A stretch of DNA of 64,000 nucleotides, from assembly GCA_041743715.1 (NCBI GenBank), contig JBGTMH010000080.1, forward strand, positions 8,529 through 72,528. The letters are read 5' to 3'. This stretch comes from Patescibacteria group bacterium (GTDB taxonomy: Bacteria; Patescibacteriota; Microgenomatia; Levybacterales; UBA12049). The number at the start of each line of letters is the position of its first letter. Position 1 is the first letter of the stretch. This document shows, one piece after another, positions 1 to 64,000 of the stretch. The notes beneath the pieces were generated by a model. It worked only from the letters and a program-made list of their open reading frames with translations. It was not told the origin of the DNA and did no database searches. Both the position numbers and the translations under genes were made by a program.

Positions 1-784
1 TCGCACTCGTATAATATCGCAATGCAAATTTCCAGAATCTCCGAGAAAAATAAAGTAATCCAAAGGCAACAATAATAATAAGTGACATGTCAAAAAATGT
101 CGCTTTCTGTAACAGTGCTTTTGTGGGGATACTCACAACCAAAGTAAATGGAAGGAGTACGTAAAAAATAAGTATCTTAAATTCATTCAGTATTTGCGGT
201 GGATAGCGTGTTAATGTATCTACTGCATAGAGTGTCTCAACTAAATTATTTAAATCCGGATGCCAGATAGTAATTGTTAAGACAATAAACCATAGCGAAT
301 ACAAAATAGTGAGACCTAAAAACCCTAAGGCTATGAATTGTAATAAAGTCAAAAATGTTAAGCCTATACCTGTTTGCTGTAACATATAAAATGTAAAAAT
401 AACAGCCGCAACAACACGTACAACCCCATAAAAACTTATATACCAAAAACTGAGAGAAAACTGACTATCAAGCGGCTTCAGAAGCAATCCGTCTAATTCT
501 CCTCTTTGGATAATTTGTGCAAACCGATCAAAATTTTTCGAAAAGTACATGCGAAATAATCCACCAATCATTATATTAAATACACCAATTAAAATAAAAA
601 GCTCTTCTCTGCTCCAGCCAAAAACTGATGAACTTTTTGAAGTCAAGGCATAAATTGTAATGATAGAAAAAGCTGCCCATAAAAGACTGGATATCAAACC
701 ATTAAGAAAATCTATACGATAAATGGTAAACCGTATATAATTTAACTTTAAAAGTGTTTTATAAATCCTTATATATCGTTTCAT
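1..784 (-). CDS. ABC-2 family transporter permease, A-type paralog (partial: last ~3 codons and stop lie before window start)
   Basis: The minus-strand frame starts with ATG at 784-782, in an ATGA overlap with the stop of the 781..1575 gene, and reads MKRYIRIYKTLLKLNYIRFTIY. At nt 2-58 the same frame reads ...LLYFSRRFWKFALRYYTSA, colinear with the C-termini of the A-type paralogs 1577..2374 and 3161..3949 (...FWKFALRYYTSASS). The frame was checked only at both ends. The ORF track misses it because the stop is outside the window; the listed 246..446 ORF is in a different frame. Confidence 0.55.
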   Translation of the reverse strand, partial: MKRYIRIYKTLLKLNYIRFTIYRIDFLNGLISSLLWAAFSIITIYALTSKSSSVFGWSREELFILIGVFNIMIGGLFRMYFSKNFDRFAQIIQRGELDGLLLKPLDSQFSLSFWYISFYGVVRVVAAVIFTFYMLQQTGIGLTFLTLLQFIALGFLGLTILYSLWFIVLTITIWHPDLNNLVETLYAVDTLTRYPPQILNEFKILIFYVLLPFTLVVSIPTKALLQKATFFDMSLIIIVAFGLLYFSRRFWKFALRYYTSA

Positions 785-1575
785 TGTCCAACTGAGGCAA
801 ATTGCCTTAACACACTTCGCCATACTATCTTGTAGACGAAAGCAAAGCCCACCAACCAAGCTATCTGAATACCAATAACCTGTAGCATCATTGGGACAGA
901 CAACTGACCTAATAATGCAACAATGGGATAGTAAATTATGTAAGCAAAAGGAAGAGCATATGCGATGCTTTCAAGAATACCAGGCAAAAGGTTAATAGGG
1001 AGAATATAACCTGCAAATATGATAATAAGAATCGTCAATAATTCATTGAGCCCCCTAATATCAGTTGTTATAAATGAGAGAATGCCGACTATCATCTTGA
1101 ACGTAAACGAAATAAAATAAGCAAGAAGAAAAATAAGACAACAAAGCCCAATTTGAAACATTGAGAGTGGGGAGAAAATGGTTACTCCAAACACCATAGA
1201 TAAACCAACGCACAGTAAAATTCCCAAAACTCCTTGAAAAAAGCGATAGGGAATTTCAAAATAAAAATTTTGCCAGTAATAAGAAAATGGCTTTAATAAC
1301 CGACCATCTATCTGTCCCAATTCTATATCATCATGTAAAATTTTAACCTCAATATGTGTCATGAGTGTTGCAGCTGTCGCTACCAGCAAAAAATAATATG
1401 CACTGACACTCGGTAATGTCCAGTGTGAAAGACTACTATGTTCTTGAAAAACGCCGCGAATAAAAGCAAGATAAATTAAGGCTTCAACTAATGCAATAAA
1501 AAGCCATACTATCGAACGGCCCCGATGAGCCAGTAAATTTTGGAAATGAAGTAAAAAAATTCTAAAATACCGCAT
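781..1575 (-). CDS. ABC-2 family transporter permease, B-type paralog
   Basis: Polytopic hydrophobic protein of ~265 aa beginning MRYFRIFLLHFQ and ending ...RQFASVGQ. The start is set at the conserved MRYFRIF Met, 1 nt after the stop of the upstream A-type gene; the track's longer ORF would overlap that gene by 60 nt. Paralogous to 2377..3159. Confidence 0.6.
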   Translation of the reverse strand: MRYFRIFLLHFQNLLAHRGRSIVWLFIALVEALIYLAFIRGVFQEHSSLSHWTLPSVSAYYFLLVATAATLMTHIEVKILHDDIELGQIDGRLLKPFSYYWQNFYFEIPYRFFQGVLGILLCVGLSMVFGVTIFSPLSMFQIGLCCLIFLLAYFISFTFKMIVGILSFITTDIRGLNELLTILIIIFAGYILPINLLPGILESIAYALPFAYIIYYPIVALLGQLSVPMMLQVIGIQIAWLVGFAFVYKIVWRSVLRQFASVGQ

Positions 1576-1576
1576 A

Positions 1577-2374
1577 TTAACTACTTGCACTCGTATAATA
1601 CCGTAATGCAAATTTCCAGAATTGACGAGAAACGACAAAGAGCATCATGGAACAAATAATTGGCCAAATAATGTCACCCAATAATATTTTTTGTAACAGA
1701 ACTTTTGCTGGAGAGATAATAACAAGTGTTAGAGGGAAAAGGGTTATGAAAAGAAAGATACTCGCCCCTTTATACATTTCTGGAGGAAATCTTGTAATAT
1801 GATTTATTTCATACAACAAATTGACAAGATTCTCCAAATTAGTAAACCATAATGTTAGTGTCATCACAAAAAACCAGAATGAATAGAGAATAATAAGTGA
1901 CAGTATAAATAGTACGATAAAACCACCAATTGTCAGAAAGCTTAGAGTGATATGCATTTGCGATAACATATATGAAACAAACAATAATCCAACTATTAAC
2001 CGTATCGCGCTACCATATCCTATAAGCAAGCATGTCATAATAAATTGAGAATCTATGGGTTTCATGAGTACTGCATCTAATTTGCCGTAGTGAATGTTTT
2101 CGGAAAATTCATTAAAATTATGAGAAAACAAAATAAAGAAAACACTAATGAAGACATTATACATACCCGCAAGAAGTAATAATTCATCTCGTGTCCAGCC
2201 GAAAACATTTGGAGCTTTTGATGTCAAGAGAAGCATGCTCGTTATAATAAAAAGACTCCAAGCGAGATTTGCTCCAAAACTACTATAAAAATTTGCTCGA
2301 TAAGCCAACATTGTTGCAAAATTAAGCTTAATCAACATGCGATAAATCTTAAAATACTTCTTAATATTTCTCAT
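1577..2374 (-). CDS. ABC-2 family transporter permease, A-type paralog
   Basis: Hydrophobic 266-aa protein ending ...WKFALRYYTSASS, paralogous to 3161..3949. The start is set at MRNIKKYFKIYRM, just after the stop of 2377..3159. Confidence 0.6.
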   Translation of the reverse strand: MRNIKKYFKIYRMLIKLNFATMLAYRANFYSSFGANLAWSLFIITSMLLLTSKAPNVFGWTRDELLLLAGMYNVFISVFFILFSHNFNEFSENIHYGKLDAVLMKPIDSQFIMTCLLIGYGSAIRLIVGLLFVSYMLSQMHITLSFLTIGGFIVLFILSLIILYSFWFFVMTLTLWFTNLENLVNLLYEINHITRFPPEMYKGASIFLFITLFPLTLVIISPAKVLLQKILLGDIIWPIICSMMLFVVSRQFWKFALRYYTSASS

Positions 2375-2376
2375 CT

Positions 2377-3159
2377 TTATTGTCCCACCGCTGAATATTT
2401 TTTTATACCTGCATTCCAAACAATTTTATAGAGGAAAAAGAGCAACCCTATCCAAAGTGCTTGCATACCCAACACATGGAGCAACTCCTCAATCTTTAAT
2501 TTACCTTCAAATGCAAGGACCGGAAAATAAAGCATATACGAAAATGGCAAGAGGTACGTTACATTCGCAAGCCAACTTGGAAATAGCGAGAGAGGCATCA
2601 GGTAACCTGCAAAAATCATTAAGAAGGCATTAATTACATCAAACAAACCTCTCGCCTCAGTCATCCAAAAAGCAAAAAGTCCAACGATCATCTTGAATAA
2701 AAATGCAATGAAAAATCCACCAACAACGACAAAAACTCCTAGCAAGAGCAGTAACGGAGATTCTGTCAGGGAAAACATATTCGGGAATAATAAAAAAAGT
2801 ATAAGAAAAAATAGAACTCCAAAAATTCCTTGAATCAATCTATTCGGAAGTGCATAAAAAAATTTCATTCCTATATAAGAAAACGGCTTAAGAAGAAACA
2901 TGGTTAATTGTCCTTCATGAATATCTTTTCTGCCAATTTCCTCTTCGATATGCGTCATAATAAAAGCTCCCAGAATAATGATCAGGAAATAGTAGGAGGT
3001 AATCTGCTGCATACTCCAGTCAGGAATTGCACTTGCACCTCGCCAAAATAAAATCATCACAAGCGGTCCGACAAAGGTAAGCAGTAGCCAAACAAGCGAC
3101 CGCCCCCGTTGTTCAAATACATCCTGAAAATGAAGGAGAAAAATTCTAAAATACCGCAT
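2377..3159 (-). CDS. ABC-2 family transporter permease, B-type paralog
   Basis: Begins MRYFRIFLLHFQDVFEQRGRS and ends ...KKYSAVGQ, with ~6 predicted TM segments. Roughly 45% identical by eye to 781..1575. Confidence 0.6.
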   Translation of the reverse strand: MRYFRIFLLHFQDVFEQRGRSLVWLLLTFVGPLVMILFWRGASAIPDWSMQQITSYYFLIIILGAFIMTHIEEEIGRKDIHEGQLTMFLLKPFSYIGMKFFYALPNRLIQGIFGVLFFLILFLLFPNMFSLTESPLLLLLGVFVVVGGFFIAFLFKMIVGLFAFWMTEARGLFDVINAFLMIFAGYLMPLSLFPSWLANVTYLLPFSYMLYFPVLAFEGKLKIEELLHVLGMQALWIGLLFFLYKIVWNAGIKKYSAVGQ

Positions 3160-3160
3160 A

Positions 3161-3949
3161 TTAACTACTTGCACTATTATAATGTTTTATACCGAAGTAG
3201 AAAAACTTGTGTGCTGCAAAGAATAACATACCTCCCACGACAAATGAGAGGATTATAAATTCCCATGACAGATTTTTCACTAAAAATTGCGCTGGGAAAG
3301 TGAACATAATTGCAAGAGGGATGATAAAAGTCAAAATAAACCGAAGAGGTTCTTTATAAAATCCGATTGGATATCGTGCTCCTTCTGTAAATATATCATA
3401 CAGTTCCCAAAATGCTTTGAGTTCTATAATCCAAAAAGCCAAAGTAACTGCAATAATCATAATACTGTAAAGCATAAGAATACTGTTCACAATGAGCAGG
3501 CCACCAATGAGCACTTGTAAAAAAGTACGCTGCACATCGGCCTGGTGTAGGTAATACCCTATAATTCCAAATGCAATAAACACATTTGGGACACTCACAA
3601 GAAGAAGCTCTTTCAGGGACACTAAAAATTGCGTCGAAACAGGTCGCAGAAGAATATAATCAAGCGTTCCTAATCGAATGTATTCCGAAATCATGTTTAA
3701 GTTTCTTGAAAATAAAGCAAACCAAATCTCGTCAATAAGCATATAGACACCGAATAATACGAACGCTTCATTTTTGTTCCATCCAACAATAGTTGTTGTC
3801 TGTTGAAAGATAACAAGAAATCCTATATATGCGACAATAACCCATACCACGTATCGTGCTACATTTGCCAGAAAATCAAAACGATATTCCATCTCATTAA
3901 TAATTGAGAATTTAACTAAGTGATAATATAACGAAAGATACCGTATCAT
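3161..3949 (-). CDS. ABC-2 family transporter permease, A-type paralog
   Basis: Hydrophobic protein ending ...KHYNSASS. The start is set at MIRYLSLYYHLVKF, which overlaps the stop of 3946..4740 by 2 nt. Confidence 0.55.
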   Translation of the reverse strand: MIRYLSLYYHLVKFSIINEMEYRFDFLANVARYVVWVIVAYIGFLVIFQQTTTIVGWNKNEAFVLFGVYMLIDEIWFALFSRNLNMISEYIRLGTLDYILLRPVSTQFLVSLKELLLVSVPNVFIAFGIIGYYLHQADVQRTFLQVLIGGLLIVNSILMLYSIMIIAVTLAFWIIELKAFWELYDIFTEGARYPIGFYKEPLRFILTFIIPLAIMFTFPAQFLVKNLSWEFIILSFVVGGMLFFAAHKFFYFGIKHYNSASS

Positions 3950-4740
3950 TGCCCGAACCCTCCATAACGCCGCAAGCCTTTTTTCCACAATAATATATGC
4001 AGTCCATATAATATGCCAACCCAAAAACACTGCACGCCAATTCCGAACCATAAGTCAGTCCCTGTAACATGACCAAGAATAACATTAACCGGAAAACCTA
4101 AGAAATAATAGTAGGGTAAAAAGGTAAAAAAAGCTTCGGGAATCACCTTGGTTGCGTACTGTATTGGAAATAATCTTCCTGAAAAAAGAAGTGAAAGTCC
4201 CTCATTATAATCCCGCAGAGCGTTCACACTATTCGTCCAAAAACCTGCAAGTCCGATCACTTGAGAGATAAAAAATTTTATCATCCCGGCCAAAAAAACC
4301 GATACGAACGCAACCGGAATCGTCTGCCATACTGGTATCGTTAAATATGACTGGTAGATAAAATACAGTGGGATCAATGCAACGAGAGAAAACAATATTT
4401 TCCAAACTTTTTCACTGACATTGTTGGCCGCCATATACCTGATATATTCATACGGTTTGAGCAAAAACATAAGAAGCTCTCCCGTCCTGATACGATCTGC
4501 CAAAATACGACCATGCCAAGAACTAACCAACACATTAACAATAATTTGCACATAATAATACTGCACCAGATAGGAGGTATCCAGCGCTTCCCCACCTTTT
4601 GCTTCTGCAACAGTAACCCATACGTTCAGAAGCACCCAAGGAAGTACAATTGCATTCATGGTGAAGATAAAAACATCTCCACGATACTCACCGAATTTTT
4701 GGAATTCCATAAGCAGAAGCATTTTAAATTTGTTAAACAT
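3946..4740 (-). CDS. ABC-2 family transporter permease, B-type paralog (most divergent copy)
   Basis: Hydrophobic protein ending ...RRYGGFGQ. The start is chosen at the ATG at 4740 (MFNKFKMLLLMEFQKF, analogous to MRYFRIFLLHFQ in the paralogs), 16 nt downstream of the ATPase stop. The track ORF start at 4851 would overlap the ATPase by 95 nt. Confidence 0.5.
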   Translation of the reverse strand: MFNKFKMLLLMEFQKFGEYRGDVFIFTMNAIVLPWVLLNVWVTVAEAKGGEALDTSYLVQYYYVQIIVNVLVSSWHGRILADRIRTGELLMFLLKPYEYIRYMAANNVSEKVWKILFSLVALIPLYFIYQSYLTIPVWQTIPVAFVSVFLAGMIKFFISQVIGLAGFWTNSVNALRDYNEGLSLLFSGRLFPIQYATKVIPEAFFTFLPYYYFLGFPVNVILGHVTGTDLWFGIGVQCFWVGILYGLHILLWKKGLRRYGGFGQ

Positions 4741-4756
4741 ACGTATTGAGGCAACG

Positions 4757-5743
4757 TTAGACACGAGACGCTTTATTTGAGAAGACGTCGCGGATGATTT
4801 CTTCAATATTTGCTTCTTCGATATTAAGATCTTCCACGGGAAATGACTCAAGTAATTTGGCTGCTACATGATTAGACTTCTCCCGGGGCATAGAAATGAC
4901 TGCTCGTCTGTCTTCAAATTCGACGACTTTGCCGAGCTTTTCTAACTTTTCTTTGGCAACTGGTTTTTCAAAAATTACAGTAATTGACTTGTGTTTGGCA
5001 TATTTTTTGACAATATTCGAAAGACTCCCATCATAAAGCAACTTGCCATGATCAATAATGATGACGCGCTCACACAGCTGTTCGACGTCCTTCATATAAT
5101 GACTTGTCAGGATGATCGTCGCCTTGTAACGCTGATTATATGCTTTGATAAAGTCACGAAGCTTTTGCTGCATGACAACATCAAGACCGATGGTCGGCTC
5201 ATCGAGAAAAAGGAGTTTTGGGGTATGAATCAATGCCGCGATTAATTCACATTTCATCCGTTGACCCAAAGATAACTTGCGAACTTGCACCTGCAGTATA
5301 TCTTTAACATCCAATAATTCTGAAAGCTCGTCCACTGTTTTTTTATATCGTGCCCCTGGTATTTCATAAATTTCCTTATTGAGCAGAAATGAATCAATAG
5401 CAGGGAGATCCCACCACAGCTGGTTTTTTTGTCCCATAACGAGAGAAATTTGCTTGAGATATGGATGTTTCCTTTCAAAAGGTGTATAACCAAGCACATC
5501 GACCTTGCCGCTTGTCGGATACAAGAGTCCTGTCAGACATTTGAGGGTTGTTGTTTTCCCAGCCCCGTTAGGACCGATAAAACCTATGAGCTCCCCCTCC
5601 TCAATTTCAAATGAAATATCATCTACTGCCTTGGCATCATAATATTTTCTATTAAATAATGACTTAAGAGATCCTGTAAATCCGGCCTCTTTTTGATGAA
5701 CTTGATAGTATTTGGTGAGGTGCGATACGGAAATGACTGACAT
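4757..5743 (-). CDS. ABC transporter ATP-binding protein (first gene of the permease operon)
   Basis: Walker A GPNGAGKTT, ABC signature LSLGQRMK, Walker B LLFLDEPT and the H-loop TSHYM are present. It is 328 aa with a C-terminal extension typical of ABC-2 exporter ATPases. Confidence 0.9.
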   Translation of the reverse strand: MSVISVSHLTKYYQVHQKEAGFTGSLKSLFNRKYYDAKAVDDISFEIEEGELIGFIGPNGAGKTTTLKCLTGLLYPTSGKVDVLGYTPFERKHPYLKQISLVMGQKNQLWWDLPAIDSFLLNKEIYEIPGARYKKTVDELSELLDVKDILQVQVRKLSLGQRMKCELIAALIHTPKLLFLDEPTIGLDVVMQQKLRDFIKAYNQRYKATIILTSHYMKDVEQLCERVIIIDHGKLLYDGSLSNIVKKYAKHKSITVIFEKPVAKEKLEKLGKVVEFEDRRAVISMPREKSNHVAAKLLESFPVEDLNIEEANIEEIIRDVFSNKASRV

Positions 5744-5833
5744 AAGTAAAAAGTCAAAAGACGTTAATCAAATTATAGCAAAACGAAGCCCCTCATGGTT
5801 GAGAAACTTCTTTGTCAGCGAGATACAAAACTC

Positions 5834-6106
5834 TTACCGTACTGCTTTCTTAAGTGTTTTACCCGCTGTAAAACCAGGAGCTTTTCGTGCGGAAAGCGTA
5901 ATGGCTGCACCTGTCTTGGGATTGCGTCCTGTACGCTGCTGTCTACTTCTGACGCTAAAGGTACCAAATCCAGTCAATACGACTTTTTCTCCGCGTTTGA
6001 GAGAATCACGAATGGTATTAAGCGAAGTTTGGACAGCATCACGGGCTGCTTTATTTGTAAGATTGGCCTTTTTGGCAACAACTTCAATGAGATCTTTTTT
6101 AGTCAA
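5834..6106 (-). CDS. hup: HU family DNA-binding protein
   Basis: 90 aa reading MTKKDLIEVVAKKANLTNKAARDAVQ...GFGTFSVRSRQQRTGRNPKTGAAITL, which matches the HU/IHF beta-arm consensus. Confidence 0.9.
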   Translation of the reverse strand: MTKKDLIEVVAKKANLTNKAARDAVQTSLNTIRDSLKRGEKVVLTGFGTFSVRSRQQRTGRNPKTGAAITLSARKAPGFTAGKTLKKAVR

Positions 6107-6335
6107 AGAAACTCACCCCCTCCCGTATAAATTCCAAGAGACAAAATCATGCGATTAGATTAACAATACAAGGAAAATGATGAGTTGTCAAGTATTTTAT
6201 GGTTCTGAAAAAATTGCTGTGGCAGGTACTGATTATCTACGGAAGAAGCCGCCAAAAATTTGAGATAAAAGTTGGTTTATATGATGGACCCAATAAACTA
6301 GACACTATCCGTAGACTAAGTTAGTATAGTTTGAT

Positions 6336-6551
6336 ATGGTTCAAAACATAAGGAGAATACACTCACCGGCATTTAAAGCAAAGGTAGCATTGGAAGCAAT
6401 CAAGGAGCAAAAGACAATAGCTAAGTTGGCAAGTCTGTATAGTGTTCATCCAACACAGATAACAAAATGGAAGAAGAAAGCACTTGAGATATTGTCACAG
6501 GGATTTTCAGAGGAAAAGCTTAGTCTAAATTTTGCCGATTTATTGTCTTGA
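6336..6551 (+). mobile_element. IS3-family-type transposase OrfA (HTH_Tnp_1) N-terminal fragment; IS remnant
   Basis: 71 aa reading ...HSPAFKAKVALEAIKEQKTIAKLASLYSVHPTQITKWKKKALEILSQGF, the typical N-terminus of IS3-type OrfA. It stops after ~70 aa with no leucine-zipper or OrfB continuation in any frame downstream. Confidence 0.5.
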
Positions 6552-6723
6552 CAATGGGGTCCACCTTAGAAACTCCTTTTTGTAAAAAGTCTAAGGGAAG
6601 AAGCCGCGTACTTAATTAGTTGTTTTCTGTCCATTGAATTTTTTTTATATTATAAAATTTTATTGTACTGTCAATCTATCAATAGCATGCGTAAGGACAA
6701 TACTGAATCGTTACGTTAATGAC

Positions 6724-9700
6724 TTATGGAGTTATTGTCCACGTTCCAAATGATTTGAAGGCACTACATGCTGCTCCACCCTGTACATCAGCTGACTTTT
6801 TCGGACCTGTCCCAACTGTCGTCCCGAGGAGAAAATTGTTTCTGAGATAATACATTTTTGCGTCTGTTCCGATAGTTGCACCAAATTGACTATTTGCCTG
6901 ACTGTCATTGTACCAAAGCCTCGCTGTCCCAAGTGGACTCAGAGAGCCAGTACAGGTGGTTCGTGCATATACTTTGATACTCAATTTTGATCCTTGTGGA
7001 AAATCAACTGGGGTGAATGTATTAAAAGGAATTGTCTGTAACTTTGCACTTGAAAATCCACCAAAGCCTACTAATCCTAGATTAACACTATTAATCTGTC
7101 CTGAACTGACTAACGTTGTATCTTTATACGCCTCAGCCTTCAGATCAAACTTTGCTCCTGCTCCGAAAATACCACCGAGTCCTACCCATACTTTTGTAGG
7201 ATTCAAAGACGTAAGTTTGTTTGGTTGATTCTCCTCAACGATAGCAAAGGGTGAAAGAGAGGAGGAAATGCCGACTATTTCATACGTAAATGTACCAGCG
7301 TCAATAAGCGTACTTGTTTGGGTTATATCTTCCCACCCAGAACCGTCATTGTGGAGAAGTCTCGGATCCTGGATTGCATCTTCACCTATATAATGCACGG
7401 TGACAGTGACCGGCCCCGTATATGTTGCTGTTGTTGTTATGTTATAAAACGTATTGAGTGTGCTATATCGTGGCGGTATGGGGCCGTCAGGATTGGAGTC
7501 TAACTCTTCGATCAGGACATAGCCAGGTGAAGTTACCTCACTGAATGAAACGGTGGTATTGCCGATCGTAACTGTCTCTTGCCCGGGTGAAACCTGTGCG
7601 GCATGCACGGTACTGCTGATAGTAAATGTTTGGGTCTTATGCGGTGTTTCTTCAAGTCCGGTATTGTCAACGGACCAGTAGATGATCGTATGTTCTCCTG
7701 CATCGGAGACGGTAAACGGCCCGGTATATGGTTGCTGAGCATTGCTGTCGATTTGATAGTAGGTGTCCTCAACACTAAAGCCTGATGCTGCTGATGCGGA
7801 AAGCGTTACCTGTACTGGATCAGGGTACTCGCCATTCTCAAGAGCGCTTGGGGCTATGTTTGCTGTGGTCGTTGGCTCGTCGTGTGGCGCGGGTGTCGGA
7901 GTTATAGTTGGAGTAGGCGTATTCGTAGGTGGAAATTTAGAATAAAGTTCTGCTGATGCAAGATTGGTACCATTGCTATTTCCTCCTACTGCTAATACTT
8001 GATCATCCGATAATAGTACAGTACTATGATAAACTCGTGCAACATTCATTGGTGTGGTTAGTGACCAAACACCACCGACAGGATCATATAGCTCCGAAGA
8101 AGCAAGTTGTGTCTGTGATATATCTGCAGTAGATCCTCCCGCAACAAGAACACGACCATCTGAAAGCAAGGTAGAGGTCGTATAACGTCGACCAGTATTT
8201 AAGTTTCCAGATGCTGTCCATATTCCAGTAGCTGGGTCATAGAGTTCTGTTAGTGAGGAGGGTGACATTGTTGAACCAACAACAAGCACTTTACCATTGT
8301 TAAGACGAGTCAATGTATGTTCTACTCGTCCTCTTTGCGTAGAACCGGTTTGTGTCCAAGTTCCTGTATTTGGATCATATAATTCTGCGGATAATGCTGT
8401 TGCGGAGGTAGGTCCTCCATTACCTCCGGAAACAAGCACTTTTCCATCTGCAAGGAGAACAGCCCGATGAAAGTAACGAGGTGAACTCATCGAGCCTGTT
8501 AGTGTCCAGGTTTCAGTAGTTGGATCATATATCTCAGATGAAGCGTGCTCAACGCTGATGTTATTAACAATATCATATCCTCCTGCTGCTAATACCCTTC
8601 CATCAGAAAGCAATGTTATTGTAGGTTGCGTACGAGGAACATTCATAGATCCCGTGTACGTCCATGCTCCAGTAGTAGGATTATATAACTCAGCAGCGGC
8701 AAGAACACCTCCATTATCATAACCATAACCTCCTGCAAGGAGCACTTTCCCATTAGCGAGAGTGACTGCTGTGGGAAAATCATTGCGTGCTATATTTACT
8801 GAACCCGTCGCATTCCATACACCAGTTGTTGAATCATAGAGGTCTGTAGTCGTAGTCGCCAGGACATTGCTACTTCCTGTAACAAGTACTTTGTCATTTT
8901 GTAATAAGGCTATTGCAAAACCAGCACGCGATTCATTCATAGAGCCTGTGTACGTCCAGGTTGGATTTGGCGTAAGTGCAGTATAAAGTTCTGCTGTTGC
9001 TAAATGGCGGCCAGAAGTATTTCCTCCGACTGCCAACACTCTATCGTTTGATAATAATATCGCTTCATGGTAAAATCGTGCATCACTAAGGGATGCCGTA
9101 TTTGTCCACGTATCGCTTACAGGATCATACAGCTCAGCAGAAGTGAGATAAAAAGGAGTACCACTATTGCCTGATCCTCCAGTAGCAAGAACACTACCGT
9201 CAGAAAGCAAGGTTGCAGTATGCAAACGTCGCTTATTATTTAAGTCTCCCGCGGCTGTCCATGTACCTGTCACGGGATCATACAATTCTGTTGATGCAAA
9301 GTCGTCACCACCTATATAGCCGCCAACAAGAAGTACTTTCCCATTTGCAAGCAGCGTCGATGTATGTTCGAAACGAGGTGATGTGATAGATCCGGTTGGT
9401 GACCAAGTGCCTGTCGCGGGATCATAAATCTCGGCTGAAGTACGATAGACAAAGGAAGAGCTAGGATTGTCTCTATACGCTCCTCCAACCACTAACACCT
9501 TCCCATCAGAAAGTACTGTCGCTGTGTGTCTGGAGCGTGATGCATTCATGGATCCAGTTGGTGACCATGTATCTGTACTCGGATCATATATCTCTGCTGT
9601 GGAATAGGATAGTTGGTTTGATCTCTCGCCTCCTGTTACTAATATCTTTCCACCAGCAAGGACTGTGGCAGTAGCATATATGCGAGGTTCTGGCATAGAT

Positions 9701-10185
9701 GCAGCGCTCGTCCATGTACCATTACTCGGATCATATAATTCTGACGAAGAAACATGTTCTCCTGAAGAAACCCCTCCGGTTATTAGCACCTTTCCATTAG
9801 GAAGTGTTACAGTTAGGAAGCTTTGGCGGGGAGCATTCATTGCCCCTGTGGTATTCCATGTGCCATTTGTTGGATCATATATTTCTGCTGAAGAAAGTAG
9901 AATTATATCGCCTTCCTCCGTGTGGCTTTGACCTCCAAATACAATTACTTTACCATTTTGTAATAGAGTCGACCCAAAGTTACTACGTCCTTCATTCATA
10001 GAACCCGTATTTGTCCAGTCAGAAGCAGTCTGTGCATATCCGCGGGAATTTATTATCGGTAAAACGAAAAGCATGACTACCAAACTTACCACGACACTGA
10101 GACCAAGGAAATAGGGGGATAACTTATTCTTTGCTATAAACTTAAAAGGAGAAACAGCGTGATTTACTAGTTGTTTTAACTGCAT
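6724..10185 (-). CDS. Giant secreted Kelch-repeat protein P1, with chitobiase-like domain and conserved C-terminal domain
   Basis: N-terminal signal anchor (LSVVVSLVVMLFVLPI). At least 14 Kelch-type blades with the recurring motif SAE(I/L)YDP(x)TGTW(x)xTGSMxxxRxxH(T/E)AxLLxxGKVLVxGG. A PT linker PTNTPTPTITPTPAP is followed by a chitobiase/beta-hexosaminidase-C-like domain (TYYQIDSNAQQPYTGPFTV...IIYWSVDNTG) and then the ~165-aa conserved CTD ending GGAACSAFKSFGTWTITP. Confidence 0.85.
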   Translation of the reverse strand: MQLKQLVNHAVSPFKFIAKNKLSPYFLGLSVVVSLVVMLFVLPIINSRGYAQTASDWTNTGSMNEGRSNFGSTLLQNGKVIVFGGQSHTEEGDIILLSSAEIYDPTNGTWNTTGAMNAPRQSFLTVTLPNGKVLITGGVSSGEHVSSSELYDPSNGTWTSAASMPEPRIYATATVLAGGKILVTGGERSNQLSYSTAEIYDPSTDTWSPTGSMNASRSRHTATVLSDGKVLVVGGAYRDNPSSSFVYRTSAEIYDPATGTWSPTGSITSPRFEHTSTLLANGKVLLVGGYIGGDDFASTELYDPVTGTWTAAGDLNNKRRLHTATLLSDGSVLATGGSGNSGTPFYLTSAELYDPVSDTWTNTASLSDARFYHEAILLSNDRVLAVGGNTSGRHLATAELYTALTPNPTWTYTGSMNESRAGFAIALLQNDKVLVTGSSNVLATTTTDLYDSTTGVWNATGSVNIARNDFPTAVTLANGKVLLAGGYGYDNGGVLAAAELYNPTTGAWTYTGSMNVPRTQPTITLLSDGRVLAAGGYDIVNNISVEHASSEIYDPTTETWTLTGSMSSPRYFHRAVLLADGKVLVSGGNGGPTSATALSAELYDPNTGTWTQTGSTQRGRVEHTLTRLNNGKVLVVGSTMSPSSLTELYDPATGIWTASGNLNTGRRYTTSTLLSDGRVLVAGGSTADISQTQLASSELYDPVGGVWSLTTPMNVARVYHSTVLLSDDQVLAVGGNSNGTNLASAELYSKFPPTNTPTPTITPTPAPHDEPTTTANIAPSALENGEYPDPVQVTLSASAASGFSVEDTYYQIDSNAQQPYTGPFTVSDAGEHTIIYWSVDNTGLEETPHKTQTFTISSTVHAAQVSPGQETVTIGNTTVSFSEVTSPGYVLIEELDSNPDGPIPPRYSTLNTFYNITTTATYTGPVTVTVHYIGEDAIQDPRLLHNDGSGWEDITQTSTLIDAGTFTYEIVGISSSLSPFAIVEENQPNKLTSLNPTKVWVGLGGIFGAGAKFDLKAEAYKDTTLVSSGQINSVNLGLVGFGGFSSAKLQTIPFNTFTPVDFPQGSKLSIKVYARTTCTGSLSPLGTARLWYNDSQANSQFGATIGTDAKMYYLRNNFLLGTTVGTGPKKSADVQGGAACSAFKSFGTWTITP

Positions 10186-10374
10186 GAGTTAGTCATATAC
10201 TATAGAAGTACTACTACCCTGTCAATATACCAATTACTCTCTCATCATGGACAATGTACATAGTGTGTTTTTGGTTATTGCCGAAGGCAAATTACTACAG
10301 TCATCTAAGATGCGTATACCAAGCCGGTATCTCATGCATATGAACAGCAAATCAAAAAAACTGAGAAATTGCCA

Positions 10375-11649
10375 CTATACAACTGTCGTCTCAGGATAGA
10401 CGGCGCGGAATTCGCGGATGGCGGTTACTTTTACTTCTCCAGGAACTGCGAGGGATCTACTGACTTCTTCTTGAATCTTGCGTGAGAGTAAAACAGTCTG
10501 GGCATCATCTAATTTACCGGGATTAATAATAACCCTGAGTTCTCGTCCAGCTTCGAATGCATATGCATCGACTACTCCTTCGTAATTTTTGGCGATTTGT
10601 TCCATTTCGGTCAAGCGCTGGCCGTATTTTTCCAGATCTTCATACCGAGCTCCAGGACGCGCAGCAGAGATAGCGTCAGCGATATGGACAATAACCGATT
10701 CGACCGAAGAGAATGGCTTGTCTTCGTGATGTTCTGCAACCGCATTCACAATCGGCTCAGGAATATTGTAACGTTTGAGTAGTTCAACTCCCAACTTTAC
10801 ATGACTCCCGTCCCCCTCAAGCACTTTTCCGATATCATGGAACAGACATCCGAGTCTGACGATATCGACATTGGCACCGATTTCATGTGCGATATGGACG
10901 CCGATTTTTGTTTCTTCAAGCGTGTGAACGAGCAAATTTTGTCCATATGACGTTCTAAATTTCATCCGACCCAACAATGGGTATAAATCAGTAGGCAGAC
11001 TATAGATGTTCACTTCATTGGCAAGATTTTCACCCTCTTGAAACATAATTTTCTCAAGCTCCTCCTTGGTTTGCTTGACTATTTCTTCAATTCTGAAAGG
11101 CTGGACCCGGGTGTCTTTTAATAATTTCTCAAGGGACCGGCGGGCAACTTCCCTACGGATTTGATCAAACGATGACAAACGGATGATTCCTTCTTCATCC
11201 AAATCGACATCAACGCCTGTTGACTGCTCAAACGCACGGATATTGCGTCCTTCTTTGCCTATTATCCGCCCTTTCATTTCTTCATCGGCAACTCTCACAA
11301 CAGAAACTGTATATTCAGGAACAAATTTTAACGCCCCATGCTTCAAGCTATCAAGAATTATTTCCTGCGCTTTATTATCGGCTGTAGCGCGGGCTTCTTC
11401 TTCTTTGTCTTTGATAATCTTCGCCATCATGGCTGCTGAATCATTTTCAGTTTCTGCCAAAAGCTGTTTTCTTGCTTCATCGACGCTAAAATCTGAAACT
11501 TTTTCGAGTTTTTTGACGTACTCTTGCCGTTTCTTTTCAAACTCTACTTTATCCTGCTCGAGATCGTCGCGTTTTACTTCCAGTTTTTCTTGAAGCTCTA
11601 GTAATTTTTTCTCAAGTTGAATGAGATCTTGTTGTGATGCTGTTGACAT
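10375..11649 (-). CDS. rny: Ribonuclease Y (KH + HD domains); no N-terminal TM helix evident
   Basis: KH region (GKEGRNIRAFEQSTGVDVDLD) and HD motif (LGCLFHDIGKV) are present, together with the conserved stretch FRTSYGQNLLVHTLEETKIGVHIA. The start is set at the ATG giving MSTASQQD; the track start at 11682 uses a TTG codon. Confidence 0.85.
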   Translation of the reverse strand: MSTASQQDLIQLEKKLLELQEKLEVKRDDLEQDKVEFEKKRQEYVKKLEKVSDFSVDEARKQLLAETENDSAAMMAKIIKDKEEEARATADNKAQEIILDSLKHGALKFVPEYTVSVVRVADEEMKGRIIGKEGRNIRAFEQSTGVDVDLDEEGIIRLSSFDQIRREVARRSLEKLLKDTRVQPFRIEEIVKQTKEELEKIMFQEGENLANEVNIYSLPTDLYPLLGRMKFRTSYGQNLLVHTLEETKIGVHIAHEIGANVDIVRLGCLFHDIGKVLEGDGSHVKLGVELLKRYNIPEPIVNAVAEHHEDKPFSSVESVIVHIADAISAARPGARYEDLEKYGQRLTEMEQIAKNYEGVVDAYAFEAGRELRVIINPGKLDDAQTVLLSRKIQEEVSRSLAVPGEVKVTAIREFRAVYPETTVV

Positions 11650-11786
11650 AGTATTTATACGTGGCAAAAGAAGAATACCCAAAGGGCATTTATGCTTGAA
11701 CTATGAAGGTGAGTTCTGTTCGCTTCATAAAAATTATCAATCCCGATAGAATCGAGACCACCCAACTTCTCTTGCTATAAGGTGTA

Positions 11787-12260
11787 TTATACTCTATTTT
11801 CTAAATAATCGTCAATTGCCTTTTTTATTATGTCCCATCCGAAGCCGCGTCGAGCTAAAAAAGCCCCGACTTTATTATATATCTCTTGCCTGGGATAGCC
11901 CTGCATTTTTTCCATGCGTTTGACAATAATTGATTTTGCCTGAGTTAATTCATCAGTAAGCTCTTCATTCTCTTCACCCAAAATCTCCTCAATCAACTCT
12001 TTTGCAATGCCTTTTTGTTGGAGTTCGATTTGCAAAAGTCGTTTGCCTATGGGACGTAGTCTTCCACGGTACTGAACCCATGAACGGGCAAAAGCTTCAT
12101 CATTAAGAAATTTTTGCTCAGTCAGCCGCGAAATAACCTGCTCAATCAATTCTGGCGTAGCATTTTTTTTGGTGAGGTAATCCCGAATTTCTTTTTTCGA
12201 CCGGTTACGGATTGCAAGATAGCGATAGACAAGATCCAAATATTTTCTTAATTGCTCCAT
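11787..12260 (-). CDS. recX: RecX family recombination regulator
   Basis: Three-helical-repeat RecX pattern (YRYLAIRNRSKKEIRDYLTKK...FLNDEAFARSWV...AFLARRGFGWDII). Start set at the ATG giving MEQLRKY; the track start is TTG. Confidence 0.8.
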   Translation of the reverse strand: MEQLRKYLDLVYRYLAIRNRSKKEIRDYLTKKNATPELIEQVISRLTEQKFLNDEAFARSWVQYRGRLRPIGKRLLQIELQQKGIAKELIEEILGEENEELTDELTQAKSIIVKRMEKMQGYPRQEIYNKVGAFLARRGFGWDIIKKAIDDYLENRV

Positions 12261-12314
12261 TTTAGAGAATCGCAATTTTCCTATGTGACAAAGCTGTGAA
12301 GAAATGAGTCTGCA

Positions 12315-15300
12315 TTATGGAGTAATCATCCATGTTCCAAAAGACTTGAAAGCACTACAAGCAGCTCCACCTTGGACATCAACTGTCTGTTTGGGACCAC
12401 TTCCTACTGTTGGTGAGAGGACAAAGTTATTAAGCAGATAGTAATTGCTTGTATTCGTTCCAATCGTTGCTCCAAACTGACTATTGACTTGATTATCATT
12501 GTACCAAAGCCTTGCAGTTCCAAGTGGATTTTGGGAACCTGTACAGGCTGTCCGTGCAGATACTTTGATACTGAGCTTTGATCCTTGAGGGAAATCAACA
12601 GGTGTAAAGGCACTAAAAGGAATTGTCTGTAGTTTTGCTCCACTAAATCCGCCAAACCCAAATCCTGGGTCTGCGCTGTTGAGTTGTCCCGTACTGACAA
12701 GCGTTGTGTCTTTATAAGCCTCAGCTTTCACGTCAAATTTTGCACCAAAACCAAAGAAGTTAGGTAATCCAATCCATACTTTTGCAGGACTCAGTACAGT
12801 GAGTTTATCTGGAGTTGGAGTAGGTGTCGGGGTATTTGTGGGGGTAGGAGCTGCGGTTGGAGTGGGTGTATTCGTTGGTGTAGGCGTTGGAGTACTGGTT
12901 GGTACAGGTGCAATACCAAAATTAACAGTGGTATCAGCAGTTAATGGTACTGAAACCGGATTTGTGGTCGTTGCTGTATATCCTGTTGGAACATTGAGAT
13001 CAACGGTATACGAACCAGTGGTGAGGGATGAGAACGCATAGTTACCTGTACTATTTGTAGTATCAGTGTTACTTACGTCTCCTGAGAGCGTTATTGTCGC
13101 TCCTTGATAGTCTGTTTCTCCTGAGTCTTTGACTCCATTTTGATTGGTGTCTGTATAGACGTTACCGTCAATGGTATATGTTGGTACCGGAGTTGGGGTT
13201 GGGGTATTGGTAGGTGTTGGTGTTTCTGTTGGTGACGGTGTCGCGGTAGGCGTAGGTGTCTCAGTTGGGGTCGGGGTTGGAGTACTTGTTGGCACAGGAG
13301 CGATACCGAAGTTTTGTGTTGTATCAGCACTGACAAAAACTATCGCAGGATTTGTCGTTGTTGCCATATACCCGGCAGGAATCGTTAATGTTTCGGTATA
13401 TGTTCCACTTTGCAAATTCGGGAACGCATAGTTGCCTTCTTGATCTGCTGTTGTTGTCTCTCCAGTATCAAGTGTTAGTGTGGCGTCATTGACGCCTGTT
13501 TCTGAGGAATCTTGCACACCATTTTGGTTGGCATCAATATACACGGTTCCTGAAAGAGTATGTGTTGGAATTGGCGTAGGTGTTGGGGTATCGGTTGGAG
13601 TTGGTGTCGGTGTCTCCGTGGGAGTTGGAGTATTTGTGGGAGTAGGTGTACTGGTTGGGGTAGGTGTAGGCATCTCGGTTGGTGTCGGGGTATTCGTAGG
13701 AACAGGAGCAATACCAAAATTTTGCGTGGTATCCTCAGTGAGTGGCACTGTTACTGGATTGGTGGTAGTTGCTATATACCCAGCTGGAACGGAAAGCGTT
13801 TCTGTGTACGAATCTGTTTGCAGATTTGGAAACGTGTAAATGCCATTTGCATCGGTTTCTGTTGACTGTCCTGAATCAAGTGTCAGTGTTGCTCCACTGT
13901 AGCCTGTCTCTCCTGCATCCTGTACACCGTTCTCGTTAGCATCGATATAGACTGTTCCTGTCAGGCTATAAGAAGCTATGGTAAATGGTTTGCTATTTTG
14001 TGATTCTGTTACGCCTGAGTTGTCAACCGACCAATAGACAATGGTATGATTACCATTTCCTGATACGGTAAATGGAGCAGTATATGTTTGCTGTGCTCCC
14101 CCATCTACTTTGTAATAGGTATTAGCAACTGTATATCCAGATGCTGCAGTTGCAGAAAGCGTGACGGTTACAGGATTGGAGTAAGCCCCATCAGAAAAGG
14201 GAGTTGGTGCGAGAGTCGCAGTAGTGACTGGTGGATTATGTGAGTATTGCAATGAAATCACTTCACTCTGATCTGAAGTTACAGTAATATTATTGAGAGT
14301 AAAGGTAGAATAAATGCTCCCACCTGGTGGGGTAGCTGTAAAACTATATGTACTATTTGCATTTGTCGGCAAAAGCCATAAAGTAGTATCGCCGTTTGAA
14401 TCAGTTGCTGGACCAGAAGCATTTGCGCCATAGGATGACCCACCAGATACGTTGGTTATTCCTCCCCCAATTGACAGTCCACCATTATTGATTATCCCAC
14501 TTGGCGGTGAGGTACTGATCACTACGTTGTCTATTGGGTTTCCTTGCATATCTTGTATATGAACACTGACCTTTTTCGCTGGAATTGTAATATCTAAATT
14601 GGTATTTTGAGTTAGAGAATATGGCGTAGCAATGACATTATATGTTTGTGGAGCATTAAGGGATAAATTATTTGCATTAGCGTTAATAGTCAAAGCATAG
14701 GTTCCAGTTGATGCTTGTAAGGAGTAATTGCCTAAAGAATCTGTATTTGTGGTTGCTTGGATTTGTCCTGAAGACTGTAAAGAAACTGTCTGGTTTGATA
14801 GTGGGTTACCAAGCGGATCAAATACATGACCGCTCAATGTAACTGGCTGATTCATAGTTACTGTCTTTTGAGTATTACCAGTAATTGAAATATTAGAAAG
14901 CGTAGTTGTAGTGAAAGTGCTTCCAGCAGGTGTTTTAGCAATTATGTTGTATTTACTTGTAGTATCCGTCGGCAATAACCATAATGTGACATTTCCATTT
15001 ATGTCTGTCTTGGGGCCAGGAGCATTATTGCCATAGATTGATCCACCTGATGCATTCGTTATTCCTTCACCAATAACGAGTGTTCCGTTATTAATGGTTC
15101 CATTTGGACTTGTATTAATTTCTGAATTACTAATGGGACTTCCTGCTGCGTCTTGTACATGAACGTCTACTTTAACAGCAGGAACCGTGAGATTTAAAGT
15201 TGTGTTTTGTGTAAACTCAGTAGCAGAAGAAAAATTAGTAATTTTGTATTCCTGGGGAGCATTCAATGAGAAACTATTATTATTTGCATTTATAATAAGG

Positions 15301-16409
15301 GTATACTTTCCAGATGAAACTTGCATTGAATAATTCCCTGAGTTGTCTGTTGTTGAAGTTGCTACTATCTGTGCAGAGGTTGCTTGTAAAGACACTGTTT
15401 GATTTGGAAGTGGATTACCCAAAGAATCATTTAAATGTCCATTTACAGTTACTGGCTGTGTTAAAGTAATCGTTTTCTGGGTATCAGTTGTAATAGCTAC
15501 ATTATTAAGAGTCGTTGTTGAATAAACACTCCCAAATGGAGGAACAGCAGTAAAGGTATACGTGCTATTTGCATTTGTCGGCAAAAGCCATAATGTTACA
15601 TTTCCTGCAGCATCTGTTTTTGGTCCTGGAGCATTACTTCCATATGAAGATCCTCCTGACCCAGTAGTGATACCACTTCCAAGTGAAAGTCCACCATTAT
15701 TGATAATACTTCCACCTGGTGGCGAAGTATTAAGTTCTACATTACTAATGGGATTTCCTGCAGCATCTTGAACATGTGTAGTAACTTTCTTCACTGGAAT
15801 CGTAATATCTAAAATGGCACTTTGACTAAACGATGTAAAAGGTGTTCTTATCCTGTATGTTTGAGGAGCGTTGAGAGATAAGCTATTATTATCAGCAGAG
15901 AAAAAAAGAGTATATGATGCAGCTGAGACTTGAAAAGAGTAACTCCCATTAGCATCTGTTGTAACATTTGTTTGTGTGGCATCCGAAGCTTGTAATGTCA
16001 CGGTCTGATTCTGGAGAGGATTACCCAATGGGTCAAATAGGTGTCCACTTATAATTATTGATCCTGCAGGGGCGAAAACAAAATTTATAACGGTGTTGGA
16101 GGAAATAGTCCTACTTGGAATATGAATTGGTGCAAAATTGCTTCCGGCAGGCGGAGTCACTTTTATAGAATAAGTTCCTCCTGGAACAATTAAACTATAA
16201 CTACCATCACTATCACTTGTGGTACTATCTACAAGTACATTTGAATTAGCATCATTTACATTTATTGTTGCACCGCTAACCGTACTTCCTGATGAATTTT
16301 TTACCGATCCTGATATAGTAACCGTGTCCGCATGAACACTATCAGCCAAAGATAATCCGAAAAAGCTTAGGATTAAAGTCAAAAATATGACGTTGATAAT
16401 TTTTATCAT
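12315..16409 (-). CDS. Giant secreted multi-module surface protein P2 (1364 aa)
   Basis: Signal peptide MIKIINVIFLTLILSFFGLSLADSVHA. Carboxypeptidase-regulatory-like/Cna-B-like modules, then three ~195-aa internal repeats (VTVNGHLNDSLGNPLPNQTVSLQ...HVQDAAGSPISNSEINTSP...WLLPTDTTSKY). A chitobiase-like domain follows, then three SdrD-B-like modules (GTVYIDANENGVQDAGETGY...) separated by PT-rich linkers, then the conserved ~165-aa CTD. Confidence 0.85.
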   Translation of the reverse strand: MIKIINVIFLTLILSFFGLSLADSVHADTVTISGSVKNSSGSTVSGATINVNDANSNVLVDSTTSDSDGSYSLIVPGGTYSIKVTPPAGSNFAPIHIPSRTISSNTVINFVFAPAGSIIISGHLFDPLGNPLQNQTVTLQASDATQTNVTTDANGSYSFQVSAASYTLFFSADNNSLSLNAPQTYRIRTPFTSFSQSAILDITIPVKKVTTHVQDAAGNPISNVELNTSPPGGSIINNGGLSLGSGITTGSGGSSYGSNAPGPKTDAAGNVTLWLLPTNANSTYTFTAVPPFGSVYSTTTLNNVAITTDTQKTITLTQPVTVNGHLNDSLGNPLPNQTVSLQATSAQIVATSTTDNSGNYSMQVSSGKYTLIINANNNSFSLNAPQEYKITNFSSATEFTQNTTLNLTVPAVKVDVHVQDAAGSPISNSEINTSPNGTINNGTLVIGEGITNASGGSIYGNNAPGPKTDINGNVTLWLLPTDTTSKYNIIAKTPAGSTFTTTTLSNISITGNTQKTVTMNQPVTLSGHVFDPLGNPLSNQTVSLQSSGQIQATTNTDSLGNYSLQASTGTYALTINANANNLSLNAPQTYNVIATPYSLTQNTNLDITIPAKKVSVHIQDMQGNPIDNVVISTSPPSGIINNGGLSIGGGITNVSGGSSYGANASGPATDSNGDTTLWLLPTNANSTYSFTATPPGGSIYSTFTLNNITVTSDQSEVISLQYSHNPPVTTATLAPTPFSDGAYSNPVTVTLSATAASGYTVANTYYKVDGGAQQTYTAPFTVSGNGNHTIVYWSVDNSGVTESQNSKPFTIASYSLTGTVYIDANENGVQDAGETGYSGATLTLDSGQSTETDANGIYTFPNLQTDSYTETLSVPAGYIATTTNPVTVPLTEDTTQNFGIAPVPTNTPTPTEMPTPTPTSTPTPTNTPTPTETPTPTPTDTPTPTPIPTHTLSGTVYIDANQNGVQDSSETGVNDATLTLDTGETTTADQEGNYAFPNLQSGTYTETLTIPAGYMATTTNPAIVFVSADTTQNFGIAPVPTSTPTPTPTETPTPTATPSPTETPTPTNTPTPTPVPTYTIDGNVYTDTNQNGVKDSGETDYQGATITLSGDVSNTDTTNSTGNYAFSSLTTGSYTVDLNVPTGYTATTTNPVSVPLTADTTVNFGIAPVPTSTPTPTPTNTPTPTAAPTPTNTPTPTPTPDKLTVLSPAKVWIGLPNFFGFGAKFDVKAEAYKDTTLVSTGQLNSADPGFGFGGFSGAKLQTIPFSAFTPVDFPQGSKLSIKVSARTACTGSQNPLGTARLWYNDNQVNSQFGATIGTNTSNYYLLNNFVLSPTVGSGPKQTVDVQGGAACSAFKSFGTWMITP

Positions 16410-16484
16410 TTAAGTTTATATGCTTTCATACAATCTACTAGGTCTACTTCATTATCAAATAAAACTATTCTCCTTGTCAATATA

Positions 16485-16752
16485 GATTCTTATAAACTTT
16501 CTATAAAAAGCAGGGATACCATATTCTCTATATTTTACTGCTTAAAAGATACTATTTCAGTCTGTATTTTCAATTTTCTATTAATGGAAGGTAAAAGTTT
16601 TGTCTTTTATCTTAACATCGAAAGGTTCTTTTTTTTGAATATGTATGTAGACATAGGAATATAATTCGTTAGGGTTTATCTTATATGCTTTCTCCAGCAC
16701 AACTAAAGCTCCTTGTTTATCATGCTGATTGTATTTCGCAATAGCTAAGCAG
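16485..16752. repeat. 268-bp direct repeat, copy 1 (3' end of GT gene 16581..18353 plus downstream sequence); copy 2 at 20505..20773
   Basis: About 93% nucleotide identity with 20505..20773, e.g. gattcttataaactttctat(a/g)aaaagcagggataccatattctctata...catgctgattgtatttcgcaat. Confidence 0.85.
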
Positions 16753-18353
16753 AACCATAACCCATCAGAAGTTGGATAATCTTCAAGTGCATTCATTATA
16801 AAGGGAACTGCTTGAGGGTCTTTATCATAAAAAACTAGTATTGTCGCGTAATCTATATAGGTATCAATCGCATGTTTATGCATGGGTGCTATTTTGTAGT
16901 CCTTCGCGTGAAGAGCCATTGATAGGTATTTTCTTGCTTTTTCTATATCTCCTAGATTTACCGCATAGACTACTCCTAGGTTATGTAGATTTCCCTCATA
17001 AGGTCTTAATAACACAGATCGTTTGTGATGTTCCAGAGCCTTTGCATGTTCTCCTCTATTGGTATACTCTATACCGAGATTTTGCTGGATGCTATAGTTG
17101 TCATTTATTTGAATATCATGGGTATACAAAGCGATAGCATCATGCCAATCATTATTTCTCAGTATTGTCCTATATGACAAAGAAAAGACAATGAGTACTG
17201 CAAGGATAATAGGTATTGCTTTGTGCTTTGGTAGGTTACCTAGAAGATCTTTGTAGATAATAGCAAGCATACCAAGTAATCCTATTATTGGAAAGTAAAA
17301 CCAGCGATCTGCCACCGTATAATCAAGTGGGTAAATCTGTGAGTGCAAGAAGAGTCCTAAGATAAACCATAGAGTGAAAAAAAGAAATATCTTGAAACTC
17401 TGTTTTCTATGCGCATAAAGATAGTAACCGCAGATTCCAATTAGCGTAAAAAAAGTGAAGTTAACAAGTAAAGGAAAATAAAAAGTAGAAAAATTCAAAG
17501 AGGGAATAGTCCATTGCTGATCAATAGCAAGTGATATCGGAAAGAAAAACGTCTTGATGTAGTAAAAAATAACTATTGGTATATGTGTCAATCGCTCCAA
17601 AAGAGTTAATCCTGCAACAGGAGCTAAAAGACGTGTTGAAAAATCAACTTGCCCTATGAAAAAACGGAAAAAGAGATATACAATAACAACAGATACGCTT
17701 ATAACAAAAAGCTTTACTTTGTTATCTTTGACAAAGAGAACACGATAAATAAACACTAAAGGAATAAACAAAACACCTGTTTCTTTTGTAAGTATTGAGA
17801 GTAGTAAGAACAAGAATATAGTAAACAGGTCACTCTTAGATAATCTCTTCCTTGTAGAAACAAGTAGCGCTACTAATCCAAATAGCAAAAATAAAGGACT
17901 TGTCGTCTGAGCAATATAAGACACTGACTCAACATTTATTGGATGGACGAGAAATAGTAAAGCGGAAAAAAATGCAATTCCACTGTGAAGAAATTTACGA
18001 AAAAATTTGAATATCAATATTGCACAGACGATGTGCAAAATAATTTGTAAAAAATGGTAAAAAAATGAAGCGTTACCGAAAAAGGTATAAAGAAAAGAAA
18101 AGTAAAATACAGGAATTGGACGATATTGTCCTCCAATGTTAAACAGATTCGGTCCGAATGAAAATGGCAAGTCTGCCTGATGGATTAATGGATAATTGAT
18201 AATATATGTTTTATCATCCCAAACAAACCCATTGAAAAGTGTATTGAAGTAAACAATAAAACCAACAATAAAAATAATATGAATTGCTTTAAGTGTAGTT
18301 AAAGGAATAAGTAAATTCTTAAGTGAAAATTCTTCTTGTTCTTTTTCTTGCAT
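16581..18353 (-). CDS. GT-C fold glycosyltransferase, PMT/TMTC-like (family 39-like), with C-terminal TPR repeats
   Basis: About 11 TM segments with loop-1 motif FNGFVWDD (PMT/TMTC DD/DE motif). The C-terminal ~170 aa is soluble and TPR-like (LGIEYTNRGEHAKALEHHKRSVLLRP..., YDKDPQAVPFIMNALEDYP). Confidence 0.65.
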   Translation of the reverse strand: MQEKEQEEFSLKNLLIPLTTLKAIHIIFIVGFIVYFNTLFNGFVWDDKTYIINYPLIHQADLPFSFGPNLFNIGGQYRPIPVFYFSFLYTFFGNASFFYHFLQIILHIVCAILIFKFFRKFLHSGIAFFSALLFLVHPINVESVSYIAQTTSPLFLLFGLVALLVSTRKRLSKSDLFTIFLFLLLSILTKETGVLFIPLVFIYRVLFVKDNKVKLFVISVSVVIVYLFFRFFIGQVDFSTRLLAPVAGLTLLERLTHIPIVIFYYIKTFFFPISLAIDQQWTIPSLNFSTFYFPLLVNFTFFTLIGICGYYLYAHRKQSFKIFLFFTLWFILGLFLHSQIYPLDYTVADRWFYFPIIGLLGMLAIIYKDLLGNLPKHKAIPIILAVLIVFSLSYRTILRNNDWHDAIALYTHDIQINDNYSIQQNLGIEYTNRGEHAKALEHHKRSVLLRPYEGNLHNLGVVYAVNLGDIEKARKYLSMALHAKDYKIAPMHKHAIDTYIDYATILVFYDKDPQAVPFIMNALEDYPTSDGLWFCLAIAKYNQHDKQGALVVLEKAYKINPNELYSYVYIHIQKKEPFDVKIKDKTFTFH

Positions 18354-18482
18354 AATCTCATCCTAACATGGTTATAAGGAGGATACAATAATAATTGATT
18401 AGGGATTCATTGCCATTGCATTCTAGCTAAATCAAACGCATAAGGATATTTTCATTTGTGGATGAACGTGTTGCACTTCGTT

Positions 18483-18870
18483 TTAGAGTCTTGATACTAA
18501 CGAATCATCTTTTCTTATAAGCATAAACAGACCTGCTGTTAAACCCAGAAACTGAAATAATTCTTCAGGGTCTTCGGCAAATTTACGCATGACTGATTTA
18601 AAATTTCTCACAATTCCTCGATGAAAAATGCTTGTAACAATATTCCTGAGTATTGCCATCGTTTGTGGAGCATGGCCGCGGCGTATAGTAGATTTATCTT
18701 CGTTGAAAACAACGTCTCTCTGTCTATGTAGCCTGTTCTCAATGCCCCAGTGTCCTCTGATATATCCGATAATCTGCTCTGTCAGTTTCTCCTCCTCCTG
18801 TATCTCGGCAGGAATTCGTGCAATGCCAACGCTTACTGTCGTTGTCGTTTTGTCAATTGTGGCTAGGGGT
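18483..18870 (-). mobile_element. ISAs1-family (IS4-like, DDE_Tnp_1) transposase C-terminal fragment; remnant
   Basis: My own minus-strand translation reads ...IARIPAEIQEEEKLTEQIIGYIRGHWGIENRLHRQRDVVFNEDKSTIRRGHAPQTMAILRNIVTSIFHRGIVRNFKSVMRKFAEDPEELFQFLGLTAGLFML. It has the GHWxIENxLH...R.GxAPxNMAxLRxI signature of ISAs1/H-repeat transposase C-termini. There is no N-terminal DDE region, and an upstream in-frame stop lies at 18871-18873. Confidence 0.6.
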
Positions 18871-19086
18871 TAGAATGCAATGGCAATGAGGCTACCCAAA
18901 CATTGGTTGTCCGAGAATATAGCAAATGCTACAATAATAAATAATAGGCTCAGATTTTAAAATCTATCGTAATAACATCTATAATTAGTATTGTTTAGTT
19001 TAAAAATAATATATAGTATTAATTATATTGTGATTATGGAAAATTTAATATAATACTTTTTCTATTTTCTTTTTTTAATAATAACA

Positions 19087-20447
19087 ATGATTTATATTTT
19101 ACTTTTAACTGTTGGCATCATCTTCTTCCTCATTCAGTTAGATATATCAAAATATTTTGTATTCACGGATAGCAACGTTTATCTCTACTATGCCGATCAG
19201 ATATCAAAAGGAGCAACGTTATATAAGGATCTCTATATGACGAATTTCCCCCTGGTCCCATACGTCTCCGTACTTTATAAATACATCACGTTTGGTTCCT
19301 TGCATGGGTATTACATGACTGGCTGTATCGAAGCCTTGTTATCGGCAGCAATTTTGTTTTTGTGTTTAAAAAAAACGCATAAAAATAATTTTTTTGGTTT
19401 CATTGGAGCAATCTTTTATTTATCGACGTTCCTAGTATTTTCATCTGCCAATCATCAGAATGGAATTTTGTTCGCTGTATTACTGTTTAACATTGCCTAT
19501 CTATGTTTTCTCTACAAGAGATATATCCTAACAGGAATTTTCCTGGGTTTGGCATTAAGTGCAAAAGCGTATATGCCACCAATAATTGCAGGTTTTCTGG
19601 TTTTTGTATTCATTAAAGAACGAAGGCTTACTCTACCTTTGTTGACTGGTATGACTGGTGCGATTGCAATTATTTTTCTCCCCACAGTGCTCTATGCCTA
19701 CAATGATTTTGTTAGTCAAGTATTCGGATACTCTCTTACTCGACCTGCTGGATTTGATAAATGGAATATGATCACCTCCTTTATTACACTAGATCCGATC
19801 GTGGTGGGTCTTTTGTTTTATTCACTTATTAGGTGGCGAAAACTTATGTTCCTGCCTTAGCTACAAGTTTCGGGATCGTCTTCTTAAGTTTTTATCAAGA
19901 TCTCTATCTTTTATATTTCAATATTTTTGTTCCTATTGCAGTAATTGCGTTAGGAGATTTACTTGTAACTATTGAAAAACACACTAAAAATTATGGTGGC
20001 ATAATAGTCTTATTAAGTATCATTATAGTTATAAATTTATTTAACGTAGGTCGCTATATAAACACTATTCACGGATTCATGGCAATTCCTAATATTACTG
20101 AATTTGTGAACATTGTGGAAAATACAAAACCAGATTACTTGTATGGTGAATTTGGCATTGTGCAGGGGATCAGTTATCTGTCTGGAATACCTATGCTCGA
20201 AGGAGTTTCAGATACGAATAGAACGATGTTTCTCGCAGGGGTTTTAGATAAAAATACCATTACCGAAAAAGTGAAGAAAACTAATACGGTAGTGATTGCA
20301 AATTCATCTGATAACAATCTTGATATTGGTACAGCATCCGCATATTTAAATTGGGGAGAATTAAAAAATCAATGCAAAATAATCCATTCCCAAGATTTTA
20401 AAACGGGATCTTCGGTAAATAAAATAAATATTGTGAAATGTTTCTGA
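19087..20447 (+). pseudogene. ArnT/PMT-like GT-C glycosyltransferase (family 39/83-like) split by a frameshift near 19835-19860
   Basis: ORFs 19087..19860 and 19833..20447 are consecutive on the same strand, in different frames, and overlap by 28 nt around a gaaaac run. The N-terminal part is polytopic with the motif YYADQISKGATLYKDLYMTNFPLVPYV (ArnT-like D/ExxYA...G.LY.D...PPL). The second ORF is a soluble C-terminal domain. Confidence 0.5.
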
Positions 20448-20504
20448 ATGACTCCCACCTCTGGCTTAAAAGGAGCACAGGCTAATCGCCACCCTCTCAG
20501 GGTG

Positions 20505-20773
20505 AGATTCTTATAAACTTTCTATGAAAAGCAGGGATACCATATTCTCTATATCTTACTGCTTAAAAGATACTATTTCAGTCTGTACTTTCAGCTTTCT
20601 ATCAATGGAGGGTAAAAGTTTTATCTTTTATCTTAACATCGAAAGATTCTTTTTTTTGAATACGTGTGTAGACATAGGAATATAATTCGTTAGGATTTAT
20701 CTCATATGCTTTCTCCAGTGCGATTAAAGCTCCCTGTTTATCATGCTGATTGTATTTCGCAATATTACTACTA
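20505..20773. repeat. 268-bp direct repeat, copy 2 (truncated duplicate of the 3' end of the 16581..18353 GT gene)
   Basis: See 16485..16752. It contains a degraded duplicate of the GT gene's last ~55 codons. Confidence 0.85.
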
Positions 20774-20796
20774 TTACTATTCATTCTAATAAGCAC
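20602..20796 (-). pseudogene. Remnant of GT-C/TPR glycosyltransferase C-terminus (64-aa ORF inside the direct repeat)
   Basis: AKYNQHDKQGALIALEKAYEINPNELYSYVYTRIQKKESFDVKIKDKTFTLH is ~85% identical to the C-terminus of 16581..18353 (AKYNQHDKQGALVVLEKAYKINPNELYSYVYIHIQKKEPFDVKIKDKTFTFH). Confidence 0.7.
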
Positions 20797-20834
20797 CTCT
20801 TTCAGGAGCCTCTTCGGCTCCTCTCGTCAAGGGG

Positions 20835-22616
20835 TCAATTATTAAAATAATTTCTAGATCTTTCTATTTTAACGTTTTTATTATTAGTTAAAGCATAATA
20901 AAAATCCGCAGTCTCTGGATCATTGGGATTCAATGCATAAGCATTTTTTATCGCTTCCAAAGCAGCACTATTATGACCAGATTGATATTCTAGGATTGCT
21001 AAATTAAACCAAATTTTATAATTTTTTGGGAACTTTTCTAGAGAACTGACTATAAAACTCTTGGCAATATCGGCATCATAATAATGGGCATACAAGTAAC
21101 TTAAGCTCTCGTAGGCAAAGGGACTACCTGGTTCATTCTTTATCGAAGTCTTTAACACAATCTCTGCTTTAGTAAGCAATACTCTATTTTTATGTTTCTC
21201 CGCCTCCAACATCAAAACTGTACCTAAGCCATACGAATTCATACCATAATAGGGAGCAAGCTTAATGGAACGTTCGAAATATCCTCGGGCTTTGTCATTT
21301 AATCCAGCAAGAGACAAAGCAAATCCACATGAGTTTTCTAAGGTGAAATTATCGTGTGATTGATCTGCATCGTGGCACATTAAGGCCATATTATCTTTAA
21401 AATTCATATTTCTCTCTATTGTTCGAATGGATAAAATTATTGCCAATAGGATAAATACTATCAATAAAACATTGGTTGCATTTTTGGAGTTAACGAAGTT
21501 TTGCAGTACAATTCCGATCATTCCCAAAAGCCCAACTATTGGTAAATAAAACCATCGAGTCGCAACAGTTCCATCTAAAGGAATAAGTTGCAAGTGAAGG
21601 CTCAATCCGGTAACAAACCACAATACAAAAAAAATAAACCAACGAAATTGGATAAAATTTCTCTGATAGAGTATTTTTCCGAGGAAAAAAACTACTGCTA
21701 TAAACAAAGAAATTATTGCAAGAGGTAAATAAAAATTTACAAAACTAATAGACGTTACAACCCAGTCGTAACTTACTGCAAGATTTTTGGGAAATATGAA
21801 TGTTTGCAAATAATAAAAAATTATTAGAGGTATGTTCATTAATCTTTCAAAAAGTGATAACCTACTAATATGAAATTCGTTAGGTCCAGGAAAACCGACC
21901 GCAAGAGTGTGAATAATACTATAAGAAATGATAAATGGTAAGGTATAGATGATTGTTTCTTTTAAACGGTCTTTTCTAAAAAGGAAGATATAGAATATAT
22001 TAATAAAGACGAAAGCAATGCCTGTTTCTTTAGACAAGACAGATAATAGTAATAAGGAAAATACTTTTAGCTCTACATATTTAGATTTTTTTCCACTTGA
22101 GATTAATAATGCCAACACGCCGAAAAAGAAAAACATAACATCTTGTAAATCGGAAATGTATGCTCCCACTTCCTGATTAATTGGATGGACAAGAAAGATC
22201 ACAGAAATGGCAAGTGCCCATTCTTTGCGCAGAAATTTTTTAAAGAGAATAAATACTAATATCGCATTTATAATGTATAAAATTATCTGGAGTAAATGGA
22301 AAAGAAATGCATTTTGACCACCAATGGAATGAATAAGGGTAAATGTCGTTAATAGTAAAGGTTTGTAATAGTCACCTGAAATACCATTACCTTGATTAAA
22401 CGTACTGGTAGTAAAGAAGGTCGGAATATTTGCTGCTGAATGAATACTATTGTTTGTAACTATTTGTCCAAAATCATCAGCTACAAATCCATTAAAAAGC
22501 ACATTGCCGAATACAATAAATCCAACAATAACAATAATGTGAATTGCTTTTAGTGTTGTGAGGGGAACGAAAAACTGTTTTAAAGAAAATTCCTCTTCTT
22601 GTTTATCCTGAAGCAT
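20835..22616 (-). CDS. GT-C fold glycosyltransferase, PMT/TMTC-like, with C-terminal TPR repeats (paralog of 16581..18353)
   Basis: The N-terminus is colinear with 16581..18353 (EEFSLKQFFVPLTTLKAIHIIVIVGFIVFGNVLFNGFVADD). About 11 TM segments. TPR-like C-terminus (YFERSIKLAPYYGMNSYGLGTV..., AALEAIKNAYALNPNDPETADFYYAL). Confidence 0.65.
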   Translation of the reverse strand: MLQDKQEEEFSLKQFFVPLTTLKAIHIIVIVGFIVFGNVLFNGFVADDFGQIVTNNSIHSAANIPTFFTTSTFNQGNGISGDYYKPLLLTTFTLIHSIGGQNAFLFHLLQIILYIINAILVFILFKKFLRKEWALAISVIFLVHPINQEVGAYISDLQDVMFFFFGVLALLISSGKKSKYVELKVFSLLLLSVLSKETGIAFVFINIFYIFLFRKDRLKETIIYTLPFIISYSIIHTLAVGFPGPNEFHISRLSLFERLMNIPLIIFYYLQTFIFPKNLAVSYDWVVTSISFVNFYLPLAIISLFIAVVFFLGKILYQRNFIQFRWFIFFVLWFVTGLSLHLQLIPLDGTVATRWFYLPIVGLLGMIGIVLQNFVNSKNATNVLLIVFILLAIILSIRTIERNMNFKDNMALMCHDADQSHDNFTLENSCGFALSLAGLNDKARGYFERSIKLAPYYGMNSYGLGTVLMLEAEKHKNRVLLTKAEIVLKTSIKNEPGSPFAYESLSYLYAHYYDADIAKSFIVSSLEKFPKNYKIWFNLAILEYQSGHNSAALEAIKNAYALNPNDPETADFYYALTNNKNVKIERSRNYFNN

Positions 22617-22662
22617 ACCTCATGGTATCATGGGGATAGGTGAGATTCAATAATCTTGGCTA

Positions 22663-23760
22663 TTATGATAGTTCTTCGTCTTCTTTATCCTCATCTCCGC
22701 CAACGATTAGAGGTGCCCTTCCGTCTTTGTTTTCAGCCATAATTTTTGCGACAATCTCTTTTTGCATTGCAGGGTCTGCCTTCAATGCTTCTATCGCCGC
22801 GACTTTCCCCTGTCCGAGCATCTGTTCATTGTACCGGTAGAACGCGCCTGATTTATTGATAACATTCATCTCAACCGCGACATCCAAAATTCCGCCTTCG
22901 CGTGAAATACCGGCATTGGTTATATCAAACTCAGCCATACGAAATGGTGCTGCAATTTTATTCTTCACCACTTTCACACGATGTCGTGAACCGATGACCC
23001 TATCCCCATCTTTCAGTGTCTCGATTTTCCGGATGTCCATCCGCACCGATGAATAAAACTTCAGCGCCATACCTCCGGTTGTCGTCTCTGGGTTACCAAA
23101 CATCACACCGATCTTCTGTCTAAGCTGATTGGTGAAAATAACAATCGTTCTTGATTTGGAAATAACAGCAGTCAGCTTACGCAAAGCTTGTGACATCAAT
23201 CGTGCTTGAAGCCCCATGGACGCGTCTCCCATCTCACCTTCAATTTCGGCCCGTGGTACCAGTGCCGCAACTGAATCAACGACCAATACATCCACACCAC
23301 CTGAACGAACCAAACTTTCAGTAATCTCAAGCGCCTGTTCACCGGTGTCGGGCTGGGAAATAAGCAGTTCTTCGAGCTTGACACCCAACTGCTGTGCTCG
23401 AAGCGGATCAAGCGCGTGCTCAGCATCGATAAAAGCTGCGATACCTCCATGCTTTTGGGCTTGTGCGATCGTTGAAAGACAGACAGTGGTTTTTCCTGAT
23501 GCTTCAGGTCCGTAGATCTCAACGATTCTTCCCCGCGGCAAACCGCCTGCGCCAAGCGCCAAATCAAGCGGCAAGCACCCCGTTGAGATAACTGAAATAT
23601 CAAATTTCTGCGCTGATTCTCCAAAACGCATAATCGATCCGCGGCCGTACTGTTTTTCAATCTGGTCCATGGCCATCCGAATGGATTCAAGTTTTTTACT
23701 TGCGTCATTCTGCTGCTCAACAGGGGTTGATTTTTGTGAATTCGAAGCTGATCGTGCCAT
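22663..23760 (-). CDS. recA: Recombinase RecA
   Basis: Walker [10 protein letters not shown], the canonical RecA core ([36 protein letters not shown]) and an acidic C-terminal tail. Start set at the ATG giving MARSASNSQ; the longer track ORF adds 25 N-terminal residues that are not RecA-like. Confidence 0.95.
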
Positions 23761-23870
23761 TATTAGGTTAAATTGTAACACTCTCAAAATAAAATACAAG
23801 GGGCAATTTCGATTATTTTTCATTAACACAAGCATGCCTCAATATGATAAAATTTTGTAGCTTACGTAAG

Positions 23871-23941
23871 CGGGGTGTAGTATAGTGGTAGTACGCCGGG
23901 CTGGGGGTCCGGTAGTCTGTGTCCGATTCACAGCACCCCGA
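23871..23941 (+). tRNA. tRNA-Pro (anticodon GGG)
   Basis: Manual cloverleaf. Acceptor cggggtg/caccccg (7 bp) plus discriminator A. D-arm gtat-agtggta-gtac with the GG motif. Anticodon stem ccggg/tccgg with loop c-t-GGG-g-g. T-arm ctgtg-tccgatt-cacag. No encoded CCA. Confidence 0.7.
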
Positions 23942-23969
23942 CTTAATCATTGATTTTACAGTGCGAGGA

Positions 23970-24572
23970 TTACTCTTTCTCTGTTTTTTTCTTCCTCGAA
24001 ACCCACCATTCATCTTCCTTATCAGAAAACCACCACTCATCAGAATCTGTCTTCAGAATACTCTTTGCCAGCTTTTTTGCACGCGGTGTCCGCAATCTTT
24101 TTTGTGTAATGTGAAGCCATTTTTCAGCGCGCGTATTACCTCTATCTAACTGTTCTTTGACCGATAGCAACCATTCGAGATTATCTGCATCTTTTGCCAG
24201 AATCGATTCTTTGCTTTTTCGTTCCTTATACTCTTGAAGAATGGCAGCAATATCATCACCAAAGGGAATTGTTTGGACCAAATCCGCAATCGCTTTTTGC
24301 TCATCCATCTTGAGATATTTTTGATGAACATAATTCGGATCACTTGTTCTCGCTTCGGAGATATCATGAAAAAGACACATCTTCATTACCTTTGTGACAT
24401 CAATATCTTTATCCACCATCGCAAGCATATATCCGATAAAAACAGTTCGATTGGTATGTTCTGCGACAGACTGCTTTCCGCTTCCTAAAAAATGAAACCC
24501 GCTTCGGGGCGTTTTGGAGAGAATCCCTACTTCAAATAAAAAATTTGCCAGTGACTGTTTGCTGTGCTTCAT
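23970..24572 (-). CDS. HD-domain phosphohydrolase (YfbR-like 5'-deoxynucleotidase family)
   Basis: Motifs H..HTNRTV, LFHDISE and DAD are present. Start set at the ATG giving MKHSKQSL; the track start is GTG. Confidence 0.7.
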   Translation of the reverse strand: MKHSKQSLANFLFEVGILSKTPRSGFHFLGSGKQSVAEHTNRTVFIGYMLAMVDKDIDVTKVMKMCLFHDISEARTSDPNYVHQKYLKMDEQKAIADLVQTIPFGDDIAAILQEYKERKSKESILAKDADNLEWLLSVKEQLDRGNTRAEKWLHITQKRLRTPRAKKLAKSILKTDSDEWWFSDKEDEWWVSRKKKTEKE

Positions 24573-24627
24573 GTGCCTATTTTGGAGAAACACGATTTAT
24601 TTGTCAAGTGAAGAAATGAAAGAGGAT

Positions 24628-25293
24628 TTAATAACTTGGACTTGTCGCTGGTTGTTTTTGCATCGCATCTCCGGTTGTTCCGCCTGTTGCTCCTGCAGTC
24701 CCTACTGTGACGACTGTACCCGTAGCGCTCTTCATAACTGATTCTGCAACTCCTCTTGCTGTGACAAGCGATGTAGGCAATAAGCCGAGTTGTGTTTCAG
24801 TACCGACTGCGCCAGCTTTTGTGGTAAAGGTAATTGTCGCAACTGATCCTGTACCCTTGATCGGTTGCGCATTTGGTGTTATCCCAAAGGCATAGGTATA
24901 TCTTCCTGCTGCTGGGTCATTTTTATCAATCAGTACTGCAGGATTCTGAATTAATGTGCCTGCTGTTACTTTGACATTACTCAACACATTCGGATCATAG
25001 CCGATCTCAAGTTGGACTGCTGTAACATCATTGTCTGAAGTATCAATTGTGACTTCAGCTGTTCCTTGTTGCCCAGGTCCAACGGTAAGAGGATTTGGTG
25101 CTAAAGCAAGGACTGTGTGAGCAGGCACAACGGGGGCCACGTTTTGCGCAGCAGCAGTCGGCTGTGGCGTTGCAGGCGGAGCTTTTTGCTCCTGTCCAGC
25201 TCGCAAAGCGATGACAAAAAGGATAACGGTTACTAAAACCAAACCAGAAATAAGGGCAAGTGTCTTTCTTGGCATATGTTCTGTATCCATCAT
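24628..25293 (-). CDS. Membrane-anchored secreted protein with cohesin-like/Ig-like beta domain (hypothetical)
   Basis: N-terminal TM anchor (LALISGLVLVTVILFVIAL) and an Ala/Pro-rich linker. Beta-rich region VTIDTSDNDVTAVQLEIGYDPNVLSNVKVTAGTL. Local GC is higher than in flanking genes. Confidence 0.45.
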   Translation of the reverse strand: MMDTEHMPRKTLALISGLVLVTVILFVIALRAGQEQKAPPATPQPTAAAQNVAPVVPAHTVLALAPNPLTVGPGQQGTAEVTIDTSDNDVTAVQLEIGYDPNVLSNVKVTAGTLIQNPAVLIDKNDPAAGRYTYAFGITPNAQPIKGTGSVATITFTTKAGAVGTETQLGLLPTSLVTARGVAESVMKSATGTVVTVGTAGATGGTTGDAMQKQPATSPSY

Positions 25294-25376
25294 AGAACAA
25301 TCTTTTTATATTTTGCAAGAGGCAAAATTGAAATGAGAGTTGAGAGTTGAGAGTTGAGAAATATATAATAAGATGT

Positions 25377-26042
25377 ATGCTTCTCTTTCTGCTGTTTCTT
25401 GTTGAGTTATTCGTGTTGTTTCTGCTTTCACGGACACTGACTCGGACACTCTCCTATTCTCTCTACCATATCACCCGGAGTAAAAAGTTGGCTGTTCATG
25501 TGATGGCGGCACTTTTTTTCCCAGGAACACTCATTCACGAATTATCACATGCTTTCATGGCTATGCTTCTCAGAGTACATGTCGGACACATGGAGTTTGT
25601 CCCCAAAATCGAGGGGGATAAAGTAAAATTGGGCAGTGTCCTCATTGCCCGGACTGATTTTCTGCGCCGGTTTCTCATAGGCGCGGCACCATTTTTAACG
25701 GGTACAGCAATCCTCCTGGGCGTATTATTTTATGCTGCCCACAATCAGTTATTTGGTAATTATCAAATAGTAATACTCCTCGGCTACATCGTATTCGAGA
25801 TCGGTAACACGATGTTCTCCAGTCATAAAGATATGGAAGGAACTGTGGAGCTATTGCTGACACTGCTTATCATTACACTTATTTTTTACTTTCTCGGTGT
25901 CCGCCTCCCAGCGTTCAGTCCTGACATTATATTTAACCAACCGCTTGTCAAAAATGTCCTAGAAAAAGGCTGCCTCTTTCTCCTCCTTCCCATTGCGATT
26001 GACATCGTCGTTATTGGTTTATTGAAATTCTTGAGGAAATAG
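25377..26042 (+). CDS. Membrane protein with HExxH motif (DUF3267-like putative zinc metallopeptidase)
   Basis: Polytopic membrane protein with GTLIHELSHAFMA (HExxH) next to a TM helix. Start set at the first in-frame ATG (MLLFLLFLV); the track start is TTG at 25347. Confidence 0.45.
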   Translation: MLLFLLFLVELFVLFLLSRTLTRTLSYSLYHITRSKKLAVHVMAALFFPGTLIHELSHAFMAMLLRVHVGHMEFVPKIEGDKVKLGSVLIARTDFLRRFLIGAAPFLTGTAILLGVLFYAAHNQLFGNYQIVILLGYIVFEIGNTMFSSHKDMEGTVELLLTLLIITLIFYFLGVRLPAFSPDIIFNQPLVKNVLEKGCLFLLLPIAIDIVVIGLLKFLRK

Positions 26043-26070
26043 CTGACTCAAGGTATAATTCAAAAATGTT

Positions 26071-26430
26071 ATGAAAAAAAAGCAGTATACCTTACAAGAG
26101 CTAACAGATTTTGTGATTGCATTCAGAAACGAGCGGGATTGGAAACAATTCCACAACCCTAAAGATACTGCTATAGCATTAAGCCTTGAAGCTTCAGAAG
26201 TCTTAGAACACTTTCGTTGGAAAAACGATGAAGAAATTAAAAAGCACGTCAAAGAAAAAAAGAGTGAGATCGCGGACGAGTTAACTGATGTCTTGTATTG
26301 GGTGTTACTCGTCTCGCATGATCTCGAAATCGATTTGGGCCAGGCTTTTTACAAAAAACGCGCAGAAGACGCCAAAAAATACCCTGTTGAAAAAGTCAAA
26401 GGCAAACATAAGAAATATAACGAGTACTGA
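26071..26430 (+). CDS. MazG-like nucleotide pyrophosphohydrolase (NTP-PPase, YpjD-like)
   Basis: 119 aa with FRNERDWKQFHNPKDTAIALSLEASEVLEHFRWK and EIADELTDVLYWVLLVSHDLEIDL, the MazG/all-alpha NTP-PPase signature. Confidence 0.75.
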   Translation: MKKKQYTLQELTDFVIAFRNERDWKQFHNPKDTAIALSLEASEVLEHFRWKNDEEIKKHVKEKKSEIADELTDVLYWVLLVSHDLEIDLGQAFYKKRAEDAKKYPVEKVKGKHKKYNEY

Positions 26431-26472
26431 TAAAAGTTTTTGTAAAAACGCGCAATATACGCTACAATAGAT

Positions 26473-26940
26473 ATGATGACGAGAAATTTTACGATCGCTG
26501 TTGTTCTGGGGATTGTCGTGCTAGGCATTTTTGCTTATATTATTTTCTTCTTAGATGGCGGTCCGTCTTCAAATACCATCACCTCCGATGCGCCCAAAAC
26601 GAATAACGCCCAAGCTCCTGAGAATGTAAAGATTGAAGATATCAAAGAAGGGACAGGCCAGGCAGTTAAAAGTGGCGATACAATAGCCATCCACTATGCA
26701 GGGACACTGACCGATGGCACAAAATTTGACTCATCCTATGATCGGGGTGAGCCATTTGAGACCCAAATCGGAACTGGCGAAGTTATTAAAGGCTGGGACG
26801 TAGGTGTCGTGGGTATGAAAGTTGGCGGCAAAAGAAAATTGACGATTCCACCTGAGCTAGGGTATGGAGATCAAGCAGCTGGAGATATCCCACCAAATTC
26901 AATCCTCATTTTTGAGGTAGAACTGATTGAGATAAAATAG
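26473..26940 (+). CDS. FKBP-type peptidyl-prolyl cis-trans isomerase, membrane-anchored
   Basis: N-terminal TM helix followed by the FKBP core (IHYAGTLTDGTKFDSSYDRGEPFETQIGTGEVIKGWDVGVVGMKVGGKRKLTIPPELGYG...ILIFEVELIEIK). Confidence 0.9.
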   Translation: MMTRNFTIAVVLGIVVLGIFAYIIFFLDGGPSSNTITSDAPKTNNAQAPENVKIEDIKEGTGQAVKSGDTIAIHYAGTLTDGTKFDSSYDRGEPFETQIGTGEVIKGWDVGVVGMKVGGKRKLTIPPELGYGDQAAGDIPPNSILIFEVELIEIK

Positions 26941-27038
26941 CACCTCTTCTCACACAAGAAAAAATCGTTACAAAAATCCTTACGTACAATTTCCCACAAC
27001 AAGAGACCTGTGTTTGTTATTAAGTGCGTTCTGGCTTT

Positions 27039-27299
27039 TTACTCTACTTTTGCTGATGCGCGACGTGTATCGCAGATTTTACAATCTTTTGTATGCGTAA
27101 TGAGCAGAGCGATACCTGACACACCGATCAAAGCATAAACAAGTTCAAGTATGTGTTTGTTGAAACCAAAAATTTGACCTATTAAATCAAACCCTTCGCC
27201 ATTAGCATCAACTGGGATGATACCAAACAATCCCAAATCGATCGCTCCAACGACGACTAAAATAAATGCTGCCATGTGAAAAAACTTTTTTGCTGTCAT
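27039..27299 (-). CDS. DUF378 family small membrane protein
   Basis: AAFILVVVGAIDLGLFGIIPVD...FDLIGQIFGFNKHILELVYALIGVSGIALL matches DUF378 (YuzA-like) architecture. Start set at MTAKKFF. Confidence 0.6.
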   Translation of the reverse strand: MTAKKFFHMAAFILVVVGAIDLGLFGIIPVDANGEGFDLIGQIFGFNKHILELVYALIGVSGIALLITHTKDCKICDTRRASAKVE

Positions 27300-27397
27300 A
27301 TCATCACCTCCTATCTGCTTGCGCATATCTAGTCTACAAGGATTTTGTTTTTCTCGTCAAGAGATCAATTCTGTAGGAGAAATAAATCCTTAAATTC

Positions 27398-27847
27398 TCA
27401 GGCTGTGGGCGTTATTCCAGGTGTTTGTTTGTGGTGCTCAATTTTTTTCTCTATTTCATGTTTCTCTGAAAGCAACACCAACCCTCCCGCAATCAGGACC
27501 AAATTTTTCAGCGCATTTTCTCCAGCCAGTGAAAGCACTGGAAATCGAGGCATAAACCCTTGTGTCACCAAAACCGCTGCACCCGTGATCAAGAGATGCA
27601 CGATCATCACAATTGCGACTACTTTGACAAACCGATTCGTCAAAAATGCAACCCCGATCAGAATTTCTATAAAAGCCAATATAAATAACAACACCTGCGA
27701 CTCCCCAAGCCCTGGAATAGCCTTACTTATAATATCCTGCACCGGACTGACATTAAAGAGTTTGAGAACCCCAAACCAAAAGAACGTAACCCCCAAAGCC
27801 CACCGCAAAAGTATCACCGAGCGGGTATGAAAGAATGTTAATGACAT
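27398..27847 (-). CDS. DoxX-like family membrane protein
   Basis: Four TM helices with a DoxX/YkgB-like pattern (WALGVTFFWFGVLKLF...LFILAFIEILIGVAFL...). Confidence 0.45.
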   Translation of the reverse strand: MSLTFFHTRSVILLRWALGVTFFWFGVLKLFNVSPVQDIISKAIPGLGESQVLLFILAFIEILIGVAFLTNRFVKVVAIVMIVHLLITGAAVLVTQGFMPRFPVLSLAGENALKNLVLIAGGLVLLSEKHEIEKKIEHHKQTPGITPTA

Positions 27848-27946
27848 AAAAATATTATACCACCTGGTGAATAAATAGTTTTCAAAAAATTAAATTAAGT
27901 CCCTAACCCCTAGCCCCTACCCCCTAAACCCTATATAATAGTAGTT

Positions 27947-28138
27947 ATGACACCTGGAGAATCATTCATCAGCATCATACTCGTCATCATCGCCTATTTC
28001 CTGTCCCAAATAGCCAAACAACTTAGCTACCTCACCGGAAAACGCCTCAAGTCCCCCTTCACGAACTGGCAATCCAACAAACCCATTATAAAACCCCACC
28101 CCAGACCAGACCCAAAAGAAGAAAAACTCCCCAACTAA
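27947..28138 (+). CDS. Small membrane protein (63 aa) with Pro-rich tail ending KLPN
   Basis: One TM helix (ISIILVIIAYFLSQI) and a C-terminus PHPRPDPKEEKLPN that resembles the C-terminus of 28368..28844 (PPPPPNPEQKLPN). Confidence 0.35.
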   Translation: MTPGESFISIILVIIAYFLSQIAKQLSYLTGKRLKSPFTNWQSNKPIIKPHPRPDPKEEKLPN

Positions 28139-28164
28139 CAATACTTCAGAATTTCCTGGAATAA

Positions 28165-28302
28165 TGAGAGCGTGGAATGCATTTTTTTTCGAGAACGAAT
28201 GCTACCGAAGCATGTATATAAAAATACGAGGCACTCATGAATTACCCCGAACGAGACCAACAACCAAAAGGCCCGGTGACGAAAAAAAGTGCATTCCACG
28301 CG
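28165..28302. repeat. ~140-bp palindromic intergenic repeat element, copy A (copy B at 57924..58060)
   Basis: About 85-90% identical to 57924..58060. Terminal inverted repeats agcgtggaatgcaTTTTTTTT ... AAAAAAAgtgcattccacgc flank a ~95-bp core (cgagaacgaatgctaccgaagcatgtatataaa...ttaccccgaac...ggtgacg). No conserved ORF runs through the two copies. Confidence 0.8.
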
Positions 28303-28367
28303 GCCAGCCTTCTGATAATTCCCCCTAGTCTTGACTTACATAACCCTGCACATCATACTCAAACTAT

Positions 28368-28844
28368 ATGCTTTTTCCATCAATGTTCAGAGGCCTCATA
28401 GATCTGGGCTATCAAAGGCGGGGCCTTGAGGTTATCGGATTCTATATGGCCTATGTCATCGGCTCAATCATGCTCGGTGCCGTCTTAGGGAATGGCGTCG
28501 CCGCCATCTTCGGAAGCAGCGCCGTCCGAGCAGAATGGAAAGTAGATTTCATCGCCATCAGCATCCTCTGTCTCGTCCTCTCTTTCTACTCCATAAAATT
28601 AAAAAACCTCGGCACCATAAAAATAATGTGGCTCCTCCCCATAGTCTCAGCCATCTTCGCCATCTACGGCGGCCCAGTCATGGGCCTCCTCATCCCCACA
28701 ATCCTCACCACCAGACCCAAAAACCACCCCTACACCCCCCTCCCCACAAGCAGCAATTTCGGAGCAGATGAGAAGTTAGTAAAAGAACAAGGCACCCAAC
28801 CCCCACCCCCTCCACCCAATCCAGAACAAAAACTCCCAAATTAA
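28368..28844 (+). CDS. Polytopic membrane protein with Pro-rich C-terminal tail (hypothetical)
   Basis: Four to five TM helices. Tail ...TTRPKNHPYTPLPTSSNFGADEKLVKEQGTQPPPPPPNPEQKLPN. Confidence 0.45.
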   Translation: MLFPSMFRGLIDLGYQRRGLEVIGFYMAYVIGSIMLGAVLGNGVAAIFGSSAVRAEWKVDFIAISILCLVLSFYSIKLKNLGTIKIMWLLPIVSAIFAIYGGPVMGLLIPTILTTRPKNHPYTPLPTSSNFGADEKLVKEQGTQPPPPPPNPEQKLPN

Positions 28845-29050
28845 ACCAGCGAAGAAACAAAAACACCGTGAATTTACCCAGCAAGACGCTACTGATTCAC
28901 GTTAAAATGGCAAATAAGCGTGATTCAACGAATTATTCACTCTTTGAAACTATTTCACCGTCTCACCCTAAAAAGTTACTATGATATTTCCCAGCAAACT
29001 TCCAAAGAACCAAGTAAAAGCGTATAATATAATTAGAATTATCGTCACAT

Positions 29051-29803
29051 ATGTTCAAGCCAAAAACTGAAAAAATAAAAACACTTGCAAGGATTTTCCC
29101 TTCAAGAATTAAAGAACTGGAAGAGATATTCAACAAACAGAGCATTGTCTATATTGATTATGCAAACGTCTATTTCTGGAGTAAGAAACTAAATTGGCAT
29201 ATTGATATTAAACGGCTAAAGCAACTGTTAGATTCATTTGATACAATTCGTACAGTACGATTGTATAATGGTACACTCAAAGGAGATCCCCAATCAAACA
29301 GCTTTATTAAAGACGCAAGAGCATTACATTATGCCGTATCTACCAAACCTGTCAAAATAATGCATCCTTCAATTGATGTATCAAGTATTCCAATCAACTC
29401 TCCTGCTATACTTGCAAATTTCATAGATAAATCACTGCTCAGGAGTCTTAACATCAAAACTATTGAATATCTAAATCTGCAATTAAAAGATTTAAATACT
29501 CAAGGGATAACATTTATTGAACGAAGAAAATGCAACTTTGATGTGGAGATAGGACGAGATATGCTCTTAGACTTTGCGAAAGATGATGTAGATAATTTTG
29601 TACTTTGGAGTGGAGATAGCGATTTTGCAGATCCTGTTACGCAGTTAATGAAAGATAAGAAAAAGGTAATTATCGTTGCTACTGCAAGAAGAGTATCGGT
29701 CGAACTTGCTGAAACCAAAGCTCCGATATTTGACATTCAGAAGATACGAAATTTCATCTGTAGAAATAATGAAATACAGGAAAAAATAAAAAAGACAATC
29801 TAA
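29051..29803 (+). CDS. NYN-domain (LabA-like/PIN-like) protein
   Basis: VYIDYANVYF...(N-terminal Asp region) and FVLWSGDSDFADPVTQLMKDKKKVIIVA (the NYN C-terminal motif) are present. Confidence 0.55.
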   Translation: MFKPKTEKIKTLARIFPSRIKELEEIFNKQSIVYIDYANVYFWSKKLNWHIDIKRLKQLLDSFDTIRTVRLYNGTLKGDPQSNSFIKDARALHYAVSTKPVKIMHPSIDVSSIPINSPAILANFIDKSLLRSLNIKTIEYLNLQLKDLNTQGITFIERRKCNFDVEIGRDMLLDFAKDDVDNFVLWSGDSDFADPVTQLMKDKKKVIIVATARRVSVELAETKAPIFDIQKIRNFICRNNEIQEKIKKTI

Positions 29804-30016
29804 AAAGCAAAAAGGACTCACAAGGAGCCCTTAAGCCAAAGAATGTGATCGTTTCCGATCTTGTTCATTATAAAAATAATAACCGTATTTGTCAATTAAC
29901 AAAAAGGCAATAACAATGTAACAATTTTGTAAATCAACCTCTCCACGAAATTACCTATAGTATTTGCATTTTCCCCATTTTCATGCTATACTCCCACTCA
30001 ACAATCTATCTTATAT

Positions 30017-30307
30017 ATGATCACCAAATACACTCTCATTCTCTGGATAATCGGAATAGTCGGCGCCCTCACCGTCCTAGAAAACGCGGCCAACTCCACC
30101 ACCCAACCCTTAAAAACCACAACAACTGTCGCCAACTCCACCCCCATCCCAACAATCATGCCAAGATCAACCGACCTCCACTTCCCCGTTAAAAACGAAA
30201 AATGCACAGGAGCCAAAGCCATCTGCAACGACAACACCTGCAGCTACGCCACCCAAAGAAAAAACACATGCACCAACAACGGCGGAGTCTCTGTCTGGTA
30301 CCCATAG
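30017..30307 (+). CDS. Small secreted Thr/Pro-rich protein with a 4-Cys C-terminal module (hypothetical)
   Basis: Signal peptide/anchor (LILWIIGIVGALTVLENAA). Cys pattern C-x6-C-x4-C-x9-C near the C-terminus (CTGAKAICNDNTCSYATQRKNTC). Confidence 0.3.
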   Translation: MITKYTLILWIIGIVGALTVLENAANSTTQPLKTTTTVANSTPIPTIMPRSTDLHFPVKNEKCTGAKAICNDNTCSYATQRKNTCTNNGGVSVWYP

Positions 30308-30369
30308 TTCTAGCTCCATAAACTATTAAACCCCACTTAAAAAAGGTATAATAGGGCCAGTCATATAGT

Positions 30370-33174
30370 ATGGATAAAAGCGAAGCAATCACACGACAAG
30401 AGATAATAGATAAACGCCTTGCAAAAGCTAACTGGGATGTAAAGAATCATTTTCAGGTAAAATCTGAACTTGATATATGGTTGGGTGTATCTGATGCTGA
30501 GAATATACAAGTTAACGAATATACTGGTCATCAGTTCGCAGATTATGCCTTACTTGGAGATGATGGCCACCCATTGGCAATTGTAGAAGCAAAAAAGACA
30601 TCAAAAGACGCCCGCATAGGACAAGAACAAGCTCGTCAGTATGCAGAAAATATTAAAAGGATTTCACAAAAAGATATGCCTTTTATTTTCTATACCAATG
30701 GTAATGATATTTACTTTTGGAATTCTGAAAAATACCCTCCTAGAAAGGTTTACGGATTCCCAACAAAAAAAGATTTAGAGAGAATGCTCTTTTTGAGGAA
30801 AAATGAAAAACCACTTTCTCAAGAACTAATAGACCGAGATATCTCAGGACGACCTTATCAGATAGAAGCAATCCGCTCTGTTTTTGAAAACATAGAGAAA
30901 GGGAAAAGAAAATCACTGCTCGTTATGGCAACCGGTACAGGAAAAACGAGAACGTGCGTATCAATGCTGGATGTTCTGATGCGAACAAACAGAGTACAGA
31001 AAGTTTTATTTCTGGTCGATAGAATTGCACTCAAAAATCAAGCACTCGATGCCTTTAGAGAATTTCTTCCTAATGCTCCAGTTTGGCCAAGATTTGGTGA
31101 AACTGAAATTGTAACGGATAGACGTATCTATGCCGCGACATACCCTACAATGCTTAATATTATTGAAAATAAAGACTGTCCTTTAAGTCCGCATTTCTTC
31201 GATATGATTGTTGCAGACGAAAGCCATCGGTCAATTTACAATGTCTATAAAAATATTTTTGATTACTTCGATGCCCTACAACTCGGACTTACCGCAACTC
31301 CAAAAGATGTCGTCGAACACAATACGTTTAGTCTATTCGAATGTGAAGAAGGCATACCGACCTATGCATACTCTTACGAGGAAGCAATAAACAATAAGCC
31401 TCCATACTTATGTGACTTCGAAGTCTTAAAAATTCGCACCAAATTTCAAAAAGAAGGTATTCGAAAAGATACTATTTCCAAAGCAGAACAATTAAAATTA
31501 CTTGCTGAGGGTAAAGAACCTGAAGAAATAAATTATGAAGGGAGTGATATTGAAAAGAAGGTTACGAATAGAGGAACAAACGCACTTATTGTCCAAGAGT
31601 TTATGGAAGAGTCGATAAAAGATGAGAGTGGCACTTTACCAGGAAAAACGATCTTCTTTGCAATGACCATGAAACATGCACGACGGTTGCAAGAAGTTTT
31701 TGACGATTTATATCCTGAGCATAAAGGAAATATAGCTAAAGTAATCGTGTCAGATGATCCTCGTGTCTATGGCAAAGGTGGTCTCTTAGACCAATTCGTT
31801 AATAGTGATTTTCCAAGAATTGCTATCAGTGTCGATATGCTTGATACGGGAATAGATGTTCGCGAACTTGTTAACTTAGTATTCGCCAAACCAGTTTTTT
31901 CATATACAAAATTCTGGCAAATGATTGGAAGAGGCACAAGACTTCTTGAGTCGAAAAAAATCAAACCCTGGTGTAAAGAAAAAGATAAATTCCTGATTAT
32001 GGATTGCTGGGAGAATTTTGATTATTTTGAAATGAACCCAACTGGAAAAACTGAAAAACCTACAAAGCCGCTCCCCGTTCGACTTTTTGAAAGTAAATTA
32101 GAAAAACTAAATATCGCACAGACGCAAAATAATAGTCTGTTAACGCAAAAAACGATTCTTAAACTAAAAGAAGATATTGAAAGGTTGCCACAAAATAATG
32201 TGGTTATATTAGATGCTAAAACAAAACTTGATAAGCTAAATGATACTTTTTGGCAAAATCTTAATGACGATAAGAAGCTTTATCTTCAAAAAGAAATTGC
32301 TCCGCTTATGCGTACACGAACGGGTGAAGATTATAAGGCGATGAGTTTTGAGTTAAAAGTCATAAAGTATTCCCTTACTAAACTGAAATCTGAAGATGAT
32401 AAAAAAGTAAAAACCCTTGAAGAGGTACTCATAGAAATGATTTCTGATCTACCACTAACTGTCAATATTGTCGCAAGAGAAAAAGAATTAATTGAAGACG
32501 TGCTTTATAATAACTACCTTAATAAAGCAACAGATGATGAGCTCGATATCTTAATAGAAAATATTGCTCCCTTAATGAAATTTCGAGAAGAAGGAATTAA
32601 GCCAGACCAAGATTCACTAGACTTACGAGACATTACACATGAAAAAGAATATATTAAATTCGGACCGCAACACGAAAGAATTACCACACATAAATATCGA
32701 GAAAAAGTCGAAGCATTGATCAAAAAACTTGAAAGGGAAAATGATATATTGGTAAAAATAAAAGAAGGAAAAAGCATTACTTCCGAAGAAATAGAAGAAC
32801 TTGCCACAACACTCGCTGAATACGACCCTTATCCTACAGAAGAGAACTTGCAAAAAGCATATGACGCAAGAACAGTAAGATTTATCGACCTTATAAAGTA
32901 TATAATGGGAATAGGCGGACTTGTTACTTTCTCCGAAAAAGTATCAGAAGCATTTGCAGAATTCATCGCTGAACATAATACACTCTCAGCAAAACAAATC
33001 CAGTTTTTACACACGCTACAAACATTCATTATCGAAAACGGCGAACTTTCAAAAAGAGACTTAGTTCGTGAACCATTTACGAAGATACATGCTGATGGAT
33101 TTCTGGGATTATTTGACCAACGCATGCAGTCTGAAATACTGGATCTAACGGAACAAATAACAAATTATGCTTAA
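30370..33174 (+). CDS. hsdR: Type I restriction enzyme R subunit (HsdR)
   Basis: HSDR_N-type N-terminus (ITRQEIIDKRLAKANWDV). SF2 helicase motifs: motif I LLVMATGTGKTRT and motif II VADESHRS (DEAH-like). 934 aa, overlapping hsdM by 8 nt. Confidence 0.85.
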   Translation: MDKSEAITRQEIIDKRLAKANWDVKNHFQVKSELDIWLGVSDAENIQVNEYTGHQFADYALLGDDGHPLAIVEAKKTSKDARIGQEQARQYAENIKRISQKDMPFIFYTNGNDIYFWNSEKYPPRKVYGFPTKKDLERMLFLRKNEKPLSQELIDRDISGRPYQIEAIRSVFENIEKGKRKSLLVMATGTGKTRTCVSMLDVLMRTNRVQKVLFLVDRIALKNQALDAFREFLPNAPVWPRFGETEIVTDRRIYAATYPTMLNIIENKDCPLSPHFFDMIVADESHRSIYNVYKNIFDYFDALQLGLTATPKDVVEHNTFSLFECEEGIPTYAYSYEEAINNKPPYLCDFEVLKIRTKFQKEGIRKDTISKAEQLKLLAEGKEPEEINYEGSDIEKKVTNRGTNALIVQEFMEESIKDESGTLPGKTIFFAMTMKHARRLQEVFDDLYPEHKGNIAKVIVSDDPRVYGKGGLLDQFVNSDFPRIAISVDMLDTGIDVRELVNLVFAKPVFSYTKFWQMIGRGTRLLESKKIKPWCKEKDKFLIMDCWENFDYFEMNPTGKTEKPTKPLPVRLFESKLEKLNIAQTQNNSLLTQKTILKLKEDIERLPQNNVVILDAKTKLDKLNDTFWQNLNDDKKLYLQKEIAPLMRTRTGEDYKAMSFELKVIKYSLTKLKSEDDKKVKTLEEVLIEMISDLPLTVNIVAREKELIEDVLYNNYLNKATDDELDILIENIAPLMKFREEGIKPDQDSLDLRDITHEKEYIKFGPQHERITTHKYREKVEALIKKLERENDILVKIKEGKSITSEEIEELATTLAEYDPYPTEENLQKAYDARTVRFIDLIKYIMGIGGLVTFSEKVSEAFAEFIAEHNTLSAKQIQFLHTLQTFIIENGELSKRDLVREPFTKIHADGFLGLFDQRMQSEILDLTEQITNYA

Positions 33175-34687
33175 TACGACAATAAAATCAGATATAAATC
33201 GCCTTTGGGATAAATTTTGGAGCGGTGGCATCTCTAATCCTTTAACTGCAATTGAACAAATCTCCTATCTCCTCTTCATGAAACGGCTCGATGAAATGGA
33301 TCTGAAAAAGAAACGCGATGCAGAATTTACTGGAGAAAGTTATCAATCAATTTTTGCAGGAAAAGAAAATCTTCGTTGGAGTCATTTCAGAGAAATGGAA
33401 GGCGGAGAAATGCTTACTCACATACAAACACAAGTCTTCCCTTTTCTAAAGTCGCTAGGCAAAGAAGAATCACCATTTGCAAAACATATGAGCAATGCCG
33501 TCTTCATTATTTCCAAGCCATCGCTCATAGTCGAAGCAGTAAGTATTATAGATACTCTCTTTACAGAAATTTCAAAACAATCATCCGAAGGCCAAGGATT
33601 CCAAGACACGCAAGGAGATGTCTACGAGCATTTACTCTCAGAAATAACAAGCGCCGGCAAACTCGGTCAATTTCGTACCCCAAGACATATTATTCAATTA
33701 ATCTGCGAGCTTGTTGATCCCAAACTAGGTGATACAATTTGCGACCCCGCATGCGGCACAGGAGGATTCCTGCTCGGAGCATACCAACACATTCTTACCC
33801 AACATACAAGTAAGGACCATCAACAAACAGATGAAAATGGCCTAACACGCGGACTTGTCGGAGACAACCTTACAGATGAGAGACAATGGAAACAGCTAAA
33901 GGAAAAAACATTCTATGGATACGATATGGACGACAGTATGGTACGAATCGGACTTATGAACCTCATGATGCATGGTATATCCATTCCAAATATTGAGCAA
34001 AAAGATACGTTATCTAAAAAGTACGATGAAGATAATTACTTCGACGTAATCATGGCCAATCCCCCCTTCAAAGGCAGTATCGATAAAGGTGATATCAACG
34101 AATCGTTATCTCTACCTACAACAAAAACAGAATTATTGTTTATCAATCGAATTATAAAATCTCTCAAAATTGGAGGCCGTGCTGGAGTAATCGTCCCAGA
34201 TGGAGTCCTTTTCGGGTCAAGTAATGCACACAAACAAGCCAGAAAAATGCTTCTCAACGACTGTGAACTACAAGGAATTATCTCTATGCCAAGCGGCGTC
34301 TTCAAACCATACGCTGGAGTAAGTACAGCAATTCTCATTTTTGTAAAAGGCGGAGAGACAGAAAAAGTTTGGTTCTATGATATGCAGGCAGATGGATATA
34401 GTCTAGATGATAAAAGAAGCAAAATTAAGGAAAACGATCTGCCAGACATTGTTGAGAAATGGAACTATAGAAAAGAATTAAAAGGAAACACTCGCTCTAG
34501 TATATTTTTCTCCGTAGATAAAAAAACAATTGAGGAAAACGATTTAGACCTGAGTATAAATAGATATAAAGTAACTAAATATAAAGAAGCAATCTATGAG
34601 GATAGCAAAATTATATTAAGTAAAATCAATAAACTTGAAGAAGAAATACAAAAAGGTATATCCGAATTATTAAATGTAAAATTATGA
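33167..34687 (+). CDS. hsdM: Type I R-M N6-adenine DNA methyltransferase subunit (HsdM)
   Basis: HsdM_N-like N-terminus (LWDKFWSGGISNPLTAIEQISYLLFMKRL). SAM motif DPACGTGGFL and catalytic NPPF (IMANPPFKGS). Confidence 0.9.
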   Translation: MLNTTIKSDINRLWDKFWSGGISNPLTAIEQISYLLFMKRLDEMDLKKKRDAEFTGESYQSIFAGKENLRWSHFREMEGGEMLTHIQTQVFPFLKSLGKEESPFAKHMSNAVFIISKPSLIVEAVSIIDTLFTEISKQSSEGQGFQDTQGDVYEHLLSEITSAGKLGQFRTPRHIIQLICELVDPKLGDTICDPACGTGGFLLGAYQHILTQHTSKDHQQTDENGLTRGLVGDNLTDERQWKQLKEKTFYGYDMDDSMVRIGLMNLMMHGISIPNIEQKDTLSKKYDEDNYFDVIMANPPFKGSIDKGDINESLSLPTTKTELLFINRIIKSLKIGGRAGVIVPDGVLFGSSNAHKQARKMLLNDCELQGIISMPSGVFKPYAGVSTAILIFVKGGETEKVWFYDMQADGYSLDDKRSKIKENDLPDIVEKWNYRKELKGNTRSSIFFSVDKKTIEENDLDLSINRYKVTKYKEAIYEDSKIILSKINKLEEEIQKGISELLNVKL

Positions 34688-35838
34688 CCAATGCCGTTAC
34701 CCTCGGGGAAGTATGTGAGTTTCTTGATTATCAAAGAAAACCTGTAACTGCAAAAGACCGAGTCTCAGGTAAATATCCATATTATGGTGCAAACGGGGTT
34801 CAGGATTATGTAGATAGCTATTTATTCGATGATGAACTAGTTTTACTGGCAGAAGATGGTGGACACTTTGATGATCCTTCTAGGGGAGTTGCTTATCGAG
34901 TAAGCGGAAAGTGTTGGGTTAATAATCATGCACATGTATTAAAGCCAAAGAATAATATAGACGTTGATTACCTTTATTATATATTAAGAGAGTATGACGT
35001 TAGGCCATTTATTACTGGTGCGATAATAAAGAAGCTTAATCAGAAAGATGCAAAGAGGATGACGCTATATCTTCCCTCCCTCGAAAAACAAAAAAGAATC
35101 GTAAAAGTTCTCGATCAAGCTGATTCTCTTCGTCAAAAACGCAAGCATTCACTCAAATTTTTAGATGAATATATCAAATCTGTTTTTCTTGAGATGTTTG
35201 GTGACCCAGTAAGTAACTTAAGAAAATGGGAGGTTGCAAAACTTGAAGACTTATTATCAAACATAGATAGTGGTTGGAGCCCTAAATGTTTAGAAGGAAA
35301 GGCTTCAAAGGAAAGCTGGGGAGTACTTAAGTTAAGTGCGATTACAAATTGTAATTATAATGAAGAACAAAATAAGGAACTCCCTAATTCTTTACATCCC
35401 AAACTAAGTATTGAAGTAAAAAGTGGCGATTTACTATTTTCAAGAAAAAATACCTATGAGTTAATTGCAGCGACCGCATTTGTGTTTAATACAAGACCTA
35501 AGTTAATGCTTTCAGATTTAATTTTTCGGTTAAAAACAAAAGATACTTCAGTAATTAGACCTCAATTTCTTTGGAAAACCTTAACACATTCAGGAAAAAG
35601 AAAAGAAATACAACGATTGGCAGGTGGTGCTTCAGGCTCGATGCCTAATATATCAAAAGCAAAGTTAAAAACCATTACCATACCTGTACCACCAATTGAT
35701 TTGCAACTGAAATTTACGCAAATTGTTAACGACACGGAAGTATTAAAAAGAAAAATGCTTAAACAAGCTTCTGATCTAGATTTACAATTTCAGTCACTGT
35801 TGCAAAAAGCTTTTAAAGAAGAATCACATGGAGAATGA
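34684..35838 (+). CDS. hsdS: Type I R-M specificity subunit (HsdS), two target-recognition domains
   Basis: Two TRDs separated by the conserved central region (LPSLEKQKRIVKVLDQADSLRQKRK) and a matching C-terminal conserved helix (IPVPPIDLQLKFTQIVNDTEVLKRKMLKQ). ATGA-type overlap with hsdM. Confidence 0.85.
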   Translation: MTNAVTLGEVCEFLDYQRKPVTAKDRVSGKYPYYGANGVQDYVDSYLFDDELVLLAEDGGHFDDPSRGVAYRVSGKCWVNNHAHVLKPKNNIDVDYLYYILREYDVRPFITGAIIKKLNQKDAKRMTLYLPSLEKQKRIVKVLDQADSLRQKRKHSLKFLDEYIKSVFLEMFGDPVSNLRKWEVAKLEDLLSNIDSGWSPKCLEGKASKESWGVLKLSAITNCNYNEEQNKELPNSLHPKLSIEVKSGDLLFSRKNTYELIAATAFVFNTRPKLMLSDLIFRLKTKDTSVIRPQFLWKTLTHSGKRKEIQRLAGGASGSMPNISKAKLKTITIPVPPIDLQLKFTQIVNDTEVLKRKMLKQASDLDLQFQSLLQKAFKEESHGE

Positions 35839-35994
35839 ACCCTTTTGACCAAATACATCAATATCATGAAGACTTGCCCCGCGCACAATATGGTTGTTGA
35901 AGTTTTAATTATGCCGTTCAACAGACGTGTAAACTTATAAATTTAGCCTCAATATGTATAAATTATCTCCTGTTATGTGTTGTTGAAATTTTAA

Positions 35995-37671
35995 TTATAC
36001 ATTTTCAACGGCAGGTATTACGAACCACTTCTTTTTAATCTTGTCATATTCAATTTTATTAGCCTGTTTTAACCTTCTTATTATGTTATAGCACATATCA
36101 TATGTATACCCTTTATCGTCAAAGATCTGAGTTATTCCTGCCATAGTAGCCCCACTCGTTCTATACTCTGTTAAATGGTTCATCACCTGATATTCTTCTT
36201 GCTCTTTTGTATACTTCTCCCATCTTGAACGTTTTCCAGTAGTTTGGGTTTTAGCAGCAAATTTTTTTGAGATATTACATCTACGAGTTCTGCCGGGACT
36301 TAAATCAATATAACCTAGCTTGGATAACCTTTCAGCATCATCTTTAGAAATTTGTGTAGGTGTTTTGTTAACACCTGATACAATTTTATCCAAGATTAAA
36401 AGATCTTCGAATTCTATATTACTTTTTTGTAAGACCAACTTAGCAAAATCTTCGTTATCTACTTTACCTAATAGCGTGAAATGAACAAAAGGAGGATTTA
36501 AGCTATCAAAAAAGTCATTTATGATTCTGGTTCCTTTTCGTAACTGTCTATCATACACTTTTCTCAATCCTCCTCCTTCTTGCTCCATTAAATTTACACT
36601 TCTAAACAAAAACGTCATCCTCGCATTTAAATATTCAGGCCTAATATTATTCTTAATTGCAGCCTCTAAATCTGCACGGAATCTACCAGGATTTCTAAAT
36701 GATACGCTTGTCGGTGTCTGAACAACATCAACCCATAACGATATTGTCCAGTCTCTATGAGCAAGGCTATTGACTAATAACTCTTCTATAGCCTCATCGT
36801 CATATTGTTTAATATCCTGCCTAAATAAATCTAAATCTCTCAAGTATGTATTAAATCGATGTATAGTAGTTTCAAGCTCATAAAGACTTAATAATAAAGG
36901 ACTATAAAAGTCCATTCTCTCAACCACTCCGTTCTTCTCATCCTCATACTTCCAGTGGATTTTTGCTATCTCGCCTAATAATCGCTCTGATGAATCTTTT
37001 TTTCCAAGATATAAAATACATGTGTTATTTGGGACATTATTTGTAAGTAATCGTTGAGAATTTAATAATTGCGTTAAGGACATATCAACATACTTTTTAT
37101 CACTGTGAATACTTGCAAGTTTTTCTCTAAGAAATATGATAGCCTTATCATCTAAATCATTGGGTGATGCTCCTATGCATGCGTTTGCTGACCAGTCAGT
37201 ACTTACTTTTTTATTCCAAATTTTTCTTGCCTTTTCAGGATAATCTTTTAATAGTTTCTTATATGACCCAACCCGAATATATTCTATTCCTTTAAACTTA
37301 ACTGGCATATCTTTTGTGGCATCAATTTTTAATATAACAATTGCCTTTCCAATATAATTGAATTCGTATACTTCAAAATCAATACGTGGACTAAGTAAAG
37401 ATGCAAGCCAATTTTCGAGTTCCTCATTACCTACTTTTTCATCCTTTGGTCTAAACTTTGTACCTACTATTTCATGAGTTATATCCTCAACACCAAAAAC
37501 AAGATAAGAGAAGTCTTCGTTATGCAGGCAGGCAGAATTAGACAGTGCGGATATATACTCTCCAATATCATGAGGCGAATAATTATTTATTTTAAACTCA
37601 ACCCATTCGGTTTCGCGGGGTAATCTAATTATTTCCTCAAATTTAGCTGTGATTACTTCTATAGAGAGCAT
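35995..37671 (-). CDS. AlbA_2 (Schlafen-like) DNA-binding domain + HATPase_c_4 domain protein (putative regulator/defense-associated ATPase)
   Basis: N-terminus AKFEEIIRLPRETEWVEFKINNYSPHDIGEYISALSNS (AlbA_2 divergent-AAA pattern). C-terminal part with an HATPase_c_4-like region and a wHTH. Start set at MLSIEVITAKF. Confidence 0.5.
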   Translation of the reverse strand: MLSIEVITAKFEEIIRLPRETEWVEFKINNYSPHDIGEYISALSNSACLHNEDFSYLVFGVEDITHEIVGTKFRPKDEKVGNEELENWLASLLSPRIDFEVYEFNYIGKAIVILKIDATKDMPVKFKGIEYIRVGSYKKLLKDYPEKARKIWNKKVSTDWSANACIGASPNDLDDKAIIFLREKLASIHSDKKYVDMSLTQLLNSQRLLTNNVPNNTCILYLGKKDSSERLLGEIAKIHWKYEDEKNGVVERMDFYSPLLLSLYELETTIHRFNTYLRDLDLFRQDIKQYDDEAIEELLVNSLAHRDWTISLWVDVVQTPTSVSFRNPGRFRADLEAAIKNNIRPEYLNARMTFLFRSVNLMEQEGGGLRKVYDRQLRKGTRIINDFFDSLNPPFVHFTLLGKVDNEDFAKLVLQKSNIEFEDLLILDKIVSGVNKTPTQISKDDAERLSKLGYIDLSPGRTRRCNISKKFAAKTQTTGKRSRWEKYTKEQEEYQVMNHLTEYRTSGATMAGITQIFDDKGYTYDMCYNIIRRLKQANKIEYDKIKKKWFVIPAVENV

Positions 37672-37945
37672 GAAAAAACTGTAATATAAAACACGTTCAT
37701 TATACACGACCTTTATCTTGCAAACAATTAACGGCATTGTACAATGCTCAATAATATATAGATAATTTTACTTTATTGATCTATAATTTCTGAAAAGCTC
37801 TTTGAAAAGCTGACGGAGAAAACCTCCGGCCCTTATTAGTGGGGTTAGTTTATCTCACGCCTCCTCCTAAGATCATAAATTTTTGTGATTTTAGGGGGAG
37901 CAGCAGATTAGCTTCCCTGCTATTTGGAAAGGGGGTGATTCAAAA

Positions 37946-38122
37946 ATGGTAAGATTCATCATCTACCAGGATAATGCTAAAGGATATCGATGGCGACTTG
38001 TCGCAGCAAACAACGAAATCGTTGCTTGGGACGAAAGTTATACAACTAAACAAGGGGCCATCAATTCTGCGCAATGGATTCAAGCTCATGCGCATTCAGC
38101 TCCTATCCACGATTTAACTTAA
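37946..38122 (+). CDS. DUF1508 (YegP-like) small protein, 58 aa
   Basis: My own translation reads MVRFIIYQDNAKGYRWRLVAANNEIVAWDESYTTKQGAINSAQWIQAHAHSAPIHDLT, which matches the YegP/DUF1508 repeat (F.IY.D..G.YRWRL.A.NGEI.A.SE.Y..K..A...I). A strong RBS aagGGGGTGAttcaaaaATG precedes it. It is below the ORF-track size cutoff. Confidence 0.65.
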   Translation: MVRFIIYQDNAKGYRWRLVAANNEIVAWDESYTTKQGAINSAQWIQAHAHSAPIHDLT

Positions 38123-38215
38123 AAGGTTAAATCAAACCTCCTCGTCAGCTTTTTGAAGAGCTTAAATAAGTTTGTATATTGGGGAGAAATTAAACAAAAT
38201 GAGATTAAATAACAT

Positions 38216-39220
38216 ATGAAAAAGATACAGGACAACCAAATTGCGTTCTATCAATCACTGGATGGATCGGTGAATATTGAAGTGTTGTATGCTGAAGAAA
38301 ATATCTGGCTCACACAAAAGAAAATGGCAGAACTTTTTGACACCACTCCTCAAAACATCACGCAACACTTAAAAAATATATATGCAGCAAATGAAATTGA
38401 GGATTCAACTTGTAAGGATTTCTTACAAGTTCAACAAGAAGGAAGCCGGGAAATTAAAAGAAATACCACAATGTATTCGTTGGAAGCTATAATTGCTGTT
38501 GGGTATCGAGTTAATTCGGAAAGAGGTACTCAGTTTCGTCAATGGGCAACGGGGATATTGAAAAATTACATTCACAAAGGTTATGCACTGGATAGTAATC
38601 GCATGAAATATGGCTCCCGATTTAGCACTCGGTATTTTGATGAGCTTTATGAAGAGATCAAAGACATTCGTACGAGCGAACGGATGATTTATCAGAAGAT
38701 TACAGACATCTATGCAACTGCTATAGATTATTCGCCAATTGCATATGCGAGCAAAAAATTTTTCGCGACAGTACAGAACAAACTTCATTTTGCGATCACT
38801 GGAGAAACGGCAGCCGAAATAATTACCAATCGCGTAAGCAGTAAAAAAGACAAAATGGGACTCACTTCATGGCGCAAATCACCACAAGGTAAAATCATGC
38901 CTAGCGATGTGACAATTGCCAAAAATTATTTGGATAAAAAAGAACTTGCTCATCTTAATCGTATCGGCAATATGTATTTGGACTATGCAGAAATGCAGGC
39001 AGCCAGAGGAAAGGCAATGACGATGAAAGATTGGATAGAAAAACTGAATGCTTTTCTAAAATTCAGCGAATATGAAATTTTAACCAATGCCGGTAAGATC
39101 AGTCATGAAGTCGCAGAATCCCTAGCTTTAGGGGAATATGAAAAATATAAAAAAATACAAGACAAAAACTATATTTCTGATTTTGATCGGGAAGTGAAGA
39201 AGTTGTTGAAGAAAAAATAA
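38216..39220 (+). CDS. RhuM-family protein (Virulence_RhuM)
   Basis: The core EGSREIKRNTTMYSLEAIIAVGYRVNSERGTQFRQWATGILKNYIHKGYALDSNR matches the RhuM family signature. Confidence 0.75.
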   Translation: MKKIQDNQIAFYQSLDGSVNIEVLYAEENIWLTQKKMAELFDTTPQNITQHLKNIYAANEIEDSTCKDFLQVQQEGSREIKRNTTMYSLEAIIAVGYRVNSERGTQFRQWATGILKNYIHKGYALDSNRMKYGSRFSTRYFDELYEEIKDIRTSERMIYQKITDIYATAIDYSPIAYASKKFFATVQNKLHFAITGETAAEIITNRVSSKKDKMGLTSWRKSPQGKIMPSDVTIAKNYLDKKELAHLNRIGNMYLDYAEMQAARGKAMTMKDWIEKLNAFLKFSEYEILTNAGKISHEVAESLALGEYEKYKKIQDKNYISDFDREVKKLLKKK

Positions 39221-39452
39221 CTAAGCAGCTACAGGGGTGAACTTCCAGGGGTTCTTTTTGTCGTTTGTTTCTACTGCTTTAATTGCCTTCCTGCCTTCTT
39301 CTAAAAGTACTTTCCGAAACAGTTGCAATTATGGAACAATTGGATAACGTTGATTAATAAATACTTAAGATTTGGTTTATGAAACTGATTTCAAACTGAT
39401 ATAAGTATACTAGACAATCAGATGCATCTTATGGTATAAAACTTCTGCAATT

Positions 39453-40310
39453 ATGAACCATTACGTTTTTCAAGTTTCAGACCAGTCAAATTATAGCACT
39501 CATCGCACAGCTGCGGAAACATTTGACCAGCTTGTAAGACAACACTCTGTATGGGGTTTTGGTAAAAATACCCCTAACAGAAAAGCAATACAACCAGGTG
39601 ATAAAGTTCTCTTTTATTTAACTGGAGCAGATAATCAAACTTTTGTAGGTTCAGCTACGTTAAAAACTGGTTCTTACGTAGATGCAACTGGAGAATCAAA
39701 AGATTGGTTCTTAGACCCAGAAACGTTAAGAATTGACCTTCAAGATGTAGCAATTTTCCCTCAACCTAAACCTCGACATCAGTTCAAAAGCCTTGAATGG
39801 CAACCCCGACAAGGTGGCTCCAGCACAATTTCCGAAAGGGACTACTTATTGATACTGGGGCTAAAACCGGATACCACAATCAAAGAAGAAATAGCTGAAG
39901 AATCTATGGATATAGTTCTTGAAGAATATCTTGAAAATATGATCATCCAAAATTGGGAAAAAATAAATTTTGGAGAAAAATTAACAATTTTTGAGGATGA
40001 AAACGGTAATTTAGGTAAGCAATATTATACAAAAGAAGTTGGCTATATTGATATATTAGCAAAAGATAGTAAGGGTAATTTTGTTGTAGTCGAACTTAAG
40101 GTTGGAAGGAAAAATGATGAAGTAGTCGGTCAAATCCTCAGATATATGGGATGGGTCCGTAAAAACTTAGCAGGAGGAAAAGAAAATGTACGTGGTTTAA
40201 TTATTGTAGGGGAACAAGACACAAAACTTGATTATGCTTTAAGCGAAATATCAGATAAGGTGGAAGTAAAAAAATATAATGTTTCTCTTACTTTAAATAA
40301 ATATGAATAG
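39453..40310 (+). CDS. EVE/PUA-like domain fused to a PD-(D/E)xK nuclease (DUF91/NucS-like); candidate modification-dependent (type IV) restriction endonuclease
   Basis: N-terminal ~130 aa has an EVE/ASCH-like beta-barrel pattern (YVFQVSDQSNY...VWGFGKNTPNRKAIQPGDKVLFYLTG). The C-terminus has VGYIDILAKDSKGNFVVVELKVGRKNDEVVGQILRYMGWV, i.e. D-x(n)-E-x-K, the restriction-endonuclease-fold catalytic motif. Confidence 0.55.
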   Translation: MNHYVFQVSDQSNYSTHRTAAETFDQLVRQHSVWGFGKNTPNRKAIQPGDKVLFYLTGADNQTFVGSATLKTGSYVDATGESKDWFLDPETLRIDLQDVAIFPQPKPRHQFKSLEWQPRQGGSSTISERDYLLILGLKPDTTIKEEIAEESMDIVLEEYLENMIIQNWEKINFGEKLTIFEDENGNLGKQYYTKEVGYIDILAKDSKGNFVVVELKVGRKNDEVVGQILRYMGWVRKNLAGGKENVRGLIIVGEQDTKLDYALSEISDKVEVKKYNVSLTLNKYE

Positions 40311-40387
40311 TTATTATTGCTATATCGGGAGTGGAATAGGTTTGCATGTTTGGAGAAAAGTGAAGGAGGGTGGTAAGTATCCTTTAT

Positions 40388-40903
40388 TTAGTTCATTCCT
40401 AAAGGTCGTACGCTGATAGTAAAAGGATCTCCTGTTAATTTATATCCGGGGAGAGGACTGTATACGCCGGCATTATGGAGGTGCATTAAATTTCGTTCCT
40501 GATTGTAGGCAAGCCCGTGGCCTCGTGCGGCGGATTGAACTCCCTGTAAGCCTGTATATCTAACTGCGACAAAAGGCTTGAGAGTAACCTTCTTATTTAT
40601 GACCATATCATACATATCCACAACCTGAATATAAGGATTTGATATCTCCACCATTCGCGCAGGAACCGCTAAAAAATGCGTGCTGAAATTATTATCACGA
40701 AAGACTGTTTCAAGTACAGCAAAATTTACAGGACCAAACTCTTTGAGATACTTATGAAGCGCACGAGTGAAAGCATATGAATCACCTTTACGCCTCTGCT
40801 CGTCCGGCCGCCTGAAAAGACCTGCAATAGCAGCTGCTTTTCTTGCATCAATCCCAAATTCACTTTCTAAATTCATAAATGAAATAATACCATCCTCCCC
40901 CAA
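40388..40903 (-). CDS. Hypothetical protein (171 aa; possibly a gene fragment)
   Basis: ORF with a locally higher-GC codon pattern and no recognisable motifs. Its N-terminal region overlaps the upstream extension of the P3 long ORF, which is not used here. Confidence 0.3.
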   Translation of the reverse strand: MGEDGIISFMNLESEFGIDARKAAAIAGLFRRPDEQRRKGDSYAFTRALHKYLKEFGPVNFAVLETVFRDNNFSTHFLAVPARMVEISNPYIQVVDMYDMVINKKVTLKPFVAVRYTGLQGVQSAARGHGLAYNQERNLMHLHNAGVYSPLPGYKLTGDPFTISVRPLGMN

Positions 40904-40985
40904 AGATTACAAAAAAAAATTATTTGATACCAATATTGGGACATTGACAGTGTCGTTTGAATACTCTAATATACGGAGACACGAC

Positions 40986-43211
40986 ATGCAGATAAAAGAA
41001 CTAATTGACCGGAAAGCTTCTTTTTCAAAAAGAGTTATACAAAATAGCTTCTCTTCACTTTTTCTGGGCCTCAGTGTTATAGTAGGGTTTTTTATAATGC
41101 TCTTTGTTTTACCAGTACTTACTTCCCCAGGATACGCACAGACTTTTCCAAACTGGACAAATACAGGTTCGATGGCTGATGCACGTTATAATTTTGGTAC
41201 GGCATTATTACCAAATGGTAAAGTACTGGCAGTAGCAGGTCGTGCTCAAGGTGTTAATAATAATCTTCATTCAGCAGAACTATATGACCCAACAAATGGT
41301 ACATGGAATACAACGGGTTCAATGAATTCGTTCCGTCACGACTTCCCAAAGCCAATCACCCTCTCAAATGGAAAAGTACTTGTAACTGGAGGGAGTAACA
41401 GTACTTCTCTTTCCTCTACTGATTTATATGATTCAAATACAGGGACATGGACATTCACGGGATCTATGAATGATAGTCGTACATTTCCTACTGCTACATT
41501 ACTTCCTGATGGCAAGGTATTAGTAACTGGAGGATATGATGCAGATTTCAGTACCGTTGTCTACCATTCCTCAGCTGAGATATATGATCCTACATCAGGC
41601 ACGTGGACGCCAACAGGATCTATGAGTACTGCTCGTTACCATCACACCGCTACACTTCTTAATAACGGAAAAGTACTTATCTCTGGAGGTAGTGATGCTA
41701 CTGATAGTCTTGCTTCAACAGAACTCTATGATCCTACAACAGGTACTTGGACATCAACAGGAAATTTGAATGAAGCTCGCTCTGAACACACTGCCACCTT
41801 ACTCTCAAACGGCAAAATACTTGTTGCTGCAGGATCAGGACCTGCTCCTCTTGCGTCAACAGAACTCTATGATCCAGTTACCGGTAATTGGACTGCTACA
41901 GGAAATTTGAATGAAGCTCGATCAGTACATACTGCAACATTACTCTCAAGTGATAACGTCCTTATTGCCGGTGGTATAGTAGGTGGTAGCACTACCTCAT
42001 CTGCTGAACTATATGATCCTATTAGCGGCATATGGTCACTGACCGCACCCTTGAATCAAGCACGTGGGTTTCATGAAGCTGAGTTATTACTAAATAATAA
42101 AGTGTTAGCAGTTGGTGGTTTTGGTTTAAATTCTAGTGATGCACTAGCATCAGCAGAGCTTTATACGCTCATTGAACCAACACCTACAGCCACCCCCACA
42201 GCAACGCCGACACCGACGCCTACAGAAACGCCCACCCCAACTCCAACCGAAACCCCTACTCCTACTCCCACAGATACCCCCTCTCCGACACCAACCCCAG
42301 TTCCAACGTATACCATTGACGGCAACGTTTATACAGATAGCAATCAAAACGGTGTCAAAGATTCCGGTGAAACAGATTACCAAGGAGCGACTATAACGCT
42401 TTCTGGAGATGCAAGTGACACAACGACAACAAATAATTCAGGCAACTATACATTTTCATCCCTCAATACCGGCTCATATACAGTGAATCTCAGTGTGCCA
42501 GCAGGATACACTGCAACAACCACCAATCCAGTCTCAGTACCCTTGACTGCTGATACAACAGTTAACTTCGGAATAGCACCTGTGCCAACCAGTACCCCAA
42601 CTCCCATACCTACAAATACGCCAACACCAACTGCGACACCTACCCCTACAGATACACCGACTCCAACCGCAACACCAACACCTACGAGTACACCAACTCC
42701 TACTCCAACACCAAAGATACTCTCATCTTTGAGTCCTGCAAAAGTGTGGATCGGGTTACCTAATTTCTTTAGCGCGGGTGCAAAGTTTGATGTGAAAGTC
42801 GAAGCATTTAAAGATGCAACCCTGGTCAGCTCGGGACAGAAAAATAGTGTTGATCCAGGACTTGGGTTTGGTGGATTTACGAGTGCAAAGCTACAAACAA
42901 TTCCATTCGGTGCCTTCACTCCTGTTAATTTTCCACAAGGATCAAAATTGAGCATCAAAGTGTCTGCAAGAACTGCTTGCACCGGATCACAAAGTCCGAT
43001 CGGCACCGCGAGACTGTGGTACAATGATAGTCAAGCAAATAGCAGCTTTGATGCCACCATCGGGATAACGAACAGCGACTATTACCTCCGTTCCGGCTCA
43101 ATCCTCACCACAACAGTCGGGAGCGGACCAAAACTAACATCTGATGTCCTAGGTGGAGCAGCATGTAGCGCATTCAAACCATTCGGCACATGGGTCACGA
43201 CTCCTTTATAA
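40986..43211 (+). CDS. Secreted Kelch-repeat surface protein P3 with SdrD-B-like module and conserved C-terminal domain
   Basis: Start at ATG 40986 (MQIKELIDRKASFSKRVIQNSFSSLFLGLSVIVGFFIMLFVLPV), colinear with the P1 N-terminus. About 8 Kelch blades (AELYDPTNGTWNTTGSMNSFRHDF...). PT linkers. An SdrD-B/Cna-B-like module (VPTYTIDGNVYTDSNQNGVKDSGETDYQGATITLSGD...). CTD ending GGAACSAFKPFGTWVTTPL. Confidence 0.85.
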   Translation: MQIKELIDRKASFSKRVIQNSFSSLFLGLSVIVGFFIMLFVLPVLTSPGYAQTFPNWTNTGSMADARYNFGTALLPNGKVLAVAGRAQGVNNNLHSAELYDPTNGTWNTTGSMNSFRHDFPKPITLSNGKVLVTGGSNSTSLSSTDLYDSNTGTWTFTGSMNDSRTFPTATLLPDGKVLVTGGYDADFSTVVYHSSAEIYDPTSGTWTPTGSMSTARYHHTATLLNNGKVLISGGSDATDSLASTELYDPTTGTWTSTGNLNEARSEHTATLLSNGKILVAAGSGPAPLASTELYDPVTGNWTATGNLNEARSVHTATLLSSDNVLIAGGIVGGSTTSSAELYDPISGIWSLTAPLNQARGFHEAELLLNNKVLAVGGFGLNSSDALASAELYTLIEPTPTATPTATPTPTPTETPTPTPTETPTPTPTDTPSPTPTPVPTYTIDGNVYTDSNQNGVKDSGETDYQGATITLSGDASDTTTTNNSGNYTFSSLNTGSYTVNLSVPAGYTATTTNPVSVPLTADTTVNFGIAPVPTSTPTPIPTNTPTPTATPTPTDTPTPTATPTPTSTPTPTPTPKILSSLSPAKVWIGLPNFFSAGAKFDVKVEAFKDATLVSSGQKNSVDPGLGFGGFTSAKLQTIPFGAFTPVNFPQGSKLSIKVSARTACTGSQSPIGTARLWYNDSQANSSFDATIGITNSDYYLRSGSILTTTVGSGPKLTSDVLGGAACSAFKPFGTWVTTPL

Positions 43212-43357
43212 AGCTGCAAATCACTGAATGGTTGACTTCCTCGGATTGATATTTTATTAACTACTCTCTCTCAGTCGTTGAACTCTTTCTTTTAAAAAAT
43301 TCTTATTTACCTCTATTTTGTCATATTGCATCATATTCCTATTTATGCAAAAATGGC

Positions 43358-45382
43358 ATGAGAATTGCTCGTAATGTTTCTATACCTTTTATGAAATTAT
43401 TCAAACGCTGTTTTGTTATTCTTACAAGTATTCTATTTCTTACGTGTCTCCCCCTTGTACCTGGTCAGACTTTTGCAGAATTTGAGATCACAGAGTATGC
43501 TATTCCTACGGATGACAGTTTACCCATCGGCATAACTTCCGGACCTGACGGCAATATCTGGTTTGTTGAGCAAAGTGGCAATAAGATTGGAAAAATTACC
43601 ACAAGTGGCGTAATCACCGAGTTCACTGTTCCTACAAGTTCGAGCCAGCCTAATGATATCGTCACTGGGTCTGACGGTAATCTGTGGTTCACGGAATTCA
43701 ACGGAAATAAGATTGGAAAAATTACTCCCGATGGGGTATTCACGGAGTATCCTCTTCCCACCAGTAGCAGTTATCCATTAGGTATAACCTTAGGCCCTGA
43801 CGGTAACCTTTGGTTTACTGAATTCCATGGGAATAAAATAGGAAGAATTACAACAAGTGGCGTAATTACCGAGTTTACTATTCCTACAAATGGCAGTCAG
43901 CCGTACTATATTACCTCTGGCCCTGACGGCAATCTTTGGTTTACAGAACAAAGTGCAAATAAAATCGGACGAATTTCTACGAATGGTACATTTACTGAAT
44001 ATACTATCCCCTCCTTTAATTCCGTGCCAGAAGGCATAACTTCTGGTCCTGATGGTAACCTTTGGTTTACTGAATTTCGTGTTGGGAAAATAGGAAAAAT
44101 CACCCCAAGTGGTGTAATCACCGAGTATGCAACTCCCACGAGTAATAGCCAGCTGATTGACATTACTTCCGGCTCTGATGGTAATCTATGGTTTACTGAA
44201 TACAATTGGGGAAAGATAGGAAAAATCACCCCAAGTGGCATAATCACCGAGTATGACATACTCGCTAGTAGTAGTGCGCCTTTCACTAGTGGGAGTCAGC
44301 CGTTCGGTATTACCTCTGGCCCTGACGGAAATATCTGGTTCACTGATTATGGCGCCGACGGCACAAACAGTATCGGACGTGTTACCCTTCCCAGCGTGAC
44401 CACCACGCCAACTCCTACTGAGACACCTATACCTACCGCCACACCAACTCCTACTGCAACTCCAACCGAAACGCCTCCCACACCCACAGATACCCCGACT
44501 CCAACACCTACTCCAGTACCTACGTATACCATAAACGGCAATGTCTATACCGATAGCAATCAGAATGGTGTGAAAGACACTGGAGAAACAGACTATGAGG
44601 GAGCAACTATAACACTTTCTGGAGATGCTAATGATACAACGACAACAAATAACTCAGGCAACTACTCGTTCTCATCCCTTAACACCGGCTCGTACACAGT
44701 CACTCTCCGTGTTCCAGCAGGACATACAGCAACGACCACCAATCCCATCTCAGTACCATTAACAGCTGATACCACAGTTAATTTCGGTATTGCGCCTGCA
44801 CCGACAAACACCCCAACTCCAACTGCAACGACTACCCCAACAGCTACACCCACTCCTACCAGCGCCCCGACACCTACTCCAGAGCCAAATAAAATCACCT
44901 CTTTGAGTTCTGCAAAAGTATGGGTGGGACTCTCGAGTGTTATTGGTGCGGGGGCTAAATTTGATTTGAAGGCAGAGGCGTATAAAGATGCGACACTTAT
45001 CAGTTCCGGACAAATCAATAATGTTTATCCTGGACTGGGATTAGGATTTTTGACAGCAAAACAACATACCATTCCCTTTAACACATTTACACCCGTTGAT
45101 TTCCCCGAGGGATCAAAATTAAGCATCAAAGTCTCTGCACGAACAGCTTGTACTGGCTCTCTGAATCCTCTAGGATCAGCAAGACTCTGGTACAACGACA
45201 GTCAAGCCAACAGCCAATTTAGGGCAACCATAGGCGCGGACACACACAACTATCATCTACTGAATAACTATGTCCTCTCAACAACAGTCGGCACTGGACC
45301 AAAACAAACCGCTGATGTCCTAGGTGGAGCAGCATGCAGCGCATTCAAACCATTCGGCACATGGGTCACCACTCCTTTATAA
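43358..45382 (+). CDS. Secreted beta-propeller surface protein P4 (Vgb-lyase-like repeats) with SdrD-B-like module and conserved C-terminal domain
   Basis: Signal peptide. About 8 repeats of ~47 aa (ITSGPDGN(I/L)WFTExxGNKIGKITxSGVITE(F/Y)x(I/V)PT), a streptogramin-lyase-type six-bladed-propeller pattern. PT linkers, an SdrD-B-like module ~90% identical to that of P3, then the CTD. Confidence 0.85.
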   Translation: MRIARNVSIPFMKLFKRCFVILTSILFLTCLPLVPGQTFAEFEITEYAIPTDDSLPIGITSGPDGNIWFVEQSGNKIGKITTSGVITEFTVPTSSSQPNDIVTGSDGNLWFTEFNGNKIGKITPDGVFTEYPLPTSSSYPLGITLGPDGNLWFTEFHGNKIGRITTSGVITEFTIPTNGSQPYYITSGPDGNLWFTEQSANKIGRISTNGTFTEYTIPSFNSVPEGITSGPDGNLWFTEFRVGKIGKITPSGVITEYATPTSNSQLIDITSGSDGNLWFTEYNWGKIGKITPSGIITEYDILASSSAPFTSGSQPFGITSGPDGNIWFTDYGADGTNSIGRVTLPSVTTTPTPTETPIPTATPTPTATPTETPPTPTDTPTPTPTPVPTYTINGNVYTDSNQNGVKDTGETDYEGATITLSGDANDTTTTNNSGNYSFSSLNTGSYTVTLRVPAGHTATTTNPISVPLTADTTVNFGIAPAPTNTPTPTATTTPTATPTPTSAPTPTPEPNKITSLSSAKVWVGLSSVIGAGAKFDLKAEAYKDATLISSGQINNVYPGLGLGFLTAKQHTIPFNTFTPVDFPEGSKLSIKVSARTACTGSLNPLGSARLWYNDSQANSQFRATIGADTHNYHLLNNYVLSTTVGTGPKQTADVLGGAACSAFKPFGTWVTTPL

Positions 45383-45402
45383 AGCTGTCTTTACACACTT
45401 TT

Positions 45403-46128
45403 TTATTTTCCAATCAATTCTCGCACGTCCCTTATACACCTCTCTAGATCATCTCGTATCTCAAAATTCCAAAACCTCATCACACACCAGCCATTCTCGA
45501 TCAGCCAAATATTCCTCGTAATATCATGCGGCCACAGGAGTTCTTCGTGGTAACGGATGCACCAGGAGATATTATTGGCACACCATTTGTAGACTATCTT
45601 ATTGTCTATTCGTTTGAAATCGACATATGATCTTTCATGATCCATCCAATCAATATCTATCTCACACTTCTCGCCTTTTTTCTCAATCTGTCGCTGCATA
45701 CTATCCATCGCATCAGCCCGCATGTGTTCATACCCATCTATTTCGATATTATATTTTTGCTCAGGCGTAACAACTGCGATATCCAAATGATAGACTTTTC
45801 TTTTCCGCGGATGTTCTATCGCCAAATCAAGCTGTGAATTTTCTTGGGTAATAATCTTTCTTTTCAGAAGCTCAGTATAAAATTTAACCTCCAAACCTTT
45901 TGCCGCTTCAAAGGAGTTGCCTTTTAACCGCCACGTCTGACAGCCATTCTCATCCTTATCCCGAATTACCAAGGAACGAAGTTCGCCATATAACAAACTA
46001 TTTATCTTTTCCCGATCTTTTGGATCTTTAGGATCAAGTGATAACTGCTCCAGCAGCTGACGTATGGTCACAGGACCTTTTTCTTTAAATACCTTAACTA
46101 CTTTATCGACCAACGGAATACCAAACAT
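45403..46128 (-). CDS. DUF559/Vsr-like endonuclease-fold protein with N-terminal winged-helix region
   Basis: C-terminal pattern HLDIAVVTPEQKYNIEIDGYEHMR...D..R..WLIENGWCVMRFWNFEI fits DUF559 (restriction-endonuclease-like; ...IEvDG..H...GW.VlRFwn.ev). There is a long insertion between the motifs. Confidence 0.5.
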   Translation of the reverse strand: MFGIPLVDKVVKVFKEKGPVTIRQLLEQLSLDPKDPKDREKINSLLYGELRSLVIRDKDENGCQTWRLKGNSFEAAKGLEVKFYTELLKRKIITQENSQLDLAIEHPRKRKVYHLDIAVVTPEQKYNIEIDGYEHMRADAMDSMQRQIEKKGEKCEIDIDWMDHERSYVDFKRIDNKIVYKWCANNISWCIRYHEELLWPHDITRNIWLIENGWCVMRFWNFEIRDDLERCIRDVRELIGK

Positions 46129-46180
46129 ACCAGTATTCTACCATTATCTGTAAACTAAGAAGAAAGAGGGTATGGAGTGA

Positions 46181-49100
46181 TTACGGAGTAATTGTCCACG
46201 TTCCAAATGATTTGAATGGACTACATGCAGCTCCTCCTTGGACGTCAGCAGTCTTTTTTGGCCCTGTGCCGACTGTTGTCCCAAGAACAAGGTTGTCTTT
46301 GAGGTAGTATGTTTTCTCGTTAGTGTCGATAGTTGCTCCAAATTGGCTATTTGCTTGGCTATCGTTATACCAAAGTCTCGCAGTGCCAAGCGGACTCAAG
46401 GAGCCTGTACAGGCTGTCCGTGCTGAGAGTTTCATACGCAATTGTGATCCTTCCGAAAAATCAACTGGGGTGAATGTGTTAAAGGGAATAGTTGCCAATT
46501 TGGCGCTCCCAAACCCGCCGAACAAGTTTATCAAACCGGGATCAAAACGATTAAGTTGTCCTGAACTGATAAGCGTTGTATCTTTATAGACTTCAGCTTT
46601 CAAATCAAACTTAGCTCCTGACCCTAAAAGACCACCCAGTCCGACCCATACTTTTGCCGGCTTCAAGATATTCAGTTTGGGCGGCTGGATCTGCTCAACG
46701 ATCGCAAAAGGAGACAGAGTGGAAGTGGTGCCTGTTATCACATACGTATTGGTATCCGGATCAGTGACTGTACTTGACTCTGTAATATCCTCCCAAGCGG
46801 TGCCGTTATAATGGAGAAGCTTGAGATTTTGATTGGGATTTTGGCCAGTATACGTAATCGATATGGTAACTAGACCTGTATATGTTGCCGTTGTTGAAAT
46901 GTCATAAAAGGTATTCAATATCTTGTATTTTGAAAGTATAGGACCGCCTGAATTATTGCTTGAAGGCGTTATATAGACATACCCCCCTTCTGTCAGATTA
47001 CTGAAAGAAATGGTTGCATTGCCTATGGTTACTGGCCCCTGCCCCGGCTCAACAGGTGCATTACTTACAGTACTGCTGATGGTAAAGGTCTGGGTTTTAT
47101 GTGGTGTTTCTTCAAGTCCGGTATTATCAACTGACCAGTAGGTAATTGTATGTAGTCCTGCCCCGGGTACTTCAAACGGTCCTGAATAGGTTTGTTGGGT
47201 GTTTCCATCAATTTGATAATAGGTATTGGCAATGGTAAAACCAGGTGACGCTGATGCTGAGAGTGTAACATGCACAGGATCAGAATACTCGCCATTATCA
47301 AGTGCATTAGGTGCCAAGTTAGCTGTTGTCGTCGGTTGGTTATGTGGTGTAATGCCAAAATTTTGAGTTGTATCTGCACTTAGTGGAATTGTTGCAGGGT
47401 TTGTTGTTGTTGCTGCATATCCAGTGGGTATTATGAGTGTTTCTGTATATGAATCTGACTGTAAATTTGGGAAGGAATAATTACCATTTCCATCTGTTGT
47501 TGCCGTTTGGCCAGTGTTTAAGTTGAGTGTTGCATCTTCATAACCTGTTTCACCAGAATCTTTGACACCGTTTTGATTGCTATCTGTATACACATTGCCG
47601 TCAATGGTATATGTTGGGACTGGGGTTGGTGTCGGAGTGGGGGTATCTGTGGGTGTGGGAGTTGGTGTGTCGGTTGGAGTAGCTGTTGGCGTAGGGGTAG
47701 GAGTTTCTGTTGGCGCTACTGTTGGAGTTGGTGACGATGTCGGAGTTGGCGTTGCTACACCATAAAGCTCCGCTGATGACGCACCATTAGAAGAACCCCA
47801 AGCTGCTAGTACATTACCATTTGACAATAACACTGCTTCATGGAAACTGCGTCGTGAGTTCATAGAGGCTGTTGCAGTCCATGTATTACCTGAAGGATTA
47901 TATATTTCCGCAGAGGATAAAAGGTTGGAGCTATCGGAATCACGTCCTCCAGCTAAAAGAACAAGACCATTGGAAAGCAGTGTTTGGGTATGTAAGAACC
48001 GTACAGTGCTCATATTTCCTGCTGATGACCATGTGTTTGTACTCGGATCATATAGTTCAGCCGATGATAGCCTAGTGCCAGCCTGGAAATCAGTCCCACC
48101 CGCTATAAGTACTTTATCATTAGCAAGAAGAGTAGCTGTATGTTGCGTGCGTTGCGTAGCTAAAAAAGCAACTTGCGTCCATGCTCCAGTTGCTGGATCA
48201 TATATCTCGGGAGAAAATCCTCCTCCCACGACAAGCACTTTTCCATTTGCAAGAAGAGTAGCTGTAGGATTAGGATGAAATTTATTCATGGATCCCGTGG
48301 GAGACCATGTGGCTGTTGCAGGATCATATAACTCTGCTGAGGTGAAATTTGTTGCGCCATTATTTCCTCCCGTGACTAGTACCTTACCGGTGGCAAGTAA
48401 TGTAACAATAGGGTTATCACGTCCAGCACTCATAGATCCAGTGGGAGACCATATGCCAGTTGCTGGGTCATATAACTCTGCTGAAGCTAGCGCACTATTT
48501 GTTTGCGCGTCCTGACCACCAGCCACGAGTACTTTTCCATTAGCAAGTGTTACTATTTCCAAATTAAAACGCGCTCTATTCAATGAGCCTGTATTTGTCC
48601 ATGCTCCAGTTGCTGGATCATATATCTCTGCTGTTGAATTTCCTGCACCAAGTACTTTTCCGCTCTGTAATAATGCCATACCAATATGTTGATTATTCGA
48701 AGACCCTGTATACGTCCATGTAGGGGCGGCAGGAGTTGGGGTGGGTATTATTGTGGGTGATTCGGTAGGTGTTGGGGTCGTTTCAACTATTTTTGCGATG
48801 TAAGCATCAGAGCCACCATTGTCGGAGTACAAAGCATTAGCAATTGGGAAATCAGTGGAATGTGTAAATCCACCTACGTATACCTTACCGGCAGTGTCAC
48901 GCGCAATTGCTTCCCCATAATCATCTCCCCCGCCTCCAAGGTATGTAGAAAAGATAAGAGCACTTCCTGTGGGATTTAATTTGGTAACAAAAGCATCCTG
49001 GGTCGTTTCAGGTCCACCATTGGTTGCCTGGATTGCGTCCTGGACCGGAAAGTCTGTCGAATTCGTGGTTCCGACGACATAGGCGTTTCCAGAAGAATCA

Positions 49101-50893
49101 ATAATTATCTCATTCGCTATTACACCACCATTACCACCCAGAAAAGTTGAATAGGCAAGCGTAGATCCGCTTGCATCCAGTTTGGTGACATAGGCACCTC
49201 CCTGTGAAGACTGGAAAGCATTTGCTGTCACAGGAAAGTCAGATGAACCTGTAAATCCTGTAATAAATGCGTTGCCTGCGTTATTAACAGCTATATCGCG
49301 TGCACCTTCACTGCCGGAACCTCCAAGATACGTTGAGTAGGCTAAAGCTGACCCTGTTGTATTGAGTTTGAAGACAAACGCATTCGTGTTAAAAAAGGAG
49401 CCAGAACCTGTGTTCTCAGATTGGTACGCTGCTTCTAAAGGAAAATTTGTAGAGACTGTATCCCCGACAACATACACGTTCCCATTTGGATCTACTGCAT
49501 TGCTAAAGCTCCTATCTTGGCTATTACCACCCAGATATGTTGAATAGACGAGGGATGTGCCGGTGTTATCAAACTTCGTCACAAATACGTCAGACTCTTC
49601 CTTAATAGTTGCTTGATATGGATTCACTGTTGGAAAATTTGTAGAAAAGGTCTCGCCGCTAACGTAAACATTATTATCATTATCAACAGAGAGACCACCG
49701 CCATTTTCATTACCATTCCCTCCAAGATAGGTTGAATAAATAAGAGCAGATCCGCTCGCATTTAGCTTGGTCAGGAAAACATCTCCTGAACCACCTCCAT
49801 GGCTTGTTTGATACGCGTTGACGATCGGATAATTGGTAGAATAAGTCGTTCCGGAAATATATACATTTTCGTCCTCATCAAGCGCGATACCGTCGGCTGA
49901 ATCAAGGCTGGAACCTCCAAGATAGGTTGAATAAATAAGAGCAGATCCGTTTGCATTCAGTTTCGTTATAAATACTTCTTGTTGGCCATTATATGATTGT
50001 TGATAGGCAGATACTTTAGGGAAATCTGGAGAAGTTGTAAATCCTGTCATGTATACGTTTCCTTGGGAATCTGCGGTAATAGCAGTGCTAACATCACTCT
50101 GGTTTCCTCCAAGATAGGTAGAATACTCAAGAACAGGATCGATTACTAACGGTTGGGTTTTGTCATAGTTGCCAATTTCGAATGCTATGTGATTGTCTTT
50201 GACTGCATAGGCGCTTGCAATTTCTTTTTTGGTGCCATTTTTTTCTTGATAGGTGAACGGTTTGTGAAACTTCATTTCGCCTTTCCCGATCTGTATCACC
50301 AGCTCTCCTTTGTCATTAACCGTAATATCTTTTGCTCCTTGTAGGTCGAGTTGTACTTTCTTTGGATCGGCACCTGCGGCGACAATAAAGTCATATTCGA
50401 TTTGTCGCTGGTTGCCATAATAGACAAGATCGATTCCTGGATAGACATTGTTGTATTTTACTTTTGCGAAATGGGAGACATTTTCTTTCCACGCACTTTC
50501 ATCATTGCCGACAAAATAATTGCTTTTACCGGGAAGTTGCTCAAGCCCTTGAGCATCAGAGTCATTCGCTCCCAGGAGATTCATGCGAAGCACGTTTGGT
50601 TCTTTCTTCTCCGGATTATAAAACGAGAGAACAGCTCCTTGTGCGGTTAAGAAAAAACCATAGCCACTGCCGCGTGCGAGAAAATCAACCTGTGCGTCTG
50701 TTTGTCCAACATTTTTTTCAAAACTCAAAGGCAGCTTACCATAGGATTTATCAACTTGTGCTTTCACTTGTCCTGTCGTCTGTATGGGAGATGAAGAAAA
50801 TCCGAGGAACGCTGTGAGTAATAACACGACAGATACCATGAGGACAACTAGCGTCTTTCTTGAAAAAAAATGATCGAACTTCGATAACAGCAT
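46181..50893 (-). CDS. Giant secreted surface protein P5 (1570 aa): SBBP propeller + Kelch propeller + SdrD-B-like + chitobiase-like + conserved CTD
   Basis: Signal anchor followed by a ~250-aa N-terminal domain. At least 8 SBBP repeats (YSTYLGG....D.A.GIAVD..GN.YVTG.T.S.DFP). PT linker, then ~9 Kelch blades. A second PT linker (PTPTPTATPTDTPTPTPTDTPTPTPTPVPT), then an SdrD-B-like module. A chitobiase-like domain ~70% identical to that of P1. Finally the CTD. Confidence 0.85.
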   Translation of the reverse strand: MLLSKFDHFFSRKTLVVLMVSVVLLLTAFLGFSSSPIQTTGQVKAQVDKSYGKLPLSFEKNVGQTDAQVDFLARGSGYGFFLTAQGAVLSFYNPEKKEPNVLRMNLLGANDSDAQGLEQLPGKSNYFVGNDESAWKENVSHFAKVKYNNVYPGIDLVYYGNQRQIEYDFIVAAGADPKKVQLDLQGAKDITVNDKGELVIQIGKGEMKFHKPFTYQEKNGTKKEIASAYAVKDNHIAFEIGNYDKTQPLVIDPVLEYSTYLGGNQSDVSTAITADSQGNVYMTGFTTSPDFPKVSAYQQSYNGQQEVFITKLNANGSALIYSTYLGGSSLDSADGIALDEDENVYISGTTYSTNYPIVNAYQTSHGGGSGDVFLTKLNASGSALIYSTYLGGNGNENGGGLSVDNDNNVYVSGETFSTNFPTVNPYQATIKEESDVFVTKFDNTGTSLVYSTYLGGNSQDRSFSNAVDPNGNVYVVGDTVSTNFPLEAAYQSENTGSGSFFNTNAFVFKLNTTGSALAYSTYLGGSGSEGARDIAVNNAGNAFITGFTGSSDFPVTANAFQSSQGGAYVTKLDASGSTLAYSTFLGGNGGVIANEIIIDSSGNAYVVGTTNSTDFPVQDAIQATNGGPETTQDAFVTKLNPTGSALIFSTYLGGGGDDYGEAIARDTAGKVYVGGFTHSTDFPIANALYSDNGGSDAYIAKIVETTPTPTESPTIIPTPTPAAPTWTYTGSSNNQHIGMALLQSGKVLGAGNSTAEIYDPATGAWTNTGSLNRARFNLEIVTLANGKVLVAGGQDAQTNSALASAELYDPATGIWSPTGSMSAGRDNPIVTLLATGKVLVTGGNNGATNFTSAELYDPATATWSPTGSMNKFHPNPTATLLANGKVLVVGGGFSPEIYDPATGAWTQVAFLATQRTQHTATLLANDKVLIAGGTDFQAGTRLSSAELYDPSTNTWSSAGNMSTVRFLHTQTLLSNGLVLLAGGRDSDSSNLLSSAEIYNPSGNTWTATASMNSRRSFHEAVLLSNGNVLAAWGSSNGASSAELYGVATPTPTSSPTPTVAPTETPTPTPTATPTDTPTPTPTDTPTPTPTPVPTYTIDGNVYTDSNQNGVKDSGETGYEDATLNLNTGQTATTDGNGNYSFPNLQSDSYTETLIIPTGYAATTTNPATIPLSADTTQNFGITPHNQPTTTANLAPNALDNGEYSDPVHVTLSASASPGFTIANTYYQIDGNTQQTYSGPFEVPGAGLHTITYWSVDNTGLEETPHKTQTFTISSTVSNAPVEPGQGPVTIGNATISFSNLTEGGYVYITPSSNNSGGPILSKYKILNTFYDISTTATYTGLVTISITYTGQNPNQNLKLLHYNGTAWEDITESSTVTDPDTNTYVITGTTSTLSPFAIVEQIQPPKLNILKPAKVWVGLGGLLGSGAKFDLKAEVYKDTTLISSGQLNRFDPGLINLFGGFGSAKLATIPFNTFTPVDFSEGSQLRMKLSARTACTGSLSPLGTARLWYNDSQANSQFGATIDTNEKTYYLKDNLVLGTTVGTGPKKTADVQGGAACSPFKSFGTWTITP

Positions 50894-51001
50894 ATCTGTA
50901 GGAGTGATAATAGCACTAATAATTTCCTTGTCAATATATCAATTTTGGCCTCTTGCATTGCCAATCTCCTCAATTGTCCGCTTACTCACATCTGATAACT
51001 C

Positions 51002-51490
51002 TTAGTCGTTTGCATCGTAGTCTTTTTTGACAAACTCGTCATTGTGTTTGATCAGAAGCCACGAGTCTTTGGGTCCCCAGCCTTTGGTTTTTACCAAGGC
51101 AAATGATCCTTTCATTTTTTTCCCATGCAGCATGAATTTTATCTCTCCTTTTTTCATCCCCTCCTGCATCACCTTTTCTCCCTCTTTCCGATCGGTAATT
51201 TCTTTTCTGACACCTTTTGAAACTTCAATTTCCGGGATGTAATATCCCGCGTCCCAAATCATAACCGGTCCAGCACCATAGGAGCCTTCCGGGATAACGC
51301 CCTCGAAATGGCGGTAGTCCATGCTATGGTCGGTTGTCGGCATCGCAAGACGCTTGAGCGTATTATCTAGTGTCGGACCTTTTGCAATTGCCCAAGAAGC
51401 CATGACACCGTCTATTTGTAGCCGAAAATCATAATGCAAACTTGTAGCTTTATGTTTATGGATAACAAAAACGAGAGAATCCCGACTCAT
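51002..51490 (-). CDS. DNA ligase D 3'-phosphoesterase (PE) domain protein, standalone
   Basis: FVIHKHKATSLHYDFRLQIDGVMASWAIAKGPTLD...KRLAMPTTDHSMDYRHFEGVIPEGSYGAGPVMIWDAGYY matches the LigD-PE signature (VIQ.H.A..LHYDFRLE.dGvL.SWAvPKGPS...KRLAv..EDHP..Y..FEG.IP). Confidence 0.85.
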   Translation of the reverse strand: MSRDSLVFVIHKHKATSLHYDFRLQIDGVMASWAIAKGPTLDNTLKRLAMPTTDHSMDYRHFEGVIPEGSYGAGPVMIWDAGYYIPEIEVSKGVRKEITDRKEGEKVMQEGMKKGEIKFMLHGKKMKGSFALVKTKGWGPKDSWLLIKHNDEFVKKDYDAND

Positions 51491-51749
51491 ATACTTCTTT
51501 TACTACATTTGCCAACAAGTTGCAATCCATTTTAGCCATATCATTATGGGCTTGCATTATTATAAGTCTTATAGTATAATCGCCTTTATGCTTGATTACG
51601 AAGAATTATCAGATCAGGAAAAACACGTTGATTACCCTGAGGAATTCGTTGCAGAACTGCGAAAGGCATTTCATTCTGGCAATGAAGAAGATGCACTCAG
51701 CCGCGCTGAAGAGCAAGGGATAGACATCCGTGAAATCATCAACTAAACC

Positions 51750-52040
51750 CTAATGTTTCATCCCGATGTGATCAATCAGAGGAAAATGCACTTTTACTTC
51801 TGTTCGAAATTTATCAGCCAGGTTACTTGAGAATTTGCCGTATTTGCCTGACTCTGATTTGGAGCATAAACTATTTTCCCAGCGTTGAACAATGGGGATA
51901 ATTTCGAGACCTTTTTCATTAAATACCGCTTGCCATTTTTTAGGATCTTTCTCGTATTCATCATGAATTTTCTTGAAATTTTTGAAGAGTTCTTCATGGA
52001 CCGCGAGCATATCCTGGACTTGTTGTTTGTATTTGATCAT
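51750..52040 (-). CDS. Hypothetical protein (96 aa)
   Basis: Compact ORF filling the gap between flanking genes. Lys/Glu-rich with no recognisable motif. Confidence 0.35.
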   Translation of the reverse strand: MIKYKQQVQDMLAVHEELFKNFKKIHDEYEKDPKKWQAVFNEKGLEIIPIVQRWENSLCSKSESGKYGKFSSNLADKFRTEVKVHFPLIDHIGMKH

Positions 52041-52043
52041 ACC

Positions 52044-52400
52044 TTATTTAATTTTGAGGAGTTCTACATCAAAAATGAGTGTTGCAAAACCCGGGATATC
52101 GGGTTCGACACCATATTTACCATATCCCAACTCATGTGAAATTATCAAACGCCTCTTGCCGCCAACTTTCATACCGACAACTCCCATGTCCCAACCTTTG
52201 ATAACATATCCGACACCAATTGGCGTTTCAAAAGGCTGATCCCGGTCAACAGAACTATCAAACTTCTTACCAGTTTTTCCTGATCCCGGAGGTTCTTCAA
52301 GCCAACCGGTATAATGCATCACCACATGATCCCCGTCTTTCACAGCAGCACCTTCTCCAACTGCAATATCTTCAATTTTGATCTTCTTTGCGGCAGCCAT
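52044..52400 (-). CDS. FKBP-type peptidyl-prolyl cis-trans isomerase (cytoplasmic, 118 aa)
   Basis: FKBP core HYTGWLEEPPGSGKTGKKFDSSVDRDQPFETPIGVGYVIKGWDMGVVGMKVGGKRRLIISHELGYG...LIFDVELLKIK. Start set at the ATG giving MAAAKKIKIE; the track's 75-aa N-terminal extension is not FKBP-like. Confidence 0.85.
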   Translation of the reverse strand: MAAAKKIKIEDIAVGEGAAVKDGDHVVMHYTGWLEEPPGSGKTGKKFDSSVDRDQPFETPIGVGYVIKGWDMGVVGMKVGGKRRLIISHELGYGKYGVEPDIPGFATLIFDVELLKIK

Positions 52401-52625
52401 AAAATCTATTATAACAGGAAAATAGCTGAGATTTGTAAAAGATTGGTATGTTCTTTTTCGCAGCGACGAATGCCACCTTGAGTATATGTAACAGAAAGTG
52501 GCGCTAGTGCAATATCGAGTCTGTACTTTAACCAAACAACGGTGGGTCGCAAGAAAAAGGACATACCAATCTTTAGGGAACGCTAGAATTTTTAAACAGA
52601 ACCAACTATAATAGTATCTCAGCAT

Positions 52626-53453
52626 ATGCCACAGGATAAATACTCAGCTGTTTGGGTTTCAAACTCTTCCATAAGTGATTTCCTCCAATGTCCCCGCCTT
52701 TACTATCTACGAAACGTTTATAAAGATCCTCTGACCGGACATAAAGTAAATATCATAAGTCCCGCGCTTGCGCTTGGACAGACAGTCCATGAAGTTCTTG
52801 AAGCATTGTCGGTTCTGCCAGCAGAACAACGATTCGAAAAGTCGCTGCTTGATGCATATGAGCTCGCGTGGGAAAAAGTGAGCGGCAAACTCGGCGGCTT
52901 CAGTAATGACGAGCAAGAACAATCTGTCAAAGAACGCGGACGAACTATGCTCAAGCGAGTTATGGACAATCCTGGACCGCTCAGTAATAAAGCAATTAAA
53001 ATTAAAAAAGACCTGCCGAATTATTACCTCTCCGTTGAGGACAACATCATCCTCTGCGGAAAAATTGACTGGCTCGAATATCTGCCTGAGGATGATAGCC
53101 TCCATATCATTGATTTTAAAACAGGCAAAAATGACGAATCCGCTGCTTCATTGCAGCTACCGATCTATTGTCTCCTTGTCGCGAACTGTCAATCGAGAAA
53201 AGCGAGTCGTAGCAGTTACTGGTATCTGGAACGTGATAACACACCTCTGCAAATGACTCTCCCACCACTTGATGAAGCGTTTGAGATGGTGTTGGAAACT
53301 GCGAAAAAAGTCAAAAAAGCGAGACTCAAAGGTGAATATCTCTGCCGCAAAGGCGGCTGCTTTTCTTGCAAGCCTTTTGAGATGATTATCCAAGGAAATG
53401 CAGAATTTGTCGGAGTGGGAGGATATAAACAGGATTTGTATATTTTGAAATAG
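52626..53453 (+). CDS. Cas4-like / RecB-family PD-(D/E)xK nuclease with 4-Cys cluster (standalone)
   Basis: N-terminal Cys in SISDFLQCPRLYYL (a Cas4/DUF83 hallmark). Nuclease motif IIDFKTGK. C-terminal Cys triad CRKGGCFSCKP (C-x5-C-x2-C). No cas genes or CRISPR array in the window. Confidence 0.55.
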   Translation: MPQDKYSAVWVSNSSISDFLQCPRLYYLRNVYKDPLTGHKVNIISPALALGQTVHEVLEALSVLPAEQRFEKSLLDAYELAWEKVSGKLGGFSNDEQEQSVKERGRTMLKRVMDNPGPLSNKAIKIKKDLPNYYLSVEDNIILCGKIDWLEYLPEDDSLHIIDFKTGKNDESAASLQLPIYCLLVANCQSRKASRSSYWYLERDNTPLQMTLPPLDEAFEMVLETAKKVKKARLKGEYLCRKGGCFSCKPFEMIIQGNAEFVGVGGYKQDLYILK

Positions 53454-53564
53454 TGGTTAGTGGTTAGTGACTAGGAAAAATAAACGCAGTGGGTGGCGGG
53501 CGAAGGGGGAAGAGCCCGACAGGACCCACGTCAGGAATAATATCCAGGTTCTTAAAAACTTAAC

Positions 53565-54131
53565 TTAAGAAAAGAGGTTATTGAGGAGTTTTTGAAAGGA
53601 TTGCAGTTCTGTTTTTAGGAATGATGATAAAAATGCATCGTTATTTTTTAACCGTAGTTTTACTTCTTTTCGTACCTCCTGCGCTTTCTTTTTTACTTCC
53701 TCGGCTTTTTTCTGAGCATCTTCTACCTTTACAGCAATCGTTGGAGTAGGGGTAATCGTTGGTGTCACTTCATTTTCTTCTGCTTCAGCCTCCTTTGTGG
53801 GCTCAGGGATTATTGTCGTTGTACTCTCCGAGTTATTGATGCGAACCCGTGTGTTTCCGTCATCTGATTGCATATCGATATTCTCTTCCTTATCAGAATC
53901 GTAACACTCTTTCTTCCCATTACTTTCGATACAAACATGATTTTTAACCGTTGTTTTTGAGGTGCTTTCGGAATTGGAATTAACACTATTATTAATATTC
54001 ACTGAGGAAGATGAACCGCTGCCATTGCTTTCCACAATGACTTCATTTGTTACTTGCGCATAGGCTGACTGCGCAACGAACAAACCGAAGGAGAGGGCTA
54101 AAAGGACTGATAATTTGGCAGTGTGTTTCAT
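53565..54131 (-). CDS. Secreted Ser/Asn/Thr-rich protein with C-terminal coiled-coil (hypothetical)
   Basis: Signal peptide MKHTAKLSVLLALSFGLFVAQSAYA. Low-complexity S/N-rich region. C-terminal charged helical segment (AQKKAEEVKKKAQEVRKEVKLRLK). Confidence 0.45.
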   Translation of the reverse strand: MKHTAKLSVLLALSFGLFVAQSAYAQVTNEVIVESNGSGSSSSVNINNSVNSNSESTSKTTVKNHVCIESNGKKECYDSDKEENIDMQSDDGNTRVRINNSESTTTIIPEPTKEAEAEENEVTPTITPTPTIAVKVEDAQKKAEEVKKKAQEVRKEVKLRLKNNDAFLSSFLKTELQSFQKLLNNLFS

Positions 54132-54217
54132 AGAAACAGTGTCTTCCTACTATAGCAGAAAAATAAAATTTTGCAAATTTTCTGGTCTTTGCTATATAAT
54201 CAAAGTACCAACACGCT

Positions 54218-54409
54218 TTGACCATGAGTAATCATCCAAAACTATCCAACAGCAATCACTACTCAACAGAAAAATTTCCCGAGGTCATTGGATTTTGTGA
54301 TCGCGATGACAGTACGCATATCACCAACCAAGTAGAAGAAAGTTACGAATATACCCTCAATGGCAAAACTATCTATATCTTAAAAAAAATGCAGCTCAAT
54401 GGGAAATGA
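54218..54409 (+). CDS. Hypothetical small protein (63 aa)
   Basis: ORF only. Overlaps the next ORF by 4 nt (ATGA), suggesting translational coupling with 54406..54786. Confidence 0.25.
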   Translation: MTMSNHPKLSNSNHYSTEKFPEVIGFCDRDDSTHITNQVEESYEYTLNGKTIYILKKMQLNGK

Positions 54410-54786
54410 TGGAGATGGAAGAGAAAAAAGTGATCAGAGTCAGCACAGGACGCGGTTTGGGACTCGTATTGCTCCAGGGTCTTCGTTTCTCGCATGCAGA
54501 CCGGGACAAACAAGAGAATCGCGTCAACATTCTCTTCCCCGTGGTAACAGCTGATGCTGAAAAAGCACTCGCTCTCATGTATTACTATGGTGGCTATCCG
54601 GGAAACTTTTTGGAAATGACTCCTGAGCTTGCGCTTATCATCGAACGATTCGTTGATCCCAATACAACATTCCTTTCCTACTCCTATGTACCAGTAGGCT
54701 ATCTGGAATGGCTCAGAGATCAATTAAAAAATGCCGACCTCATCCAACAAGGTTCAACCAGAACGTTGTGGGTTTATAAGAAATAA
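54406..54786 (+). CDS. Hypothetical protein (126 aa)
   Basis: ORF with plausible codon usage and no recognisable motif. Confidence 0.35.
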   Translation: MMEMEEKKVIRVSTGRGLGLVLLQGLRFSHADRDKQENRVNILFPVVTADAEKALALMYYYGGYPGNFLEMTPELALIIERFVDPNTTFLSYSYVPVGYLEWLRDQLKNADLIQQGSTRTLWVYKK

Positions 54787-54883
54787 CACTCTGTATGTAA
54801 AATGAGAAGAGGAAATTTCACATAGTACTTCTGTAATAGAATTCATACTTCGAATTTCGAATTTAATAGGGTATAATACCTGA

Positions 54884-55489
54884 ATGGCACAAAGCACTCT
54901 CGATACAACATCAGGCCTCGAAGACCAAGCGCTACTGATTGCTGGTGAAATTTTCAATCTCATTAACCAATATACCAACGACAGTAACGTCTCAAAATTT
55001 TTCTTAATGGATGAAGTCGCCTCTGCCTGTTACAGCCTGGCAGCAGGATTTGCATCTGTCGTGTACACACCTGTACTTGAGCCGGAAGAAACGATTGACG
55101 CCCCACTGCTGTCTTTTCTGTACGCGCTTATGACGTATGGTTTTAACATTTATCTTAAAGAGCGATCATTCAGAACCAATGCCGCGCCATACTATATGCC
55201 AACTGATAAGAAAGAAATCAAAAAAGCGCAAAAAATTACCCTTGAACGCACAGGAAATGGGGATTTATTCTCAACGCGGCTTGCGGATAAAATTATCCAC
55301 ATTATCGTCGATAACATAGAACATCAGATGGATATGAAAGAATTCGCAACACCAAAGCACCGCTTCAACAAACGCAAATTTTGGGATTACACAAAGCTTT
55401 CCCTTTACTGGGGATATAATTTTGCAGGAACATTACTCGAACCGGTACCTCTCGTAAAGCCAATCAAAAAAGGGAAAACACTCCATTAA
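54884..55489 (+). CDS. Hypothetical protein (201 aa)
   Basis: ORF with no recognisable motif. Preceded by an AT-rich promoter-like region (gggtataatacctgaATG). Confidence 0.4.
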   Translation: MAQSTLDTTSGLEDQALLIAGEIFNLINQYTNDSNVSKFFLMDEVASACYSLAAGFASVVYTPVLEPEETIDAPLLSFLYALMTYGFNIYLKERSFRTNAAPYYMPTDKKEIKKAQKITLERTGNGDLFSTRLADKIIHIIVDNIEHQMDMKEFATPKHRFNKRKFWDYTKLSLYWGYNFAGTLLEPVPLVKPIKKGKTLH

Positions 55490-55549
55490 TCTAATTTCTA
55501 ATAAATAAATTTAAATACACAAAGATACTGGAAATGCTTACGGGGCTTA

Positions 55550-56668
55550 TTAAATATTCTTGACGACCTTCTCCCAGGGAAAACCTTCTCTTCCGAAATG
55601 CCCATACGCAGCAGTCTTGACGTAGATTGGACGCGCGAGATCAAGTGTTTCAATGATACTTCGCACTGAAGTGTCGATAAGTTTATCTTTAAAATCATGG
55701 AGTGCTTGTTCGCTGACTGTTGCAGTCCCAAATGTTTCAATCGTCTGCATAAGGGGGCGTGGTTGACCAATGACATAGGCAAGTCCTACTTCACATTTTT
55801 CGGCCAGTCCGGCTGCTACAATATTTTTCGCGATGTAGCGCGCAGCATACGCACCTGATCTATCAACTTTGCTTGGATCTTTCCCACTGAAACAACCACC
55901 ACCGACACGCGCATAGCCACCATATGTATCAACGACGATTTTGCGTCCAGTCAACCCCGCGTCTGATTCAGGTCCCGGAATATGCCACAATCCTGTACCA
56001 TTCACTGTAATATCTGTGTCGCTTGGGAGATCAAAATTGTACTGCTTGAGGACTGGAGCAAAGATAGCTCGAATGACATCAGCGCGTACTTTTTCCGCGT
56101 TTACTTTTTCATCATGCGCCACAGCTGCGACAAGCTTTTCTATACCCACAGGCTTACCATCTTCGTATCGTACTGTTACTTGTGTTTTTCCATCGGGTCT
56201 CAGCCACTTCAATTCCTGCTTTTCTCGTACTTCGTCAATCCGCTGCACAAGCGCGTGAGCCAGTCTAATCGGTAACGGCATCAACTCCGGCGTTTCAGTA
56301 CACGCGTAACCAAACATCATACCTTGATCACCAGCACCGTCCTGGTCAACACCCATTGCTATTTCAGGGGATTGCTCATGGACATCATTATTAAAAGAAG
56401 ATTCCTGACTAAAACCCCATGCAGGTTCGGTGTATCCCAATCGCTCGACAATATCACGTGCAACTTTTTCGTAATCAATTTTGGCTCTCGTCTTGATTTC
56501 ACCGAACAAACAAATCTGATTTGCGCCAGCTACTGTCTCGATTGCAGTACGTGAATGGGGTTCTTGCGCAAAAACAGCGTCAACAATAGCATCGCTGATC
56601 TGGTCAGCAATTTTATCAGGATGACCCGCGCAAACTGATTCTGATGTAAAAAGTGTTGTTTTGCTCAT
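55550..56668 (-). CDS. metK: S-adenosylmethionine synthetase
   Basis: FTSESVCAGHPDKIADQISDA, GAGDQGMMFGYA and GGGCFSGKDPSKVDRSGAYAARY are hallmark MetK motifs. 372 aa. Confidence 0.95.
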   Translation of the reverse strand: MSKTTLFTSESVCAGHPDKIADQISDAIVDAVFAQEPHSRTAIETVAGANQICLFGEIKTRAKIDYEKVARDIVERLGYTEPAWGFSQESSFNNDVHEQSPEIAMGVDQDGAGDQGMMFGYACTETPELMPLPIRLAHALVQRIDEVREKQELKWLRPDGKTQVTVRYEDGKPVGIEKLVAAVAHDEKVNAEKVRADVIRAIFAPVLKQYNFDLPSDTDITVNGTGLWHIPGPESDAGLTGRKIVVDTYGGYARVGGGCFSGKDPSKVDRSGAYAARYIAKNIVAAGLAEKCEVGLAYVIGQPRPLMQTIETFGTATVSEQALHDFKDKLIDTSVRSIIETLDLARPIYVKTAAYGHFGREGFPWEKVVKNI

Positions 56669-56696
56669 AAAAAAACTCTCACAAATGAGGAGAGTC
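56669..56696 (-). terminator. Intrinsic terminator hairpin of the metK leader (riboswitch expression platform), immediately 5' of the metK start codon
   Basis: The minus strand reads gaCTCTCctcatttgtGAGAGtUUUUUUU-ATG: a 5-6-bp stem with a 9-nt loop, followed by a 7-U tract, ending 1 nt before the metK ATG. Confidence 0.55.
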
Positions 56697-56858
56697 GTAA
56701 TGTTTTTTGTTCCCGCATATGGAGAACCACATCACTTATCTCATCGATAAGTCTGGCACCCGACCCGAGAAACTAATGAGGGCTATAGCCCTGAGCCTGT
56801 CGAAGGGTTGCCGGCCCCCGCTGAGCAGGGACACTCTTGATATAATGTTATTAAAACA
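56697..56858 (-). promoter_or_regulatory. Putative SAM-binding riboswitch (SAM-I/SAM-IV clan-like) in the metK 5' leader, with candidate sigma70-type promoter
   Basis: Minus-strand leader: TTGCAA-N17-TTTAAT ... cattatATCAAGAGtgtccctgctcagcgggggccGGCAACCcttcgacaggctcAGGGCTATAGCCCTcattagtttctcgggtcGGGTGCCAgacttatcgatgagataag. It shares the AUCAAGAG, GGCAACC and GGUGCC landmarks of SAM-I/IV aptamers, plus a P1-like UAUC/GAUA(AG) closing pair and a perfect internal hairpin AGGGCUAUAGCCCU. The class assignment is uncertain. Confidence 0.45.
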
Positions 56859-56861
56859 TAT

Positions 56862-57887
56862 TTAGGTATAATTTGCAAGAGCAGTATTCGAAGCTTTTCT
56901 TTTTTCTCCTTCCCGTACCCGGGCATAATTAATCACAAATAATATAAAGACATTGGCGAGTAAACCGAATATTTCATACCATTGCAGCCGCATCAATGCA
57001 AAAAATTCTGTCAGTAGAATAGTAATGAGCATCGCAATATGAAAATAGCGATATCCTTCAACTTTTGAAAATTTGAGCGCAAAAAGTCCTATCAGTACAA
57101 ACGCTCCTGCCAATATAGAAGCATACAATTGTCCAGCTTCGCTAAACGGAAGCTCAGGCCGGATAACAAAAAGGTATGCAGACTGAGCAAATGTCCAAAA
57201 AGTCTGGAGTACTAGAAAGATAATAACAACATTCAAAATAACCCCTGATCGGGCAACTGCATAATACTGCTTACGCAACATCAACCGAAATCGCGTCAGA
57301 ATCCCAGGACGAGGACTTGGGACAACTTCCAAACGAACAAGTAACCGTTTTAATGCTTGCACAATAGGATTTTTGGGGTCACACTTCTTTAAATACTCCC
57401 CTGCCCGTTTTTCCTCTTCGGTATCGAAATCATTGATCGCTGATTCCTTGATCATCTCAATAGCATTGACTAAATATTCTCGTTGCGAAATCTCCTGATA
57501 CCGTGGAATAAAACGAGAGATAAGAAAAAGCAGGACAAAAATAATATAGATGAAGGCAATAGTGGGTTCAAAAAAATAATCATTTGTACTCGTGACAAAT
57601 TTCCCCAGCTCATCAATGAAAGCGCCAAAGCCGATACCCCCCAGAATGGACGCAATTCTTGCTGATCTTTGACTGAGAAAAGACAAAAGAATGATCAGCG
57701 CAGCAAGCATAAAAAAGCCGCCCCAGAGCATATGAGCAATATGAATCCCTCCGCCACCCAGTTGCGGATAATCGGTTACTTGCAAGAAGATTCGTATCAA
57801 AAAGACACTCACCACAGCAGAGACCAAAAAATTTTCCCGGTAAGAACCAGCGTCAATATTTCGAATAAAAAGATCTTGGGAGCTCAT
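56862..57887 (-). CDS. Polytopic membrane protein (hypothetical)
   Basis: Eight or more hydrophobic helices and a Gly-rich segment QLGGGGIHIAHMLWGG. Start set at MSSQDLF. Confidence 0.45.
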   Translation of the reverse strand: MSSQDLFIRNIDAGSYRENFLVSAVVSVFLIRIFLQVTDYPQLGGGGIHIAHMLWGGFFMLAALIILLSFLSQRSARIASILGGIGFGAFIDELGKFVTSTNDYFFEPTIAFIYIIFVLLFLISRFIPRYQEISQREYLVNAIEMIKESAINDFDTEEEKRAGEYLKKCDPKNPIVQALKRLLVRLEVVPSPRPGILTRFRLMLRKQYYAVARSGVILNVVIIFLVLQTFWTFAQSAYLFVIRPELPFSEAGQLYASILAGAFVLIGLFALKFSKVEGYRYFHIAMLITILLTEFFALMRLQWYEIFGLLANVFILFVINYARVREGEKRKASNTALANYT

Positions 57888-57923
57888 CCGCTTATTATAG
57901 CATCTACAATTTGCCCGCATTGT

Positions 57924-58060
57924 GAGAGCGCGGAATGCACTTTTTTTCGAGAACGAATGCTACCGAAGCATGTATATAAACATATGCGGTACTCATGAGT
58001 TACCCCGAACAATGGTAACAAACGTAGGTACGGTGACGAAAAAAAGTGCATTCCACGCTC
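57924..58060. repeat. ~140-bp palindromic intergenic repeat element, copy B (copy A at 28165..28302)
   Basis: See 28165..28302. It lies in the divergent intergenic region between 56862..57887 (-) and 58149..58634 (+). Confidence 0.8.
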
Positions 58061-58148
58061 GTCATCTCAGAAGCTTCAACAATCATAGAATAACAACATC
58101 ATATTTGTGGACATTATATGAGTACTCAAGGTATACTGAAGATGGAGT

Positions 58149-58634
58149 ATGCATCAGAGTGAATTGAAAAAATGGATAATTATTATGGTAGCTGCGCTCC
58201 TTGTGATGATTGGCTTGGCACTCTCTGTACAAAAACCCGATTCCCTTTCACGTATTCCCTTATTTGCGCCAACGCCTACGCCCACACCACTTGCCTCAGC
58301 AAATATCACCGTGCTGATGCCTCTTGCAACATCTCTGGTCAGTCAAGAATTTGAAATAACAGGCAAGGCTCGTGTCCTAGAAAACATCGTTACCATACGA
58401 CTCAAAGACAAAATCTCAGGACAAATCTACTCACAAGTGCAAGCACTCACGACAGCAACAGAACCGGGGACCTATGGAGATTTTAGTGCCGTCATACAAC
58501 TTGAAGACGCCGATGATGCAGAACTCCTCCCTGGAGCAATACTCATCCTTGAAGTATTCCAAATCTCACCAACAGACGGAAGGGAAATCGACAAAGTCAT
58601 AGTCCCCCTCAAATTCCAACCAATTGCAGGTTAG
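58149..58634 (+). CDS. Membrane-anchored protein with Gmad2-like immunoglobulin-like domain (hypothetical)
   Basis: N-terminal TM helix, a PTPTPTP linker and a beta-rich domain (EFEITGKARVLENIVTIRLKD...ILILEVFQISPTDGRE) resembling Gmad2-type Ig-like domains. Confidence 0.4.
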   Translation: MHQSELKKWIIIMVAALLVMIGLALSVQKPDSLSRIPLFAPTPTPTPLASANITVLMPLATSLVSQEFEITGKARVLENIVTIRLKDKISGQIYSQVQALTTATEPGTYGDFSAVIQLEDADDAELLPGAILILEVFQISPTDGREIDKVIVPLKFQPIAG

Positions 58635-58635
58635 G

Positions 58636-58793
58636 AGCTGTCCCAAAATAAGTTATATAAAATCACTTAGGATTTTTGAGTGGAATTCAAGGCGCTAATC
58701 AGCGATAGTATACAATGTATACTTGAGTTGATTAGCAACGAAGAATTCCGCCAAAAAGACAAGTCAGTTTGTGTAAGTTATTTTGGGACAGCT
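58636..58793. repeat. Inverted-repeat element exactly filling the gap between convergent genes (16/16-bp perfect terminal IRs, nested internal palindromes)
   Basis: agctgtcccaaaataa (58636-58651) and ttattttgggacagct (58778-58793) are perfect reverse complements, with adjacent bases extending to ~20/22 matches. Inside are gctaatca...tgattagc and tatacaatgtata palindromes. Confidence 0.7.
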
Positions 58794-58795
58794 GC

Positions 58796-61042
58796 TTATG
58801 TAGGGACTTTTTTCATATAGCGCATCCGTGAATTTTTAATCACCTTTTCCCGGTTTTGCGTCTCATGGGGAGGCAAAGGTAAGGTATAGCACAAAAATGG
58901 TGATTGCGTGATGCTATCAATTGCCAGCTTAATAATTGCTTGATAATTTCCAAGCGCCAACAAATCTTCCTCCTTAAAGCGTTCACTAAATTCTTTGGCC
59001 ATGTACGGCGAATCTTGGGCACCGATAAGAAACGAGAACATGGTTCCCGCATTCCCAAAGATCGCTCCCCGTACGTCTTCTGGAATTTGCGAAATGTATT
59101 GATTGGCCAGGATTAAATTGAGACGGTATTTCCGCGCCTCGGACAGAATTTTGACAAAACTCGTCGTCGCAAAATTCTGGAACTCATCAACATAGAGATA
59201 AAAGTCCTTCCTGTCTTTCTCGGCCATGGTGACTCTATTCATCGCTGCCAACTGAATTTTTGTGATAATCATCGCTCCCAGAAGTGCCGAGTTATCTTCT
59301 CCCAACTTCCCCTGCGAAAGATTAAGTAATACTATTTTTTCTTCATTCATGATTTTTTCAAGATCTATCGTCGACTTAGGATTTTGGAGAATATTACGGA
59401 TAAAACGAGAAGAGAGGAACTGTCCGACTTTATTTAAAATCGGCGAGATTGCCTCACTTTTGAGCCGAGCAGGCATTTGGGCAAATTCTCCTTCCCAAAA
59501 ATTCCGAAGCACAGGGTCATCAATACTTGCCATAGCCTTTTGCCTGAAATTATCATCAGTGAGAATAGCCGGTATCATCAGCATCGTAGGTTGGGGCAAT
59601 TTGGTCACTGTCATGAGCGTATTGCGGAGAATATACTCAAGCCGCGGCCCCCATGAGTTCCCATAGAGTTTATTAAATATAGCGATTATCCCGGAGACTA
59701 CTAATTCCCGCTGATAATCATTGGTCACTTCAAGTGGATTGAGCAAAAAGGCATGGCCGAGATCTGATGGATCTAGATAAATCACATCATTGACCCGGTA
59801 AGACGGCACATAATCAAGGAGTGTATCGCACAAATCTCCATGTGGATCAATCACACATACCCCTTTTCTATTACGCATGTCACTGATGGCCAAATTCGCA
59901 ATGAGTGTTGATTTTCCGGTACCGGTTTTTCCAATGATATACATGTGCCGCCTGCGATCCTCTACTTTTATGCCAAACGTCATCATACGGTTTTTATATT
60001 CGGCCCTGCCAAAAAAATTAATGCCCGCTTTTTCTGCACTACTTTTCCTTTCAGCAATTGGAAGGCTTTCAGGTGGTTCTGAGAGGATTGTCTTATGCCA
60101 AGCAATGTTGTGAATGGTTGCGAGCTTCATCGTCGGGAAATGATAGAGTGTCGCGAGTTCTTGTACGTTGAGAATTTGCTGTGGAACAAATCTTCTTGAG
60201 CGGGTCAGCATACTGTGCAATAACCTCTTTTTTTGCCAGAAATAGACGTTTCGGAAAACCATACTATTTCCTGATGGATTATTAAACGTTGCAAAACTAT
60301 TAGCAATTTCGCGGATCAGGCTCTGACTTCGTTCTGATGATTCTGTATTGACGGCAATACGGATCGCTGTTTTAAATCCATTCACGCTAATTTTCTGCTG
60401 GATTACTTTACTATACGGATTAGGATGCTCGACCCCGGACGAGTCTTTTGATTTCCCGGCAGCTGCCCGTTCTCCCCGGCGCTGCCAACCAGTTCCGACG
60501 GGAATGATGAGGAATTGGATAGCGATTCGGTCTTGAGGCTGTGATTTGGATAAAAACCCCAAAAGTGACGCCAATGGATCGACATCTTTAAATTCACTAT
60601 AGATACGGATTGGATAGAATTCGCCATGGGTGAGTTTGATTTGACCGAGCGCAAGCGTGTGTGGCTCTGATGTCAGATTTGGTAAATAGTCTTCTCCCCT
60701 GGTGATTAATACCTTGGGATAGTGCGCGATAACTTGGCTCTCTATAAAACCTTGATACCGAAGGGGCAGCGAGAGAAAAAAGTGGACACCTTGTTCAATG
60801 ACCGCGATTTCCAGACTCAGTGGGACACCACCCCAGAACACATATGGGATCATATGCTTTTTGAGATTGGTCAAACTCGCCAAAAACTGCACCATAGCCT
60901 CAGGCGTTTCTTCACCAGTACGGGAAGTCCGAATCTCAAGCAGAATATGATCAGAAACTCCAAGCTCAGATAGGTTGGCTTGGGAACCTATAAATGGTAT
61001 TTTGTCAAACATAATTTTTATATTGAGACTATGTTTTATCAT
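58796..61042 (-). CDS. DUF87/HerA-FtsK-VirD4-like P-loop ATPase (TraG-D_C-like C-terminal region)
   Basis: Walker A YIIGKTGTGKST, Walker B-like FYLYVDEFQNF and the arginine-finger region RKYRLNLILANQ. 748 aa. Confidence 0.55.
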   Translation of the reverse strand: MIKHSLNIKIMFDKIPFIGSQANLSELGVSDHILLEIRTSRTGEETPEAMVQFLASLTNLKKHMIPYVFWGGVPLSLEIAVIEQGVHFFLSLPLRYQGFIESQVIAHYPKVLITRGEDYLPNLTSEPHTLALGQIKLTHGEFYPIRIYSEFKDVDPLASLLGFLSKSQPQDRIAIQFLIIPVGTGWQRRGERAAAGKSKDSSGVEHPNPYSKVIQQKISVNGFKTAIRIAVNTESSERSQSLIREIANSFATFNNPSGNSMVFRNVYFWQKKRLLHSMLTRSRRFVPQQILNVQELATLYHFPTMKLATIHNIAWHKTILSEPPESLPIAERKSSAEKAGINFFGRAEYKNRMMTFGIKVEDRRRHMYIIGKTGTGKSTLIANLAISDMRNRKGVCVIDPHGDLCDTLLDYVPSYRVNDVIYLDPSDLGHAFLLNPLEVTNDYQRELVVSGIIAIFNKLYGNSWGPRLEYILRNTLMTVTKLPQPTMLMIPAILTDDNFRQKAMASIDDPVLRNFWEGEFAQMPARLKSEAISPILNKVGQFLSSRFIRNILQNPKSTIDLEKIMNEEKIVLLNLSQGKLGEDNSALLGAMIITKIQLAAMNRVTMAEKDRKDFYLYVDEFQNFATTSFVKILSEARKYRLNLILANQYISQIPEDVRGAIFGNAGTMFSFLIGAQDSPYMAKEFSERFKEEDLLALGNYQAIIKLAIDSITQSPFLCYTLPLPPHETQNREKVIKNSRMRYMKKVPT

Positions 61043-61110
61043 AGCAAAACTACGCTCATTCTCAAAGATACGCTTGACTTATTTCTGACCTCTTTATATA
61101 CTCTCCTTGT

Positions 61111-61392
61111 ATGAATACGACAACCATTACTATTAAAACAACTTCCGAGACCAAAACCAAAGCACAAAAGCGAGCGGAAGCGCTTGGTGTCAACCTCAGC
61201 ACAGTTATCAATGAGTATCTCAAACAATTTATTAAGACAAAGACCACAACTGCTGGGCGATCTGAAGAGGAACCAAGTGACTATCTTATTCAGTTAATGA
61301 AGGATGGAAAAGTTGCTCGAAAAAAAGGAAAAGCATCTCCCGTGTTTGATAACGCAAAGGGTGCGATAGACTGGCTTCATAGAGAAGAATGA
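61111..61392 (+). CDS. Ribbon-helix-helix antitoxin-like protein (orphan paralog of the 61779..62084 antitoxin)
   Basis: N-terminal RHH-like region (TITIKTTSETKTKAQKRAEALGVNLSTVINEYLKQFI). The C-terminal motif KGKASPVFDNAKGAIDWL parallels EGKGSPLFKNAKESIEWL in 61779..62084. Confidence 0.5.
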   Translation: MNTTTITIKTTSETKTKAQKRAEALGVNLSTVINEYLKQFIKTKTTTAGRSEEEPSDYLIQLMKDGKVARKKGKASPVFDNAKGAIDWLHREE

Positions 61393-61485
61393 AAATGTGG
61401 TTTGCAGAAGATTCCTTGCCGACTTTACACTTACACGCCCCCTAATCATATCTCTCATCTTGACTTTTTTTTACCAGAGAACGTT

Positions 61486-61782
61486 TTATTTTATTTCTAT
61501 AATTTCTATTTTCCCCGTATAGAGCTCTTTATGCGTCCCCAGTAAGAAAAATTCTATAATGATATCCTCTCCCTCTTTAAACTCTCTATAAATTGCCCTG
61601 TAATCACTGGTTATATCTATACTTTTTAGTCCTTTATACTCTCTCTGTAATTCATGATTATTGAGTTTTCCATCGTGGGGATTCTTTTCAAAAACAATTA
61701 TTTTTTCTTTGAAGCTTTTACGAATTCTGACGTTTACTTTTTTTAACTTATCAATAAGATCTGGACTATAGCGTATTATCAT
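61486..61782 (-). CDS. Type II toxin-antitoxin system RelE/ParE-family toxin
   Basis: NNHELQREYKGLKSIDITSDYRAIYREFKEGEDIIIEFFLLGTHKELY is the RelE/StbE pattern. 4-nt ATGA overlap with the upstream antitoxin gene. Confidence 0.7.
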   Translation of the reverse strand: MIIRYSPDLIDKLKKVNVRIRKSFKEKIIVFEKNPHDGKLNNHELQREYKGLKSIDITSDYRAIYREFKEGEDIIIEFFLLGTHKELYTGKIEIIEIK

Positions 61783-62084
61783 ATCCCCTGTTTTTCAAGC
61801 CATTCTATAGATTCTTTCGCATTCTTAAACAAAGGAGATCCTTTTCCTTCCTTTCTATCCTTATCAGCTTTTTTAATTGCCTTCTTAAAGTATTCACTCG
61901 GTTCTTCAGTGAGACGGATATGAATATCTGTTCCGATAGTTTTTTTTCCTATAAAGTCTTTCAAAACTTTATCCAATACCGATTCAACAAAATACTCCAA
62001 ACTGACTCCATCTTTTTCAGCTTTTTCTTCTGCTTTTCTTTTCACGACTGGATCAATAGGAACAGACAATATTACGTGATTCAT
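61779..62084 (-). CDS. Type II TA system antitoxin (RHH/DinJ-RelB-like) cognate to the RelE toxin
   Basis: MNHVILSVPIDPVVKRKAEEKAEKDGVSLEYFVESVLDKVL (RHH fold pattern). Upstream of and overlapping the toxin gene. Confidence 0.65.
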   Translation of the reverse strand: MNHVILSVPIDPVVKRKAEEKAEKDGVSLEYFVESVLDKVLKDFIGKKTIGTDIHIRLTEEPSEYFKKAIKKADKDRKEGKGSPLFKNAKESIEWLEKQGI

Positions 62085-62546
62085 AGTAACTTCATCCTAC
62101 ACCACTTTGCTCATATTTTCAAGCAGGCTTTGAAGACTCTCAGACATATACTTTCCAAACCCTGCTCCTCCCAACCCAGCAAACACATACCCCATTTAAT
62201 TTTGAGTTATGATTTTACATTCTGTCTTTGACCTAATTTCACACTTCCAGACCCCATAGATTGAGACAAGATATCACTATTTTCGCCTGAGGAAAACTTG
62301 ACAATTAGCTTTATTTAGTATATTATAGGTCTATTCTTTCGCGAGAAAGAATAGTTCTTTAACAAAGGGGTATAAGATTTGTTAAGAAGAAGCACACTTC
62401 ATGCAAAGAGGTGCGATTGCTTTCGCAGAACCATTGAGAGGATCAGGCAAATTACTGGTCCTATGGATGGTTCTTGCGAAGGCCTTCGTACAAAACCCTC
62501 TTAGGCAAACGCCTAAGCGACCCTCCTAGCTAGGAAGTAAGTACCC

Positions 62547-63035
62547 ATGGTATCACGTACCGTTGGGTCAGAACATTCACCTCCATCAACAGGAAGTACA
62601 ACACCCCCTGGCACAACCCCGCCAGTAGTCACACCACCCGCACCAAGAGGAGACGCCATGAAAACAGCAGGCATTGTCGCCGGTATCGTCATCGGAGCGC
62701 TGATTCTTGCTCTCACTGGTTTCATTGCAGCCAATAGCATTCGCATACCGGCAGCAGTACAACCGAGTGAGACAACTCAGCGAGTCGACACAACCATCAG
62801 GCACATCACGGAAGCACCTGCACGCCCATGCGACCCGGTGAAGGATTTTACAGGCACCAAACCTCGCAACTGGGATCAGATAAGCGGCATGTACCAGTGG
62901 ACTTTCTACGGCGACCCAACTCGGGTTACTGTTCCGAAAGGCTGGTTTGTCTCAATCTTGGATCACGAGATTCACGCAGGTGGCACAATTACTCTCAGGC
63001 AGGGCGACATCGTTTCATGCTTCATTGACCCGTGA
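62547..63035 (+). CDS. Membrane-anchored hypothetical protein inside a GC-rich islet
   Basis: Pro/Thr-rich N-terminus, a TM helix (AGIVAGIVIGALILALTGFIAA) and a C-terminal beta-rich domain. The true start may be the internal MKTAGIV Met. The coding GC is well above the window average. Confidence 0.4.
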   Translation: MVSRTVGSEHSPPSTGSTTPPGTTPPVVTPPAPRGDAMKTAGIVAGIVIGALILALTGFIAANSIRIPAAVQPSETTQRVDTTIRHITEAPARPCDPVKDFTGTKPRNWDQISGMYQWTFYGDPTRVTVPKGWFVSILDHEIHAGGTITLRQGDIVSCFIDP

Positions 63036-63539
63036 CCCGCAAGGTTCATGACTGATACGACAACCATCGCATCAGAGGCATCCGACGAAAGGAGGACGTA
63101 CAGAGTACAATGATTGACCCTCGGGACGAGGAGCGTGTACGGCGAGTCGTTATACACAACTTCGCGCAAGCGATTGTATACGGCAAACCGTCACGCTCCT
63201 CCCTGGGGAAGTTTCTTCAAAACAAATAACAGACTGAACGCATATCTAATCGACTTGTCGCTTTGAGACATACCCGACGAGGATTTTCGTTTTACCTGTT
63301 CGTATGTATTTTTGATTTTTTTCTTTTGCTGAGACCTTTTTATTTTTTATCCGTCATTTTGACGATCTTTTGCAGAGATTTTTTTCATGCTACTATTACC
63401 TTATACCCTTTTTTCCTATATAGCTAATCCAGGAGATTGACTCGATAGGAGAAAATTTTTACTAACAATTTTGTGAGGGGAATCATTTAGGTTCTCACGA
63501 AGTCGGTGATCTCCAAGACAGTAAAATTATCGCGACTGA

Positions 63540-63995
63540 TTACGCTGCGGCACGGAATTTATTAACACTATACAAAGCTCCTCCACCAACAGCAGCTCCT
63601 ATACCCACTTTTGTTGCGGCTCCAACAACTGCAGCACCTGGAAGTCCGAGAAGCATGAGAAGAATAGCAAGCATACCTCCTGCTGCGGCTGCTGGACCTG
63701 CGGCTTTGATTTTATCCCAGACATCTTTATCAATATATCCATTTGCCTGCGCGTCAGCCAGGAGATTCTTAAAGCCTTCGTGTTGCTCGAAAATATCGCG
63801 GATCTTATCAATACGATTTCCCTGTGTATCACCCAGCCACTTCGCATCTACCAACCGTCCCAAATCATCTTTTTTGAGAACACCTACCCGCATCCGTTTT
63901 AAGAGAAGTGATTCGCCTATTTGCGCTTCAAACTGTTTTTTGACATCAGGATTATTATTGAGATACTGCTTCTCTTCGGCAGTGAGTGTGGTCAT
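63540..63995 (-). CDS. Hypothetical protein with C-terminal Gly/Ala-rich TM segment
   Basis: ORF of 151 aa with an N-terminal soluble region and a C-terminus AAAGGMLAILLMLLGLPGAAVVGAATKVGIGAAVGGGALY. Confidence 0.35.
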   Translation of the reverse strand: MTTLTAEEKQYLNNNPDVKKQFEAQIGESLLLKRMRVGVLKKDDLGRLVDAKWLGDTQGNRIDKIRDIFEQHEGFKNLLADAQANGYIDKDVWDKIKAAGPAAAAGGMLAILLMLLGLPGAAVVGAATKVGIGAAVGGGALYSVNKFRAAA

Positions 63996-64000
63996 GGCAT

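Follow-up and report, generated by a model that had tools for sequence, protein, structure and literature searches.

Shared modules of five large secreted proteins in a Patescibacteria-type genome belong to an ordinary, old paralog family

Five genes for large secreted proteins (P1–P5) lie within 45 kb, in both orientations, in a Patescibacteria-type genome of an uncultured bacterium, and the modules that they share form an ordinary paralog family. Nucleotide identities of 65–82%, combined with near-saturated silent sites, identify the family as old and not as a system of active cassette swapping. We consider it probable that P1–P5 are lineage-specific secreted, probably cell-surface, multidomain paralogs, formed by old duplication and by module joining at Pro-Thr (PT) linkers, with recombination among them limited to short tracts. 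All positions refer to the window, the stretch of 64,000 nucleotides that was analysed. The literature search returned no paper on the P1–P5 gene family; its hits concern Patescibacteria surface biology in general.

Architecture of the five proteins

P1–P5 share a C-terminal domain (CTD) that occurs five times, an SdrD-B-like module that occurs six times, and an OmpL47/chitobiase-like module that occurs three times (Table 1). PT linkers of the TPTPTP type separate all modules. P1 is composed of a signal or anchor sequence, two Kelch propeller regions, a PT linker, an OmpL47/chitobiase-like module, an unannotated middle domain, and the CTD. P2 consists of a signal peptide, about seven CarboxypepD_reg repeats, an OmpL47-like module, SdrD-B-like modules a, b, and c, and the CTD. 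In P3, a Kelch propeller is followed by a PT linker, an SdrD-B-like module, a second PT linker, and the CTD. Judged by alignment, the true start of P3 is probably Met 74 (nt 40986), where homology to the N-terminus of P1 begins. P4 contains a signal peptide and a Vgb-lyase/NHL-type propeller in front of the same PT linker, SdrD-B-like module, PT linker, and CTD. P5 is built from a signal peptide, DUF7948, SBBP repeats, Kelch, a PT linker, a chimeric SdrD-B-like module, an OmpL47-like module, the middle domain, and the CTD.

Table 1 Positions of P1–P5, their shared modules, and short recombinant-like tracts in the window. Single dS values are noisy.
Feature	Position	Strand	Length	Basis and remarks
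P1	6724..10185	-	1153 aa	ORF list, Pfam, NCBIfam NF047446 41.4 bits (cutoff 40), translation
CTD of P1	6727..7227	-	~167 aa	β-sandwich, two conserved Cys; AF2 pLDDT 95.5
OmpL47/chitobiase-like + middle block, P1	7228..7875	-		vs P5 46688-47335: 64% aa, 68% nt, dS 1.73
P2	12315..16409	-	1364 aa	ORF list, Pfam, NCBIfam
CTD of P2	12318..12815	-		sequence comparison with other CTD copies
SdrD_B P2c	12906..13187	-		subtype as P3/P4; vs P3: 88% aa, 80.5% nt, dS 1.17
SdrD_B P2b	13296..13571	-		second subtype; motif, tblastn
SdrD_B P2a	13704..13979	-		second subtype; motif, tblastn
OmpL47-like, P2	13971..14240	-		third copy; tblastn 56% over 91 aa; NF047446 45.5 bits
P3	40767..43211	+		ORF list, Pfam, translation; listed ORF start GTG 40767
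SdrD_B of P3	42300..42581	+		Pfam PF17210 59.8 bits; flagged segment
CTD of P3	42708..43208	+		sequence comparison with other CTD copies
Conversion-like tract, P3 3' end	43141..43216	+		2 mismatches in 76 nt (97%) vs P4
P4	43358..45382	+	674 aa	ORF list, Pfam, NCBIfam, translation
SdrD_B of P4	44516..44797	+		Pfam PF17210 58.6 bits
CTD of P4	44882..45379	+		mosaic: mainly P1/P2-like, last ~70-100 nt P3-like; breakpoint p = 0.0005
Partner tract, P4 3' end	45312..45387	+		matches P3 43141-43216
P5	46181..50893	-	1570 aa	ORF list, Pfam, NCBIfam, translation
CTD of P5	46184..46687	-		sequence comparison with other CTD copies
OmpL47/chitobiase-like + middle block, P5	46688..47335	-		NF047446 35.8 bits, under cutoff 40
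SdrD_B of P5	47345..47620	-		chimeric; 66% aa

A sequence-only reading of this DNA had assigned SdrD-B-like modules to P3 and P4, with further copies in P2 and P5, and all of these are present. The modules of P3 and P4 share 90.4% of 94 amino acids, and the gathering cutoff of Pfam PF17210 (SdrD B-like; 29.7 bits) is passed not only by these two proteins but also by P2 (188.4 bits) and P5 (44.9 bits). Six stretches of P2 match PF17210 in hmmscan, and motif and tblastn searches place three modules there; amino acid identity is 59–63% for P2a and P2b. The similarity of about 70% claimed for the chitobiase-like modules of P1 and P5 is borne out by amino acid identities of 76.5% for codons 1–85 and 64% for the full 216-residue block. 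The NF047446 cutoff is reached by P1 and P2, and P5 falls just short of it.

The propeller regions had been called unrelated, which is incorrect for P1, P3, and P5. These three proteins contain homologous Kelch regions, with Pfam scores for PF01344 (Kelch_1) of 227, 153, and 150 bits, respectively, above the gathering cutoff. Residues 1–415 of P1 and 74–480 of P3 are 55% identical, blastn aligns their Kelch regions at 65% over 1.1 kb (E = 1.6e-61), and the two proteins are homologous from the signal peptide on. Only P4 and P2 differ in kind: the P4 propeller belongs to Vgb_lyase (Pfam PF24684, 363 bits), not Kelch, and P2 has a CarboxypepD_reg array without a propeller.

Divergence of the shared modules

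The self-comparison of the window by blastn gives E values from 0 to 1e-165 for the C-terminal blocks of about 1 kb, which places their homology far above chance, and the paralog blocks over about 1 kb have 65–74% nucleotide identity. The shared modules had been described as near-identical at the nucleotide level. The pair singled out as such (42297–42600 and 44515–44815) is identical at 245 of 301 nucleotides (81.4%), with a longest exact run of 17 nt, and the other module pairs are 60–80% identical. Third codon positions account for 41 of 50 differences (82%), and 44% of the third codon positions of the flagged module differ. Between any two of P1–P5, exact matches reach 35 nt at most.

Values of dS were calculated by Nei-Gojobori/Jukes-Cantor only, on short modules of 92–167 codons, so that single values are noisy; dS is at least 0.93 in every pair of SdrD-B-like modules, CTDs, OmpL47-like modules, Kelch regions, and whole cassettes, with dN of 0.04–0.39. 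The module pairs have pS of 0.53–0.78, which puts their silent sites near saturation, and conserved residues use identical codons at a frequency of 0.50–0.58, against 0.38 expected by chance. Self-alignment has thereby returned saturated silent sites, the very outcome that the sequence-only reading had named as speaking against recent whole-cassette exchange. Concerted evolution would be recognized by hundreds of near-identical nucleotides with dS near zero; the best module reaches 82% nucleotide identity and dS of 0.93–1.2.

Orthologous backbone genes in the nearest relatives provide a calibration, with pS of 0.60–0.86 (RecA, RNase Y, and ABC 0.72–0.86; HU 0.60–0.72). The youngest paralog pairs have pS of 0.53–0.61, and therefore mostly postdate the species split, yet they are far from identical. 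The dS of the P1–P3 Kelch regions (1.09) is close to that of the P3–P4 SdrD-B-like modules (1.07; 82.3% nucleotide identity), whereas the respective dN values are 0.36 and 0.044. To a large extent, the mosaic seen at the protein level is a matter of unequal constraint, not of unequal age.

Module joining and short recombinant tracts

The same cassette of PT linker, SdrD-B-like module, PT linker, and CTD is positioned behind three different N-termini: CarboxypepD_reg in P2, Kelch in P3, and NHL/Vgb-lyase in P4. The homology blocks begin inside PT linkers, at 42217 in P3 and 44437 in P4, and at residues 1040 of P2 and 477 of P3. We infer that the PT linkers served as recombination junctions.

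Two short putative recombinant tracts, of 76 and 84 nt, are statistically supported. The 76-nt tract joins the 3' ends of P3 and P4 and runs 5 nt beyond the stop codon, while the 200 nt upstream of it are only 68% identical. The 84-nt tract comprises codons 1–28 of the P5 SdrD-B-like module (47537–47620), which are of the P3 subtype, with 90% nucleotide identity and an exact match of 35 nt; codons 29–92 are of the P2a/b subtype. The maximum chi-square breakpoint lies at alignment nucleotides 86–90 (permutation p = 0.0005), and 29 of 30 informative sites to the left of it are P3-like, while 37 of 53 to the right are P2a-like. GENECONV-like runs are significant for P3–P5 (p = 0.0002) and P3–P4 (p = 0.004), and PHI gave p = 0.016 and 0.046. 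The 76-nt tract, with its 97% identity, demonstrates that exchange has not come to a full halt. The mosaic had been taken for ongoing cassette exchange. The shuffling itself is upheld as an old process by the one cassette behind three N-termini, by the block edges in PT linkers, and by the two tracts, but the silent-site divergence and the shortness of the exact matches do not support an ongoing exchange of whole cassettes.

Homologous recombination needs a minimal identical stretch and becomes less frequent with divergence. Repeats of 65–82% identity with exact matches of at most 35 nt are poor substrates for it, and assemblers that use k-mers above about 35 should not be confused by them. 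The repeats had been suspected of driving rearrangement or assembly errors, but in view of their divergence they should pose no problem for assembly quality. We also considered the modules as a target of a diversity-generating retroelement and rejected this candidate. The mismatches of the flagged pair are not adenine-specific but involve every base (A 16, T 15, C 11, G 8), and Pfam detected no reverse transcriptase in the 30 ORFs that were scanned (of 46 of at least 150 aa); nothing here thus points to diversification by a retroelement.

C-terminal domain

The CTD-coding segment recurs five times in both orientations, as had been noted, with three copies on the minus strand and two on the plus strand. 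The five CTDs, of about 165 residues, are 65–78% identical to one another in amino acid sequence, and AF2 predicts a confident β-sandwich model (pLDDT 95.5). The CTD has no Pfam match even at E ≤ 10, no NCBIfam match that covers it, and no PDB sequence match, and a Foldseek search with the model found merely weak C2-like similarity (E ≥ 0.04, TM ≤ 0.31). The CTD is an unannotated β-sandwich family. It comprises 1,773 cluster representatives (50%-identity clusters), and the homologs come from Patescibacteria, Acidobacteriota, Chloroflexota, and Methylomirabilota. Outside the window, the best homologs are 51–68% identical to the CTDs, compared to 65–78% within it. In nearly all of the best 150 matches the CTD ends at the last residue of the protein, and 60 family members contain, as fusion partners, domains from at least 117 different Pfam families.

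The C-termini of P1–P5 read FGTWTITP or FGTWVTTPL, and lack both an LPXTG motif and a hydrophobic tail. Genuine stand-alone CTD genes without a signal peptide occur in other genomes, which argues against the domain being a pure export or sorting signal. We suggest that the CTD has an anchoring or binding role and that P1–P5 are located at the cell surface.

Resemblance to known surface-protein systems

P1–P5 resemble the MSCRAMM Sdr proteins, which contain SdrC/SdrD B repeats, in that modules of the PF17210 fold act as the stalk that connects an N-terminal functional region to the C-terminal end, and in that several paralogs per genome combine a common stalk and end with different N-termini. 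Unlike Sdr proteins, P1–P5 lack an LPXTG sortase signal, a Ser-Asp repeat, and an A domain, and have β-propellers at their N-termini. Their scores for the NCBIfam models NF000535/NF012181 (SdrC/SdrD) are 34–93 bits against cutoffs of 1700–2500, and the B-domain fold alone is common to both. The cargo of the T9SS of Bacteroidota and the S-layer proteins with SLH domains likewise comprise many passengers, within and across genomes, that end in one terminal β-sandwich. The CTD of P1–P5, however, has no sequence match to the T9SS CTD, to SLH, or to any Pfam or NCBIfam model, including the T9SS sorting domain (Por_Secre_tail/TIGR04183-type). It also differs from the T9SS CTD in its larger size, host phyla, and stand-alone copies.

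Pro/Thr-rich linkers also join modules in extracellular proteins of other bacteria, among them secreted glycoside hydrolases. P1–P5 are similarly divided by their linkers, which contain the edges of the homology blocks, but no catalytic carbohydrate-active domains were detected in them. Neisseria pilE/pilS and Borrelia vlsE are systems of segmental gene conversion for surface variation. Those systems and P1–P5 have in common that short tracts were copied from one paralogous surface-protein gene to another. In contrast, P1–P5 have neither silent cassette arrays nor high-identity flanks, their tracts lie in conserved and not variable regions, and the rarity of such events is evident from their overall divergence.

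Genomic setting

P1–P5 occupy four gaps of a backbone whose counterpart in three relatives (L062, L064, and L068) is compact and in the same order. Colinearity was seen with L062, and for L064 and L068 the same compact order was seen around RecA, which is encoded in the window and is 90–93% identical in amino acid sequence to its counterparts in the three relatives. P1–P5 are absent from all three related backbones, and no ortholog of any of them was found in the genome and metagenome collections searched. Contig scans of genomes and metagenomes returned cassette homologs of at most 60% identity, with a single CTD per locus and no SdrD-B-like or OmpL47 neighbors.

Alternative explanations

The exchange of whole cassettes by present-day gene conversion, as a diversification mechanism that would make the repeats prone to recombination and misassembly, agrees with the presence of shared modules in five genes within 45 kb in both orientations, with the RecA gene in the window, and with the two tracts of 97% (adjacent P3 and P4) and 90% (P3 and P5) identity. 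We nevertheless give it very little credence, since no cassette exceeds 82% nucleotide identity, exact matches end at 35 nt, almost half of the third codon positions differ in the flagged module, and neither adenine-specific mismatches nor a reverse transcriptase among the scanned ORFs was found; the synonymous-site analysis has already refuted it in large part. The opposite extreme, duplication and divergence without any recombination between paralogs, would explain the pattern by unequal constraint alone. The dS of about 1.1–1.3 in P1–P3 Kelch and CTD and P3–P4 SdrD-B-like modules, whose dN is up to 8-fold apart, fits this, as does the P1/P3 homology that extends from the signal peptide. It is still unlikely, because the P3 and P4 propellers are of different Pfam families and yet precede one C-terminal cassette, the P5 module switches subtype at about codon 29, and identity at the P3/P4 3' ends steps sharply from 68% to 97%, past the stop codon.

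P1–P5 could also be separate horizontal acquisitions, or an artefact of assembly or binning, rather than paralogs that arose within the genome. Their absence from the related backbones and their position in four separate gaps are compatible with this origin, as are the defence genes in the P3/P4 gap (type I R-M, Schlafen/AlbA_2, RhuM, and NYN) and the low-GC PMT/TPR genes in the P2 gap. However, P1–P5 are closest to one another in every collection searched, and their GC content of 0.41–0.45 is in line with that of backbone genes (0.40–0.47). The scanned ORFs include no transposase or integrase. Around the P1 and P5 insertions, the two checked, neither flanking direct repeats nor target-site duplications came up, and the only repeats detected belong to internal Kelch/SBBP families. 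The backbone genes that flank the insertions are intact, and their order matches that in independent assemblies. We regard this origin as highly improbable.

Proposed origin and implications

An old paralog family with joined modules accommodates these observations best. The family would have grown by gene duplication and module joining at Pro-Thr linkers, which paired one shared C-terminal region (the CTD together with an SdrD-B-like stalk, an OmpL47-like module, or both) with varied N-terminal β-propellers or Ig-like arrays that presumably hold the binding specificity. Silent-site divergence of about one substitution per site, or higher, indicates that these events are old. Purifying selection (dN/dS of about 0.04–0.15) would keep the protein similarity of the shared modules high, the most plausible reason being contact of the stalk and CTD with a common partner, e.g., the cell envelope, and the propellers would diverge faster. 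Recombination between paralogs would have occurred only as short tracts of about 75–85 nt, the youngest of them at the adjacent 3' ends of P3 and P4.

More tentatively, and with considerable doubt, we speculate that the CTD is an undescribed widespread terminal module that tethers or targets diverse passengers at the cell surface in Patescibacteria and several soil phyla. A family of CTD proteins, inserted at four points of the backbone, could then be a fast-turnover host-interaction repertoire with occasional short-tract conversion, and its PT linkers might be O-glycosylated by co-inserted PMT_2-type transferases. The O-glycosylation by these adjacent genes is only an idea.

Active cassette exchange that diversifies surface proteins would have been a mechanism worth following, had the data supported it; what is left is of use for annotation. 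The case illustrates cleanly how stalk and terminal domains shared under purifying selection can pass for cassettes conserved at the nucleotide level when they are compared by eye. For the unannotated CTD family, a family model and a structure would be worthwhile. The large surface-protein genes make up the variable part of a Patescibacteria backbone that is otherwise colinear.

Modular architecture of the five genes

Five giant genes, P1-P5, encode putatively secreted modular proteins. Each protein starts with a hydrophobic signal-like N-terminus and ends with a common C-terminal domain (CTD) of ~165 residues, and the modules are separated by TPTPTP-type Pro-Thr (PT) linkers. Searching the whole window with the modules (tblastn) identified five CTDs, six SdrD B-like modules (SdrD_B, PF17210), and three OmpL47-like domains, with no additional module fragments. 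A reading of the sequence alone had reported that the CTD occurs five times in both orientations, and that P2 and P5 carry close SdrD_B copies; both hold, with three copies in P2 (P2a-P2c) and one in P5. The listed P3 reading frame opens with a GTG codon, 73 codons upstream of Met 74 (nt 40986). Translation probably begins at Met 74, the point from which P3 is homologous to the P1 N-terminus (MQIKELI in P3, MQLKQLV in P1).

Features of the window. Modules are from Pfam and NCBIfam; gaps refer to the conserved gene backbone.
Feature	Position	Strand	Content	Gap
P1	6724-10185	-	two Kelch regions, OmpL47/chitobiase-like domain, unannotated middle domain, CTD	RNase Y-HU
P2	12315-16409	-	~7 CarboxypepD_reg repeats, OmpL47-like domain, three SdrD_B, CTD	RecA-RecX
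P3	40767-43211	+	Kelch, SdrD_B, CTD	DUF378-DUF559
P4	43358-45382	+	Vgb-lyase/NHL-type propeller, SdrD_B, CTD	DUF378-DUF559
P5	46181-50893	-	DUF7948, SBBP repeats, Kelch, SdrD_B, OmpL47-like domain, middle domain, CTD	directly after DUF559
P3/P4 SdrD_B pair	42297-42600; 44515-44815
P5/P3 SdrD_B tract	47537-47620; 42300-42383		P5 codons 1-28
P3/P4 3' tract	43141-43216; 45312-45387
P5 Kelch repeat	48177-48208; 48597-48628		32 nt, perfect
PMT_2/TPR gene	16581-18353		membrane TPR protein; PMT_2 match	RecA-RecX
TPR gene	20835-22616		membrane TPR protein; TPR models only	RecA-RecX
260-nt repeat	16484-16743; 20505-20764		93% identical
Defence-type island	27345-40310			DUF378-DUF559
hsdR	30370-33174		type I restriction-modification
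hsdM	33167-34687		type I restriction-modification
hsdS	34684-35838		type I restriction-modification
Schlafen/AlbA_2	35995-37737
RhuM	38216-39220
EVE + PD-(D/E)XK	39453-40310
~135-nt element	28165-28301; 57923-58058		intergenic, 87% identical
Palindromic stretch	58633-58796		164 nt, self-complementary (75%)

Similarity and age of the shared modules

The ~1-kb C-terminal blocks align with E values of 0 to 1e-165 in a self-blastn of the window, and their homology is far beyond chance. The SdrD_B modules of P3 and P4, described from sequence as nearly identical, were correctly located and merit the description as proteins (90.4% identity) but not as DNA (245 of 301 nt, 81.4%; longest exact run 17 nt), and third codon positions hold 41 of the 50 differences in their 94-codon core. 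The remaining long alignments among the paralogs are 65-74% identical, CTD pairs share 65-78% of amino acids and 65-77% of nucleotides, and exact matches between genes reach at most 35 nt. The chitobiase-like domains of P1 and P5, put earlier at ~70% identity, exceed this over the domain (76.5% amino acid, 74.5% nucleotide) and fall below it over the full 216-residue block (64% and 68%). The propellers had been called unrelated, which is wrong for P1, P3, and P5: Kelch residues 1-415 of P1 and 74-480 of P3 are 55% identical (65% over 1.1 kb of DNA, blastn E 1.6e-61), and the Kelch regions of P3 and P5 are 52% identical. Within the P5 Kelch array, which contains a perfect 32-nt repeat, adjacent blades are at most 87% identical over 55 nt; set against the inter-gene values of 35 nt exact and 82% over 282 nt, intragenic similarity rivals that of the cassettes over short stretches.

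In each module, all pairs had Nei-Gojobori estimates of 0.53-0.78 for pS and at least 0.93 for dS. Among the closest pairs are SdrD_B of P2c-P4 (dS 0.93), P3-P4 (1.07), and P2c-P3 (1.17), Kelch of P1-P3 (1.09), and the CTDs of P1-P5 and P3-P4 (1.22 each). Identical codons occupy 50-58% of the amino acid-conserved columns, compared with 38% expected from the genes' own codon usage, so a residual signal is left, yet most silent sites have turned over. Backbone orthologs differ from those of the nearest sampled relatives by a pS of 0.60-0.86 (RecA, RNase Y, and ABC transporter 0.72-0.86; HU 0.60-0.72). By this yardstick, the youngest paralog pairs mostly postdate the split from these relatives, yet they are very far from identical. 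At near-equal dS (1.09 and 1.07), dN is 0.36 for P1-P3 Kelch and 0.044 for P3-P4 SdrD_B; much of the picture of conserved cassettes and divergent propellers thus reflects unequal purifying selection, not unequal age, and constraint accounts for part of the mosaic pattern.

Exchange between paralogs

The mosaic had been interpreted as ongoing cassette shuffling or gene conversion. P2, P3, and P4 have in common a PT-SdrD_B-PT-CTD cassette that follows three different N-terminal parts, and the homology blocks start within PT linkers (P3 42217 and P4 44437; P2 residue 1040 and P3 residue 477). Two short mosaic tracts are statistically supported. The first 28 codons of the P5 SdrD_B are 90% identical to P3 and include a 35-nt exact run, whereas the other 64 codons are nearer to P2a and P2b (67-68%) than to P3 (57%); a max-chi-square test places the breakpoint at alignment nt 86-90 (permutation p = 0.0005; run test p = 0.0002). 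The 3' ends of P3 and P4 differ at 2 of 76 nt, reaching 5 nt beyond the stop codon, while identity is 68% over the 200 nt before the tract and the rest of the P4 CTD is nearer to those of P1 and P2 (breakpoint p = 0.0005; run test p = 0.004). PHI tests were weakly significant (p = 0.016 and 0.046). Exchange between paralogs thus exists, but it is rare and its tracts are shorter than 100 nt. Recent exchange is contradicted by the dS values and the shortness of exact matches, a result that the reading from sequence had itself named as its refutation. The observation is therefore partly confirmed, and its interpretation is partly supported, as old shuffling with rare short tracts only.

A diversity-generating retroelement was ruled out, as the mismatch spectrum lacks adenine bias and no reverse transcriptase was found among 30 ORFs scanned with Pfam. 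RecA-dependent recombination is efficient only with ~25-30 identical nt and declines sharply as sequences diverge. The P1-P5 repeats have therefore diverged too far to recombine often, and for the same reason are unlikely to mislead assemblers.

Genomic setting

RecA proteins 82-87% identical to that of the window are labelled Levyibacteriota or Patescibacteria, pointing to a CPR/Patescibacteria origin. Three relatives with 90-93% identical RecA have a compact backbone around the gene. Its order in two of them (L062 and L068) is SAM synthetase, PDDEXK, FKBP, DUF559, DsbA, DUF378, FKBP, cohesin, HD, RecA, RecX, RNase Y, HU, and ABC transporter; the third (L064) covers less of it, and some of its flanking genes differ. 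L062 proteins mapped onto the window follow the same order, and P1-P5 all lie in four gaps. P3 and P4 belong to an 18-kb island, and P5 is accompanied by a LigD-type phosphoesterase gene. P1-P5 match the backbone in GC content (0.41-0.45 and 0.40-0.47); values for the restriction and PMT/TPR genes are 0.32-0.36. The scanned ORFs include neither a transposase nor an integrase, and direct repeats were not found on the flanks of the P1 and P5 insertions, the two checked. The family is accessory and lineage-specific.

Directly upstream of P3 and P4 is the defence-type island, which the relatives lack and which also encodes a NYN-domain protein. At the RecA-RecX junction, L064 (RecA 93% identical) carries a different, unannotated 387-residue gene (6568-7731) where the window has P2 and the PMT/TPR genes, so gene content seems to vary repeatedly at this site. 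In the window, the two TPR genes beside P2 have a GC content of 0.32-0.33; the protein O-mannosyltransferase-like PMT_2 enzyme could, as an idea only, glycosylate the Pro-Thr linkers. The 260-nt repeat, the most similar in the window, covers the end of the PMT_2/TPR gene (3') and the intergenic stretch right upstream of the P2 start, and recurs downstream of the paralogous TPR gene; it is probably a relic of recent partial duplication.

The ~135-nt element is bounded by an 18-22 bp inverted repeat (GTGGAATGCAyTTTTTTT ... AAAAAAAGTGCATTCCAC) and folds into a long hairpin (z about -7 on either strand). Its sole Rfam match, MIR2599, is sub-threshold (27.6 bits versus 120), and the element's appearance suggests a MITE or an unknown structured RNA. 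The palindromic stretch separates an ORF (58149-58634) from a DUF87/TrwB-type ATPase gene (58796-61042).

The C-terminal domain

The CTD matches no Pfam or NCBIfam family, and a profile search found no PDB relative. An AlphaFold2 model from an 89-sequence alignment confidently predicts a β-sandwich (pLDDT 95.5, pTM 0.90), with just weak C2-like resemblances in the PDB (Foldseek, E ≥ 0.04, TM ≤ 0.31). Searching 1.84 billion cluster representatives with a profile recovered 1,773 members at E ≤ 1e-3, with named genomes including Gottesmanbacteria, Saccharibacteria, Anaerolineaceae, Methylomirabilota, Rokubacteria, and Acidobacteriota MAGs. In almost all matches listed, the domain runs to the last residue, and across 60 members it follows at least 117 distinct Pfam families, among them Kelch, HYR, PKD, CarboxypepD_reg, Laminin_G_3, and SdrD_B. 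This terminal position after diverse partners is the pattern of a general anchoring or binding module. A role purely as an export signal is unlikely, since genuine stand-alone CTD genes of ~160 residues without a signal peptide exist. The family-typical KNSDDVG loop is replaced in the window CTDs by Gly-/hydrophobic-rich loops such as GGIFGAG and PNFFGFG.

P1-P5 form an ordinary, if well documented, family of paralogs that encode modular, probably cell-surface proteins. Their most interesting aspects are the unannotated CTD family and the fact that all five genes occupy variable gaps in a conserved backbone.
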